A stretch of DNA of 64,000 nucleotides from Pristiophorus japonicus (lineage: Eukaryota). Location of the stretch: assembly GCF_044704955.1 (NCBI RefSeq), contig NC_091982.1, positions 166,532,001 through 166,596,000 of the forward strand, written 5' to 3'. The number at the start of each line of letters is the position of its first letter. Within the stretch, counting starts at the first letter, position 1. The notes beneath the pieces were generated by a model, which was not told the origin of the DNA, ran no database searches, and worked only from the letters and a program-made list of their open reading frames with translations. A program made the position numbers and the translations under genes. Shown here in pieces: positions 1 through 64,000 of the stretch.

Positions 1-3000
1 GCTCGACCTGGAAGCCCGTCTCGGTCAAGTCGTCCAGGACCCGGCCCTGCGGACGGTGTACGAAGCGAAGAAGGCCGCGCTGAAGGACCTGCAGCTCGTC
101 GGGTCCCGAGGCGCGTTCGTGAGGTCGCGGATCCGGTTCCTGCGGGATCTGGACCGCGGCTCCCCCTTCTTCTACTCGCTGGAAAAAAGGCAGAGTGTCC
201 GTAAGCAGCTCTTGACGCTGCTGGCCGACGACGGCTCTCTCGTCTCGGATCCGGAGGGCGTCAACAACAGGGTCCGTGAATATTACGGGGCTCTGTTCTC
301 TCCGGATCCGTCCAGCGAGGAAGCGCGTAGAGTTTTGTGGGAGGACCTGCCGAAGGTCGGCCCGGAGGGCGCCGAAAATCTGGAAGCTCCGCTAAGCCTG
401 GCGGAGCTGACCGGTGCCCTCGCCCGGCTCTCGAGGGGAAAATCCCCGGGGCTGGACGGGCTGACCGTGGAGTTCCACAGGGCGTTCTGGGACGTCCTGG
501 GGGGCGACTACGCGCGGGTCCTGGGGGAAAGTCTGGCGACCGGGGAGATGCCCCTCTCTTGGCGCAGGGCAGTCATCGTCCTGCTGCCTAAGAAGGGCGA
601 TCTCCGCCTCCTTAAGAACTGGCGCCCGGTCTCCCTCCTCAGCACGGACTACAAAATCTTCGCCAGGGCGATGTCTGCTCGCCTTGGTGCCGTGCTGGAC
701 CACATGATCCACCCCGACCAGTCATACACGGTCCCGGGCCGGACAATCCACGACAACATCCATCTGGTCCGGGACCTCATCCATTGCTCCCAGGAGGCTG
801 GTCTGTCGGTCGCCTTCCTATCCCTCGACCAAGAGAAGGCGTTCGACAGGGTGGATCACGACTATCTGCTCGGAACTCTGCGCGCTTTCGGGTTCGGGAC
901 GCATTTCGTCGCCCGGATCCGACTTTTGTACGCCGCCGCGGAGTGTCTGATTAAGGTTAACGGGTCCTTGACGGCGCCCCTTCGCTTTAGGAGAGGGGTG
1001 CGCCAGGGATGCCCCATGTCCGGCCAGTTATACGCCGTTTGCGTGGAGCCTTTCCTGCGCCTCTTGCGGACGAGGTTGACGGGACTGGCTCTGCAAGGGC
1101 CGGGCGTGGAGGTCGTCCTCTCGGCTTACGCCGATGACGTGCTCCTCGCGGTAGAGGATCCCGCTGACCTGCGGAGGATGCGTGAGTGCCAGGAGATTTA
1201 CTCGGCCGCGTCCTCCGCCAGGATCAACTGGGAGAAATGTTCCGGACTCCTGGTGGGTCAGTGGCGGGTGGACTCCCTGCCGGAGGAGCTCAGGCCTTTT
1301 GCCTGGAGCACGACCCATCTCCTCTATCTGGGAGTCTACCTTAGCCCCGACGAGGAAGCCTGGCCGGCGAACTGGCAGGAGCTGGAGGCCAAGGTCGCCG
1401 CTCGCCTAGGGCGCTGGACAGGACTGCTCCGAGTGCTGTCCTACAGGGGTCGAGCGCTAGTCATAAACCAGCTGGTGGCCGCAATGCTGTGGTACCGGCT
1501 GGTCACTTTGACCCCTCCCCCTGCGTTTGTCGCCAAGATACAGAAGAAGCTGGTGGACTTCTTCTGGAACAACAGGAAGCACTGGGTCTCTGTCGCGGTC
1601 TTGAGTCTCCCGCTTGAGGAGGGCGGTCAGTCGTTGGTGTGCGTCAGCGCCCAGCTCGCGACTTTCCGTCTTCAGACCCTGCAGAGATACCTTTACGTCG
1701 AGCCCCCTCCTAGGTGGTGTGCTCTGGCGAGGTATTTCTTCCGCCAGCAGCTCGACCTCAATTATGACACGCAGCTCCTGTTTGTGAACTTGGGGGGTGC
1801 CAGGACCGCCCTCCGGGAGCTGCCTGTCTTTTACAGGGAACTCATCAGGGTCTGGAACAAAGTCTCCACCAAGCGCAGCTCTCCGCCGGCTGGAGTGGCG
1901 GCCGTCCTGCAGGAACCGCTGCTCGGGAATCCGTACCTCCACGGCCGAGGCTTCATGTGGCGGTCGGAAGAGAGGGCTGTGGCTGGTGAGGTGACCAGGG
2001 TCAGGGACCTGCTCGATGGCGGAGGAGCGGGCTGGATGGCGCCAGTCACGCTGGCGCGGCGCCTAAATTCTGCCAACGTCCGCCGCGCGGCCGATGCCAT
2101 CGAGTCGCTAAAAACAGCTCTGGGCCCTGACTCCGTTAGGTGTATCGAGGAGGCTCAAGCACGTGGGGAGATCCCGTCCGAACTGACCCCCGTCCGGACG
2201 GAATTCCTCATCGGCGCCAAACCCCGGAACCTCCCTCGGGGGCCGGCGCCTCACAACTTGAGCCGCCTCGGGGAAATCCCCTCCGTGCCTTTCAGTTCCG
2301 CGCGGAGGGGTTTCCTGTACGGGCTGCTCCTGCACACCCTCAACTTTGCCATCCTCGCCGGCCGTCCGGACACGCCATGGCGTACCATCTTGCCGTCCGG
2401 AGGAGGCGGGGGTCCCCGATGGAGGGCACTCTACGCAGGGGTCCTCCCACTATTCATCGGGGACTTGGCCTGGAGGGTGGTGCACGGAGCAGTGCCGTGC
2501 AACAAATTTTTAAGCCGGTTCACGGACTCCCAGGCCGCCTGCAATTTCTGCGGTCTGGAGGAGTCCGTGTTCCATGTTTTTATTGAATGCACGAGGTTGC
2601 AGCCCCTGTTTTATTATTTGAAGGGGCTGCTCCTGAAATTCTGGCTGCACTTCAGTCCCACTCTCCTGATCTTTGGGCACCCTGTGCGGAGGGGAGCGGG
2701 TAGGTCCGAGGGCCTCCTCGTAGGACTGCTCCTGGGCACGGCCAAGGGTGCCATCAGCCGGTCCAGGCAGCGGGCGGTCGAGGGGGTCGTTCAACCTGAC
2801 TGCCTGCCTCTCTTCCGCTCTTACATCCGATCCAGGGTGTCCTTGGAGATGGAGCACGCGGTGTCCACCGGTACGCTCGCGGCCTTCCGCGAGAGGTGGG
2901 CACCGGAGGGTCTGGAGTGCATCATCACGCCCGGCAACCAAATTTTAATTTGATTTTACGTTTTAAAGTTAATTTGTTTTAAATGCCGGTGCTTTTAGTG

Positions 3001-3204
3001 TCCCCTTCCCTTTTATAGGGGGCACTGGGGAAAAATTGTGATTTTAGTGCCCAAAAAAAAAAAACAAAAAAAAAAGAAAAAACACAAAAAAAAAACACAA
3101 AAAAGGGGGAAAAAAAAAAAATGGGCCTTGTAAATGTCTGGAGTGTCACCCAGGTCGGGTGGCACCGTTTAATGTTTTATGTTTTCACAGATAAACTCAA
3201 AAGA
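1..3204 (+). mobile_element. Tx1-clade non-LTR retrotransposon, copy 1 (5' part outside window)
   Basis: Near-identical to 7211-10408 (offset 7210 in ORF2). Contains the 3' part of ORF2 and a 3' UTR ending ...GATAAACTCAAAAGA. Confidence 0.95.
2..2953 (+). CDS. Tx1 ORF2, partial (RT plus C-terminal CCHC)
   Basis: Open frame with RT motifs KSPGLDG, NWRPVSLL, LDQEKAFDRV, GVRQGCPMSG, YADD, and CNFC..H...C near the C-terminus. Confidence 0.95.
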   Translation, partial: LDLEARLGQVVQDPALRTVYEAKKAALKDLQLVGSRGAFVRSRIRFLRDLDRGSPFFYSLEKRQSVRKQLLTLLADDGSLVSDPEGVNNRVREYYGALFSPDPSSEEARRVLWEDLPKVGPEGAENLEAPLSLAELTGALARLSRGKSPGLDGLTVEFHRAFWDVLGGDYARVLGESLATGEMPLSWRRAVIVLLPKKGDLRLLKNWRPVSLLSTDYKIFARAMSARLGAVLDHMIHPDQSYTVPGRTIHDNIHLVRDLIHCSQEAGLSVAFLSLDQEKAFDRVDHDYLLGTLRAFGFGTHFVARIRLLYAAAECLIKVNGSLTAPLRFRRGVRQGCPMSGQLYAVCVEPFLRLLRTRLTGLALQGPGVEVVLSAYADDVLLAVEDPADLRRMRECQEIYSAASSARINWEKCSGLLVGQWRVDSLPEELRPFAWSTTHLLYLGVYLSPDEEAWPANWQELEAKVAARLGRWTGLLRVLSYRGRALVINQLVAAMLWYRLVTLTPPPAFVAKIQKKLVDFFWNNRKHWVSVAVLSLPLEEGGQSLVCVSAQLATFRLQTLQRYLYVEPPPRWCALARYFFRQQLDLNYDTQLLFVNLGGARTALRELPVFYRELIRVWNKVSTKRSSPPAGVAAVLQEPLLGNPYLHGRGFMWRSEERAVAGEVTRVRDLLDGGGAGWMAPVTLARRLNSANVRRAADAIESLKTALGPDSVRCIEEAQARGEIPSELTPVRTEFLIGAKPRNLPRGPAPHNLSRLGEIPSVPFSSARRGFLYGLLLHTLNFAILAGRPDTPWRTILPSGGGGGPRWRALYAGVLPLFIGDLAWRVVHGAVPCNKFLSRFTDSQAACNFCGLEESVFHVFIECTRLQPLFYYLKGLLLKFWLHFSPTLLIFGHPVRRGAGRSEGLLVGLLLGTAKGAISRSRQRAVEGVVQPDCLPLFRSYIRSRVSLEMEHAVSTGTLAAFRERWAPEGLECIITPGNQILI

Positions 3205-3222
3205 GTTTCATGCACAAGGACC
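3205..3222 (+). repeat. 18-bp target-site duplication between the tandem Tx1 copies (CR1-derived)
   Basis: GTTTCATGCACAAGGACC, identical to 10409-10426 and 29270-29287. Confidence 0.9.
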
Positions 3223-4140
3223 AATTGTGGAGCTGTGGAGGCGTGTCCTGCTCAGTTGGAGCTGTGAGCAGTGAGGAGAGCAGCTAGCAACTTTTGCTCC
3301 TGCCTGGAGAGCCCTGAGACCAGCCCAGGAACAGAAGGAAGGAAGGGGTTTCACCACCAACTTTACCCAGAGGGAGAGGAGGAGAACAGAAAACTTTGCA
3401 ACAACTTCATCATTCTGCAAGGAGTTGGAGAGAGGGGGAAAAACCAACAACATCCAGTGTGGAAGGAGGGAGACTCTACTATCTCTACAGGTGGGTGTGG
3501 GTGCATTTCCCCAAACAGACTTTGTTGTATCGGTGGGGGGAGGAAAGAAGACCACTGAGGGCCGGAACATCGCGGGGGGTGTGTGTGTGTGTGGTAGTGT
3601 GCGTGGGGGCCGTGCTTACAACTAGGCCCCCCCCACAATTGGAACCCCCCCCACCCCCCACATTTGCCTAGCCTGGGATAGCTGGAGCTACCAGGCTGAA
3701 GATTGTTGTTTTTCTTAAAACTCCCAATTAAAGATCGTTGGGAGTGCCTGGTGGCTCCAGCTACCCCAGGTGAAGACATCTTCTCCCCCCACCTGAAGAC
3801 CACCCCAAGGACTTTTGTGTTTTTGCCATCTGGGGAGTGCACCCACCCACAGCTGCGAGGGGAGACCTGCCCTCGCAGTCCCCCCCACCCCTTCCCACCC
3901 CCCTCTCTCTTTCTCTGCTACTCTGTTTCTCCCCTCTCTCTCTGAGGCCTCTTCCTTCCAAATTTGCAAAAAAAAACCAATTAAGACAACTGAGCAGAGG
4001 GAGCAAGGCCTCTCCCCAATTGTCAACGAGGGGAGAGGTACCTCGTTAAGAGCTCCTCTGCTCAGTTAATTTACGAGGCCAATTAAGACCTTTAAGGCCT
4101 GTGACTTTGGGGTGGGTGTAGCCCTTAAAGGGACCCCGTG

Positions 4141-6237
4141 ATGGCGACCCCATCCACGCCGGTGGCAGGGCCAGCAAGGACGTATGCGCAGGTGGCAACC
4201 GCTTCCACGGCCCCTCCTGCGCCACCCGCTGCCCTGCCACCATTTAGGTTAATTACTAGAAAACACGGGGTCAAGAGCTACACTCACCCCACAATGACCA
4301 TCGAGGAGTGCGTGCGGGCGATGGCTGGGGTAGTCGGCCCCTCGGCCATTGTCGCAGCCTCCAAGATGTCTGGGAAGGCCGTGTTCTTCCTGGGGTCGGA
4401 GCGGGCGGTGTCCCTGGCCCTTGAAAAGGGGCTCACGGTGGGCGGGACGTTCCTGCCGGTGGACCCTCTCGAGGCCACCGCGCAGAGGGTCATCATTTCA
4501 AACGTCCCGCCCTTTGTTCCCGCTGAGCTCCTCCTCCCTCACCTACACCAACTGGGGGAGGTAAGGTCGGGGATCAACCCCATACCGCTCGGCCTCAGGG
4601 AGAACAGCCTGCGCCACGTGTTCTCCTTCCGCCGCCAGCTCTTTGTCCGGCTGGCGCGGGAGGAGACGACGGAGGGGAGCTTTAATGTGGTGCACGAGGG
4701 GACTGCCTACCGCGTCTTCTGGACGTCGGACGGCGTGCGGTGCCATGCCTGTAGGGAGGTGGGGCATGTTCGTAAGAACTGCCCCGCCTCCAAGGCCGCC
4801 AAACCACCGAAGGCGGCCAAAGCTGGCACCGCCGCCACCCCTCCCCCTAGTTGCGTCCGCGTGCCGGGAGCCATGGGTGCGCGGGCATCGTCGGAGGCCT
4901 TTGTTTTCAGGGCCTCCGGCGGGGGGGAGGGAGAGCGTTCGACCGGAAAGAAGGCGCGGAAGAAGGCGAAACATCTCGAGGCGGGTCCCCTCGGTGCGCC
5001 GGAAAGTCTGACCACCGCGCTCAGCCCAACCCAGTCACCGGCGAGCGCGGGGTGCCCCGAGCCCGTGCCCGGGCCCTTGAATACCACCACAGAGGGGCCC
5101 AGGCGCGGGCAAGAAAAGGAAAAGGGGGGGGCGGAGCGGGAGGCCTCGGCAGACATGGAGGTCTCCCTGACTCCGCGCGCCCCCAGGAACAAAAAGAGGC
5201 ACCGCCCCAATGAGGCGGAGGGGGAACAACATCCCTCCGCGGAGGAGTCGGTGCCCGCCGCGTATCCCGCGTCCCCCACCAGCGCCCCCAAATTGCGCTG
5301 CAGGCGCGAGGAGTCTTTCCCCGGGGAGGGTGAGACAGTTGAGGCTGCCCAGCCTCTGCCTCCCGGGGATGGAGTGGAAGATCTGCCTGTCGTGGGGGGC
5401 GTGGGGACCGCGGAGGAATGCGTAGCCGCCGGGCCGGGCGTCCCGGGGACTGAGGCGGGCGAGGCCGAAAAGGCCGAACCTGAGCCCGCCCAGCTATTAC
5501 CCAACTTCCCCCGGGATTTGCTCGACCCGGCAGAGAATGAAACAAATAATTATGACACTGTAGATGCTGGGCCGGGGGGTGGCAGCGGGGAGGGGGAGGA
5601 ACACCCACCCTCGCCCCTTACTTTGGAGCTGGAGCACTTGGAGGGCCTGGGGATTTCCTATGGCCGGGTCTCTCCTTGTTCTCCGGTTCCTGGGGCGGAG
5701 GGGGAACCCCTTCCGCTGTCATTTCCCGACCCAGCACCATTTTTAAAAGAGCCCAGTGGGGACTCCTCTGCCGACGATCCTGGGGGTGGGATCGGGGCAG
5801 TGCCAGGGCCGGTTGGAGCGGCCGGTTCATTTGCCGTACCTTGTGCGGTCGATGGGCCGGCTGCTGGCGGCCACCTCCCGGAGGAGGACGGGGACTCGGT
5901 GGGGGTCGCGGGTGAAGACCTAGAGACCACCGCCAGTGAGGCGGTGGATCTACTCGCGGCCGCCGCTGAGGCCCTCCTCGTTCCTGCAAAGGAACTCCGG
6001 GACTTTTTGGCCCAGAGCCGGGGTCGCCGCGACCAAGCCCGACTGGCCCTGGAAAAATGGTCCGAGCCGGAGCTGATCAAGGGGTCCGTCCGCGCCGCCG
6101 TTAAAACCTTGGCCGCGGGCGGGCCCTTGACAAAGGAGCAGCACCTTGAGCTGCGCGAGCTCGAGGGACTCCTCGCTGGGCTGCGGAGGGAGCGGAGTTC
6201 AACAAAAGACTCCGCTCCCTCCCCCACAATAGGTTAA
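4141..6237 (+). CDS. Tx1 ORF1 nucleic-acid-binding protein (RRM-like N-terminus, zinc knuckle, long low-complexity tail)
   Basis: ATG at 4141. Tx1 ORF1-type motifs IVAASKM and RVIISNVPPFV, knuckle CHACREVGHVRKNC, then a Pro/Glu/Gly-rich region. Confidence 0.9.
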   Translation: MATPSTPVAGPARTYAQVATASTAPPAPPAALPPFRLITRKHGVKSYTHPTMTIEECVRAMAGVVGPSAIVAASKMSGKAVFFLGSERAVSLALEKGLTVGGTFLPVDPLEATAQRVIISNVPPFVPAELLLPHLHQLGEVRSGINPIPLGLRENSLRHVFSFRRQLFVRLAREETTEGSFNVVHEGTAYRVFWTSDGVRCHACREVGHVRKNCPASKAAKPPKAAKAGTAATPPPSCVRVPGAMGARASSEAFVFRASGGGEGERSTGKKARKKAKHLEAGPLGAPESLTTALSPTQSPASAGCPEPVPGPLNTTTEGPRRGQEKEKGGAEREASADMEVSLTPRAPRNKKRHRPNEAEGEQHPSAEESVPAAYPASPTSAPKLRCRREESFPGEGETVEAAQPLPPGDGVEDLPVVGGVGTAEECVAAGPGVPGTEAGEAEKAEPEPAQLLPNFPRDLLDPAENETNNYDTVDAGPGGGSGEGEEHPPSPLTLELEHLEGLGISYGRVSPCSPVPGAEGEPLPLSFPDPAPFLKEPSGDSSADDPGGGIGAVPGPVGAAGSFAVPCAVDGPAAGGHLPEEDGDSVGVAGEDLETTASEAVDLLAAAAEALLVPAKELRDFLAQSRGRRDQARLALEKWSEPELIKGSVRAAVKTLAAGGPLTKEQHLELRELEGLLAGLRRERSSTKDSAPSPTIG

Positions 6238-6263
6238 GGTAGAGGTTGCACTATGCTTTTGCC

Positions 6264-9200
6264 ATGAAGATAACCATAGCCAGCCTCAACATCAACGGCG
6301 GCAGAGGGGCACGCCGTAGATTTGACAATTTTTCGCTCCTGCGGGAGGGGAAATATGCGGTGTGCTTCCTGCAAGAAACCCACACCGTTCCGGGAGACGA
6401 AGCCACGTGGCTCCTGGAATGGCAAGGAGAGGTCCGCATGAGCCACCTCACCGCCATTTCTAGTGGGGTGGCCATCTTGCTGGGCCCGCATTTTCAGCCG
6501 GAAATCTTGAGGGTCGAGGAGCCCGTGCCAGGCCGCTTGCTGCACGTAACGGTTCGCCTGGGGGACGTGCCGCTCCATCTCGTGAACGTGTACGCCCCTC
6601 ATCCCGGCCCGCAGCAAACGCGCTTCTTTGAAGAGGTGTCCGCTCTTCTTGGCTCCGTCGACGTCGGCGACTGCATTGTCCTCGGGGGGGATTTTAACTG
6701 CACCCTCGAGGCGAGGGACCGCTCCGGTGCCCCGCAGTGCATGACGGCGATGGAGAAGTTGAGGGACCTGGTCGGGTCCTTCGACTTGGTGGACGTCTGG
6801 CGAAATCTCCACCCCGACTCCAGCGCCTTTACTTGGGTGAGGCCTGGAGTTGGATGGTCTAGAGTCGACCGCCTTTACGTGTCTCGGGCGTACGTTTCCT
6901 GCGTCCCGGCGGCCTCCATGCGGCCGGTGCCGTGTTCGGACCACCACCTGGTGTGGGCGGAGCTCGCTTCGCTCCGCGCGAGGACGGGGTCCGCGTACTG
7001 GCACTTTAACAACCGGCTGCTGGAGGACGTGCGGTTCCAGGACTCGTTCCGTCGATTCTGGTCCGACTGGAGAAGGAAGCAGGGGGGCTTCCCCTCCTTG
7101 AGGCTATGGTGGGACGTGGGCAAGGCTCACGTCCGCGTCTTCTGTCAAGAGTACGCGAGGGGGTCGACCAAGAGGCGGGCGGCCAGAGTCGGGCGCCTAG
7201 AAAAAGAGGTGCTCGACCTGGAAGCCCGTCTCGGTCAAGTCGTCCAGGACCCGGCCCTGCGGACGGTGTACGAAGCGAAGAAGGCCGCGCTGAAGGACCT
7301 GCAGCTCGTCGGGTCCCGAGGCGCGTTCGTGAGGTCGCGGATCCGGTTCCTGCGGGATCTGGACCGCGGCTCCCCCTTCTTCTACTCGCTGGAAAAAAGG
7401 CAGAGTGTCCGTAAGCAGCTCTTGACGCTGCTGGCCGACGACGGCTCTCTCGTCTCGGATCCGGAGGGCGTCAACAACAGGGTCCGTGAATATTACGGGG
7501 CTCTGTTCTCTCCGGATCCGTCCAGCGAGGAAGCGCGTAGAGTTTTGTGGGAGGACCTGCCGAAGGTCAGCCCGGAGGGCGCCGAAAATCTGGAAGCTCC
7601 GCTAAGCCTGGCGGAGCTGACCGGTGCCCTCGCCCGGCTCTCGAGGGGAAAATCCCCGGGGCTGGACGGGCTGACCGTGGAGTTCCACAGGGCGTTCTGG
7701 GACGTCCTGGGGAGCGACTACGCGCGGGTCCTGGGGGAAAGTCTGGCGACCGGGGAGATGCCCCTCTCTTGGCGCAGGGCAGTCATCGTCCTGCTGCCTA
7801 AGAAGGGCGATCTCCGCCTCCTTAAGAACTGGCGCCCGGTCTCCCTCCTCAGCACGGACTACAAAATCTTCGCCAGGGCGATGTCTGCTCGCCTTGGTGC
7901 CGTGCTGGACCACATGATTCACCCCGACCAGTCATACACGGTCCCGGGCCGGACGATCCACGACAACATCCATCTGGTCCGGGACCTCATCCATTGCTCC
8001 CAGGAGGCTGGTCTGTCGGTCGCCTTCCTATCCCTCGACCAAGAGAAGGCGTTCGACAGGGTGGATCACGACTATCTGCTCGGAACTCTGCGCGCTTTCG
8101 GGTTCGGGACGCATTTCGTCGCCCGGATCCGACTTTTGTACGCCGCCGCGGAGTGTCTGATTAAGGTTAACGGGTCCTTGACGGCGCCCCTTCGCTTTAG
8201 GAGAGGGGTGCGCCAGGGATGCCCCATGTCCGGCCAGTTATACGCCGTTTGCGTGGAGCCTTTCCTGCGCCTCTTGCGGACGAGGTTGACGGGACTGGCT
8301 CTGCAAGGGCCGGGCGTGGAGGTCGTCCTCTCGGCTTACGCCGATGACGTGCTCCTCGCGGTAGAGGATCCCGCTGACCTGCGGAGGATGCGTGAGTGCC
8401 AGGAGATTTACTCGGCCGCGTCCTCCGCCAGGATCAACTGGGAGAAATGTTCCGGACTCCTGGTGGGTCAGTGGCGGGTGGACTCCCTGCCGGAGGAGCT
8501 CAGGCCTTTTGCCTGGAGCACGACCCATCTCCTCTATCTGGGAGTCTACCTTAGCCCCGACGAGGAAGCCTGGCCGGCGAACTGGCAGGAGCTGGAGGCC
8601 AAGGTCGCCGCTCGCCTAGGGCGCTGGACAGGACTGCTCCGAGTGCTGTCCTACAGGGGTCGAGCGCTAGTCATAAACCAGCTGGTGGCCGCAATGCTGT
8701 GGTACCGGCTGGTCACTTTGACCCCTCCCCCTGCGTTTGTCGCCAAGATACAGAAGAAGCTGGTGGACTTCTTCTGGAACAACAGGAAGCACTGGGTCTC
8801 TGTCGCGGTCTTGAGTCTCCCGCTTGAGGAGGGCGGTCAGTCGTTGGTGTGCGTCAGCGCCCAGCTCGCGACTTTCCGTCTTCAGACCCTGCAGAGATAC
8901 CTTTACGTCGAGCCCCCTCCTAGGTGGTGTGCTCTGGCGAGGTATTTCTTCCGCCAGCAGCTCGACCTCAATTATGACACGCAGCTCCTGTTTGTGAACT
9001 TGGGGGGTGCCAGGACCGCCCTCCGGGAGCTGCCTGTCTTTTACAGGGAACTCATCAGGGTCTGGAACAAAGTCTCCACCAAGCGCAGCTCTCCGCCGGC
9101 TGGAGTGGCGGCCGTCCTGCAGGAGCCGCTGCTCGGGAATCCGTACCTCCACGGCCGAGGCTTCATGTGGCGGTCGGAAGAGAGGGCTGTGGCTGGTGAG

Positions 9201-10163
9201 GTGACCAGGGTCAGGGACCTGCTCGATGGCGGAGGAGCGGGCTGGATGGCGCCAGTCACGCTGGCGCGGCGCCTAAATTCTGCCAACGTCCGCCGCGCGG
9301 CCGATGCCATCGAGTCGCTAAAAACAGCTCTGGGCCCTGACTCCGTTAGGTGTATCGAGGAGGCTCAAGCACGTGGGGAGATCCCGTCCGAACTGACCCC
9401 CGTCCGGACGGAATTCCTCATCGGCGCCAAACCCCGGAACCTCCCTCGGGGGCCGGCGCCTCACAACTTGAGCCGCCTCGGGGAAATCCCCTCCGTGCCT
9501 TTCAGTTCCGCGCGGAGGGGTTTCCTGTACGGGCTGCTCCTGCACACCCTCAACTTTGCCATCCTCGCCGGCCGTCCGGACACGCCATGGCGCACCATCT
9601 TGCCGTCCGGAGGAGGCGGGGGTCCCCGATGGAGGGCACTCTACGCAGGGGTCCTCCCACTATTCATCGGGGACTTGGCCTGGAGGGTGGTGCACGGAGC
9701 AGTGCCGTGCAACAAATTTTTAAGCCGGTTCACGGACTCCCAGGCCGCCTGCAATTTCTGCGGTCTGGAGGAGTCCGTGTTCCATGTTTTTATTGAGTGC
9801 ACGAGGTTGCAGCCCCTGTTCCATTATTTGAAGGGGCTGCTCCTGAAATTCTGGCTGCACTTCAGTCCCACTCTCCTGATCTTTGGGCACCCTGTGCGGA
9901 GGGGAGCGGGTAGGTCCGAAGGCCTCCTCGTAGGACTGCTCCTGGGCACGGCCAAGGGTGCCATCAGCCGGTCCAGGCAGCGGGCGGTCGAGGGGGTCGT
10001 TCAACCTGACTGCCTGCCTCTCTTCCGCTCTTACATCCGGTCCAGGGTGTCCTTGGAGATGGAGCACGCGGTGTCCACCGGTACGCTCGCGGCCTTCCGC
10101 GAGAGGTGGGCACCGGAGGGACTGGAGTGCATCATCACGCCCGGCAACCAAATTTTAATTTGA
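6264..10163 (+). CDS. Tx1 ORF2: APE endonuclease, reverse transcriptase, CCHC
   Basis: MKITIASLNING, LQETH, NVYAP, GGDFN, RVDR, SDH (APE endonuclease); RT with YADD; CNFCGLEESVFHVFIEC. No stops in 1299 codons. Confidence 0.97.
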   Translation: MKITIASLNINGGRGARRRFDNFSLLREGKYAVCFLQETHTVPGDEATWLLEWQGEVRMSHLTAISSGVAILLGPHFQPEILRVEEPVPGRLLHVTVRLGDVPLHLVNVYAPHPGPQQTRFFEEVSALLGSVDVGDCIVLGGDFNCTLEARDRSGAPQCMTAMEKLRDLVGSFDLVDVWRNLHPDSSAFTWVRPGVGWSRVDRLYVSRAYVSCVPAASMRPVPCSDHHLVWAELASLRARTGSAYWHFNNRLLEDVRFQDSFRRFWSDWRRKQGGFPSLRLWWDVGKAHVRVFCQEYARGSTKRRAARVGRLEKEVLDLEARLGQVVQDPALRTVYEAKKAALKDLQLVGSRGAFVRSRIRFLRDLDRGSPFFYSLEKRQSVRKQLLTLLADDGSLVSDPEGVNNRVREYYGALFSPDPSSEEARRVLWEDLPKVSPEGAENLEAPLSLAELTGALARLSRGKSPGLDGLTVEFHRAFWDVLGSDYARVLGESLATGEMPLSWRRAVIVLLPKKGDLRLLKNWRPVSLLSTDYKIFARAMSARLGAVLDHMIHPDQSYTVPGRTIHDNIHLVRDLIHCSQEAGLSVAFLSLDQEKAFDRVDHDYLLGTLRAFGFGTHFVARIRLLYAAAECLIKVNGSLTAPLRFRRGVRQGCPMSGQLYAVCVEPFLRLLRTRLTGLALQGPGVEVVLSAYADDVLLAVEDPADLRRMRECQEIYSAASSARINWEKCSGLLVGQWRVDSLPEELRPFAWSTTHLLYLGVYLSPDEEAWPANWQELEAKVAARLGRWTGLLRVLSYRGRALVINQLVAAMLWYRLVTLTPPPAFVAKIQKKLVDFFWNNRKHWVSVAVLSLPLEEGGQSLVCVSAQLATFRLQTLQRYLYVEPPPRWCALARYFFRQQLDLNYDTQLLFVNLGGARTALRELPVFYRELIRVWNKVSTKRSSPPAGVAAVLQEPLLGNPYLHGRGFMWRSEERAVAGEVTRVRDLLDGGGAGWMAPVTLARRLNSANVRRAADAIESLKTALGPDSVRCIEEAQARGEIPSELTPVRTEFLIGAKPRNLPRGPAPHNLSRLGEIPSVPFSSARRGFLYGLLLHTLNFAILAGRPDTPWRTILPSGGGGGPRWRALYAGVLPLFIGDLAWRVVHGAVPCNKFLSRFTDSQAACNFCGLEESVFHVFIECTRLQPLFHYLKGLLLKFWLHFSPTLLIFGHPVRRGAGRSEGLLVGLLLGTAKGAISRSRQRAVEGVVQPDCLPLFRSYIRSRVSLEMEHAVSTGTLAAFRERWAPEGLECIITPGNQILI

Positions 10164-10408
10164 TTTTACGTTTTAAAGTTAATTTGTTTTAATTGCCGGT
10201 GCTTTTAGTGTCCCCTTCCCTTTTATAGGGGGCACTGGGGAAAAATTGTGATTTTAGTGCCCAAAAAAAAACAAAAAAAAAAAAGAAAAAACACAAAAAA
10301 AAACACAAAAAAGGGGGGAAAAAAATGGGCCTTGTAAATGTCTGGAGTGTCACCCAGGTCGGGTGGCACCGTTTAATGTTTTATGTTTTCACAGATAAAC
10401 TCAAAAGA

Positions 10409-10426
10409 GTTTCATGCACAAGGACC
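10409..10426 (+). repeat. 18-bp target-site duplication, continuing directly into CR1 sequence
   Basis: GTTTCATGCACAAGGACC followed by CCCAGGTCCCTCTGCACCGC, the antisense of CR1 AVQRDLGVLVHE. Confidence 0.9.
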
Positions 10427-11390
10427 CCCAGGTCCCTCTGCACCGCAGCATGTTGTAATTTCTCCCCATTCAAATAATATTCCCTTTTACTGTTTTTTTT
10501 TCCCCCAAGGTGGATGACCTCACACTTTCCGACATTGTATTCCATCTGCCAAACCTTAGCCTATTCGCTTAACCTATCCAAATCTCTTTGCAGCCTCTCT
10601 GTCCTCTACACAACCCGCTTTCCCACTAATCTTTGTGTCATCTGCAAATTTTGTTACACTACACTGTCCCCTCTTCCAGGTCATCTATGCATATTGTAAA
10701 CAGTTGTGGTCCCAGCACCGATCCCTGTGGCACACCACTAACCACCGATTTCCAACCGGAAAAGAACCCATTTATCCCGAATCTCTGCTTTCTGTTCGCC
10801 AGCCAATTCTCTATCCATGCTAATACATTTCCTCTGACTCCGCGTACCTCTATCTTCTGCAGTAACCTTTTGTGTGGCACCTTATCGAATGCCTTTTGGA
10901 ATTCTAAATACACCACATCCATCGGTACACCTCTATCCACCATGCTCATTATATCCTCAAAGAATTCCATAAATTAGTTAAACATGATTTCCCCTTCATG
11001 AATCCATGCTGCATCAGCTTGATTGCACTATTCCTATCTAGATGTCCCGCTATTTCTTCCTTAATGATAGTTTCAAGCATTTTCCCCACTACAGATGTTA
11101 AACTAACCAGCCTATAGTTACCTGCCTTTTGTCTGACCCCTTTTTTAAACAGAGGCGTTACATTAGCTGCTTTCCAATCTGCTGGTACCTCCCCAGAGTC
11201 CAGAGAATGTTGGTAGATTATAACGAATGCATCTGCTATAACTTCCACCATCTCTTAATACCCTGGGATGCATTTCATCAGGACCAGGGGACTTGTCTAC
11301 CTTGAGTCCCATTAGCCTGTCCAGCACTACCCCCCTAGTGATAGTGATTGTCTCAAAGTCCTCCCTTCCCACATTCCTGTGACCAGCAAT
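10409..11390 (-). mobile_element. CR1 LINE fragment (RT region), host of the Tx1 array
   Basis: Minus-strand frames give [56 protein letters not shown], with frameshifts. Confidence 0.92.
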
Positions 11391-11501
11391 TTTTACCAAA
11401 TGGGCAAATTTTGCCCTGCCTTGCTGCCACATGTGCAGGCATTCAGAGGTGAATGATGGGAGAGTATTTATGTGCTCCTGTCCTGAGAGACAATCCCATA
11501 A

Positions 11502-11608
11502 CAAGAACATAAGAGCATAAGAATTAGGAGCAGGAGTAGGCTATTCAGCCCCTCAAGCCTGCCACGCCATTCAATAAGATCATGGCTGATCTTCTACCTC
11601 AACTCCAC
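11502..11608 (-). mobile_element. CR1 3' tail fragment
   Basis: Antisense of GGCCTACTCCTGCTCC...(TTCTTATG)n, the same tail as at 28571-28680. Confidence 0.8.
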
Positions 11609-14184
11609 TGATAATCTGAGGTTATGCTCCTTTTACTGGCCATCAATTTGCAGGAAAGCAGAAGTAATGAGCTCTGTAACTGGTTACCAAACCCATCCAA
11701 GACAGAAGAGGCAACCCTCTCCAATCAGGCACCCAAGGTCTCAATCCCAAAAGCCTGTGTCTATATAGAGGAAGTACAGGCTCTGTCAAGTAGGGCCTCT
11801 GTTACAGGGCCTTTCCTGTGGATGTCACTGGAGCTTTCAAGTACTTTATGGCGACCTTCCATGCTGTTTTACCATCCTCCAATGTCCTGAGCATGCTATT
11901 AGTGGACTCCTCCACCCAAGTGACCATCTGCAAGACACTGTCTGATACAGCCCTCGATGACTCTGCTGAGGTTTAATGCTCTGCAAGCAACATTCTTTTA
12001 AATTCAGGACCCTTGTGCTGCTGATCAACATCTGATCCTCTGACCAGTGGCATCTTCCCGCTCTAGTTGTCGCCAGCAGCAGCTCCTGCCCACTCCTGCT
12101 CAGTGTGGCACACCCCTGTGCCTCACCCTCCAATTCACCCAGGGTGGATGTCTCTGGGGTGCTTGGGAGGAATACTGTGAGTGTTGGTGGTCATTGCAAA
12201 CTGCTGGCATCACCAGATGCTGAGGATTCTCCTTATTTCTTTTGCTGTCACACAAAAGCAGAGAAAATGATTAGGAGGTTACAATGGTTTCCGGAAGAGC
12301 AGAGCTCATAGTCCAGTTAGAGTGACATGAGGTTCTACAATACGGTTCACTGAACATTAATGCAGCATACAATAGGAAGAGAAGCAGAATGCCATGATGT
12401 ATACTCAGCTGGCATATGCCTTCTTTATTTTACCAACTCTGACTCCCTCTATTGCCTCCCTCCCTGTGATCTGCAGATAGCTTTGGACCAGATGGATTTG
12501 TTTTCTATTATTAGACATTGTCCTCAGTTACAGGAAACAATTGGATGGAATTCTGCACCACTGAACAAGATTCTGCATTACTATAATTTCAAGAATAAAT
12601 ACTTTTAACTGGCAACATCAATGGAAATATTAACCAGGGTTCCCATTCCGTGGGATTGGGTTTTCTGCCCATTAGTGGTCAATGGATGGAAAATATACCA
12701 AAGTCTATTCATTAGCCCTGGCTGGAAAGTGTGGGTTTCAGATGATCACAGGATTAGGCTACGCTCTGTTGTGGTCTGCAGTTGAATAGCTGGTCAACAC
12801 GCACCATTTAAGCTCGCACGTGAAGAATGTCCATTGCAGGTAGGTGCAGTGCTCATGGAGCCAGTCCCCAGCACCCAGCTCAATCATTCTCTTCAATAAG
12901 AGGAAGAAAGAAACTTGTAGACAGGGAACAACACAAAAAAGTCTAGAAAGTGAGTTAGTCCAATGATATACAATATACTCTGTTAAGTACTTACAATGGC
13001 ATTGTTAATTGAGGGCTGTACTACAAAGGGAAGCTACAATTTAACTCATGACATTAATATGATAACATATTTCTAAGCTCCTCCTGAGACTTCTCACTGA
13101 AGTATCTGAGTTCACTTGAGTAAAATGGCATGAGTTATATTTTCTACTTTCTTTTCAGCTGGTTTGCCCATACTCTGTTACCTTATCCCCTGCATTGTGT
13201 TCTGGCAGTAGTTGAGACGTGGACAGAGAGGTTCCCTTTCAGTGAATAATTCCTCCCCAGACACCGGTATACTAATTGCTCTTTTTATTCACTTCACCAA
13301 CCACCACAGGGAGTTTCAGGTGTCACTTAATGAGGGTGCAGGAGCCATTAGTGAGAAAACGAAGCCCATCAGATGAGAATCAGTCATGACCTTTTGCTTC
13401 TGTACAACCAAGGGTAGAACTGTCATTACCTGCCTATAGTTGGGTACTTCTGGGACACAGAGGTAGCTTTATTTAATAGGTTGCTGTTTAGAGGTGCTGA
13501 CCTTATATAACGATTCTTCTGAGTCAGTGAGCATGTGGACTGTATATTTCTAAAGCTTGATCTAACTGTGCACAACTGTAGTTTGAAGAATAGGAAGGGC
13601 CCATTATTTATAAGCCTCAAATGGTTAATGAGTTACAAAGATCTTTTTTACAGGCGTGTATCACACCACCATCAGTAAGCGTCTTATTTATTTATGCAGG
13701 GGTTGGTGTCACTGTATTTTCAACACGTTTGTGTGTCCTGCTGCTTGGCTGAAAGCAATATTTCACTGGTTAATTAATTTTAATTGCAGAGCAATCAATT
13801 ATCTCTCATTATGCCAGTTAAATTAACAACCCTGTCTATAAACTAAAATAGGACTATAATAGGGAGAAATGGCACACAAGGGGAATTAGTGGATTATGGA
13901 AAAGAATAGGCCTCCAAGTGGTATTGAGAAACATGTGATGTATTGCGAGGCAAGTGTGACAAATTGTTTATCTGTCAGTAAATATTAACCTTCAGTTACC
14001 TATCTGGATTAACCAGAAACTTTTCACAGAACTTCATTACTTTTGCATGTGCCTCAGAAGATATAAAATTATACTTTTTTGACCTGGAGTGGTGTCATTG
14101 TGATGAAAGTTTCTGTGTATAGTTTGCTGGTCTCTGGTGGCGCTACAGCACCTCAGTTTGGGTGGGCGCAGGAAGGGGAACAAC

Positions 14185-14520
14185 ATGGTCAGCCAGTGTA
14201 ACTGCAGTACTGAGGGAGTGCTGCACTGTCAGAAGTGCTGTCTGCTCTCTCGGGTGGACATAAAAAATCCCAGGGCACTATTTCAAAGAAGAGCCGGGGA
14301 GTTCTCCCTAGTGTCCTGGCCAATATTTATACCTTAATCAACATAACAAAAATCAATTATCTGGACATATCACATTGCTGTTTGTGGGAGTTTGCTATGC
14401 GCAAGTTGGCTGCCGCGTTTACCACATTACAACACTAACTACACTTCAAATGTACTTCATTGGTTGTGAAGCACTTTGACCGGTGGCCGTGAAAGGCGCT
14501 ATATAAATGCAAGTCTTTTG
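14185..14520 (+). mobile_element. Deu-domain SINE (SacSINE1/AmnSINE-like)
   Basis: GTACTGAGGGAGTGCTGCA...GTCCTGGCCAATATTTAT...TGTTTGTGGGAG, and the tail GAAAGGCGCTATATAAATGCAAG. Confidence 0.75.
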
Positions 14521-15234
14521 TTTTCTTTCTCTTAACTGGTATCCACGTGCATGTTGGGTGAGGATTGAAATAGGCTCAGCTATGATGCTCCCCACGACCT
14601 GCAGACCCATACGTGCGTGACTCGCACATGAAGAATGGTCACCGCAGGGCTGGCAGTGCCCACGGAGCATCATGCCGTATATCAGGAGAAAAGGGGAGTA
14701 AATTGGAAAACTGATGTAGGTTTTCTAATGCGTGCTTCAATGCTTGATTTAGTGAGAAAACATACGATGCTGCTTACTGTTCATATCTCTTTATTGTGGA
14801 TGAGGCCGATTTTCAGGAGCCTGAATATTTTGAAAGGGCTGGCATTGGCAACTGATGGCAGTGATTGCGAGTTGACAAATGACGTTGAGATGGCTGCAAT
14901 AAAGGAATTTTGAAGTTAGAGATTACCTGGCCAGGCTCGGGCGGGTCACCAAGAACATTTATGGAAATGAGAAGCGCCCATCCAGATCGGCAAGACTTCC
15001 ACTTCCTCTAAAACCCCGGGTACGCTGCCCACCTCCAGCCTTGCCCGCATCTTACCCGCCCTCCCTTTAAAATCGGGGCCAATATTTTTAACGATAATAG
15101 GAAATGTTAAGGGAAGTGTTAAGGACCTCGTTCCCAGATAGACTAAAAAAAATATTAAAAATACCACTACTGCTTATTCTGTCTTTTCTTTTCCCATTCT
15201 TTCTTTTTTCCCATTCGGTCGCCCCTGTGTTTTT

Positions 15235-15242
15235 ATATATAT

Positions 15243-15277
<35 letters not shown>

Positions 15278-15282
15278 AATAT
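15235..15282. repeat. (TA)n microsatellite
   Basis: Visible imperfect TA run. Confidence 0.95.
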
Positions 15283-16559
15283 GTATTTTTTTTACTTTCC
15301 CTTTTTTAAATAATAAGCCTATTCTAAAATTTCCACTGCTAATCTTACTTTAAATACTTTGACCTCACTCCTCCTATGAATGTCCCCACTCAGATTGTCA
15401 ATTTTGGTTGAGGAACCTACACTGAAAAAATTGACTTTACATTGGCAGAAAACTGGTCCCAAAGGCTAGGTTGGGTAGGTTTCTTCTGCCAATCAGATGT
15501 CAAATTGTCACAGTTGACATAAATACAACCAGAACAAATTTTGCCAATTTTGAAGCTTCAAACCGTTGAGAGCTATTGCAAAATGAGTAGTCTGCAAAGC
15601 ACCAGGGGGCCGAAATTGCCCCTTTTTTAAAGAGCCATTACCACCTAAAAGATGCGATTACGGGGCGGAAATTAGTTTCATCTCAGTCGGGGCAGCCTCC
15701 CTGATGATCAGGTCATCGCCCTCATGATTTCTTCAGGTGGAGAAGGTGAGCACCCAACTCCCCCGACATCCGCCCCGCTCCTCGGAGCACGGCAATAAAG
15801 ACATCCTCATAGCACGCACTACCTGGTCCCTGCCCTGGAAGTGACATTGCCCAGAAATCGTCGATCGAACACTTGTCGGTGCCAGCAACAGATTTTTCTG
15901 TTGCAGTAAAATCTGCAATCTAAACCGCCAGCAGTATTTAAAGGCGCAATGCGGCTCGCACCATTGTTGTCGGCAAAATTTTTATTCTGGGTTGAGGCTT
16001 TGAACGTTTTACCTCTAATTTGGGCTTCAACGATTACTGGGCCTCACTTTGCACAGCTTCCAGTATCGAATCTTGCTCCAAGAACTAGCATTAGCAGAGT
16101 AGGCCACTGTTTGCAAATAATGGGCTCAGTCCTGGCAGCGGAACGCCTCCTGCACATTGTGCGTGGCACGGTGGATCGCAGCAGAGAGCGGCAACACCAA
16201 CTACAGATACAGAGGCAGCGTGAGAGGGACAGAGATAGGATGAGTCACCGAGATGGAGATAGCCATATACCTGCATAAAGAGAAGGATGTGGGGAAGGAC
16301 GTGAAGAAGGGCATGCAGTGAGGAGGAGGGTCGGAGACAAAGACCCCCAGAACCAGAGAATGAGGGACATGGAGAGGAGAAGGCAACATCAACAGCAGGC
16401 GGATGTGTGCCAGCACCAGGATGCAGAGGGTCAAGAGCAGCATGGCCAGGAGGTAGAAGGGGATGAGGAAGGTGGCAGAGCAAGACACAGTCACAGACGT
16501 GATGGCGGAAGGCCCTATGTGCAAGGGTCTTCAGACAACAGGTTTCCTACATGGACCTC

Positions 16560-19340
16560 AATAGTAAAGGATGAATTCCGAACAATAGTGAGAAAGGATA
16601 TTGGCTCAGAAAATCAAGATGTAGAATCAGTCTGGATGGAGCTAAGGAGCACCAAGGGCCAGAAACCATTGGTGGGAGTTGTCTATAGGCCTCCAAACAG
16701 TAATGGTAATGTAGAGGACGGTATCAAACAGGAAATTAGAGATGCATGTAACAAGGGTACTACAGTAATCGTAGGTGACTTTAATCGACATATAGACTGG
16801 TCAAACCAAATTAGTAATAATACTGTGGAAGATGAATTCCTGGAGCGTGTACAAGATGTTTTTTTAGACCAGTATGTTGAGGAGCCTACTAGGGAACAGG
16901 TTATCCTAGATTGGGTATTGTGCAATGAGAAGGGGTTAATTAACAGTCTTGTTGTGCGGGGTCCTTTAGGGAAGAGTGACCATAACATGATTTAATTTTT
17001 TATTAAGATGGAAAGCGAAGTAGTCCAATCCAAAACTAGGGTCCTAAATCTAAACAAAGGAAACTGCGAAGTTATGAGGAATGAAATGGCTATGATATAT
17101 TGGGAAGATTCATTAAAAGTCATGACTGTGGATTGGCAATAGCTAATATTTAAGGAATTAATGCATGAATTGCAATAGTTATACATTCCTTTCTGGCATA
17201 AAAACACACAAGAAAAAGTGGCCCAACCATGGCTAACAAAAGAAATTAAGGATAGTGTTAGATCCAAAGAGGAGTCATACAAAGTTGACAGAAAAAGTAG
17301 CAAGCCTGAGGATTGGGAGCAGTTTGGAAAAAAGGACCAAGAGATTGATTGAGGGGGAAAATAGAGTATGAGAGTAAACTTGCAAGGAACATAAAAACTG
17401 ACTGCAAAAGTTTTACAAGTACAAAAAAAGAAAAATATTAGTGAAGACAAATTAGTAGGTCCTTTACAGTCAGAAATGGGGAACAAGGAAATGGCAGAAC
17501 AATTAAATAAATACTCGGCTCTGTCTTCACGGAAGAGGACACAAATAACGTCCTAGAAATGCTAGGGAACCAAAGGTCGAGTGAGCAAGAGGAATTAAAG
17601 GAAATGATTATTAATAAGAAAATAGTGCCGGAGAAACTAATGGGACTGAAGGCCGATAAATCCTCAGGGCTTGATGATCTGCATCCCAGAGTACTAAAAG
17701 GGTGGATGGAAATAGTGGATGCAGATTGGAGGGTGGCAAATGTAACCCCACTATTTAAAAAAGGAGGGAGAGAGAAAACAGGGAACTAGAGACCGGTTAG
17801 CCTAACATCAGTAGTAGGGAAAATGCTAGCATCTATTATAAAGGATATGATAATGGGACACTTGGATTATATCAATGGGATAAGACAAAGTCAACATGGA
17901 TTTATGAAAGGAATTTCGTGTTTGACAAACCCACTGGAGTTTTTTGAGGATGTAACTGATAGAATAGATAAGGGAGAACCAGTGGATGTAGTGTATTTGG
18001 ATTTTCAGAAGGCCTTTGATAAAGTCTCACATAAGAGGTTAGTGTGCAAATTAAAGCACATAGGATTGGGGGTAATCTACTGGCATGGATTGAAAATTGG
18101 TTAACTGACAGGAAACTGAGAGTAGGAATAAACGGGTCTTTTTGGGGATGGCAGGCAATGACAAGTGGGGTATCAGTGCTTGGGCCCCAGCTATTCACGA
18201 TATATATATCTGGATGAGGGAACCAAATGTAATATTTTCAAGTTTGCTGATGACACAAAACTAGGTGGGATTGTGAGTTGTGAGGAGGTGCTGCAAGACG
18301 ATTTAGATAGGTTGAGTGAGTGAGCAAACACATGGCAGATGCAGTATAATGTGGATAAATGTGCAGTTATCCACTTTGGTAGGAAAAAAATAAAGACAAA
18401 GTATTATTTAAATGGTGATAGCTTGGAAAATGTCGGTGTACAAAGGGACCTGGGTGTCCTTGCACACCAGTCATTGAAAGTAAAGATGCAGGTGCAGCAA
18501 GCAGTTAGGAAGGGAAATGGTATGTTGGCCTTCATTGTAAGAGGATTTGAGTACAGGAGCAAGAATGTCTTACTACAGTTATACAGAACCTTGGTGAGAC
18601 CGCAGCTGGAGTATTGTGTGCAGTTTTAGTCTCCTTACCTAAGAAAGGATATACTTGCCATAGTGCAGCGAAGGTTCACCAGACTGATTCCTGGGATGGC
18701 CTTACTGTCGTATAGAAACATAGAAACATAGAAAATAGGTGCAGGAGTAGGCCATTTGGCCCTTCGAGCCTACACCACCATTCAATAAGATCATGGCTGA
18801 TCATTCACCTCAGTACCCCTTTCCTGCTTTCTCTCCATATCCTTTGATCCCTTTTGCCATAAGGGCCATATCTAACTCCCTCTTGAATATGAGGAGCGAT
18901 TGGGTCGACTAGGCCTGTATTCACTAAAGTTTAGAAAAATGAGTGGGGATCTCATTGAAATGTATAAAATTCTGACTGGGTTGGACAGACTGGATGCGGG
19001 GAGGATGTTTCCGCTGGCTGGGAAGTCTAGAACAAGGGGTCACAGTCCCAGGATACGGGGTAGGAAATTTAGAACCGAGATGAGGAGAAATGTTTTCACT
19101 CAGAGGGTGGTGAACCTGTGGAGTTTTCTACCACAGAAGGCTGTGGAGGCCAAGTCACTGAATATATTTAAGAGGGAGATAGATAGATTTCTAGACACAA
19201 AAGGCATCAAGGGACATGGGGGGAAAAGCGGGAATATGATGTTGAGATAGAGGATGAGCCATGATCATATTGAATGGCGGTGCAGACTCGAAGGGCCGAA
19301 TGGCCTACTACTGCTCCTATTTTCTATGTTTCTATGTTTC
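16560..19340 (+). mobile_element. CR1 LINE, 5'-truncated (EN to 3' tail)
   Basis: VVYRPP, GDFN, SDH endonuclease motifs; RT motifs with stops and frameshifts; ends in (TTCTATGT)n. Confidence 0.93.
18713..18887 (-). mobile_element. Short CR1 3' tail inserted antisense into a CR1
   Basis: (AGAAACAT)n...GGAGTAGGCC interrupts host CTGTCG-TAT-GAGGAG, with TAT on both sides. Confidence 0.85.
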
Positions 19341-20330
19341 AATGATGACCAGTGTCTGCAGAGACTGTGATTCAGGAAAAATATGGTGTCAGAGCTGTGC
19401 AATCTCCTCCAGCCAGACCTGCAGCCTGAAACAAGGGTGAAGATGGCTCTATCAGTGGCATCAAAGGTCACCATCGCCCAGAATTTCTATTCCACTAGAC
19501 CTTTCCAAGGAGCCACAGCAGACATCTCCAACTGCTCCCAATATGCTGTGTATTGCTCCATCCATCAGGTCACAGATGCTCTGTACAAGAGGAAGAGAGA
19601 TTACATCTCCTTTGCAATGACCAGAAAGAAGCAGTTGGAGCGCCCTACTGGCTTCTTCAGGATATCGGGCTTCCCCAGGGTTCAGGGCGCTTTAGACTGC
19701 AGCCATATGGCATTGAGGGCACCGCACAATCCAAAGATCTTCCGAAATCAGAAGGGATTCCACTCACTCACTGTCCAGTTGGTGTGTGACCACAACCACC
19801 CAATCATGGTCGTTGATGCCCGGTATCCTGGCAGCAGCCGCGATGCTTTCATGCTGCGGCAGACCCGTGTGCCAGGTGTGTTTGATGCATCAAATGAAGG
19901 TCGCGGCTGGCTCCTAGGAGACACTGTGCACTTGGCTGCTGAGTCCCCTTCGCAACCCCACCATACCTGCGCAGCAATCTTACAACGAATGTCATAATTT
20001 GGCCAACAGGTGCATCACTGAATAGACAATCGGAATCTTTAAACAGTGGTTCCACTGCCTGGATCGCTCAGGAGGAGTGCTGCATTACTCACCTGACTGG
20101 GTGTCTATATTTGTCATCGTCAGCTGCATGCTTCACAACCTGCCAATCAAGAGGGCACAGCCATTGGCCGACGATGTACCAGTAGCACCTGAGGAGGAGG
20201 CGCAGGAGGAGGACGTGCAGTAGGAGGAGGAGGCGCAGGAGGAGGAGGAGAAGGAGGTGCAGGAGGTGGCCTCGCCATCCCGATCCTGCAAGAGAATTCC
20301 GAGACCGTCTCATTGATGCGCGTTTCCACT
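19341..20330 (+). pseudogene. HARBI1-like Harbinger DDE transposase, disrupted
   Basis: GFPRVQGALDCSHMAL, FRNQKGFHSLTVQLVCD, ARYPGSSRDAF, WLLGD; frameshifts and an acidic tail. Confidence 0.9.
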
Positions 20331-20539
20331 AAGTTGGTCACCACTTCCAGCTTCATCTGTGCATCCCCATGGCCGCACCAATGGGCCCTTCCACACATCA
20401 TTCCCCACACTGAAATTAGAGACTGCAACAGATATTTGAAGTTTCAAATAAAGATCTATATAACAATAACATGCAGCAACAATACCAACATTCTCAATCA
20501 CCCTTGTGCAATTCCATATAACCCCTGTTATATCTACCT

Positions 20540-21618
20540 ATTCTATAACTACGCCACCCCTGTGGCTGCAGCATGGCTGTGGGAAGACTGCTCTCTTTCA
20601 CCTCCAGACGCTACAGATATCGGTCTAGGTTTCCCTTGACCAGCTCTGGCCCTCAGCACTAGCTCTCTGGATTGGTTGAGTGCAAACCATGGCTGGTTGC
20701 AATGACGGAGGGACAGGGCTGGGATCGGGAATGCTGCGATCCTGAGAGAGCACAGCAGGTTCCTGGTCCAATGACCTGTCACCATTCCCCCGGGGCAGTA
20801 CCTCAACATCCCCACCAATCTGCTGGAGCACAGTTGGGCGGGCTGCTGCGACACCATCAGATCCCCAGTGGGCTGTGGTGGACCAGCGGCAATGACAGCC
20901 GTCCGATCGTGTGGCATCGAGCTGAAACTGCCATAAAAGCAGACACAGCCTCAATGCTATCAGATACTGACAACGTGACAGCAGTAAGACGCTCCGTGGC
21001 ATGATGCTGAGACTGCGTGAGAGCATTCTGAGCCTCCATGCCAGCAGCCATCCTCTCCATTATAGCACTAAGACGTTGGGTCGTTTCCGCCTGTGCTTTA
21101 ACAGCAGCTGTCACATCGCCCATGACCCGCGTCATGAGATCTGGATCCGCACGGTCACTCTGGGAGTCCAACATCATCTGTACACTTGCAGTGATGAGTT
21201 CCGTGCACAAAGCTGTCTGCAATGCGGGAGGCAGACTCCTTACCCTTGCCATTGCCCCAGCATTTCCGAGTGCATGACCTTTGTTCAAACACCTCCATTT
21301 TGAGGTGCTCATCTGAGTCCTGTCCAGCAGAACTCATGTGCGAACTTGCCCTCCGGAGAGCTGGCTACCGAGGTTCCCTTTGCCCTTGACCATGCTGCAA
21401 CCCACTAGGCCCCGGTGTATCAACCAGTGCAGACCCCTCTCCTGATAAACTGCAAAGAACGTGGACTCCCAGTATATGGTCAGGTGCACGGGAGCGTAAG
21501 AAGCAGTGATGCTCGGAGCAGTCTGTCTCTCGGAATTCACCTCCTCCCACATTGTCGTCATTGTCGTCACTTGGCTCAGGGGCCTGAGGCTCATGTCTCC
21601 AGGACATCATCTGCTACC
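20540..21618 (-). pseudogene. Harbinger accessory gene, C-terminal part, degraded
   Basis: Convergent with the transposase. Coiled-coil-like Ala/Met-rich frames (TQRLSAIMERMAAGMEAQ). Candidate splice acceptor CCCATTTAG near 21620. No Myb domain visible. Confidence 0.55.
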
Positions 21619-24600
21619 TAAATGGGATAAAAGTTCCATGAGGGAGGGCAGTGGACCATGCAGCAACCAAGGTGCACACATTGCTGACCATGTGACTGAT
21701 AGGCATTTGTCTAGTTACGAACTTGTAACATAGTTCCATCCAGTGGACTACTGTGGTAATGCAACCATTGCTGTTTACAACAATAAAGAGAGAACAGGTC
21801 ACCTGATAGATTTCTGACAGGTTCCTAAAGTTCTCAGTCATCTTCTTTGTAAGGTCGTACAGAAGATATCACATTGGCGATGAAGGATAGGATTTCTCTA
21901 TAACCTAGCTGAAATTTTTGTTGGTGGATGATTAAGCCACAGAGAGACTTTGAGGCCTTTTTGTTTTGATTAGCAGCTTTAAAAAAATCCAAGGTAAATT
22001 ATAAGCACACTTGGCTGAACTACCAAAGTCCAGATGGCCGCACCTATAGGAATAATGGGGCGCTTGGGTGAGTTCCAACATAACCGAGAGACTTTTGGAG
22101 CATATGTGGAGCGTCTAGAATTGTTTTTCACCGCAAATAGTATAATCAATGATGAAAACCGTAACCGGGAAGCATTGGAAAGAAAACGGGCTCTTTTCGT
22201 AACTGAAGCAGACCCCAAGTTGTATGAAACTCTGAAAAATTTGCTTGTTCCCGTCAAGCCAAAGGACACATCACTCAGCACTACAGTCATGAGCCCCTGG
22301 AAATTGCTGAAAGTTATCGTTTCAGAATATGAGATCAATTAACAGATGAAAGTATCAGTGAGTACATTGTAGCATTTAAAAAGCTATCTATTCACTGTCA
22401 TTTCAGAAAATTTCAGGACCGAGCATTGAGTGACCGCTTTGTTTGTGGGATTAAAAATGAAGCAATCAGAAGAAAGTTATTGACAACGCCGAAATTGACT
22501 TTTGATTTAGCTTGTCAGACATCTATGTCAATTGATATGGCCGACCAATATTCCTGAGAATTTCGTACAATTTCCAGTCGTCAGACAACTGAGGTGAATC
22601 ACCTGCAGGTTAAAAGTAAAAGGCAGTTGGGCCTCAGCAACTGGCCAAGATAACAGCACATTGAAGTCATGTTATCGGTGCCTGGGACAACACATTGCTC
22701 AACGTTGTCCATATGTGAAGGCAGATTGTTTCTTCTGCAGGAAAACTGGGCATCTTGCGAAGGCATGCCAACTGAAGAGTAAACCAACTTTCAAGGTCAT
22801 AAGTAGAAATCCCCAGAGACTACATAGCCTGGAAGAGAAGCAACAGGACAAAGAAATACACCTCATCAGGAGCTCAAGGGTACCTAACAGTGATTCAAAA
22901 AGTGCCATCATCCACATGGACAGTGCAGGAACCAGGATACCCATGGAAATTGACACTGGTGCATCCGTGAATGTAGTACTGTAGTCGCTATACCTCGGCA
23001 AATTACGTAATTTCTCATTGGAGAAATCCAAGATAGAGCTGCGAGGCTACTTGGGAGAGAACATTCCTGTGGTAGGTCGTTTCACCATACCAGTGAAATA
23101 GAAAGATCAGTTTCAGAGCTTGCCTTTCTTAGTCGTGGCAGGAGACAAACCAAACCTGCCTTACGAGGAAGAAATTGGTTGGGATCACTGAAACTGGATT
23201 GGACAGAGGTTTTTCATGTTGAAACGAGATTTGCATCGAAGGATGATATCACTAAGAAGTATCCAAAGGTGTTCTGCAAAACAGGCAGTCCGATCCAAGG
23301 CTTCACAGTGAGTGTCAGGGTACATAAGGACGCTAGACCAGTTTACTGCAAGCCACGTCCTGTACCATATGCACTCAAGGAGAAAGTTGAGAAAGAACTC
23401 AAAAGACTAGAGACTGAGAACATTATCTCTAAGATAGATCTTTGTAATTGGGCTACACCCATTGTTGTTGTACCCTAGTCCGATGGTAATATAAGATTGT
23501 GTGGTGATTATAAAGTAACCGTAAACCAAGTTCGAGAGGGTAATCTCCCCAATACATTGCCAAATGTAGATCTGTTCACAATGCTGACAGGTGGTCAGAT
23601 CTTCTCAAAGTTAGATCTCACAAATGCCTACTTACAACTTGAACTAGATGAGGAGTCCAAGTCATGTTTGACTATAAATACTCATCTAGGCCAATATCAA
23701 TTTAATAGCCTATCATTTGGAGTGCCTTCCACCCCTGCCATAATCCAACGGGTGATGAACCAGATTTTGCAAGGTATTGAAAGGGTAGTTTGTTATTTAG
23801 ATGACATACGAATTTCAGCACCAAACAGGCAAATCCATAATAACATATTGAATGAAGTGCTCAATCGGCTAGAGAAGCACAGAATACGAATGTCTGCTCA
23901 CAAGTTTGAGTTATTTAAAAACTCAGTGGAGTACTTGGGGCACGGAGTAGACAAAGATGGTTTACATCCAACCATGGAAAAGTGGATGCAATCAGAAATG
24001 CACCCACTCCCAAGAATGTCACTGAATTTCGATCATTTTTCGGTCTTTTGAACGATTGTGGGAAGTTCCTACCAAATTTAGTTACAGTGTTACATCCACT
24101 GAATGAACTGTTGAAAAAACAGGTCCATTGGAAGTGGTCAGAAGAATGTGATACAGCATTCAAGGAGTGTAAAAGCCAATTGGTAGAGAACACCATGTTA
24201 GTTCACTATGACATATCTAAGGAGATCGAGCGAGCATGTGACGCCTCTCCATATAGAGTTAGGGCAGTGATCTCTCATGTATTACATAGTGGGGAGGAGA
24301 GACCAATTGCTTTTGCTTCACACACTCAGTGCCATTGAGCGTAATTATGCGCAAATCAAAAGGGAAGTTTTGGCTTTAATTTTTGGGGTCAAGAAGTTCC
24401 ACAAATACTTGTATGGTCGTAAGTTTACCATCGTTACGGAACACAAATCCCTGACAGCAATCCTCCATCCAAAGTTCCCAGTTCCAACATTAGCTGCAGC
24501 CTGGATACAGAGATGGGCTTTGATTTTGTCAGCATATACATATGATATTGAATACAGATGATCAGCTGATCACAGTAATGCTGATACTATGTCTAGATTG

Positions 24601-24700
24601 CCTTCCCCATCACACATTACACCCGATAGGGAAGAAGTGTTCTATTTTTCATACATTGATGAATTAAAGAGAGTGGTAGAGCAACCAAACGTGACTTACT

Positions 24701-24846
24701 ACTAGGGGGATCAAGGGGTATGGCGAGAAAGCAGGAATGGGGTACTGAAGTTGCATGTTCAGCCATGAACTCATTGAATGGCGGTGCAGGCTAGAAGGGC
24801 CGAATGGCCTACTCCTGCACCTATTTTCTATGTTTCTATGTTTCTA
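24701..24846 (+). mobile_element. CR1 3' tail inserted in Gypsy A
   Basis: GGGCCGAATGGCCTACTCCTGC...(TTCTATGT)n. Confidence 0.85.
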
Positions 24847-25518
24847 AGTTATGTCAAAGGTGTATGATTACATCACAAATGGCTGGCCAAACTAGGTAAC
24901 AGAGAAAGATATTCATCCATACTTCTTTCGTAGGAATGAATTGTCCGTGGATAAAGATTGTATCATGTGGGGTACCAAATAAATTCAGGTCCAAATTATT
25001 AGGAGATCTTCATGTCCATCACCTGGGAATATGCTTGATCAAGAGTTTTGCACGTAGTTAATTATGGTGAACAGGTCTAGATAAAGATATAGGGCTAGAA
25101 CGTCCACTTTTGTGCTTATTGCCCAAAAATGGGCATTATTTCCAGAATGGGCATTAAAAAAGAGTTTTCAGATTGCTGGCTTCTCGCCCATTCTCAAAAC
25201 ACCTAGTTTCCATTTTTGAATATGGGCATTACCGCGAGCGATATCAAATGGGCGGCAGCGTTAAAACTCTCTGACCTTCTGCCGTAAAGTGTGGCTATCC
25301 TTAGCAACAGCATGGCAACGCTCGATTCCCGCATTCAGAAGGTCAAGAATCACCATGACATGCACAGAAGAGGAGACAGAGAGAGAGTGTGTGTGGCTAT
25401 GGTTGTGCTTGTCTGGCTGTTGTGGGAGCAACGATGGAGATTCACCAGTCGCAAAAAGCCTACTAAGCACCAAGAACATAGTTGGCACTGAGTTTTTGTC
25501 CGACAAATAAGATATAAC

Positions 25519-25875
25519 ATGGAAGGGATGGAGGAGGCCCTGGAGCTGGTAGTCAGGAAAACTGGTGACAGAGGGCTCCCAGTGGTCCGGGAGCACCGCA
25601 CTGCACCCCAAAATGACGCACCCCAATTACCAATTACACATGAGAGCCAGCAGCAACATCTTGCTTCTGTTTTGGAGCACATTCCCACCTCGGGACCGTC
25701 CTCTCCCGTAGCCGTCCAAGCAGCATTTCGGCCGACGCCGCCCACAATGAAGCATTGCCTGAGGACCTCATCAGCCAGGTTGTTTGGAGTCAGGAGAGGA
25801 AGGGGAAGGGGTAGAGGTGGGGAGGAGAAGCGGGGGCGAGGGGGTGGAAAGGGTTGGTTTGTACAGAACTACTGA
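25519..25875 (+). CDS. Short Harbinger partner ORF (118 aa, RG-rich end, no Myb domain)
   Basis: ATG-initiated and also open in the second copy (52909-53352). Coding status is unproven. Confidence 0.4.
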   Translation: MEGMEEALELVVRKTGDRGLPVVREHRTAPQNDAPQLPITHESQQQHLASVLEHIPTSGPSSPVAVQAAFRPTPPTMKHCLRTSSARLFGVRRGRGRGRGGEEKRGRGGGKGWFVQNY

Positions 25876-26107
25876 TGATTTCAGACTAATGTTCGGTTTA
25901 AATGTTTTTTATTTAACAAAACCTTGTAGCACATTGGCTCAGATAGCTGCACCATTACACGCTGGTGATTCCTTTACATCAAAGGGTATAATCACACTTA
26001 ACTTCTATCAACGTAAACTTTAACTGTCACCAAGGTGATGCCCACCATTGATGTATGACCTGCACACCCAGCAGTGTGTCAGCCTTGTAAATAACACCAA
26101 CCTTCTT

Positions 26108-27145
26108 TCAGGCAAAGCGATCATTGATGAGCTCCTGACCTAAGGCTCTTGCAGCTATCATGCCACCATGGGCCCTTTCATGCAGTCTACAGTGGGGCGG
26201 GGGCATGGCTTCAGCGTCAGCCTGAATGTCTGGGCCGATGTCAGCATCCGCCTCTTTGTTCTCCTCTTCCTCTCTCTGGTGAGGTGGGCTGTCAGACTCA
26301 TCAGGCAATTCTTGTCCCCTCCTGATAGCCAAGTTGTGCAGCATGGAGCACACCACCACGAATTGAGCTACCTGCTCAGAGTGGTATTGGAGCTCACCTC
26401 CTGAGTGTTCCAGGCATCTAAAGCGCTGCTTCGGCTCTCCAATCGTTTTCTCCATGATATTGCGAGTTGCTCTGTGACTCTCGTTGTATGGCTTTTCGGC
26501 TTCGGTGGGGGTGTCATGCAGGGGAATCATCAGCCAGGTGGCGAGGCCATATCCTTTGTCACCAAGCATCCAGCATTGACCTTGTGGCTCATTGTTAAAC
26601 AAATCAGATACAGTGCTCTCACGCAAGATGTGAGCACCATGGATGCTGCCCGGAAATTGAACATTCACTGCCAGTATAATTTGCTGGTGGTCGACAACCA
26701 GTTGGACATTCAGGGAGTGGAATCCCTTGCGGTTCCTGAAAACCTCTGCATCCTGAAAAGGTGTCCGCATCACGATGTGCGTACAGTCTATTGCTCTCTG
26801 CACCTTGGGGAAGTTTGCAATTCTGGAGAATCCTAGAGCCCTCTCACTTTGTGCCTCTCTGGTCATAGGGAAGCTGATCAAGTCCCTCCTGCGTGCGTAC
26901 AGGGCTTCAGTGACCTGTCTAATGCAGCGATGTGTGGCATGCTGAGAAAGTCCGCAAATGTCTTCAGCTGTGGCCTGAAAATAACCTGAGGCACAGAACG
27001 ACAGTGCCACTGTGATTTTGACCTCGACGAACAGTGCAGTACTGATAGTGCTGGAAGGCTGCAGATCTGCCCTTATCAGCTGGCATACCTCAGTGATAAC
27101 CTCTTTGTGGAAGCGCAGTCTCCGATGGCAGGTGGTGTTGGGCAA
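26108..27145 (-). CDS. HARBI1-like Harbinger transposase (345 open codons; 5' end probably frameshifted)
   Basis: AIDCTHI, FRNRKGFHSLNVQ, LGDKGY, IMEKTIG, CSMLHN. The usual HDA reads HGA here. Confidence 0.85.
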   Translation of the reverse strand: MPNTTCHRRLRFHKEVITEVCQLIRADLQPSSTISTALFVEVKITVALSFCASGYFQATAEDICGLSQHATHRCIRQVTEALYARRRDLISFPMTREAQSERALGFSRIANFPKVQRAIDCTHIVMRTPFQDAEVFRNRKGFHSLNVQLVVDHQQIILAVNVQFPGSIHGAHILRESTVSDLFNNEPQGQCWMLGDKGYGLATWLMIPLHDTPTEAEKPYNESHRATRNIMEKTIGEPKQRFRCLEHSGGELQYHSEQVAQFVVVCSMLHNLAIRRGQELPDESDSPPHQREEEENKEADADIGPDIQADAEAMPPPHCRLHERAHGGMIAARALGQELINDRFA

Positions 27146-28570
27146 GTCGAGGTAAGAATGCTTCTCCTTGTACTTGCAAGGGGTGTAACGTCAAATCCTC
27201 CTCATCTGTCTGTCACATCTTACATTGGACACATAATGCAGTGCAGCATTCCTTTGGCGATGTCGAGTCTGCTACATATAATTGGTCAGCAAGAGAGGTT
27301 GAGAAAGGACAGGCCCCATTGCAGTAGCTACTGTTTTCCACCGATTGATCACAAACAAGGAATGTCCCGACGAAGACACCTCTTCAATTCCAATCAGTCA
27401 CAGTATGGTCAAAATGTTTTTACAGATGTTCACATCAACTCCAACGACCTGCAGAGTACATCCGAACTCCGCCGAGGTTTGAGGCACAGCAGCCTTTTAA
27501 AGGACGCGATATGTGATCTACAACATGGCGTCCATGTGCTGTGATTCGTTCCGGTTAGTTGCACTTTTTCTGGGCGTTTGTTTTGGGCAAGCGATATTGT
27601 GGGCGATATGTTTGCGAGGTGGTGAAATTGACGCAGGGCGATCTCATGGTCGCTAGTTTCGGTGAATATGCTCTTTATGAAAAAAAACAGTGGGCAGTTG
27701 TTAATATTGAATCTTGGAGTTAAATCCGTGCGGAAAGTAATGCTGGGCGGTATTATGGGCATTGAATTCGCCCATTCTGCTGATTCCTCCCCAAAAAAGT
27801 GGGCGGGCGGTAATATTTTTTTCCGGTGTTAAGCACATGGGTTAACTAACGCTCGGCAATAAGTTTCCGAAAAATGCCCGCAAGTTTCCATTTTGTGCCA
27901 AAATGGGCGATATATGGGCATTATACATCACTTCACCAGTAAAATGGGCGTCAAGTAGGCATAAAGCATGCAAAAAAAGTGGAGGTTCTAGCCCATTTAG
28001 TACTTTGTTAGTCAGTGTACCACATGGCAATTGATAAGCAAGAAACCACCATCAGTGCCATTACAGCCTTGGAAATGGCCTTCCAGGGCATGGCTAAGGC
28101 TACATATCGATTTTGCTGAGCCAGAAGGACAGCAATTGTTCATTGTGATTGATAGCCATTCGAAGTGGGCAGAGGTTTTTCCTATGCAGAAAATAACAAC
28201 GAGTAAAACATTAGACATTTTGCAAAGATTATTTTCTTTATATGGCCACCCAGAAGAAATTGTATCTGATAATGGACCATAATTTTTTTCAGATGAATGT
28301 GCACAGTTTACAAGCAAAAATTGTGTAAAACATTTAAAGGTTCCACCGTACCACCCTGCTTCAAATGGTGCAGCAGAGCACACAGTACAACTTATAAAAC
28401 ATGCCCACATCAAACAGATGTTGGATCCAAATCCAAAGGAATGACAGTTGTCATTGGACCACAAATTGGCTAATTTTCTAATTATGTATCTCCTCATACA
28501 ACTACCAGCAGAGTTGTTTCTCAAACGACAACCACAAACTTGGCACAGTCCGTAGAAGAGAAACAATTAA

Positions 28571-30975
28571 GAACATAAGAACATAAGAAATAGGAGCAGG
28601 AGTAGGCTATATGGCTCCTCGAGCCTGCTCCGCCAATCAAGAAGATCATAGCTGACCTGATCATGGACTCAGCTCCACTTCCCTGCCTACTCCCCATAAC
28701 ACTTTACTCCCTTTTCGCTCAAAAGTCTGTCTATCTCCACCTTAAATATATTGAATGACCCAGCCTCCACAGCTCTCTAGGGCAGAGAATTCCATAGATT
28801 TACAATCATCTGAGAGAAGAAATTTCTCCTCATCTCTGTTTTAAATGTGCGGCCCCTCATTCTAAGACTATGTCCCCTAGTTTTAGTTTCACCTATGAGT
28901 GGAAATATCCTCTCTGCATCCACCTTGTCGAGCCCTCTCATTATCTTATAAGTTTCAATTAGATCACCTCTCATTCTTCTGAACTCCAATGTGTATAGGC
29001 CCAACCTACTCAACCTATCTTCATAAGTCAACCCCCTCATCTCCGGAATCAAACTAGTGAACCTTCTCTTAACAGCCTCCAATGCAAGTATATCCTCCCT
29101 TATATATGGAGACCAAAATTGTATGCAGTACTCTCGGTGTGGCCTCATCAATACCCTGTACAGTTGTAGCAGGACTTCTCTGCTTTTATACTCTATCCCC
29201 CTTGCAATAAAGGCCAACATTCCATTTGCCTTCATGATTACTTGCTGTAGCTGCATACTAACTTTTTGTGTTTCATGCACAAGGACCCCCAGATCTCTCT
29301 GTACTGCAGCACTTTGCAATTTATAATTTACTTTTCTATTATTTCTGCCAAAGTGGATCGTCTCACAGTTTCTCACATTATTTTCCCAGTTTCTTAAACG
29401 ATAAGGGGATAAGGGGTTATGGGGAGGGGGCAGAGAAGTGGAGCTGAGTCCATGATCAGATCAGCCATGATCTTATTGATTGGCGGAGCAGGCTCGAGGA
29501 GCCGTATGGCCTACTCCTGCTCCTATTTCTTATGTTCGGATGTTCTTATACGCCATCTGCCAAATTTTTGCCCACTCTATATCCCTTTGTAGATTTTTTG
29601 TGTCTTCCTCACAATTTGCTTTCCTACCCATCTTTGTATCATCAGCAAACTTGGCTGCATTGCACTTGGTCCCTTCATCCAAGTCATTAATATAGATTGT
29701 AAATAGTTGAGGACCCAGTACCGATCCCTGCAGCACACTAATAGTCACCGCTTGCCAACTGGAAAATTACCCATTTATCCCGACTCTCTATTTTCTGTTA
29801 GTTAGCCAATCCTCTATCGATGCTAATATATTATCCCCAACTCCGTGAGCTTTTACCTTGTGCAGTAACCTCTTATGTGGCACCTTAACGAGTGCCTTCT
29901 GGAAATCCAAATACACAACATCCACTGGTTCCCCCTTACCTATCCTCGTTACATCCTGAAAGAACTCCAGCAAATTTGTTAAACATGATTTCCCTTTCAT
30001 AAAACCATGCTGACTCTGCTTGATTGAATCATGCTTTTCTAAATGTCCCACTACTGCTTCCTTAATAATGGACTCCAGCATTTTCCCAACGACAGATGTT
30101 AGGCTAACTGGTCTATAGTTTCCTGCTTTTTGTCTGCCTCCTTATTTAAATAGGGGCGTTAGATTTGTGGTTTTTCAATCTGCTAGGACCGTCCCAGAAT
30201 CATGGGAATTTTGGTAGATTACAACCAATGCATCCACTATCTCTGCAGACACTTCTTTTAAGATCCTAGGATGTAAGGCATCAGGTCCAGGGGATTTTGT
30301 CCGCCTTTAGTCCCATTATTTTACCAAATACTACTTCATCAGTGATAGTGATTGTATTTAGTTCCTCCCTACCTATAGTCCCTTGATTATCCACTATTGG
30401 GATGTTTTAGTGTCTTCTACCGTGAAGACCGATATAAAATATTTGTTCAATGTCTCTGCCGTTTCCCTGTTCTCCATTATTAATTCCCCAGTCTCATCCT
30501 CCAGGGGACCAACATTTACTTTTGCCACTCTTTTCCTTTTTATGTACCTGTAGAAACTCTTACTGTTTTTATATTTCATGCTAGTTTACTTTCATAATCT
30601 ATCTTCCCTCTCTCAATCATTTCTTTAGTCGTTCTCTGCTGGCTTTTAAAAATTTCCCAATTCTCTGGTCTCCCACTAGTCAATGACACATTGTATGCCT
30701 TTGTTTTCAATTTGATACCCTCCCTTATGTCCTTAGATAACCATGGATGCTTATCCCTTTCTCTTTCCTTCTCATTGGGATATATTTTTGATGCGAGTTA
30801 TGAAATATCTCCTTAAATGTCTGCCACTGCTCATCAACCGTCCCATTCTTTAGTCTATTTTCCCAGTCCATTTTAGCCAACTCTGCCCGCATACTTTTGT
30901 AGTCTCCTTTATTTAAACTTAGGACCCTGGTTTGAGAGCCAACTTCTCACCCTCCAGCTGAATTTGAAATTCAAC
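28571..30975 (-). mobile_element. CR1 LINE inserted in Gypsy A; carries an uninterrupted Tx1 target 18-mer
   Basis: (AAGAACAT)n tail at the left end; [39 protein letters not shown]. Confidence 0.93.
29390..29549 (+). mobile_element. Short CR1 3' tail inserted antisense into a CR1
   Basis: GGCCTACTCCTGCTCCTATTTCTTATGTTC, opposite to the host orientation. Confidence 0.82.
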
Positions 30976-31392
30976 CTATTATGGACGGAAACCAAATCAT
31001 AATAGAGGTAGAGTAAAAGAGAGAAGTGTGAAATTAAATCAGAAGTTTAGAGTGAAGAACAATCACCATAATGGTTAAATTGGTTACCAGGAAGAGTGGT
31101 GAAGATATGTGGTCCTCACACATATTTAGTCAAGGTGTTTGATCATGGACAGGTTAGATTTGTTCACATTGATCATATTTTACCTCCAGATATGGAAAGA
31201 GTTGAAAGTTGGAATGATTCGATTATTTCTGACTCATTACATAGTCCTATAACAAGTACAGTGCCAGTAGCATATCCTACATCAAATGTACTAGAAACAA
31301 GTCTAAGCAAAAGTCAGAATTTAATTCTGAGTCCAAATCAGGCAGACAAACAGTTTGAAGTTGTAGAGTTCAAATGTAAATCAAGGGCATCC

Positions 31393-34300
31393 TGTTATGT
31401 ATGTAACCCTTGGCAACCTGTATCACACCACCACCAGAGGGCCTACCTGTTGGACTCCCAAGGGATCTCAGTATCCCTTGGGAGCACGGAATATAAACAG
31501 ACCTCCTACGCTGTACCAGCACTCTGGAGTTTATTTAAAGGAGCTAAGGTCACACTTACTCATTGCAAATAGTACTCAGTTGTATCCTTTATTATGAACG
31601 TAAAAATTGGCGATGAGGTTACAAACAACCAAACGAAAATGCAAAGTACTGTTGGTATCCTGGAAGGGGACAATTGGGAGGCCTTCGTGGAGCGACTCGA
31701 CCTACTTCATGGCCAATGAGCTTGAAGCGGACAAGAACGCTGCCAAACGAAGAGAAATCCTCCTTACCATCTGTGGGGCAACAACCTATGGCCTCATGAA
31801 GAATCTTCTACATCCAGTGAAACCAACAACCAAATCCTATGAAGAATTGTGTACGCTGGTCCGGGAGTACCTAAATCCGAAGGAAAGCATTTTGATGGCG
31901 AGGTATCGGTTCTACACGTGTCAACGGTCGGAAGGCCAGGAAGAAGCGAGCTATGTTGCCGAACTAAGGCGCATTGCAGGATATTGCGAATTCGATGGAT
32001 TCCTTGAACAAATGCTAAGAGACTTTTTTGTACTTGGCATTGGCTATGAGGTTATCCTTCACAAACTATTGACTGTTCAAACACCGAACCTGAGCAAAGC
32101 CATAACGATAGCCCAGGCATTTATGTCCACCATCGATAACACCAAACAAATTTCGCAGCATAGAGGTTTCAGCTTGTACTGTACACAAAGTAACGTCGTT
32201 TTCAAGCAGGAATGTACATGGCAGAACATACACGCCGGCAGCTGCACGACCTCAGATGACCCAGATTCTGCCATCAATCGTGAATGCGAGGTAGTTAACA
32301 CCTTGTTGGCGCTGTGGAGGTGATCATCGAACCCATCAATGCCACTTCAAATACTACATGTGCAAAGGCAATGGGACACCTCCAGTGAATGTGCAGACGA
32401 GCTGCAAACCCTGCAAACTACCACGTTGCAGAGGAAGATCGATATGGTGGATCAGGCTGAATTGGAGACTCGAACCGAGGAGGCAGAAGTGTACAGTATA
32501 CACAGCTTCACCATGAAATGTCCATCGATCATGTTAAAAGTTGAACTGAATGGACTTCCATTATTCATGGAACTGGACACGGGTGCGAGTCAGTCTATAA
32601 TGAGCAAAAAGGCCTTCGACAGGCTGTGGCGCAACAAGGCACACAGGCCCAAGCTTAGCCCCATTCACACCAAGCTCAGAACTTACACCAAAGAGCTGAT
32701 CCCTGTTATTGGCAGTGCACAAACTCCCACGAAGGATTGTACCAGAGGATGGCTCCACACTGTTTGGCAGAAGCTGGCTGGGAAAAATCCGCTGGAACTG
32801 GGACGACATACAAGTGCTTTCGTCCGTTACCGACGCCTCATGTGCCCAGATTCTGAGCAGATTCCCGTCGTTGTTTGAGCCAGGCATTGGAAGTTTCTCG
32901 GGGCGAAGGTGCAGATCCACTTGGTTCCCGGTACACGACCCATCCACCACAAGGCACGGGCGGTACCATATATGATGTGAGAGAAAGTGGAAATTGAGCT
33001 GGATAGGCTGCAGCGAGAAGGCATCATCAAGCCGGTGGAGTTCAATGAGTGGGCCAGTCTGATTGTCCCGGTTTTCAAAGACGACGACACAGTCAGAATT
33101 TGTGGTGACTATAAATTAACGATTAACCGTTTTTCTCTACAGGACAAATTTACCCAGAGCAACCGACCTATTTGCGACCCTGGCTGGAGGAAAGATGTTC
33201 ACCAAGTTGGACCTGACCTCAGCCTACATGATGCAGGAGCTGGCGGAATCTTCGAAAGGCCTCACCTGCATCAACACGCACAAAGTTCTGTTCATCTGTA
33301 ACAGATGCCCGTTTGGGATTCGTTCGGCCGCGGCAATTTTCCAACAGAACATGGAGAGCCTGCTAAAGTTGGTTCCATGCACCGTGGTTTTCCAGGACGA
33401 CATACTGGTCACAGGTCGGGACACCATTGAACACTTGAAGAATCTGGAAGAGGTTCTAAGTCGGCTAGATCGTGTGGGACTCAGGTTGAAAGGCTCGCAG
33501 TGTGTTTTCCTGGCGCCAGAGGTCGAGTTCTTAGGAGGAAGAATCATGGCAGACGGCATCAGACCAACCGACGCCAAGACGGAGGCCATCAAGAACGTGT
33601 CGAGACCACAGAACGTTATGGAGCTGCGTTCGTTCCTGGGACTCCTCAACTATTTCGGTAATTTCCTACCCGGGTTAAGCACCTTGCTAGAACCCCTACA
33701 TGTGCTACTGCGCAAGGGAGATGACAGGGTATGAGGGAAATCACAAGAAGCTGCTTTTGAAAAAGCCAGAAATTTGTTATGTTCCAACAAACTGCTTGTT
33801 CTGTATAACCCATGTAAACGATTAGTGCTAGCTTGCGATGCATCGTCTTATGGAGTCGAGTGTGTGTTACAACAGGCTAATGAATCGGGAACATTGCAAC
33901 CGGTCGCCTATGCGTCCAAGAGTTTGTCCAAGGCCGAAAGGGCTTACAGCACGATGAAAAAGAAGCTCTGGCATGCATTTACGGGGTGAAAAAAATGCAC
34001 CAGTACCTATTTGGTCTCATGTTTGAGCTAGAAACTGACCATAAGCCGCTCATATCGCTATTATCAGAGAGCAAAGGGATTAACACCAATGCTTCTGCCT
34101 GCATCCAAAGATGGGCGCTCACGCTGTCAGCATACAACTATGTAATTCGCCACAGACCAGGCACAGAGAACTACGCTGATGTTCTCAGTCAGCTACCATT
34201 GCCCACCACCAGGGTGGAAATTGCACAGCCTGCAGACTTGCTCTTGGTGATGGATGCATTCGAAAACTAAAAGTCACCTGTTACGGCCCACCAGATCAGG

Positions 34301-35861
34301 ACCTGGACCAGCCAGGATCCTTTACTGTCCCTGGTAAAAGACTGTGTCCTCCATGGGAGCTGGTCCAGTGTCCCAGCAGAAATGCAGGAAGAGATCAAGC
34401 CGTTCCAGAAGCGTAAAGACGAAATGTCCTTACAGGCGGACTGTCTTTTGTGTGGTAATCGCGTGGTTTTGCCTAAGAATGGCAGGGAAATGTTCATACG
34501 CGACCTATACAGTACCCACCCAGGCATAGTAATGATGAAAGCCATAGTCAGATCCCATGTGTGGTGGCCCGGCATCGACTCAGACTTAGAGTCATGCGTG
34601 CGCCAATGCAATACTTGCTCTCAACTGAGTAATGCATCTGGAGAGACACCGCTAAGTTTGTGGCCGTGGCCCTCCAAACCGTGGTCTAGGGTCCACGTTG
34701 ACTTTACCGGCCCATTTCTAGGCAAAATGTTGTGGATGCTTATTCAAAATGGATTGAATGTGTAATAATGTCTGTAAGCACATCCATGGCCTATGAGCCA
34801 TGTTTGCCTGCCAGATGTCCTTGTCAGCAACAATGGGCTGTGTTTCACCAGTGCTGAATTCAAGGATTTCATGACTCGCAATGGAATCAAGCACGTCACG
34901 TCTGGCCCGTTCAAGCCCGCATCCAATGGCCAGGCAGAACGGGCAGTTCAAACCATCAAACAAAGCTTGAAACATGTGTCTGAAGGCTCCCTGCAAACCT
35001 GCCTGTCCCGAGTCCTGCTCAGTTGCTGCACCAGACCCCACTCGCTCACCGGGGTTCCCCCAGCCAAGCATGTTCATCAAAAGGGCGCTCAAAAGCAAGG
35101 CTCTCGCTTGTCCACCCTGATCTCCATGCTCACGGAGGGCAGGCGGCATCAACAAAGCATGCACTATGATCTCATGATCGCGCAAACTTGTCACGTGATA
35201 TTGAAGTCAATGACCCTGTATTTGTACTCAACTTTTGACATGGTCCCAAATGGCTTGCTGGCACGGTCATAGCCAAAGAAGGGAGTAGGGTTTTTCAGGT
35301 CAAATTGGCCAACGAACTAACGTGCAGAAAGCATTTGGACCAAACCAAATTGTGGTTCACAACAGCCACGAGCAACCCGAAGAGGACACCACCAACTTCG
35401 ACCCTCCAACACACACACAAGTGGCAACCGGCATCACGGTTGACCACGAAGCTGAACTCATCATCCCCAGCAGTCCGGCAAGGCTAGCTGCCCAGCAGCC
35501 CAGCAAGGCCAGCTGCCCAGCAGCCCAGCGAAGAACCAACCAACTCACCCACACCTGCAATTGGACCGAGACAGCCGACAAAGGAGCGAAAAGCTCCAGA
35601 TCACTTCACCCTGTTAATAAGTGTACTATTGACTTCGGGAGGGAGTGATGGTATGTATGTAACCCTTGGCAACCTGTTTCACACCACCACCAGAGAGCCT
35701 ACCTGTTGGAGTCCCAAGGGATCCCAGCATCCCTTGGGAGCACGGTATATAAGCAGGCCTCCCATGATGTACCAGCACTCTAGAGTTTAATTAAAGGAGC
35801 TAAGGTCACACTTACTCATTGCATACAGTACTCAGTTGTATTCTTTATTATGAGCATAACA
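31393..35861 (+). mobile_element. Gypsy LTR retrotransposon B, nested in A
   Basis: LTRs 31393-31605 and 35649-35861, 5-bp TSD CATCC, PBS TGGCGATGAG, PPT. gag, LDTGAS, FQDD and integrase remnants with stops. Confidence 0.93.
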
Positions 35862-36789
35862 CATCCCTTGGAGGAAAACTTTCCTCAGGATCAGCCTAGA
35901 ATGAGTCTAAGTTCGACACCATGTTTGGGAAGTTCTGTTTGAGAGTGAAGGTACCCTCTTTGAAACAGAAAACAAATGGTTAAGCTAGATTTGTAAAGAT
36001 GGCAAAATAAGTCAATATCCTCTGTTATGTATAACCATGCAAGTTATGTATGATTGTTATAATTACTACTTCATTAAGGAAGGAGAAGTGTAATATATAG
36101 TTCCATCCAGTGCACTACTGTGCTAATGCAGCCACTGCTGTTTACAACAATAAAGAGGGAACAGGTCAGCTGACAGCTATCTGAAATTATCAGTCATCTT
36201 AAAGCCTGTGTGTTTGTGAGGTCATACAGAAGATATCACCGGACAGATGGTGCAAACAGAGTTACCATTTTTATCAATGGGAATATTGTATAATGATTGG
36301 TGTTCCAGCCCCACACAACTCCAGCATGCATGTACATACCTGAAAGATATCTTCCCATGTGCTGTGCAGCGAATATAGACCTCCGACCGGGATCCTATGT
36401 TCCTCCAGTACCACCAGGTACTTTCATAGATTTTTTTCGGGTCGGAGGTGTTCGTACGAAGGAAGCTTCCGACCACAAATTTCCCCCCACAATTTTGAAC
36501 CTTGCATCAAAGATTCTTAAGATAATTATTTCACATAGCATAAATCATGGCACTAGTCTTCCAAATGATGATTAGAGTTTGCCAAGTTTCCATTTCGTTA
36601 TGGTTAATGTTTTATTTGAATTTAGGAGTTACATATGATTTTGGCACCCAAAGTGAAAATTGGTAGACTGACCATGTCATAGCAGAAGTTGCCAAAAGCT
36701 ATTTTTTTTCTAACTCTTCCCCCACCCCGCCTCCCCTCGCCCCCTCCCCCATCACCCTGCCCGCCCCCCCACCCACTACAAAAAAGAGT

Positions 36790-37380
36790 AGATCTTCTGT
36801 TCGTTTACAGTTAAGATTTCTGGGAAGGACAGTTTTAGTCACATGAACTGAGCCTAAAGACTTTTGTAGTTGAGACCTTAATGAATAAAGATTTATTGTT
36901 TAGATTTTGCTACCATCTATAAAGTATCTTGTTGAGCTCACATGCGTTACACATGGTGTCAGAAGTGTTCTTTAAACAAAAAACAGAAGTGAAAGGCCAG
37001 CCAGCAAAAGCATTTTTGTGTGTGTATTTTTGGTCGACTGCAGTAGTCGAAGCCAGAGAGAGGACAATCACCCAGATGACTTGGGCTGAGGTGGAAAAGC
37101 AACTAAGCTGGAAAAGTACCAAAAGCCCTGCTCGTAAAAGATGAAGATGAGCATTGAGAAAAAATTGAAGGCTAGCCAAGTTGATTCAAATCAGTCAGGA
37201 AAAGCTACAGATGGGCCTGAAGTTGACAACCATCTACGGAAGAGAATGAGGGGTTCAAGGAGTTGAAGGACAATGTCAAAGGGAAGAACCAGGTTAACCA
37301 ATATAGAACATTGCCAGAAAGAGCAACTTTATAATATTGAGTATCACGTGGAAGAGAAGCTGAAGAAAAAGAGGTAAGAA
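36790..37380 (+). mobile_element. Remnant of another LTR element (LTR end, PBS, gag start)
   Basis: AATAAA...TTACACA followed by PBS-like TGGTGTCAGAAGTG at 36954-36967. Confidence 0.5.
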
Positions 37381-37540
37381 AGGCTTTGCAGCTACTGCTT
37401 TATACTTGCTTCTAGGGGAAATGATACATAATCTTATACCAATGGTGAACTAAACAAAGGAATGGACTGAGATCAATGCTATTTCTTCAATGCAGATACA
37501 TAGTGACATGCAAGAATGTGGCTTAAACCCTTTTGCTTAT

Positions 37541-40500
37541 TGATGTGCATCTATAAAGCATGCACTCACTCCCATGTTTCCGCCACCAGGGAGCACATCC
37601 CCTGAAGTCCCAAGGGATCCCAGCATCGCTTGGGAGCACTGTATATAAGCCGGCTCCTAAGGCCTGTTCCTCACTCTGGAGTGTCTTAATAAAGACTGAG
37701 GTCACTGTTACTTTAACCTCCCTGTGTGCAGTCTCAACTGTGTCAGGAACACAATAACTGGCGACGAGTATACGAATCCAACGCACAGATGCTGCAAACT
37801 GTGGGCATCCTGGAGAAGTTCTTGGAGAGTGAGGATTGGGAAGCCTATGTCGAACGGCTAGACCAGTAACTTGTAGCCAATGAGCTGGACGGAGAAGGAA
37901 GCACTGCAAAAAGGAGAGCGGTCCTCCTCACGGTCTGCGGGGCACCGACCTACAGCCTCATGAAGAATCTTCTGGCTCTGGTGAAACCCACAGATAAGTC
38001 GTATGAGGAGCTGTGTACACTGGTTCGGGAGCATCTTAACCCGAGGGAGAGCGTGCTGATGGCGAGGTATCGGTTCTACATGTGCCAGTGTTCTGAAGGT
38101 CAGGAAGTGGCGAGCTACGTCGCCGAGCTAAGGCGACTTACAGGACAATGTGAGTTTGATGGTTACCTGGAGCAGATGCTCAGAGACTTTTTTGTACTGG
38201 GCATTGGCCACGAGACCATCCTACGAAAACTTATGACTGTAGAGACACCGACCTTCAGTAAGGCCATTGCGATAGCACAGGCGTTTATATCCACCAGTGA
38301 TAACACCAAACAAATCTCTCAGCACACAAGTGCTAGCAAAGTTTAGAAATTAACTGGAACTGTGTTTGGGAGCAGAAATGTACAGGGCAGAAACCACGAG
38401 TCTGCAATTACCAGCAGGCCTCAGGTGACCCAGATAACTCCGAGTCCACAACCAGGGATGAATGCAAGCTCTGCAAAACCTGCTAACCACCACGTGGCAG
38501 AGGAAGATCGGTCCATGGTGGATCAAAGCAATTTCGAGCCTCAGAGAGAGGAGGCAGATGCTGAAGTACATGGAGTGCACACATTTTTGCCGAAATGTCC
38601 ACCTATAATGCTAAATGTAAAATTGAATGGCTTACCCATAGCCATGAAACTGGACACTGGCGCTAGCCAATCCATCATGAGTAAAAAGATGTTTGAGAGG
38701 CGGTGGTGCAACAAGGCATTCAGACCAGCCCTGAGCCCCATCCACACGAAGCTGAGAACGTACACCAACGAGCTCATGACTGTCCTGGGCAGCGCCATGG
38801 TCAAGGTCATCTACAAGGGGACGGTGCACGAACTGCCGCTCTGGATTGTCCCGGGCGATGGCCCTACACTGCTTGGAAGGAGCTGGCTGGGAAAAATCCG
38901 CTGGAACTGGGATGACATCCGAGTGCTATCACATGTCAATGAGGCCTCATGTACCCAGGTTCTTAACAAATTTCCTTCCCTGTTTGAGCCAGGTATTGAA
39001 AACTTTTCCGGGGCGAAGGTGCGGATCCACTTGGTCCCAGAGGCACGACCCATTCACCACAAGGCGCGAGCGGTACCTCACATGATGAGGGAGTGAGTGG
39101 AAATCGAGCTGGACAGGCTACAACACGAGGGCATCATCTCCCCAGTGGAATTCAGCGAGTGAGCCAGCCCGATTGTTCCAGTACACAAAAGTGATGGCAC
39201 GGTCAGGATATCTGGCGATTATAAAGTAACTATTAATCGTTTCTCGCTACAGAACCAATACCCGCTACCTAAGGCAGACGACCTATTTGCGACGCTGGCA
39301 GTAGGCAAGACGTCACGAAGCTCAACCTGACTTCGGCCTACATGACGCAGGAGCTGGAGGAGTCTTCAAGGGGCCTCACCTGCATCAACACGCACAAGGG
39401 ACTGTTCATCTACAACAGATGCCCATTTGGAATTCGGTCGGCTGCAGCGATCTTCTAGAGAAACAAGGAGAGCCTACTCAAGTCGGTACCACGCACGGTG
39501 GTTTTTCAAGACGACATATTGGTCACGGGTCGGGACACCATCGAGCACCTACAAAACCTGGAGGAGGTCCTCCAGCGACTGTATCGCGTAGGGCTGCGGC
39601 TAAAGAGGTCAAAATGCGTCTTCATGGCAACAGAAGTGGAGCTTTTGGGGAGAAAGATCGCGGCGGACGGCATTCGGCCCACAGACACCAAGACAAGAGG
39701 CTATCAGGAACATGCCCAGGCCACAGAACATCACGGTGCTGCGGTCGTTCCTGGGACTCCTCAACTATTTTGGTAACTTCGTACTGGGGTTAAACACCCT
39801 GTTAGAGCTCCTACATGTGTTATTGCGTAAAGGTGAGAACTGGGTGTGGGGAAAAAACCAAGTAATTGCTTTTGAGAAAGCCAAAAACATTTTATGTTCC
39901 AACAAGCTGCATTGTATAACCCGTGTATTGTATAACCCGTGTAAAAGACTTGTGCCAGCATGTGATGTGTTGTCGTACAGAGTCGGGTGTGTATTACAAC
40001 AAGCTAAGTTGCGGGGAAGTTGCAACCTGCCGCCTATGCCTCCAGGAGCTTGTCTAAGGCCAAGAGGGCCTATAGCATGATTGAGAAAGAGGCATTAGCG
40101 TGTGTGTGTTCGGGATAAAGAAAATGCATCAGTACCTGTTTGGCCTCAAATTTGAGCTGGAAACCGATCACAGGCCCCTCATATCCCTGTTCGCTGAAAA
40201 CAAGGGGATAAATACTAATGCCTCAGCCCGCATACAAAGGTGGGCACTCGCGCTATCAGCGTATAACTATACCATCCACCACAGGCCAAGCACCGAGAAC
40301 TATGCGGATGCTCTCAGTCGGCTACCATTGCCCACCATGGGGGTGGAAATGGTGCAGACTGAAAACTTGTTGATGGTGGCGCAGCCCGCAGACTTGTTGA
40401 TGGTCATGGAAGCGTTTGAAAATGATAAATCACCTGTCACGGCCCGCCAGATTCGGACTTGGACCAGCCAAGATCCTCTGCTGTCCCTAGTAAAAAACTG

Positions 40501-41986
40501 TGTACTGCATGGGAGCTGGGCCAGCATCCCCGTTGAAATGCAAGAGCTAATCAAGCCATTCTAGCAGCGAAAGGACGAGCTGTCCATTCAGGCAGACTGC
40601 CTATTGTGGGGTAACCGCGTTCTGCTACCCAAAAAGGACATGGAGATGTTCATCTCGGATCACCACAGCACACGCCTGGGTATAGTAATGATGAAAGCGA
40701 TAGCCAGATCCCACATATGGTGGCCCGGTATCGACTCTGACTTAGATGCAGCGTGTGTGCTCAGTTGAGCAATGCGCCCAGACCATAGTTGAGGATCCAT
40801 GTCGACTATTTGGGCCCGTTTCTCGGTAAAATGTTCCTGGTGGTGGTGGATGCTTTTTCAAAATGGATTGAACGTGAAATAATGTTAGGGAGCACAGCCA
40901 CCACCACCATTGAAAGCCTGAGGGCCATGTTTGCCACCCACGGCCTGTCTGACATACTGGTCAGTGACAACGGGCCATGTTTCACCAGTGCCGAATTTAA
41001 AGAATTCATGAACCGCAATGGGATCAAAGATATCACCTTGGCCCTGTTTAAACCAGCCTCCAATGGGCAGGCAGAGCGGGCAGTGCAAACAATCAAACAG
41101 AGCCTTAAACGAGTCACAGAAGGCTCACTCCAAACCTGCCTGTCCCAAGTACTGCTCAACTACCGCACGAGGCCCCACTCATTCACAGATGGGCCCCTGG
41201 CTGAGCTACTCATGAAAAGGACACTTAAAACCAGACTCTCGCTGGTTCACCCCAACCTGCATGATCAGGTAGAGAGCAGATGGCAGCAACAAAATGTAAA
41301 CGATGGTCGCACCACTGTGTCACGGGAAATTGATCTGTATGACCCTGTTTATGTGCTAAACTATGGACATGGTCCCAAGTGGATCGCGGGCACGATGATA
41401 GCTAAAGAAGGGAGTCGGGTGTTTGTAGTCAAACTAGACAATGGACAAATTTGCAGAAAGCACCTGGATCAAACGAGGCTGCGGTTCACAGACTGCCCTG
41501 AACAACCCACAGCAGACACCACCTTTTTCAAGCCCACATCCAAAGGATCAACGACACCACTCCGGACCAGGAAATTTAACCCATCACGCCCAATAGCCCA
41601 GCAAGGCCAGGCTCACCCAGCAGCCCTGCAGGACCAACAACATGCTAGCCCAGACAGGGCACAGCCAACACAGCAGAACAGACATTCGTACTGAGGCGGT
41701 CCACCAGGGAAAGAAAGGCTCCCGACCGCCTCCCCTTGTAAATAGTTTTCACTTTGATTTCATGGGGGGAGTGATGTTGTGTATCTGTAAAGCATGCACT
41801 CCCATGTTTCCGCCAGCAGGGAGCGCATCCCCTGAAGTCCCAAGGGATCCCAGCATCCCTTGGGAGCACTGTATGTAAGTTGGCCCCTAAGGCCTGTTCC
41901 TCACTCTGGAGTGTCTTAATGAAGACTGAGGTCACTGTTACTTTAACCTCCCTGTGTGAAGTCTCATCTGTGTTAGGAACACAATA
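37541..41986 (+). mobile_element. Gypsy LTR retrotransposon C (related to B)
   Basis: LTRs 37541-37756 and 41775-41986, 5-bp TSD CTTAT, PBS TGGCGACGAG, PPT GGGGGGAG. gag-pol remnants include an integrase core with SDNG and ERAV. Confidence 0.93.
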
Positions 41987-42337
41987 CTTATGATATAAAT
42001 GTTTTACCAAGACAGACATATGACTAACAATACTTTACATCTGAATCATAAATAGTGTTCTGAAATGCAGGAAATGCCACACAGTGGGTGCTCTTTTGAC
42101 AATGTACAGCTGAGCTGAGATAATGGAAGACTTTATGACCCTGGGGAAAGAAGGGCAGGGATGGGGAGAAGAAGCTGAACTCCATTTTTTCCTGCAGCAG
42201 TGGTCGCTAGATAGGAATCAGGGACCTGTTCCATCTTGATGTTTCAGCAGCACACCAGGCAACACATGTACCCACTAGGTCTTCAGGGAGACCAATTATC
42301 AATTAAATGGATTCCTGCACTTATGTACTGCCCTTAA

Positions 42338-42892
42338 GAGCCGTATTTTCAGCAGGTTTGCAACCGGGTTTTCGCCGCGATTTGACCCTTCATGGTGAAA
42401 GCCAGGTTGCAAAGCCCGGGCGGGATCCTCGGGTACCTATTGCGGCGGCGCTTCCAAGTACCGCCGGGGAGAGGTGCGCCAACGTGCAACGACTCGGATT
42501 GCATTTGCGATCGAGTTTCGGCACTCTCCCGACCCGTATGCCATGCCCAGAATAGCAACAGGTCAAACCTGTCGGTGCAGCCCTGCCAGCAACGGTAAGT
42601 ACGAAAACCTGCAAAAATGGTACGTTAATGTTTTTTTTTTGCAGTGATTTCTTCGTTAAGGGTCTTGTAAATGTAAATGTTTTTGGAAATGATTTTCCTC
42701 CCTCCCAAGGTGCCTCTCGCGGACTAAACTTGCCGAAACTCGCGTTTTGCACCGCGAATAATCATGCAAGGCCTCCCTTACTGACCCAAAGGCCGAAAGT
42801 TTGGCCTAAAAATGGTAGCACAGCGAAAACAGTAATTTTCACGATTCACTACCGTTTTCACCGAAAGGCCCCGAAAGCTGAAAATCCGGTCC
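42338..42892. mobile_element. Harbinger-type MITE
   Basis: Imperfect TIRs GAGCCGTATTTTCAGC / GCTGAAAATCCGGTCC; flanks TAA and TTA. Confidence 0.65.
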
Positions 42893-44319
42893 TTAGTTAC
42901 CATGTCATGGACAACCAATTAAAAATCAAGGGCATGAACCAATATCATTTAAATACATCCATTACTTAAATGGTTGCTTTCTATTACAAAAGTGATTTCC
43001 AGTTACTACATTTATTCCACATTTAAATGTTTCTATTGGTGTTTTAAGTAGATGGTGAGAGGAGAAAAGTAATTTATTAAAAGTGGGTTGTGACTTATCA
43101 AAATTAATCATTTTTTTTAAACCATCAATTACTATCCGAACAATAAGTTTAGCTAAGTTTTCAAATCCTCCAATAGGCTTGGATAAAACACAGACAGCAG
43201 GTGACAGATGGCAAAAACAAGGAGCTAGTCAAAGATATCCAGACTGAACACTTTAAGCAGATTGTGTTTACAGTAAAGCTCCTTAGACCTGGCAGAGGTG
43301 AGATTCACTTTTCTTTATTAACAGACTGAATTCTCAAGCTCATTTTGGCAACATTGAATTGTGTTGGTTTCTTGGGCTTTGAATGGAAGAGCATGCAGAT
43401 GTATGTTTATATGTCACGTTGCAGCATTTCCTGGCGTATTGTAAGAAGATCATCTCCAGCCTGGGGCGACTACAAGGGTGGCAAGCTGTTGGCCGAACTG
43501 TTCATAACACATTGTAGGTGAAAAGCACAAAGTTCTCTCACTACCAAGAAATCTTGACATGCATTACCGCACTATGCCAGACATTTATTTACATAGATAT
43601 ATATTAATCTGCTGAAAATCAGATTTAAGTTATTATAGTACTAGTTAAATGCCATATACCATTGTCTTTCATTTTTTTTTATCTCTTCACTTATATCAAG
43701 CCCCTTCCATTGAGGTTCCACTGCATGAGAAAAGCTGAAGTTGATTAAAAGATAAACTATTCAATATATCTTTTTGAAGAATTAAAATGAGGTGATGGTG
43801 TGACATAGGCTAAACTGCTGAAATTCTTTATCAGTTCATCTATTACATCACCAGAACTGCTGAATTAAACTAACGACTTGTTTCTCAGTATCAGTTGTAT
43901 GTCATTGTGGCCCAATAAGTCAAGCGTGGAACATGGACACCTCTTGTTTGTCTTTATCCAACATGGCGGGAGGTGCACTACCAGCCGGAAGTGTCTGCCA
44001 TTTTGGCTGCGCAATGTGATGCAATTTCTAGGCCCAATTTTCTCTTAGAATCATAGAATAAAATCATAGAAAAATGGTGACACAGAAGGAGGCCATTCAG
44101 CCCATTGTGTCTGTGCTGGTTGAAAAACAGCTACCCAGCCTAATCCCACCTTCCAGCAGTAGGTCCGTAGCCCTTTTGGGTTTGTCTCTTTAAGTGTACA
44201 GAGTTTTTAAGTCCCTCTTGCTGGAAAGAGAAAGAGACTCCTGGGTAAGGAAAGGAATTCCAAACAGAGCAATTTGCTGGATTGGCTCCTGTATCACTGG
44301 ACTCTATATTCACTTCTTT

Positions 44320-44680
44320 TCCCCACCATCGCTGCAGTAAGTATGACCTACAAGATGCACTGCAGCAACTTACCAAGGTTACATTAACAACATCTCCCTC
44401 CCCTGTGGACGCTACCACTAAGAAAGATAAAAGTATAAATGTCATGGGAGCACCATCACCTCTAAGTCACACACCATCCTAACTTGGTCATGTATCATCG
44501 TTCCTTTTTCATCGATTGGCCAATTTTCTGCAATTCCTTACCTCACACAATCATCATGGGAGCACCATCACCACAAAGACTGCAGCAGTTTAAGGAGAAG
44601 GCCCACAGCCACGTTCTCAAGGTAACCAGGGATGGTCAATAAATTCAGCCTTGCCAGCAGTGCCCACACCTCAAGAACAA
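44320..44680 (+). mobile_element. LINE 3' end of a second CR1-like family
   Basis: Homologous to the reverse complement of 60285-60595 (AGAAGGCCCACAGCCAC...GGGATGG..AATAAA...GCCTTGCCAGC..TGCCCAC). Confidence 0.6.
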
Positions 44681-45489
44681 ATTAACTAGCAATTAGTATT
44701 TGGGTCATGCTGTTTGTTCCAACCTTCTGAATTGCTTCTGGGATTAGAAGGAAGTGGGGTAATGCATTTAAAAATCTCTTGTGTCCATGAGTAGGGCAGG
44801 CTTTCGATTGCCTATGCTGATGATCTCATTCTAGAATAGAAGCAAAGGAGATTATTATTCACTGTTGAAGCAAATAAGTCTATCTGCGGAACCCCCCAAC
44901 CTTGGAATATTTGTTGTATGAATTTTCTACTCATGGGAATGGATTGCCTGAGTGAATCTGCTGTCACATTGCTGTACCTATCAGATGTTATATACTGTAT
45001 TATCTACTGAATGAGGCACCAATGCATCAAATGAACTATGTGAAAGCAGAGTGTGCATGAATCAACCCTTCCCTGTTTGTTTAGTTCGCAGATGACCGCT
45101 CTGTTGTTGTTCCAAGGGCAAACCACTTATCTGGGAGGAGGTTATTGTAAACTCTCTTCCGGTCAGGTTTAGAACGGAGTTGGTAGATTCTTCAGACGTT
45201 GGTGCTGCAAAGGGAGAAAGAATGATAGATGATCATTGTCTGATGAACAATAATCAGGTTGTAGGGTTGGGATGTCATTTCCGGCACCCTGTTTGTAAAG
45301 TCGAGGAAGCATTGTTGGTTGAGGCACACTAATCAGCGACAATGTCTTTTGCGGTGGATTGGTCCATGGAGACAGCATCCAGTTCAAGAGTAGAAGCTGC
45401 AGGTATATTAAATGAAAAGCTTTCAGTTGCCAGTCTGAGAAAAGCCAATGCTGCTCCTTCTCCACCCACCATTGTCTTCTTGGACTCTG

Positions 45490-46460
45490 CCAGCAGATCA
45501 CCAATCACTACTCCTCTCTGCATTTCTCACCAGAATGTCCATTCGCTTGTGGAAAAGGTCCTTGCTATCCATGACCTTATTGTGAATGACTGCAACGAAC
45601 TGCTGACTTTGGGTAACACTTAGCTCGTGGGTGGCAATGTCTTACCCCTTACCGATGCCGACTTATTACTTTCCAAACTGCCGCTCTGCCCAAACTGCTG
45701 CAGTTTGACCTTGCTACTAAGTCACACCTTGATCTCTTCTCTTACTCCTTTGGTATCATCTCCTCCTTCGAGCATCTCACCCCCTTGCCTCTTTTTTTCA
45801 TATCTGTTATGCTCGTAATAAAGTAATGCAACTGAGTACTGTAGACAATGAGTAAGTGTGACCTTGGCTCCTTTATTCAGACTCCTGAGTGCTGGTACAG
45901 TGTGGGAGGCCTGCTTATATACAGTGCTCCCAAGGGATGCTGGGATCGCTTCGGACTCCAACAGGTAAGCCCTCTGGTGACGGTGTTATACAGGTTGCCT
46001 GGGGTTGCATACATAACAATATCCTCGTTCTCTACAATGCCTCTGAAATATCCTCCTTCCTTTTCTCCCTCAGCCTCTGCACTGAGCGACTTCTCATCCT
46101 GAGTGATTTCAATCTCCATTCTCAGCTCCTCTTCCTTTCTATCTTATTAATTCACTTACCTCTTGCGTTTTCTAACCTTTTCTCTCTATATACCCATATT
46201 CATGGCCATCTCCTCTACCTTGTCAGATCCCACAGCCTCTATGCTCCCATGGTCTTGTTTACAGACTAGGTCAATTCTGACCACTTTCTTGTGTCCGTCA
46301 CCACCCATATCCTTCCATCCCCTTCCATTTCCAATTTCTTCTACATCCAATCCTGGGCAAAAAGCTCTTCCTTCAAACCACTTAAAATTGCACTTGCAAA
46401 CTCTCAAGTGTTTAGTCTTTGATCTTCAATTCGTCATGATACTTCTGCAGCCAATGATTT
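45490..46460 (+). mobile_element. Old L2-like LINE fragment (endonuclease region)
   Basis: QNVHSLVEKVLAIHDLI, LILSDFNLH, THIHGHLLYLV; pyrimidine-rich. Confidence 0.6.
45805..46018 (-). mobile_element. Solo LTR of the Gypsy B family
   Basis: TG...CA ends, reverse complement of the B LTRs, 5-bp TSD ATATC. Confidence 0.92.
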
Positions 46461-46782
46461 GTTCAACAACTACATTGGTGGGAGGTGTTGTTACAGTGGG
46501 ACATATTTACATGGACAGTTTCCATTATAAATATAGACATAGGAATTTATAATGGGAAAAGCAGAGCGCAAGAAGTTGGCTTCTACAGACATGAAGTCAA
46601 AACAGACATGAGATTTTTAATATATACAATATAAAAACTTGCGATATGAATCACTGGAAGGGTATAAATTAATTAATTGGGTCAGCACTTGTAGATCAGT
46701 GAGTGAAGTATAGTCTACAGATGCATAAAAAGTTTGAAATATATCTTAATGTGCAATTTAATTTTAATTGAAAAGAATTAAA

Positions 46783-48270
46783 GGGATGAAGTTTTAGCCG
46801 CCCGCTAGAACGGTGCACATCGGAGAGGCCTGCCTAATTTATAGAACAAAAATTGCGCCGAATACTTACTCGCGATGCTCCAATAGCTGTAGGCCTAATT
46901 CCACCTCGGCGCGGCGTGCGCAGTAGCTGCCGGCATCCTGTCTCCGGAGCGACGACCCTATCCCAGGCTGAAGGGACGTCACCCCTATCCCCGGCCGAGT
47001 GGCCTGCATATGTTACCTCGGCGGCGGGCCCGCCCGCCCGGCCTCTCGCTGGGTCGGGCCCCGCCTGAAGAGTCGGCGGGGTCCGGCTTCCTTGTCGTCG
47101 GCAGGGCCCGTCCGCCCTGCATCTTGCTGGGGCGGGCCCCACCCGAAGAGTCGGTGGCTTCGGCAGCAGCCCGGCATCTTCTTCTCTCCCCCACCGGCCC
47201 CCCAATCTTCTTCTCCCCCCACACCCCCCCATCTTCTTCTCTCCCCCCACACCCCCCCATCTTCTTCTCTCCCCCCACACCCCCCCATCTTCTTCTCTCC
47301 CCCCACACCCCCCCATCTTCTTCTCTCCCCCCACACCCCCCCATCTTCTTCTCTCCCCCCACACCCCCCCATCTTCTTCTCTCCCCCACCGGCCCCCCAA
47401 TCTTCTTCTCCCCCCACACCCCCCCATCTTCTTCTCTCCCCCACCAGCCCCCCAATCTTCTTCTCCCCCCACACCCCCCCATCTTCTTCTCTCCCCCCAC
47501 ACCCCCCCATCTTCTTCTCTCCCCCACCGGCCCCCCAATCTTCTTCTCCCCCCACACCCCCCCATCTTCTTCTCTCCCCCCACACCCCCCCATCTTCTTC
47601 TCTCCCCCCACACCCCCCCATCTTCTTCTCTCCCCCACCGGCCCCCCATCTTCTTCTCTCCCCCCACACCCCCCCATCTTCTTCTCTCCCCCACCGGCCC
47701 CCCATCTTCTCTTCCCCACCCACCCCCCCAAATCATCTTCTTTTCCCCCCCCCCCACAAATCATCTTCTCTTCCCCCCCACCCCCGCCAATCTTCTTCTC
47801 TTCCTCTCTTCTCCCTGGAGCTGCAGTAGGTGAGTAGAAATAATTTTTTCATCGATCGAGTGATTTTTAATTTATTTTTAATTTTTAATTTTTTAATTTA
47901 TTTGGATTGATTTATTGGTTTATTTCTCATTTATTATTGATGATGGCTCTTTATTTGTAAAAGTGAAGTGTTTAGTGTTTGTTAACCCCCACCCCTCGTT
48001 CCCTACGCCTGATTTGTAACCTACGCCTGATTTTCTAAGTGTAGGCAAGGTTTTTTTGAGCGTACAAAAATCTTACTCCATTCTAAATTAGTTTGGGTGT
48101 AAGTGGCCGGACACTCCCCTTTTTGAAAAAAAATCTGTTCTAAAGTGAAACTGTTCTAACTCACTAGAACTGGAGCAAACTAAATGCTGAGAATTGCAAT
48201 TTCTAAGATACTCCATTCTAAACTATTTGCTCCAAAAAAATAGGAGCAACTCAGGCCGAAACTTGACCCC
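46783..48270. mobile_element. Non-autonomous TIR element (Harbinger-like) carrying a minisatellite
   Basis: Ends GGGATGAAGTTTTAGCC and the reverse complement GGGGTCAAGTTTCGGCC (13/17 match). No clean TSD. Confidence 0.6.
47172..47810. repeat. ~27-29-bp pyrimidine-rich minisatellite
   Basis: Units CCCCCCATCTTCTTCTCTCCCCCCACAC with variants such as ...CCCCCACCGGCCCCCCAA; about 20+ copies. Confidence 0.95.
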
Positions 48271-48830
48271 ATTGTGTGCAAGTGATTTTTGTTGGTATGA
48301 TTATTTTGTTGGTTATTTATGTTTTCGAGCCAAGTGCTTGAAAGCTGTGAGCACTGAGTTAAGTGATGTTGTTGCTGTTGAATAATTCCACTTCACAGGA
48401 TTATGTGCTGCTCCGGAAATCGTGATTAATTCACGATGTGGTCACATCAGCTAGATAATTTGTTAAAGATGTGGTTCTAAGTTTGCCATTGTTTGTGTTG
48501 AAATGGATTTAACAAAAATAAGAAGGATTATATTTATGGCAGACATTGGTGATTTGCTTTTTCCATTTCCCAGCACAGACTAATTAATGGCAATATGGTC
48601 AATATACTGACCGATCTATTGACTAATTCTAAAACAAGCTTGAATAAACTTAACCCACTTTGTTCACTAGATTCAAACAGGATTGACAAAGAAACCAAAC
48701 CAACCTTATTGACTTCATGCAGATTGGACCTTTTGACCTGAGCATTGTTGTACAGATGCAATTAGAAGTATAGTGAGCTAAAGTACATACTTTGCACTCT
48801 AGTATTACTTAAATTTTATAACATTCGTGG

Positions 48831-50131
48831 TCATCATCATCATAGGCAGTCCCTCGGAATTGAGGAAGACTTGCTTCCATTCTTAAACTGAGTTCTTAGG
48901 TGGCTGAACAGTCCAATATGAGAGCCACAGACTTTGTCACAGGTGGGACAGATAGTCGTTGAGGGAAAGGGTGGGTGGGACTGGTTTGCCACACGCTCTT
49001 TCCACTGCCTGCGCTTGATTTCTGCATGCTTTCGGCGATGAGACTCGAGGAGCTCAGCGCCCTCCCAGATGCACTTCCTCCACTTAGGGCGGTCTTTGGC
49101 CAGGGACTCCCAGGTGTCAGTGGGGATGTCGCACTTTATCAGGAAGGCTTTGAGGGTGTCCTTGTAATGCTTCCGCTGCCCACCTTTGGCTCGTTAGCCG
49201 TGAAGGAGTTCCGAGTAGAGCACTTGCTTTGGGAGTCTCGTGTCTGACATGTGAACTATGTGGCCTGCCCAGCGGAGCTGATCAAGTGTGATTAGTGCTT
49301 CAATGCTGGGGATGTTGGCCTGGTCAAGGACGCTAATGTTGGTGCCTCTGACCTCCGCAAGATCCTTGTAGGATCTTGCGGAGACATCGTTGGTGGTATT
49401 TCTCCAGCGTCTTGAGGTGCCTACTGTACATGGTCCATGTCTGAGCCATACAGGGGGGCGGGTACTACTACAACCGTGTAGACCATGAGCTTGGTGGCAG
49501 TTTTGAGGGCTTGGTCTTCAAACACTCTTTTCCTCAGGCGGTCGAGGGTTGCACTGGCGCACTGGAGGCAGTGTTGGATCTCGTCGTCAATGCCTGCTCT
49601 TGTTGATAGGAGGCTCCTGAGATATGGGAAGTGGTCCACGTTGTCCAGGGCCGCGCCGTGGATCTTGATGACTGGCGGGCAGAGCTGTGAGGCGAGGACA
49701 GGCTGCTGGAGAACCATTGTCTTACGGATGTTTAACGTGAGGTCCATGCTTTCATACGCCTCAGTAAATACGTCGATTATGTCCTGGAGTTCAGCCACTG
49801 TATGTGCGCAGACGCTGGTGTCGTCTGCATACTGTAGCTCGACGACAGAGGTTGGGGTGGTCTTACACCTGGCCTGGAATCGACGACGGTTGAACAGGTT
49901 CCCACTGGTTCTGTAGTTTAGTTCCGTTCCAGTGGGGAGGTTGTTGACTGTGAGGTGGAGCAAGGTGGCGAGTAAGATTGAGAAGAGGGTTGGGGCGATG
50001 ACGCAGCCTTGTTTGACCCCGGTCCGGACGTGGATTGGGTCTATGTTGGATCCGATGGTAAGGATCACGGGCTGCATGTCGTCGTGGAACAGGCGGAGGA
50101 TGGTGCCGAACTTTTAGGGGCATCCGAAACA
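48831..50131 (-). mobile_element. RTE-clade LINE, 5'-truncated
   Basis: GVKQGCVIAPTLF, LQYADD, FPYLRSLL; (ATG)n tail. Confidence 0.9.
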
Positions 50132-51537
50132 TTTGTGGTATGGCAGCTACGAACACATCATATCTTGAGTTCTCACCGTATTGGGCTCCTTACTGTAACA
50201 TTATGACACATGAGAGTTGTTCCATCAATAATAGTTGATTTACAGTCTCCTGTACATCTTGCTCGCTATTGCTCACACAAACAGACTCTGACACCATATA
50301 CACTGCACAAACTAGCCCAGGCATGCTGCTATCCTCTCAAGGCCAAGTATTGTTTTTAATCCATTATATTATCCTGAGCAAGTATTGCTATGCAATCAAA
50401 ACTATTCCTAAAAGGAACCATCCTCCTTGAGGGTAATATAATGCATTGAAAACAATACCTAGCCATTGGAGAAGATAGCCAAAAGAAACATCTTCAATAT
50501 AATCCTCAACTTCAATAGGGAACATAGGAACAGGAGTAGGTCATTTAGCTCCTGGAGACTGTTCCACCATTCAATTGCCCAACAGAAATCTATCAATTTT
50601 GAAATTTTCAACTGACAATAGCCTCAACAGCTTTTTAGGCAAGAAAGTTCCATAGTTCCACTAACTATTTGTGTGAATGAGTGCTTTCTGACATACCTCT
50701 GAATAACCTAGCTCTGACTTTAAAGTTAAGCCCCCTTGTTCTCGACTGCTCCCATTAGAGGAAATATTTTCTCTTTATTCTATCAATTCCTTTAATTATC
50801 TTAAACACTTAATGAATAGTATTTTTCATCCATCCAACTGTTCTAATCCATTCTCAGTCCTTATATTCAGCAAAAGATCTAGGGTTAGATTTTCCACTTT
50901 TTTTCCATGCTTAATGTCCATTTTACCGCTGAAATGACGTATAACGCCCATATATCGCCCATTTAACCACAAAATGGAAACTGATGGACATTTTTCGGAC
51001 ACTTATCGCCGAGTTTTACTTTCCCCATGTGCATAATGCCAGGAAAAAATAATACCACGCGCCCACTTTTTTGGGGCGGAATCATCAGAATGGGCGAAAT
51101 CCACGCCCATAATATCGCCCAGCATTACATTCCGCACGGAATTAACGTCGAGATTCAATAATACCGCCCACCCACTTTTTTTTGTTATGAAGATCACATT
51201 TGCCGAAACTAAAGGCCATGAGATCTCCCAGCGTTTCTTTCACCACCTCGCACACATCGCACAGAACAACGCTCGCCCAAAGAACCGCCCGTAAATAGTG
51301 GAACTAACTGGAACTAATCACAGTGTTATGGACGCCATGTTCTACATCACATGTCGCATCCTTTAAAAGGCTGCTCTGCTTCAACCTCTGGGGAGTTCGG
51401 ATGTACTCTGGAGGTCGTTGGAGTTGATGTGAACATCTGAACAAACATCTTGAACATACTGTGACCAATTGGAATTTAATAGGAGTCTTCGTCGGGACAT
51501 TCATTGTTTGTGACCAATCGGTGGAAAACAGAGAGCA

Positions 51538-52799
51538 ATGGGGCCTGTCCTTTCTCACTCTCTCTTGATGACCAATTACATGCTGCAGACTCAAGATGGG
51601 TGAAAGTAAGCTCCACAGCATTAGGTGGCCAATGTAAGATGTGCCAGATTGATGAGGACCAGACGTTACATCCCTCATAAGTACAGGGACAAGCGGTCTT
51701 ACCTCGACTTGCCCGACACCACCTGTGTTCGGAGACTGCGCTTCCATAATGAGGTTATCACTGAGGTATAAGGGCAGCTCATAAGGGCAGATCTGAAGCC
51801 TGCCAGCTCCATCAGTACTGCACTGTCCGTTGAGGTCAAAGTCACCGCGGCACTGTCGTTCTATGCGTCGGGTTCTTTTCAGGCCACAGCTGAAGACATT
51901 TGCGGTCTGTCTCAGCATGCCACACATTGCTGCATTAGACACGTCACTGAAGCTCTGTATGCACGCAGGAGGGAGTTGATCAGCTTCCCTATGACCAGGG
52001 AGGCAGAGTGAAAGGGCTCTAGGATTCTCCAGAATTGCAAACTTCCCCAAGGTGCAGGGAGCAATAGACTGTACGCACATCACGATGTGGGTACCTTTTC
52101 AAGATGCAGAGGTTTTCAGGAACCGCAAGGGATTCCACTCCCTGAATGTCCAACTGGTTGTCGACCACCAGCAAGTTATAATGGCAATGAATGCTAAATT
52201 TCCGGGCAGCATCCATGATGCTCACATCCTGCATGAGAGCTGTGTTAAACAAGTCAGATACAATCAGCCACAAGGTCAATGTTGGATGCTTGGTGACAAA
52301 GGATATGGCCTTGCCAACTGGCTGATGACACCCCTGTGTGACACCCACACTGAAGCCAAGAGGCGATACAACGAGAGCCACAGAGCCACTCGCAATATCA
52401 TGGAGAAAACCATTGGAGTGCTTAAGCAGCGCTTTAGGTGCCTGGAACACTCAGGAGGCGAGCTCCAATACCACCCTGAGCAGGTAGCTCAATTCGTGAT
52501 GGTGTGCTCCATGCTGCACAACTTGGCTATCAGGAGGGGACAAGAATTGCCTGATGAGCCTGACAATCCATATCTTGCTTCTGGCTCAGAGCACGTTCCC
52601 ACCTCTGGACCATCCTCTCCCGTATCCGTCCAAGTAGGAAGAGGAGGACGAGGAGGCAGTTGCTGACATTGGCCCAGACAATCAGGCTGACGCTGAAGTC
52701 ATGCCCCCGCCCCTCTGTAGACCGCATGAAAGGGCCCGTGATGGCATGATAGCTGCAAGAGCCTTATGTCAGGAACTCATCAATGAGCGCTTTGCCTGA
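51538..52799 (+). pseudogene. HARBI1-like transposase, frameshifted
   Basis: QGAIDCTHI, PGSIHDAHIL, LGDKGY, IMEKTIG, CSMLHN. Confidence 0.88.
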
Positions 52800-52908
52800 A
52801 AAAACGTGGGTGCTGGGTGTGCAGGTCATACATCAATGGTGGGCATCACCTTGGTGACAGTTAAAGTTTAAATTGATTGAAGTTAAGTGTAATTATTACA
52901 CTTTGTGG

Positions 52909-53352
52909 TTAAGGAATTGGTGCAGCTATCTGAGCCAATGCGCAACAAGATTTTGTTAAATAAAAAACATTTAAACCAAACAGTTGTCTGAAATCATCAG
53001 TATTTTTGTAAAAACCAACCCTTCCCCCCCGCTTCTCCTCCCTTTCCCTAACCCTATCCCTTCCCCTCCTGGCTGCAAGCCATTTGGCCGAGGAGCTCCT
53101 CAGGCGATGCTTCATTGGGGGGGGGGTGGGGTGGGATGACGGCCGAAGCGCTGCTTGGATGAATACAAAAGAGGACGGTCCCGAGGTGGGAATGTGCTCC
53201 GAGCCAGAAGCAAGATGTTGCTCCTGGCTCTCATGTGGTTGGCAATGTGGTGCGGCACCTTGGGGTGCAGTGCCGTGCTCCGGGACCACTGGGAGCCCTC
53301 TGACACCAGTGTTCCTGGCTACCAGTTCCAGGGCCTCCACTATCCCTTCCAT
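52909..53352 (-). CDS. Short Harbinger partner ORF, copy 2
   Basis: MEGIVEALELVARNTG..., homologous to 25519-25875. Confidence 0.35.
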   Translation of the reverse strand: MEGIVEALELVARNTGVRGLPVVPEHGTAPQGAAPHCQPHESQEQHLASGSEHIPTSGPSSFVFIQAALRPSSHPTPPPMKHRLRSSSAKWLAARRGRDRVREREEKRGGRVGFYKNTDDFRQLFGLNVFYLTKSCCALAQIAAPIP

Positions 53353-55805
53353 GTTATATCTTATTTGTTGGACAAAAACTCGGTGCCAACTTAGTAGGCT
53401 TTTTGCTGCTGGTGAATCTCCCTCGTGCCTCCCACAACAGCCAACCAAGCATACACCACAGCCAAACAAGCCTTCAGTCCCTCTCAGCTCCCTCTCTCTC
53501 TGTCTCCTCTTCTGCGCATGTCATGATGACCCTTGACCTCCTGAATCGCGGCAATCGAGCATTGCCATGTCGTTGCTAAGGACGGCGACACTTTACGGCA
53601 GAAGGTCAGCGAGATTTAACGCTACCACCCATTTCATATCGCTCGCGGTAACGCCCAATTTAAAAAATGGAGACTAGGTGCTTTGAGAATGGGCGAGAAG
53701 TCGGGAATCTGAAAACCCATTTTTACCGCCCACGCCGAAATAACGCCCATTTTTGGGCGATATGCACTAAAGTGTAAAATCTAGCCCCCCGTCCCTTATT
53801 CCTCACTGGCCTATGTACTTCTACTTTTCAAACTGCTACTTTTCTTCTCTACCAGTCGCCCTCTGATGCTGGTGCAAGCTGCCTTGCTATTTGCAGTCTA
53901 ACTGATGAAACAATCCAATAACTAACTTCCTTACTCTCTCCTCTCCAACTCATACAGTACATCACATAAAAACAGACACATGGTTGATTTTTTTTTGTTA
54001 AATCTAATTTATAAGCAAGTGTTATGGAAAGTTACTTGCACATTTATGGTGCCTTTCATCATTTTGAAAAGTGTCCAAGCACTTAACACAATGAATGACT
54101 TTGGGAGCACAGTAACTGTCATGTAAACATGTGCAACAGGCATTTTGTGGCAGCAACTTTACACAAAAAAAAATCACAAAGATAAATGACTATTTGAATC
54201 CCTTTTTTGACAGTATTGGCTAATCAAGGGGGAGAACGCCCTGGTCTTTGAATGATCACCCGAACCGACGGACAGGGTTTTAGTTTAATATTTCACCCAA
54301 AGGACAGAACGTTTGACAATGTAACACATCCACAGTCCAGAATTGGCTGTCACTCCAGTCCTGTAATGGAATTCAGCCTTGCAGTCTTCTAACCCAGAGG
54401 CAAGAGTGCTACCAATTGAGCTAATTTGAGTTCACAAGTAGCGAGTACGTTGTTCTAAACCTGCCCAAGTTACACCAACAGTACCGCAGATAACCCCATG
54501 TGCTGAAAAAACCCAGCTCCTTTTTATGTATATTCTAACGTCCTGTTAATTGTGTTTAAAATTGTGGCAATTATAAGCTCCTGATATGTAAAATGTGGAG
54601 AGATAGTTACACAATTTTTCATTAGCAAAGTATTGATTTTTTGTAGTTACATTTCCAAAGCATCCCTTTCAGAATAAACATCTGCATATGCTGGAAATCT
54701 GAAATAAACAGCTGATCAACATTTGAAAAGAGTGGTTAACATCTTGGGTGTAAATTCTTTGTCAGAATCCCCTGCAAAAGCTTAAAGTATCCTTTCTTTT
54801 TAAATATGCTGACAAATCTGCAGTATATTTGAGACTTGTGATATAAGTAGAATAGCCTGTCTGGATTTGTGAAGTATAAAAGCTTTTCTTCTGTAAAACG
54901 TACTGTAAACAACTCCTGGAAATAGAAACAGGATGATTAAATTCCAGTCAGCATACTTTATTTAGCTTCTAGTGATGCAGTTGTAATATTTAAACAGTGT
55001 GATAATTTGAAATGTTTAAATTATTCCAGTACTATTGAAGAAAGGCTGCACACAGTGCCAGTGAGTTGAAAGAATAGGGTTTTTTTTGGAAGTGGGGGGG
55101 CTGGATGAGGGGAAAGGGTTGTGTGACTCTAGTTTCTTGTCCCTTCAGAGATCAAAGCTTATTTTTTTTTAAATTGAACAATTTGATTTTGTTCTGCCAA
55201 CATTTTTAAACTGCAAAAATATCCTGGAATATTATTGAGGTTACACCCAATGTTTGATGAAACGGTTTGGTTTTGTATATTTTGCACTGGTGCAAAACGA
55301 ATTTATGCTCGAGTCTGGCAGACACAACGCAGGAATGGGGTATTTTGTACTTGGAAAGCTTTTTAGCATCAGAGCAACCACGTTCAAACTGAAAATTTCT
55401 GTGGTTTTGAAGCATTTCACTTCTGATCACCAGGACACAAGAGGAGGAATTAGGCAGCTGGAGTAGTTCAGAGAAAAGCCACGGGGACAATTCCTGGTAT
55501 TGGAGATATGAGAGAAAATTGGAGAAATCTTGGGCTTTTTAGCCTTGAAGATCGTGGAACTATGTAAGATAATGAACAGTGTGGAGAATTTTGACACACA
55601 TTCAAACTAATAAAGCGGAAATTTAGAGCCGATGTCATATATACGATGAATGGATTTGCTGTTAGAAGCGTGGATACAAAAACCCTGGAATTTTCTCCAA
55701 AACAATTAGAATCTGGCATGGGGTGTGGAGCGGTTGTAGGAGTTTACATAAACTAGGATGGCTGAATGCCCTTCCTCATCCATATTTTTTATTTTTTTTA
55801 ATTCA

Positions 55806-55950
55806 TATAGCGTCTTTCACGACCTCAGGACATCGCAGAGCGCTTGCTGGTCAATGAAGTACTTTTAAAATGTGGTCACTGTTGTAATGTCGGAAACACA
55901 GCAACCAATTTGCACACAGCAAGCTCCCACCAACAGCAATGAGACAATGA
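55806..55950 (-). mobile_element. Deu-domain SINE 3' fragment
   Basis: Reverse complement of part of 14185-14520. Confidence 0.7.
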
Positions 55951-57125
55951 CCTATGTGAACTAACGCTGTATGTGGTGTTGGAATAGTGCCAAGTTGGTT
56001 TTGCAGTGACTGAATAGTCGAGTCATTAATAGAACGTTTGAAATCTCCTCCCCACATCAGAGCCATGAGCATGAGAGGAAATGTACAGAAATCATTGTTG
56101 GTTTGCTATAACCAGCTAAACTCAAAATAGATTTTCCACTGGGGTTCATATCAACCCCACAGTTTTTTTAATGCAACCAGCCATATGGGAATGGGGCTTG
56201 GGATGGGTTAAAATTGGGCAAGCCAACTCGATGCTACACTGTGACTACCCAGCACCATTTTAATGGCCATCTTAAAAGCAGCGACAGGGCTGCCCACCAC
56301 AGGCATGTGGGGCCTCAACAATATTTAAACGCCTGGATCCGATGATGTCATTCAGGCGCCGACGTGAATGTAGCTGCCAATTACGGCAGCAATGTCCAGT
56401 GTCAGGGCCACCAGTGAAAGAGGCAAGAGTGCGCTTCCAGGTCCCAGAAGAAAATCTTGGGCCTCCCCTTTCCCAAGCCTCCCTACCCCGTCTCTGAACA
56501 CAATCGCCTCCGAACACCTCTCGCACAACTGACCTTAGGTCGGAGACCATTCCCTTCGGTTCCCACCGGGCTCAGCCGGGAGTACACGCTACAACATTGT
56601 AACAAGGCTCAGCCATTAAAATTGGCCAAGCCTTGCTCCAATTGCTCCTTAGCCCTCCCATGTTCCGATCACGCTCTGGGATAAAACTGCCCTCGACATA
56701 TTTTTTTAAACATTTTTTATGGTGCCTATCCTTCTGCATTCTCTGCTGTTTCTAACATGGTTGGTTCAATTAAGTGCCCTGCTGGTGCTGCTGTGAACAA
56801 TGTCAGGGAAGAAGGTGGGCTGATCGTCTTCCAGACAAAGCACAGAAACAATTGCTGCTTTCTAATAATGGGAGAGAGAGTCATCGCCGGTCATACTCCT
56901 GTACTCTCAGCTGTTTAACTTTTGCAGTGATAGAGGCATTGGGCCAAATTAGACACAAACAGCCAGAAAGACAGGGAGAGAGAGAAGCCACATGGGCTGC
57001 CTCCATTTTAGCTAGAACTATCTTTAACTTTTGTTAATCAGAAACAAAACTTCTGTGTTTGTGAACCTTCCTAGAAGTACAGTAATGTAACTAACTTCTC
57101 CTTATCCAATCGTTTTGGAATTATT

Positions 57126-57761
57126 GGGCTAGAATTTCCTAACAACCTGCCAGTGCCCGATTGCCACCCAAAAGACCACTAAGATTCCCAAAATTATCGC
57201 CGGCGAAAACTTTCCCCAAAAAAAGAAAAAAATCCACCCAGTGAAAAAAATGGGCGTTGCACCCCAATTTTCGGCGAAAAAGTGGAATTTAGGGTCAATT
57301 GACCAGTTCTTAAAGAAAATGGGTGTAATTTTAAAAATTCATTGTAAATTTACCCCGAGGCTGCAGGTTGGGCCTAGGAGGAGAAAAACACAAATGTTTT
57401 TTTAAAAAACAGAACATAAAAAATCATAAAAACATTCTCGGGACCCTTTTAACTTAATACATGACAACAGAATTTTAAAATAATAAGTAAAAACCAATTA
57501 CTAACTTTTTTCTTGCAGACCTACCACCCAGCTTCGCTGATTCTCGTGGACATTTTTTTTAATACTTACCTACGGGTCACCGCTGAGCTAAAAGTCACGC
57601 CATGGCGATCTGAGGACGGTGCACGCCGGCAGTCCGCTCCCCAGCAGTACCTTGAACCGCCGGCGTAACTCAGCTGGGCAATTTCTCGCTGACCCGGTTA
57701 TCGCCCAAAACGGCCAATACCGTCCAGAAACTGTCTGGTGAGCCGTTGCAATTTCTAGCCC
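57126..57761. mobile_element. Harbinger MITE sharing the GGGCTAGA TIR
   Basis: GGGCTAGAATT...AATTTCTAGCCC with a perfect 3-bp TSD ATT. Confidence 0.85.
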
Positions 57762-58854
57762 ATTGTATTTTATCTTTGATGTACAGTAAGAGATAAGTAA
57801 CTTCTCTTTATTGCTGCTTTGTAAATTGTTCCTGTTGTATAACAAGAATTCTAGATCTGTCTTTATTTTTGCCAACAGCTCACTCTATAGTTATTAAAGG
57901 ATTTGGATTTTGAAGCTCTGACCTTTAGCCATAATTCTTAGTGTAGTGTTGAAGTTAGATGGAGAATCAGAGTTATCGCTCGCCGTACGCTACACTCTGA
58001 CAGAACCAGTACACTATCTTTGCCCGACATCCAACCATGCACTTTTAGCAGGGGTTGGCTGGATAGTGAAAGCTTGAACTTGGGACATCAAGACACATTG
58101 CTGTGTTCCTACCACGCCCCAATGTGATATCAACCCCGACTGGAGATTATAGCGATGACGCTTAATGAGATATTGCATCAAGGGAAGAAAGGTACAACTA
58201 AAAGCAAAGATATATCATGGAGAAAAACCAACGACCTGCTTGAGCATAATGGAGATTGTGCATTTAAATCTTATATATTTACTAATCATATATTATTTCT
58301 CTCCTCTTTCATCTCCAAGCATCGATTTAATACCTAAAGTGTCGTAATATCATGGTGATGCATTATCAAATTATCTATCAATAGTTTCTTTATTGCTGTA
58401 GATCTATTAATTATTAAAACATTTTCCATCTTCAAAACCTGCCTGAACATACGAATGTGAATGTGAAATATAGATGTTCTATTTCTGACTCTGTTTTTTT
58501 GGGCTTTCCTGTAATGATATATTTTTCCTCCTGTGGCCCTAATATCCTGAAGTAAATTTTGAAACACAATGTGACGACTCGGGTCACTGTATATGTCGTT
58601 CATCAAATGAATTTGGCTTGCATCACATGTTCGACCCGATATTCAGTGCCTTCTTTGCACTTGGTCATTTTGCAATCTGCAAGCAGAGCTGAAGACATCG
58701 TGTGAGATCATGGCTTTTTTTAAAAAGCTGTATTTGTAAAATGATGAATTAAAACAATTCTGTGCTTCACAAATATGTGCTTATAAATCGAATCCCAGAC
58801 GTGGAAAGCACTGAGACTACAGGAAATGCATATAACCCATTAAATAAAGGAAAG

Positions 58855-59080
58855 AAAGACATACATTTATATAGCGCCTTTCATGACCTCCGGATGTCTC
58901 AAAGCACTTTACAGCCAATGAAGTACTTTTGAAGTGTAGTCATTGTTGTAATGTAGGAAATGCAGAAGCCAATTTATGCACAGCAAACTCCCACAAACTG
59001 CAATAATGACCAGATAATTTGTTTATTCGTGGTGTTGATTGAAGGGTAAATAATGGCCAGGACACCGGGGAGAACTCTCC
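58855..59080 (-). mobile_element. Deu-domain SINE fragment
   Basis: ATTTATATAGCGCCTTTCA...TGGCCAGGACACCGGGGAGAACTC, the reverse complement of the 14.3-14.5 kb element. Confidence 0.75.
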
Positions 59081-59126
59081 TCGATGTACCTTCCCAAGCG
59101 TCGCTCAATAATTTAATTCTCAAATG

Positions 59127-59460
59127 AAAACAGAAAATGCTGGAAACACTCAGTGAGTCAAGCAGCATACGTGGAGTTAATGGGAGCAATTTTAACCTAA
59201 CCCACCTGTCATTTAAACTCACCAGATCAAGTGCAACAAAGGTTTTACACCCAATCCGATTTTACTCTCCCTTGAAGTCAGAGGAGAGTAATATTGGGCG
59301 GAGTGTAAAACCGACGTTTCACCTGATCCCGTAGGTTTCTCCTCCATTAAGTTGTTTCAGGTCAATGACATTTCATCCGCATCCCTCTGATGACAACTCT
59401 GTTTGTCTTTCCGCGGGTTCTCCCTGACCTGCTGAGTGTTTCTAGCATTTTCTGTTTTAA
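59127..59460. repeat. Palindromic repeat (possibly Penelope-derived) with an internal hairpin
   Basis: AAAACAGAAAATGCTGGAAACACTCAG ... CTGAGTGTTTCTAGCATTTTCTGTTTT. The family assignment is tentative. Confidence 0.6.
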
Positions 59461-60284
59461 ATTCAGATTTCCAGCACCTACAGTATTTTTCTTTTGTTTT
59501 ATGATTTAATTCTAATGTTTTGCTGCCCATGAGCAATTTTAAAGCGGGGCACACATTTATGTCCAAAACCTCTGTTTAATGCGGTATGATAGAATGTTTT
59601 TTGCAATGGGCTCCTGAGGTGAAGGGCTGTCAAAAGCTCCAATACTTAAATCTGCTGTGGTTATTATCTGGTGCTTGCACCTCCTCTGGTCTTAACTGGG
59701 CAGCTCCGAGTCATTTTCAGAATAATCACAAAGGTACAATGACATTTAAAAAATGACAACCTTGAATTAACCATCATATACAATAAAACCCATGTTGCTG
59801 GCAGTGAAGAGCACATTTGTGTGGGAGATGAGATAATCAGACCGGAGAAAGTGTTTTAAATTTAGTGTTTCAATTTTCAGGGAAGAAACAAGAAATGATT
59901 TTATCACCAAGTCTGTTGAAATTGAAAAGAAAATGTAGAAGGTTGTGATTTGATTACATTTGCTGCCATTGCCCCTCACCTTTCTTTCATCTACTTTGCA
60001 ATTCAGTCCGTGAGAAATTCTTCCGATGTTGTTTATCACTGACCATGTTATTGATGATTCAACTCACTGGCAACTGAAGGATTCGGTTTGGTTTTCCAAA
60101 TTTGTGTGTTTTTTGTCCTTCAATATCTATGAGAATACTGGTGAATGTATTAATAAAGTAGAATTAGAGAGGATAACATTACTGAATTAAGATTTGCATT
60201 TATGTTTTAAGGGAATTGGATAAATACTTGAATGGGACAAATTTGCAGGGCTATGGGGAAAGAGCAGGGGATTGGGATTTTAAA

Positions 60285-60595
60285 AAATTCATTCCTGGGA
60301 TGTGGGCATGGCTGGCAAGGCCAGCAATTAATGCCCATCCCTAATTGCCCCTGAGAAGGTAGTGGTGAGCCGCTTTCCTGAAACGCTGCATTCCTTGTAA
60401 TGAAGATACTCCCACAGTGCTGTTAGGGAGGGAGTTCCAGGATTTTGACCCAGCGACGATAAAGGAACAGCGATATATTTCCAAGTCAGGATGCTGTATG
60501 ACTTGGAGGGGAACTTGGAGGTGATGGTGTTCACATGCACCTGCTGCCCTTGTCCTTCTAGGTGGTAGAAGTTGCGGGTTTTGGAGGTGTCTGTC
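60285..60595 (-). mobile_element. LINE 3' end of the second CR1-like family
   Basis: Minus frame SKSWNSLPNSTV...GMQRFRKAAHHYLL; homologous to 44320-44680. Confidence 0.65.
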
Positions 60596-60599
60596 TATA

Positions 60600-63500
60600 A
60601 TAAAGCCTGTAATGGAGTGCTGGACTGAGTGCCGTTGCAGGGGGAGCCAAGGAACCATTGGCTCAGGACCCTAGTGCCAAATAGTTTACCCCGGATTAGG
60701 GTAAAGTCCGAGAACTGGTTTGACCCTGAGAATCTCCAGAACACGGAGGCCGCGTTGCTCCGTCACATGCGTCTGGCATTTAAGGCCAGCGTGCAGGAGG
60801 AGGTTAAACTAGTTAAAGGGAAGGTTCACGAGATGAAGCCCAGTGGGGGTAGTAAAAGGGAATGGCGCTAGGAATGAGGTAGCTCAGAAAGGGCTAGGGC
60901 GTGTTTCGGGTGTGGGAAGCCAGGCCACTGGAGGAAAGACTGCCCGGCCCTGAGGAGGGGGTAAGGCAAAGGGGATCCTCCAGTGCCTGACAAAACCTGT
61001 CAAGGCGAAGAGACCGACCCCTGAACAATTTGATGTTCTGGTGGCTGCCCTTCAGACAGCTTTTGTGCCAGAGTAGGGAAGGGCAGATGCTGCCGTGAGC
61101 AGGGAAATCCCGACTGCTCCGGTAATCCCACCACTTTGACTAGCATGCACGTACGATGAGTGAAGTAGACCATGCGTGAGGATGGGGGTGGAGAAGGTAG
61201 AGGGGAAGTACTTGGTGGACACCAGGGCTTCGAGCACAGTGATCCATGTGAGTAACCCGACCGATTCACTCTGGTCCAGCAAGGTTCCAGTCAGTCTCAT
61301 GGGGTTCACCGGGAACAGCAGGCGGGGAGATGTCCAGGCCGATAGCTATAGATTTAGGATCCCTCCACACTAGGTGGAAATGCGTCCTTTTAAAGTGTGA
61401 ACAGCCAGGGCCAGGAGTCCTAGGGGCCGACTTTGTTAGCCACAGAATCATAGTGGATTTAAGGAACCACTGTCTTTGGTGGTGGGGTGGGGCGGTGTGT
61501 ACAGGTAAGGAGGAATAAATGGTAGTGATCCCAAGAAAAGGGGAAGGTAAAGGCACAGTGTGTACAATGAAGCCGAAGGGTAGTTACGACCTAGAGCAAT
61601 TGTTTAATACTACCCTGGCAGAGTACCAGGTTCATGTGCGGCACAATCTCGCATTGTTCGCCACACACAAACAAGACTGCGGTAGGGTGACTGGGTTGGA
61701 AGTCAGGGTACAAGGGGAGCCTATGTCCCAGCCGCAGAAATAGTATAATTTCCCCAGGGAGGCAGAGGCCGACTTAGAGATGGCACTGGGATCCCTGGTA
61801 GCATAGGATGTGTTGAGGCTCGTGGCCACACACGTGAATTCTCCACTTTGGCCTGTTCGGAAACCGGACCAGTCATGGAGGGCCACCATGGACTATCGGA
61901 TGCTCAAAAAGAACATCCCAGCTTGCGCGCCCACTGTCACGGCTGTAGCCGACCTGATAGGAAACATTCCAGCATCCGCAACCACATTTACGGTGCTGGA
62001 TATATTGAATGGGTTCTGGTCAATTCCCCTCAAAAGAGAGGACCAGTACAAGTTCGGATTCACATTTAAAGGGCAACAGTATACCTGGACGTGCCTTCCC
62101 AAGGGTTTCCACAACAGCCCCTCCATTTTTCACCAGTGCATGGCCAACAGTTTAAAGGGATTCAGCAGACCCCAGCAGTTGGTGCAGTATGTGGACGATT
62201 TGCTTTTGTTCTCTGACGAGGGGGAGGAGCATGGTCCACTGCTGGCCGAGCTGCTGGAGCCGTTGAAGGACACCGGGTTCCAGGTCAATCCCAAGAAAGC
62301 GCAGATCGGTCAGAGGGAGGTCAAATTCCTCGGTCTAACTGGAAGGGCTGGGGAAAGGGCTATAGACGAGACCAAACGGAAGGCGGTACAGAGGTTACCA
62401 ACCCCCACGACCGTGATGGGGGTGAGATCCTTCCTTGGGCTCACAGGGTACTGCAGGGATTTTATTGAGGATTATGCCACCACGGCAGCCCCTCTGCTTC
62501 GGCTCCTCCACAAGGGAGTGGGATGGGAGTGGGATGAGGACTGCACGGCAGCGTTTAATCGCCTCAAGGGAGACCTGCAGACGGCACCCGCAGTAGGGGT
62601 GATTAATGGTGGGGAGGACTTATTTTTAGAAGTAGCAGCCAGCGGGGACAGTTTGAGCGTGGTGCTGCTCCAGGAGCGGCACGGCAAGCAGAGACCCGTG
62701 TTGTACTCATCAAGAGTCCTCACGGATGTAGAACGGGGGTATTCCAATTGCGAGAGGCATCTCCTTGCCACGCATTGGGCCATGAAGCGCTCCCAGTTCT
62801 TCACGGGGTCATCCCAGATCATTCTACTAACCCACCATACTCCCACTCAGATGTTATTAGATGGGAGGATAAAGGACAGCACAGTGAGCAGTGTTCGCAT
62901 TGTTCACTGGACCTTATTGCTCTCACAGATGAATCTGAGCGTGCAAGGCCTGAGTGAGCCCAAGCTGGTCGCTAACATGATCTATGCAGGGGCAGCCCAT
63001 AAGTGTTTGGTAGAGGGAGTATGGGATGTAGACATAGGATTTCGGGCCGGGTTACACCCCACGGGCCATGAAATATATGTCGACGGATCCAGTTCAGTGG
63101 TAGCAGGGGAGTGTTTCATTGGGTGTGGGATTTATGACCTGACGGTAGGCATTGCATGGGCCATTAAACTCCCAAGCACCCTGAGCGCTCAGCACGCTGA
63201 ACTGTCGGTGGTGGTGTTCGTCGGTATCCACGCCAACGAGTTCCCAACCCCATACACCATCTGTTTGGATTCCGTGTTCACATGCAATTCGTGCACCAAA
63301 TACTTGGCCATCTGGTCTCTTCGCGGTTTCACATCCGCAGACAGGAAGCCCTTAGCAACCAAACCACTGTTGCAAAGGATCTTAGAGGCAACGGGAACCC
63401 AGGGAAGCCATTACATTCATAAAGTAAAGGCCCATTCCAAGACAGAGCCCAGAGGGGAAGGCAACCAAAAGGCTGATGAGTTAGCCAAGGAGGGAGCCAA

Positions 63501-64000
63501 AACCGGCGAGTTTTGGGATCCATACGGGTCCAGCCCAGTAGCAGCGATCCGGGACAAAGGGGGGACACAAGGGAGTGTAGAGGTAGCATTGGCCCCGGAA
63601 TTGAGGAAAGTCCAGGCACAGGATCCGGTCCTCAAGGTTGTACTGGAGCAGCTGGCTAAGGGAGAAAAGGTAGGCCCATTCGGGGTAGCGGGCATTACTT
63701 TAAAGGAGGGAATGCTTTTCAGGGGGGATCAGTGGGTAGTTCCAGAACAGCACCAGAGGGAATTCCTCCAGTTGGCCCATGGGGCCCAGGAGCGGGACAC
63801 CCAGGACCGGAGGCTACCTGGCAGAGGGTAGAACAGGCAGGGTGGTGGCCGCAACTGAGGGAGGATGTCCGCGATTTTTGCGCAGACTGGTGTGCACAGC
63901 GAACAACCCTGATCCCCAGAAAAGAAAGGTTCCCATGGGACACATGAGAAGGTTGAGAGACCATGGCAGTCGGTCCCGCAAAGGGGGGGTTACAAGTACT
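60600..64000 (+). mobile_element. Degraded retrovirus-like element (gag end, PR, RT, two RNase H domains, IN start); runs off the window
   Basis: CFGCGKPGHWRKDC, YLVDTRAS, LPKGFHNSP, YVDD, IYVDGSS/AQHAEL/KVKAH/GNQKADELAK, and IN H..GH..WWP. No 5' LTR seen. Confidence 0.85.
61810..63831 (+). pseudogene. pol segment: RT, tether (degenerate RNase H) and retroviral-type RNase H
   Basis: 673 open codons, bounded by upstream stops and a frameshift in the integrase zinc finger. Confidence 0.85.

Follow-up and report, generated by a model that had tools for sequence, protein, structure and literature searches.

An apparently sequence-specific Tx1-clade LINE at a coding site of CR1 elements in Pristiophorus japonicus

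The targets described for families of the Tx1 clade of LINEs include a piggyBac-derived transposon, Mariner, Harbinger and LTR elements, U2 and microsatellites (passages of PMC4494074 and PMC4640811). Tx1L of Xenopus laevis (YTX2_XENLA, P0004) resembles the element described here in having two ORFs, with 49% identity across the whole of ORF2 and 45% in the endonuclease, and according to passages of PMC4494074 and PMC1950540 it also inserts sequence-specifically into a transposable element. The target of Tx1L is the DNA transposon Tx1D, whereas that of the Pristiophorus element is a LINE coding region in which a 14-bp duplication is formed, and the endonuclease hairpin loop of the Pristiophorus element is three residues shorter than that of Tx1L. 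The crocodilian families Tx1-Mar, Tx1-8_Crp/Tx1-4_AMi and Tx1-9_AMi prefer Mariner, LTR retrotransposons or Harbinger, and share with the Pristiophorus element both tandem insertions and small-RNA sequence that is fused to or carried by copies; they are old (85-87% identical to their consensus), whereas the Pristiophorus element is intact and its copies are 98-99% alike within arrays (Kojima 2015, PMC4494074, main-text passages). No CR1 or other LINE target is named in those passages, and the U2 or Mariner target of the Tx1-Mar/Keno group differs from that of the Pristiophorus element. In arrays of Drosophila R1, a 14-bp duplication lies between copies, as in the Pristiophorus element, and the arrays have been attributed to further elements landing in the duplication that precedes a resident copy's 5′ end; R1 belongs to the R1 clade and targets 28S rRNA, unlike the Pristiophorus Tx1 element, and the sections consulted do not report inheritance of a neighbour's 5′ end for Drosophila R1 (Stage and Eickbush 2009, PMC2718515). 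Vertebrate CR1 elements were surveyed in 2026 (PMC13343379); CR1-group content is put there at 22-34% in sharks and rays, and Tx1 is not mentioned in the portions available. No LINE-targeting Tx1 element was found in searches of freely accessible full texts (main text for PMC4494074). Transposon-targeting members of the Tx1 clade are already known; what appears to be new here is a target in the coding region of a LINE, along with a probable recent change of target and a proposed two-part signal.

The window, a stretch of 64,000 nucleotides of Pristiophorus japonicus (NC_091982.1, positions 166,532,001 to 166,596,000), contains the right end of an array of Tx1-clade LINE copies arranged head to tail (Table 1). 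The original prediction pictured two copies in tandem; the tandem arrangement held, but the array starts upstream of the window, at window position -11176, and comprises three full copies. The second copy has an ORF2 that is open up to 2953 and ends ...ACTCAAAAGAGT, and the 5′ end of the third, full copy follows after 3222, as had been described. The two copies in the window are 99.3% identical across 3.2 kb, and both long ORFs are kept in 14/21 full-length copies, including all three of the window array; the element is a young, intact Tx1-clade LINE. ORF1 has no match in Pfam. ORF2 encodes an APE endonuclease (aa 6-227), in which all catalytic motifs are present, a reverse transcriptase (aa 512-761, with YADD at 692) and a C-terminal zinc-binding motif that gives a weak Pfam match below the cut-off. 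A separate ORF1, followed by an ORF2 with an N-terminal APE domain, a reverse transcriptase and a C-terminal zinc motif, is the arrangement of the Tx1 clade (L1 group), and the closest relative, judged on the best named full-length match, is Xenopus Tx1L ORF2, which aligns over 100% of the length; local matches of 69-70% identity were obtained with one stingray and one horn shark protein, which together with the repeat content points to a cartilaginous fish. The copies also bear the marks of target-primed insertion, namely a fixed 3′ end, variable 5′ truncation and a target-site duplication.

Table 1 Features of the Tx1 array and of CR1 sites in the window
Feature	Position	Strand	Basis
Second of three full Tx1 copies, 3′ 3.2 kb	1..3206	+	Copy start at window -3981
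14-bp target-site duplication TTCATGCACAAGGA, CR1 sequence, between copies	3207..3220	+	Junction comparison
Third Tx1 copy, full-length, 7,190 bp	3221..10410	+	Upstream DNA and copy comparison
ORF1 (698 aa; single CCHC zinc knuckle, aa 201)	4141..6237	+	ORF list, motif reading
ORF2, 1,299 aa	6264..10163	+	ORF list, domain search
Predicted 3′-terminal RNA hairpin AAACTC-AAAA-GAGTTT	10397..10412	+	Folding; last 2 bases are target
14-bp target-site duplication, right junction	10411..10424	+	Junction comparison
Host CR1 ORF2, 5′ part, RT region	10411..11380	-	Translation; FADDTK ~75 codons before site
Empty site, second CR1 type (GTGT; TAGCTG for CACCTG at -24..-19)	29248..29285	+	Sequence comparison

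The array interrupts a repeat that we take to be CR1 from its ORF2 motifs, FADDTK ... DLGVLVH ... LEGVQRRFTRLIP, which are accompanied by a 3′ tail. The insertion is antisense and falls in the DLGVLVHE codons of CR1 ORF2. The host copy in the window is 5′-truncated and frameshifted, and its 3′ part lies upstream of the window, beyond the left end of the array. That the insertion breaks ORF2, as had been stated, is literally true, but the copy was already truncated and frameshifted; CR1 is more likely to offer plentiful sites where insertion does no harm than to suffer damage as an active element.

An 18-mer found at the end of both copies had been proposed as the target-site duplication. Its exact matches in the window lie at 3205, 10409 and 29270, and there are no others even when up to three mismatches are allowed (0.08 occurrences expected by chance); the second occurrence continues after 10426 into antisense CR1 ORF2, reading ...LQHAAVQRDLGVLVHE, in agreement with the original prediction. 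The upstream DNA holds the left junction of the array, where the expected 3′ part of antisense CR1 ORF2 was found, ending ...GCACCTGCAAATTAATTTTTTGGGA TTCATGCACAAGGA/CCAATT (the slash marks the junction), but the predicted reading ...TTTTGT GTTTCATG was not. Because the left junction reads CR1 ...TTTTTTGGGA TTCATGCACAAGGA/CCAATT, the duplication is the 14-mer TTCATGCACAAGGA and not the 18-mer; the leading GT of the 18-mer is the 3′ end of the element and the trailing CC its first two bases. The right junction reads ...AAAAGAGT/TTCATGCACAAGGA CCCCCAGG, and the flanks of the array share one CR1 frame (...RDLGVLVHE/SQKINLQV...). With nick positions read off junctions, the bottom strand would be nicked between 10410 and 10411. 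Both junctions could be read at 33 distinct loci, with inserts of 9-2,753 nt; the run shared by the two junctions is 14 in 11 loci, 15-17 in 10, which are chance extensions of 14, at most 12 in six and at least 25 in six (tandem pairs truncated at one and the same point). At off-target sites the element's terminal GAGT is followed by a local duplication, 11-15 bp long and starting TTCA or TTCC, so the 14-mer is target and not element sequence. The motif as a part of the element, which would place the 18-mer at every 3′ end regardless of flank, was rejected, since these off-target ends lack it and carry different duplications.

Element ends and empty sites were counted by exact patterns across the 5.9 Gb genome. 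This gave 3,643 element 5′ ends and 16,267 3′ ends that lead into the target motif, 6,986 of them with CR1 sequence beyond it, alongside exact empty CR1 sites of the preferred GGGA type (25,825) and of the GTGT type (10,232). About one fifth of the exact preferred CR1 sites are therefore occupied (6,986/32,811). A sample blind to flanks was drawn by searching for the ORF2 stop region, which has 26,890 matches in the genome; the first 100 places listed yielded 88 3′ ends, with some internal units of arrays left out. The samples are the first listed places, come from one contig and include near-identical duplicated loci. A young 3′ UTR is present in 58 of the 88 ends, 53 of them at the CR1 site or stacked there and five elsewhere; the other 30 have an older 3′ UTR and lie in an LTR-like repeat (20), in another CR1 family (two), or elsewhere or with an unreadable end (eight). 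A Tx1 family has been called target-specific when more than 20% of its flanks fall in one repeat kind (PMC4494074, in the passages available), and here 53/58 flanks are on target. Insertion of most copies at unrelated sequences, which would have spoken against the original prediction of a Tx1 family aimed at a conserved CR1 coding motif, was not seen, and that prediction is borne out by these copies and by the thousands of junctions. Among 30 3′ ends of the subfamily, 27 are followed by the motif (four then run into CR1 and 23 into another copy) and three are off target. Only 739/935 exact subfamily ends are followed by GTTTCATG; of ten fetched ends without it, six join tandem copies across a variant duplication. 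Each of the 30 full-length 5′ ends examined is preceded by CR1 or another copy, and CR1 lies on both sides within 1.5 kb at 18/30 loci. In four sequencing runs from other organisms, contigs cover ORF2 in 4/4 and empty CR1 alleles in 3/4, while none bridges the junction and none covers 10278-10385, a gap that is not evidence of absence.

The occupied CR1 copies differ upstream of the junction. In 100 of 512 left junctions, scored by eye, the bases are GGGA in 69, GTCA in 15, GGGT in eight, GTGA in five and GTGT in three. GTGT-type CR1 is thus under-used about ninefold (3/100 left junctions versus 10,232:25,825 empty sites; Fisher p = 3e-7), which could alternatively come from age or chromatin. 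The empty CR1 site in the window belongs to this type: the uninterrupted 18-mer noted at 29270 is present, but not in a CR1 of the preferred type. The hexamer CACCTG occupies positions -24..-19 in 34/36 occupied CR1 left junctions and in 0/12 empty GTGT-type sites, which mostly have TACCTG. From a collection of 47 left-junction rows, four were non-CR1 and were dropped. It also occurs in the LTR-like target, and the second CR1 family has CACCTG and CACATG, such that CACCTG is seen 18 bases upstream of the inferred nick in all three targets. For the LTR-like repeat, the hexamer is perfect in 8/12 occupied sites, a count made by eye that leaves out two more sites with deletions, and in 3/15 empty sites. 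CANNTG lies 17-19 nt upstream in 6/8 off-target sites of the young lineage versus a background of 1.9%, a form generalised post hoc (strict CACCTG/CAGGTG, 3/8) and with the nick at one site, L134, uncertain by one base; it is absent from the remaining two of these eight sites and from 2/2 off-target sites of the older lineage. Upstream CACCTG is a preference and not a rule, because 3/4 occupied GTGT-type sites lack it (TATCTG once, TACCTG twice).

The older lineage ends AAAA(T/G)AGT followed by TGTAGAGCTGTTG, with 9,018 such junctions versus 764 exact empty sites. Its target is a repeat of ~270 bp, TGTAATGTA...TACATTACA, that may be a solo LTR: an exact 5-bp duplication was seen by eye in 4/15 copies, with no internal domain in view. 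Two matches 9.9 kb apart were considered as an LTR pair and rejected, as their appearance is unlike a pair. A third type of element sits in another, distant CR1 family at the same codon boundary (VHR/T versus VHE/S). In a midpoint-rooted tree of 57 copies, based on the last 400 nt of ORF2 and excluding copies with fewer than 330 aligned nt, the branches of the 39 CR1-targeting copies are short, and these copies fall in a clade with support of 98/94. Its other members are an LTR-targeting copy, a copy at the second CR1 and an off-target copy. This clade sits inside a ladder of long-branched LTR-targeting copies. Going by branch lengths and the midpoint root, the CR1-targeting lineage is young and likely derived from older copies that targeted the LTR-like repeat, and the CR1 landing site was likely adopted recently.

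Judged from sequence, it is very probable that a young, intact Tx1-clade LINE has inserted antisense at one site of the CR1 RT region at thousands of loci, likely by sequence-specific target-primed reverse transcription. The site, the orientation, the modal 14-bp duplication, the many independent 5′ truncations, the intact ORFs and the stacked arrays are directly visible. In the proposed mechanism, ORF2p would nick the bottom strand at GGGA^TTCATG on reading a two-part signal, CACCTG at -24..-19 together with TTCA just past the nick; copying would start from the 3′ hairpin of the RNA, with a stem extending into the target bases, and the top strand would be cut 14 bases downstream. The left junction would retain both signals and the right would lack CACCTG, so that later copies would go in on the left, where the new cDNA may often pair with the resident copy and adopt its 5′ end. 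The lineage itself would likely stem from older copies aimed at the solo-LTR-like repeat.

How far the RNA contributes to target choice bears on this mechanism. The 3′ end of the element has no poly(A) tail, and its tip, ACTC-(A-rich loop)-GAGT, is present in 94/100 distinct junctions, the other six being cut short within it. The predicted stem reaches into the TT of the target; folding z-scores for the 3′ end are not significant (-1.9 and -1.2), and the hairpin is called because the ACTC/GAGT stem is kept with variable loops. Some inserts consist of the last 9-12 nt of the element alone, and the same tip is joined to 5S rRNA (L091), to tRNA-Asp (L082) and to an internal segment of the element (L086), which suggests that copying begins at the tip and that templates can be switched at the stem. 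A possible, though clearly less probable, reading keeps the targeting and has the bases past the nick chosen by the RNA, with read-through past GAGU into the duplicated target pairing with the nicked primer strand and the target of each lineage inherited via the RNA. The one or two target bases required by the predicted terminal hairpin are consistent with it, as are the off-target sites, which start TTCA or TTCC in 8/9 cases in the young lineage and TGTA or TGTG in the 5/5 with a readable end in the older one. The endonuclease points the same way in two respects: its hairpin loop, TWVRPGVGWS, is identical across lineages with three different targets, and with one long copy compared per older type it is 92-93% identical to that of the window copy, versus 92% for the reverse transcriptase. 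An endonuclease that had diverged faster, which could have marked the change of target, was not seen: it is no more diverged (218/237 residues identical) than the reverse transcriptase (231/250). Against an RNA-set choice, nine endonuclease changes (G15E, R17H, D21N, I65T, G74A, R83G, H113Q, C159S and M163I) are found only in the young lineage and set it apart from both others, again with one long copy of each compared. Several of the nine adjoin the NING, SGV, YAP and DFN motifs, which face DNA in this endonuclease family. The endonuclease hairpin loop is important for target reading in L1 and Tx1L chimeras, and the Tx1L endonuclease alone nicks its target almost exclusively (passages of PMC1950540). 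Slightly more doubtful is a mixed form, in which a protein-read CACCTG anchor 18 bp upstream would act together with read-through RNA bases that pair with the primer; if it were true, the hop from the LTR-like repeat to two CR1 families would have taken place with an almost unchanged endonuclease, and the family would be retargetable by editing of the RNA 3′ end.

Array growth was followed in four arrays with 25 copies. In 12/17 neighbouring full-length pairs, the two copies agree over 100 nt or more starting at the 5′ junction, versus 0/155 pairs between arrays, and five of the 17 have no shared 5′ end; only 4/17 share 100 nt of the 3′ end. At L178, seven short copies have a single truncation point and differing 3′ UTRs. 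The repeated 14-mer at L130 contains 8 nt of the tRNA-Asp copy to its right, and later insertions therefore lie on the left, with which L170 agrees; by this order, the third copy of the window array would be its earliest insertion. New copies thus appear to enter at the left junction and to take their neighbour's 5′ end, likely because the cDNA pairs with the copy already there, and the retention of the upstream hexamer at the left junction only fits entry from that side. Unequal exchange with conversion of 3′ ends, in place of repeated insertion at a genuine target, would also produce 5′ junctions common to neighbours, and copies X6-X8 resemble plain duplications (there is no difference between X7 and X8 over 7,198 nt); as the general source of the arrays it is nonetheless unlikely, given that 13/17 neighbours differ within the last 100 nt, that full-length and truncated copies are mixed in arrays, and that the duplications at L130 and L170 include resident sequence. 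Untargeted spread of a single Tx1-in-CR1 chimera, or of a few, through CR1 retrotransposition or segmental duplication would fit the near-identical duplicate loci (L066/067/069/072; L097-L105) and the host CR1 flanks, 92-99% alike in 37/40, but is highly improbable in the face of independent truncation points (~30 insert lengths, each with a separate 5′ junction), several 3′ UTR variants at one site, five occupied CR1 upstream types and a second, distant CR1 family struck at the same codon boundary.

With sequence-specific insertion as the preferred reading, a LINE coding region joins the known targets of site-specific retrotransposons, and does so at scale. One genome holds lineages with ORF2 ~92% identical and different targets (an LTR-like repeat and two CR1 families), among them intact young copies. 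The way in which a site-specific LINE moves to a new target, and the shares of protein and RNA in such a move, can thereby be tested by exchanging nine amino acids and a few bases of the RNA. The arrays, in turn, record how 5′ junctions are formed. Both the target change and the formation of the 5′ junction matter where site-specific retrotransposons are to be used for inserting genes.

Host small RNAs were found at the site in CR1 ORF2 that the young Tx1 element uses as its target, at three loci elsewhere in the genome (coordinates local to each locus). A complete 5S rRNA (L091:1375-1508) and a complete tRNA-Asp with its trailer (L082:1401-1508) have each been copied into the CR1 site and are fused to the last 10-11 nt of the Tx1 element. 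At the third locus, a truncated Tx1 copy carries a tRNA-like 3′ half, probably Lys, fused at its 5′ end (L078:~680-725); ARAGORN made no tRNA call for this half.

The 5′ part of one Tx1 copy lying outside the CR1 site is inverted in a twin-priming-like arrangement, with another repeat intervening (L109:1-1735). Two groups of near-identical insertions, each with a host truncation in common, were located in the first 3.3 Mb of contig C1 (L066, L067, L069 and L072; L097, L098, L099, L101 and L105), and probably represent segmental duplications close to the contig end.

Within the window, the LINE fragment belonging to neither Tx1 nor CR1 is presumably RTE-like, and the low-complexity tandem repeat gives rise to spurious long ORFs. 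Judged from sequence, the domain order of the pol-like frame points to a retrovirus-like or unusual LTR-element layout.

Other repeats and repeat remnants in the window
Feature	Position
CR1 fragment (additional), endonuclease included	16279-17552
DDE_Tnp_4 (Harbinger-like) transposase remnants (n=3)	19371-19997, 26108-27190, 51995-52666
Decayed Gypsy-like gag/pol stretches	23011-24051, 31604-35272, 37870-41694
Integrase match amid the Gypsy-like stretches	40789-41694
Purine/pyrimidine tandem repeat, low-complexity, ~1 kb	46834-47848
RT fragment of a LINE other than Tx1/CR1	49421-50113
Pol-like frame: RT, RT-linked RNase H-like domain, second RNase H	61807-63831

The third Tx1 lineage targets a distant CR1 family (L132, L165 and L217), and does so at the same codon boundary, here between VHR and T.

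Follow-up and report, generated by a model that had tools for sequence, protein, structure and literature searches.

Tandem arrays of a Tx1-clade LINE within CR1 elements of Pristiophorus japonicus: neighbouring units share their 5' heads and commonly differ in their bodies and 3' ends

The closest described precedent is offered by the R1 elements in the 28S genes of Drosophila, where tandem units are parted by a 14-bp TSD and insertion into the 5' TSD of the resident was proposed, according to the accessible part of the source (PMC2718515). Tandem copies of the crocodilian SINEU-3 similarly sandwich one TSD, which was explained by sequential insertion in the portion of the article available (PMC4494074). 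McGurk and Barbash put forward, in the available text of their study (10.1101/158386), that double insertion seeds TE satellites with the TSD inside the junctions, and that the resulting dimers may expand by unequal exchange. With regard to the 5' end, excerpts of more mechanistic studies describe R2 forming its 5' joints by homology annealing ('anneal') with engineered homology (PMC11371274), BRCA1-dependent recombination of L1 cDNA with homologous DNA, twice with endogenous L1 (PMC13526784), duplications of 1-10 kb interpreted as large TSDs (10.1101/2024.12.14.628481), and templated insertions near the site of L1 insertion (10.1101/2024.08.27.596794). Tandem re-insertion into a TSD is already known; the polarity reported below, a local head on a foreign body, was not found in print. 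No report of a CR1-targeting Tx1 element or of inherited 5' joints was found in the open literature, Repbase and most subscription papers lying outside the scope of the search, and a prior description is possible given that scope. The work of Gilbert (2002/2005) reportedly belongs with that on L1 cDNA recombination, templated insertions, and large TSDs.

The window, by which the whole stretch of DNA analysed here is meant, covers 64,000 nt of the forward strand of the Pristiophorus japonicus assembly (GCF_044704955.1, NC_091982.1:166,532,001-166,596,000). The original prediction described head-to-tail copies with a period of about 7.2 kb and no CR1 sequence between them except the target motif, and both descriptions held: two LINE copies follow each other head to tail at window 1-3206 and 3223-10410 with 99.3% identity across 3,222 bp, self-BLAST finds window 1-3222 again at 7211-10426 (99.3% identity), and antisense CR1 sequence stands after the last unit. 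A third full unit is located upstream of the window, the three units starting at window -11174, -3979, and 3223. The array consists of three 7.2-kb units of a Tx1-clade LINE inserted antisense into ORF2 of a CR1 LINE (Table 1). The other half of the host CR1 lies upstream of unit 1, and the two flanks are contiguous in frame (QRDLGVLVHE / VLVHESQK), with a 16-nt overlap when aligned to another CR1 copy. The CR1 label of the host follows from its resemblance to other copies in the window, which carry RT/EN fragments and end in TTTCTATG-type tails, both features of the CR1 family. Further CR1-like copies are found at window 16279-19340 (+), with a diverged target near 18450, and at about 28570-30620 (-), with an empty exact target at 29272. 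The window also contains LTR-type remnants (31400-42000 and 61807-63831) consisting of a pair of related copies that are 72% identical and retain fragments of protease and integrase, and of an RT/RNase H frame of 674 codons; DDE_Tnp_4 transposase remnants (19371-19997, 25092-27994, and 50882-53787), including a 2.9-kb element in two inverted, 82% identical copies; and a C/T-rich minisatellite of 22 copies of 28 bp at 47175-47800.

Table 1. Features of the array and its surroundings, in window coordinates.
Feature	Position	Strand	Remarks
Unit 1	-11174 to -3996		Upstream of the window
Unit 2, 3' part	1..3206	+	Unit start at window -3979
Unit 2 ORF2 remainder, open	2-2953	+	
Terminal hairpin AAACTC-AAAA-GAGTTT	3193..3208	+	Fold prediction only
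Core TSD TTCATGCACAAGGA, 14 bp	3207..3220	+	
CC	3221-3222	+	CR1 or element start, ambiguous
Unit 3, full length	3223..10410	+	7,188 bp, beginning directly behind CC
ORF1, about 698 aa from first ATG	4141..6237	+	
ORF2, 1,299 aa	6264..10163	+	APE endonuclease, RT, C-terminal zinc motif
TSD, 3' copy	10411..10424	+	CR1 sequence (CCCCCAGG...) directly after
Host CR1 LINE, antisense to array	10411..11377	-	Broken within ORF2 at R-D-L-G-V-L-V-H-E-S
Empty target in another CR1 copy	29272..29285	+	Exact match

The arrayed element is of the Tx1 type and CR1 is its host, because ORF2 and ORF1 both match Tx1 proteins. ORF2 carries the Pfam domains PF03372 and PF00078, with PF13966 below its cut-off; it is 49% identical over 100% to the Xenopus Tx1 149 kDa ORF2 (YTX2 Xenopus; Tx1L) and has partial matches of 69-70% to ray and shark proteins. 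The N-terminal part of ORF1 matches the Transposon TX1 82 kDa ORF1, one among 8 matches (37% over 70% of residues 1-260, E 8e-29). A CCHC knuckle was recognised by eye in ORF1; no Pfam family was found for it. Judged by similarity ranking, the element is thus placed in the Tx1 clade. A CR1 affiliation was ruled out, the best named full-length match being the Tx1 ORF2, and self-BLAST of the unit gave no match to the window's CR1 copies. The 5' UTR measures 0.9 kb, and a long ORF2 is kept in 40 and both ORFs in 30 of the 63 sampled units with both ends. The element has no terminal poly(A), the 3' UTR of unit 2 holding A-rich tracts, and ends instead in a short predicted hairpin. The final two base pairs of this hairpin would involve the first two bases of the target, and only read-through RNA would contain the whole predicted structure. 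The hairpin is predicted in 25 of 28 listed 3'-end types; its loop varies, A-U/G-U changes affect one side of the stem, and compensating changes on both sides were not seen in the fold predictions for these 28 types.

The left flank of the array reads ...TTTTTTGGGA directly before TTCATGCACAAGGACC, and at the internal joints TTCATGCACAAGGACC is preceded by AAAAGAGT. From this comparison at most 16 bp are duplicated at the window array, and the leading GT (3205-3206) is assigned to the element's 3' end. The 18-bp TSD originally proposed gives way to one of about 14 bp, 16 at most in the window array. The 5'-truncated copies mostly display a 14-bp duplication, TTCATGCACAAGGA, so the final CC is probably formed by the element's first bases, which also match CR1; the 18-mer is made up of two element bases, the 14-bp TSD, and two ambiguous bases. 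Full-length starts read CCAAT, at times with one extra A, G or T. The empty-site context TTTTGT/G on which the earlier argument drew had been taken from a different CR1 copy at window 29270 and not from the array locus.

The original prediction suggested looking for arrays at other CR1 loci and for 5'-truncated units within arrays; the former were found genome-wide and the latter were also encountered. Counted as exact patterns in one assembly, which are lower bounds, pattern-dependent and inflated by segmental duplicates, there are 25,896 empty targets, 6,009 element-to-CR1 joints (6,009 of 31,905 exact targets occupied, about 19%), 4,208 element-to-full-length-start joints (tandem junctions), and 658 CR1-to-full-length-start joints, with 86% of full-length starts (4,208/4,866) lying behind another unit. 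On-target 3' ends number at least 14,939; the first 100 such rows, sorted by eye, lead into CR1 (70), a full start (21), or a truncated unit (9). The 46-nt junction has 65 exact copies in the genome and its reversed control none. By eye, 80 of the first 100 listed 3' ends run into the CR1 motif, and 11 of the 20 off-target ends still continue TTCA; the criterion for a target preference in the accessible text of PMC4494074 is more than 20% of flanks of one type. On C12 the junction spacing implies an array of about 21 periods. Segmental copying is visible at L135-L142 (C1, first 3.3 Mb), where 7 of the 20 loci belong to one or other of two groups whose copies are 98-99.8% identical; four of these loci have one mini-insertion of 36 bp in common.

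Two sets of arrays were compared, all of them except the window's from one contig (C1) of one assembly. Set 1 comprised 17 arrays (the window's and 16 from C1) with 96 units, 63 with both ends, and was picked with the junction rows already in view (same 5' joint, different 3' types); its full units gave 48 adjacent and 1,798 between-array pairs. Set 2 comprised 11 arrays taken by position from the tandem-junction list and was partly blind, as the junction letters were visible and some rows had been seen earlier. The median identical 5' tract in set 1 was 109 nt for adjacent units versus 4 nt between arrays, and the identical 3' tract was 13 nt versus 13 nt. Set 2 gave 109 versus 4 nt at the 5' side (26 adjacent and 608 between-array pairs) and 13 versus 13 nt at the 3' side (23 adjacent pairs). 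The ratio of adjacent to between-array divergence in set 1 was 0.15 for nt 1-49 and climbed along the unit, reaching 0.74-0.83 at the 3' end, and the first difference cluster lay at a median of 262 nt in adjacent pairs, 30 nt in non-adjacent pairs of the same array, and 4 nt between arrays. The asymmetry of sharing falls exactly at the nick.

The nearest-relative results follow the same polarity. At nt 1-60, 50 of 62 units had their nearest sampled relative within their own array; the figure was 9-12 of 56-62 for every bin at nt 3001-7000 (chance 8%) and 25 of 62 for the last 188 nt, where homopolymers blur the alignment; for nt 6000-end, our own count of the list gave 18 same-array and 26 other-array cases and 4 ties among 48. 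A tree of nt 1-200 required 18 array-label changes (minimum 13, shuffled 46.9), and one of nt 4600-6900 in ORF2 required 36 (minimum 14, shuffled 52.0), below the shuffles, so the bodies still cluster somewhat by array. In the window array, the first 108 nt are identical in all three units, the closest sampled unit outside it having 2/108 differences. Units 1 and 2 share nt 1-1002; the nearest ORF2 (3001-6000) relatives of these two sit in other arrays.

The units of one locus are therefore not always each other's closest relatives, whereas it was their always being so that the original prediction had named as a refutation of re-insertion; bodies are often nearer to other loci. Its proposal that successive re-insertion into the TSD builds arrays survives with respect to repeated insertion, which these scattered relationships of the bodies indicate, but not with respect to independent 5' joints, since neighbours share them. 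The idea that new copies are added on the 5' side likewise stands in part. Short de novo truncated units upstream of full-length residents, present for example in five of eight set-2 arrays with a resolved left end, show that the TSD on this side is used. The upstream bases do not appear to decide the polarity, because internal junctions after AAAAGAGT also seem to be used (C145 unit 3 and G80 unit 3, judged from their neighbours), and the non-CR1 TSD between six consecutive units at the off-target locus H122 also counts against such a rule. Unit order is a weak test of direction owing to selection bias, with a shorter unit upstream of a longer one in about 14 cases and the reverse in about five.

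Certain irregularities of the arrays and their joints deserve mention in their own right. Many units in a138, a150, a180, a131, a60, and I75 are internally deleted, and the deletion joints frequently show short overlaps. In a138, unit 2 carries an internal duplication (1-4080 joined to 1488-7188), and a180 unit 3 consists of a 271-nt head and the last bases. In I75, units 2 and 4 pair together as local twins, as do units 3 and 5. At L075:7790-7920, a 5S rRNA copy (Rfam) and 14 nt of element 3' UTR are fused before a truncated unit with loss of the TSD, which looks like RT template switching. A 520-bp piece at L082 (about 1400-1930, -), at the end of array a152, combines a tRNA-Gln head, a tRNA-like middle, and the element's last bases in a CR1 target; it was rejected as a SINE family as its tail pattern matched only one place in the genome, which makes a one-off template-switch product likelier. 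A stretch at L147 (about position 5000, element orientation), between a shortened TSD and a truncated unit, presumably resembles the 3' half of a tRNA. The left and right CR1 target copies of a152 (L082-L089) have 3 mismatches in 16 bases, which would fit a rearrangement that brought two different CR1 copies together. At L148 (about 4760-4990, element orientation), a 117-bp tandem duplication with short microhomology crosses the 5' joint, taking in CR1 flank as well as the TSD and roughly 62 nt from the element. In D141 (L046-L047), insertions of 3-5 kb with ATAGAAAC-type repeats at their borders split units 6 and 7; these are probably CR1 copies that entered the Tx1 array.

Neither of the two plain models fits these observations, given that duplication alone keeps 3' ends alike and independent insertion gives independent joints. 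We favour, with a probability of about 0.65 and by reading the events from their end products, that TPRT takes place at the TSD upstream of a resident unit and that the cDNA would be joined by homology to resident-derived 5' DNA, giving a local head on an outside body. The element targets a motif of 14 bp that lies antisense in CR1 ORF2 and leaves a 14-bp TSD; it would nick this motif and, as expected from its family, insert by TPRT. The short de novo units ahead of residents show that the TSD there is used again, and the DNA directly downstream of this repeat nick would be the resident's 5' end. The upstream broken end would then carry or copy the TSD and tens to thousands of resident bases, possibly via extended second-strand processing or SDSA/BIR-like synthesis, and may anneal to the homologous point of the incoming cDNA. 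The product would be one extra unit having the neighbour's 5' joint and head and the outside donor's body and 3' end, in keeping with the pattern observed; truncated cDNAs could be completed to full length, and unequal exchange or whole-unit copying would add a minority of near-identical units. As the head is copied from the resident beside the nick, arrays should grow mainly 5' of residents and retain the joint of the founder, marked by an extra base, a truncation point, or an off-target TSD. Such head capture is not obligatory: in 7 of 48 adjacent pairs a difference already appears in the first 12 nt, and some blocks have new joints.

The main rival, which we consider unlikely, reverses the order of events: local copying, by unequal exchange at TSDs or between units, duplicates a unit, and later TPRT at the TSD behind it overwrites its 3' part with the number of units unchanged. 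The same chimeras of local head and foreign body would result, so that the sequence by itself fits either order; in addition, the upstream unit's 3' end shares homology with the RNA at a position directly next to the nick. Near-identical local units do exist, as in C145 (units 4 and 6, 2 substitutions), a1579 (units 1 and 2, 8 substitutions), and a131; C145 units 2/4/6/7, a131, and a1579 units 1/2 form a minority that look like local copies, so duplication also contributes. Against this order of events, dimers would have to arise frequently via 14-bp repeats and nearly the whole 7 kb would have to be replaced, the median first difference cluster being at nt 262; twins that escaped replacement are few (fewer than 20 substitutions in 2 of 48 adjacent pairs), and the short de novo units upstream of residents show that TPRT does add units at this TSD.

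Plain re-insertion, in which every unit is wholly independent with its own 5' joint as in the R1 literature, accounts for a subset comprising the de novo truncated units and the new-joint blocks in G80, a150, a152, j9, j22, and j124, and is very improbable as the general explanation. It leaves unexplained how five or six donors came to have one truncation point. All five units of B157 are truncated at 4830 with five different 3' types, each unit being closest to a member of some other array, in one case at 0.17%; H122 repeats one truncation point, along with its non-CR1 TSD, over six consecutive units of mixed 3' types; and L149, from 20 loci in list order, is a dimer with one truncation whose units differ at 29 of 1,207 nt, both being nearer to units elsewhere. 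B157 refutes plain re-insertion as the sole mechanism unless its units are assembly mosaics. Equally unexplained is an extra base common to whole arrays: a27, a137, and a1579 have an extra A at the left flank and all internal joints that is absent from the right CR1 flank, and an extra G in j112 is similarly distributed. Consecutive junctions in the tandem-junction list have the same joint type in 45 of 49 cases (about 52% expected, by eye).

A single insertion per locus followed only by unequal crossover or tandem duplication has equally little to recommend it. Shared joints, some twins, and the 10 identical junctions at C12:74.77-74.92 Mb speak for it; 3' ends and bodies of different subfamilies with nearest relatives at other loci speak against it, as does C145 unit 3, which differs from its neighbours by 256-259 substitutions and yet has nt 1-51 in common with them. 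The nearest-relative results refute crossover as the sole cause and leave it as a minor contributor. A TE-derived satellite grown by unequal exchange was rejected on the same-array counts for nt 3001-7000, and describes a minority of units. Truncated loci are mostly solitary (9 of 12 resolved independent loci), which weighs against head capture but could also reflect easier unequal exchange between long units.

The gain of several units per event from multi-unit read-through RNA or RT template jumping is a similarly slim prospect. It would suit the canonical CR1 target sequence inside the non-CR1 array H122, the one joint without a TSD in a115, and a truncated joint that occurs at two loci 0.66 Mb apart (C1:31291371 and 31956163-31958383, on opposite strands). 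A locus's left-flank joint nevertheless matches its internal joints, and template jumping would not be expected to separate units by a TSD peculiar to the locus; apart from the joint in a115, exactly one TSD stands between units. In j120, a block made up of a mini-unit with its TSD and the head that follows is found again after another type of 3' end, which speaks for head capture. Integration of an excised circle was rejected, as a donor-type joint would then lie inside the array, where the internal joints match the locus's left joint. An assembly artefact (haplotype duplication or mosaic consensus) is the least probable account, for although no contig piece spans the array among four contig runs covering all 30 unit-3 bins, the CR1 flanks are single-copy and contiguous, the units differ by 32-83 substitutions in polar blocks, and thousands of junctions are spread over many contigs, with locus-private joints; a 3'-skewed depth in three runs was given no weight.

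Should head capture occur as proposed, a further reading may be entertained, although we hold it tentatively and at a little less than even odds: that head capture, and not complete reverse transcription, is the usual route to a new full-length copy. Occupied sites would then be far better sinks than the 25,896 empty targets, and the arrays would serve as fixed places of recombination, where promoters and ORF1 of local origin are coupled to ORF2 and 3' ends from outside and truncated cDNAs are rescued. Each array would also keep an ordered record of which donors were active through time and of repair tract lengths during second-strand synthesis in a vertebrate germline. Head capture would reassort parts within the family and extend short copies to full length. 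The arrays bear on the long-standing questions of LINE cDNA 5'-end joining and of LINE 5' UTR/ORF1 swapping, offering thousands of natural events at a known nick beside a marked homologous resident from which tract length, direction, and donor can be read. They also present a LINE parasitising another LINE at scale, with about a fifth of exact targets occupied and some 35 Mb of sequence if each of the 4,866 full-length starts heads a 7.2-kb unit, and a route from a dispersed LINE to 150-kb arrays unlike simple satellite expansion. For gene-insertion tools of the R2/Tx1 type, it suggests that a downstream sequence homologous to the 5' end of the cargo could raise full-length and tandem insertion.

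In comparison with the known systems, the likeness to R1 lies in the one 14-bp TSD between units and the proposed insertion 5' of the resident; R1 differs in its clade, its rDNA target, and a concerted evolution that hides donors, and its 5' joints are variable, local heads on outside bodies not being described in the accessible part of the source (PMC2718515). Xenopus Tx1L and crocodilian Tx1-Mar share with the present element the Tx1 clade, an APE-RT ORF2, and a target inside another TE; the targets named in the available portion of PMC4494074 are piggyBac, Mariner, Harbinger, and LTR elements, snRNA genes, and microsatellites and not a CR1 LINE, and inherited 5' joints are not reported there for Tx1L, Tx1-Mar, or SINEU-3. 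In the scheme of McGurk and Barbash, as far as its accessible text goes (10.1101/158386), independent events are recognised by their distinct truncations and expansion produces units that resemble each other, whereas Tx1 arrays combine identical truncations with different donors. The independence of 5' joints characteristic of R1 and SINEU is not a property of the Tx1 arrays, in which bodies are largely independent and 5' joints and heads are shared. The excerpted L1 and R2 studies come close in another respect, as cDNA ends there are joined through homology, copy DNA from close by, or leave behind duplications of kb length; these L1 outcomes are occasional and the R2 homology is engineered, whereas the targeting of Tx1 would put a homologous resident beside every repeat nick, and capture by Tx1 may for that reason be routine and array-building.
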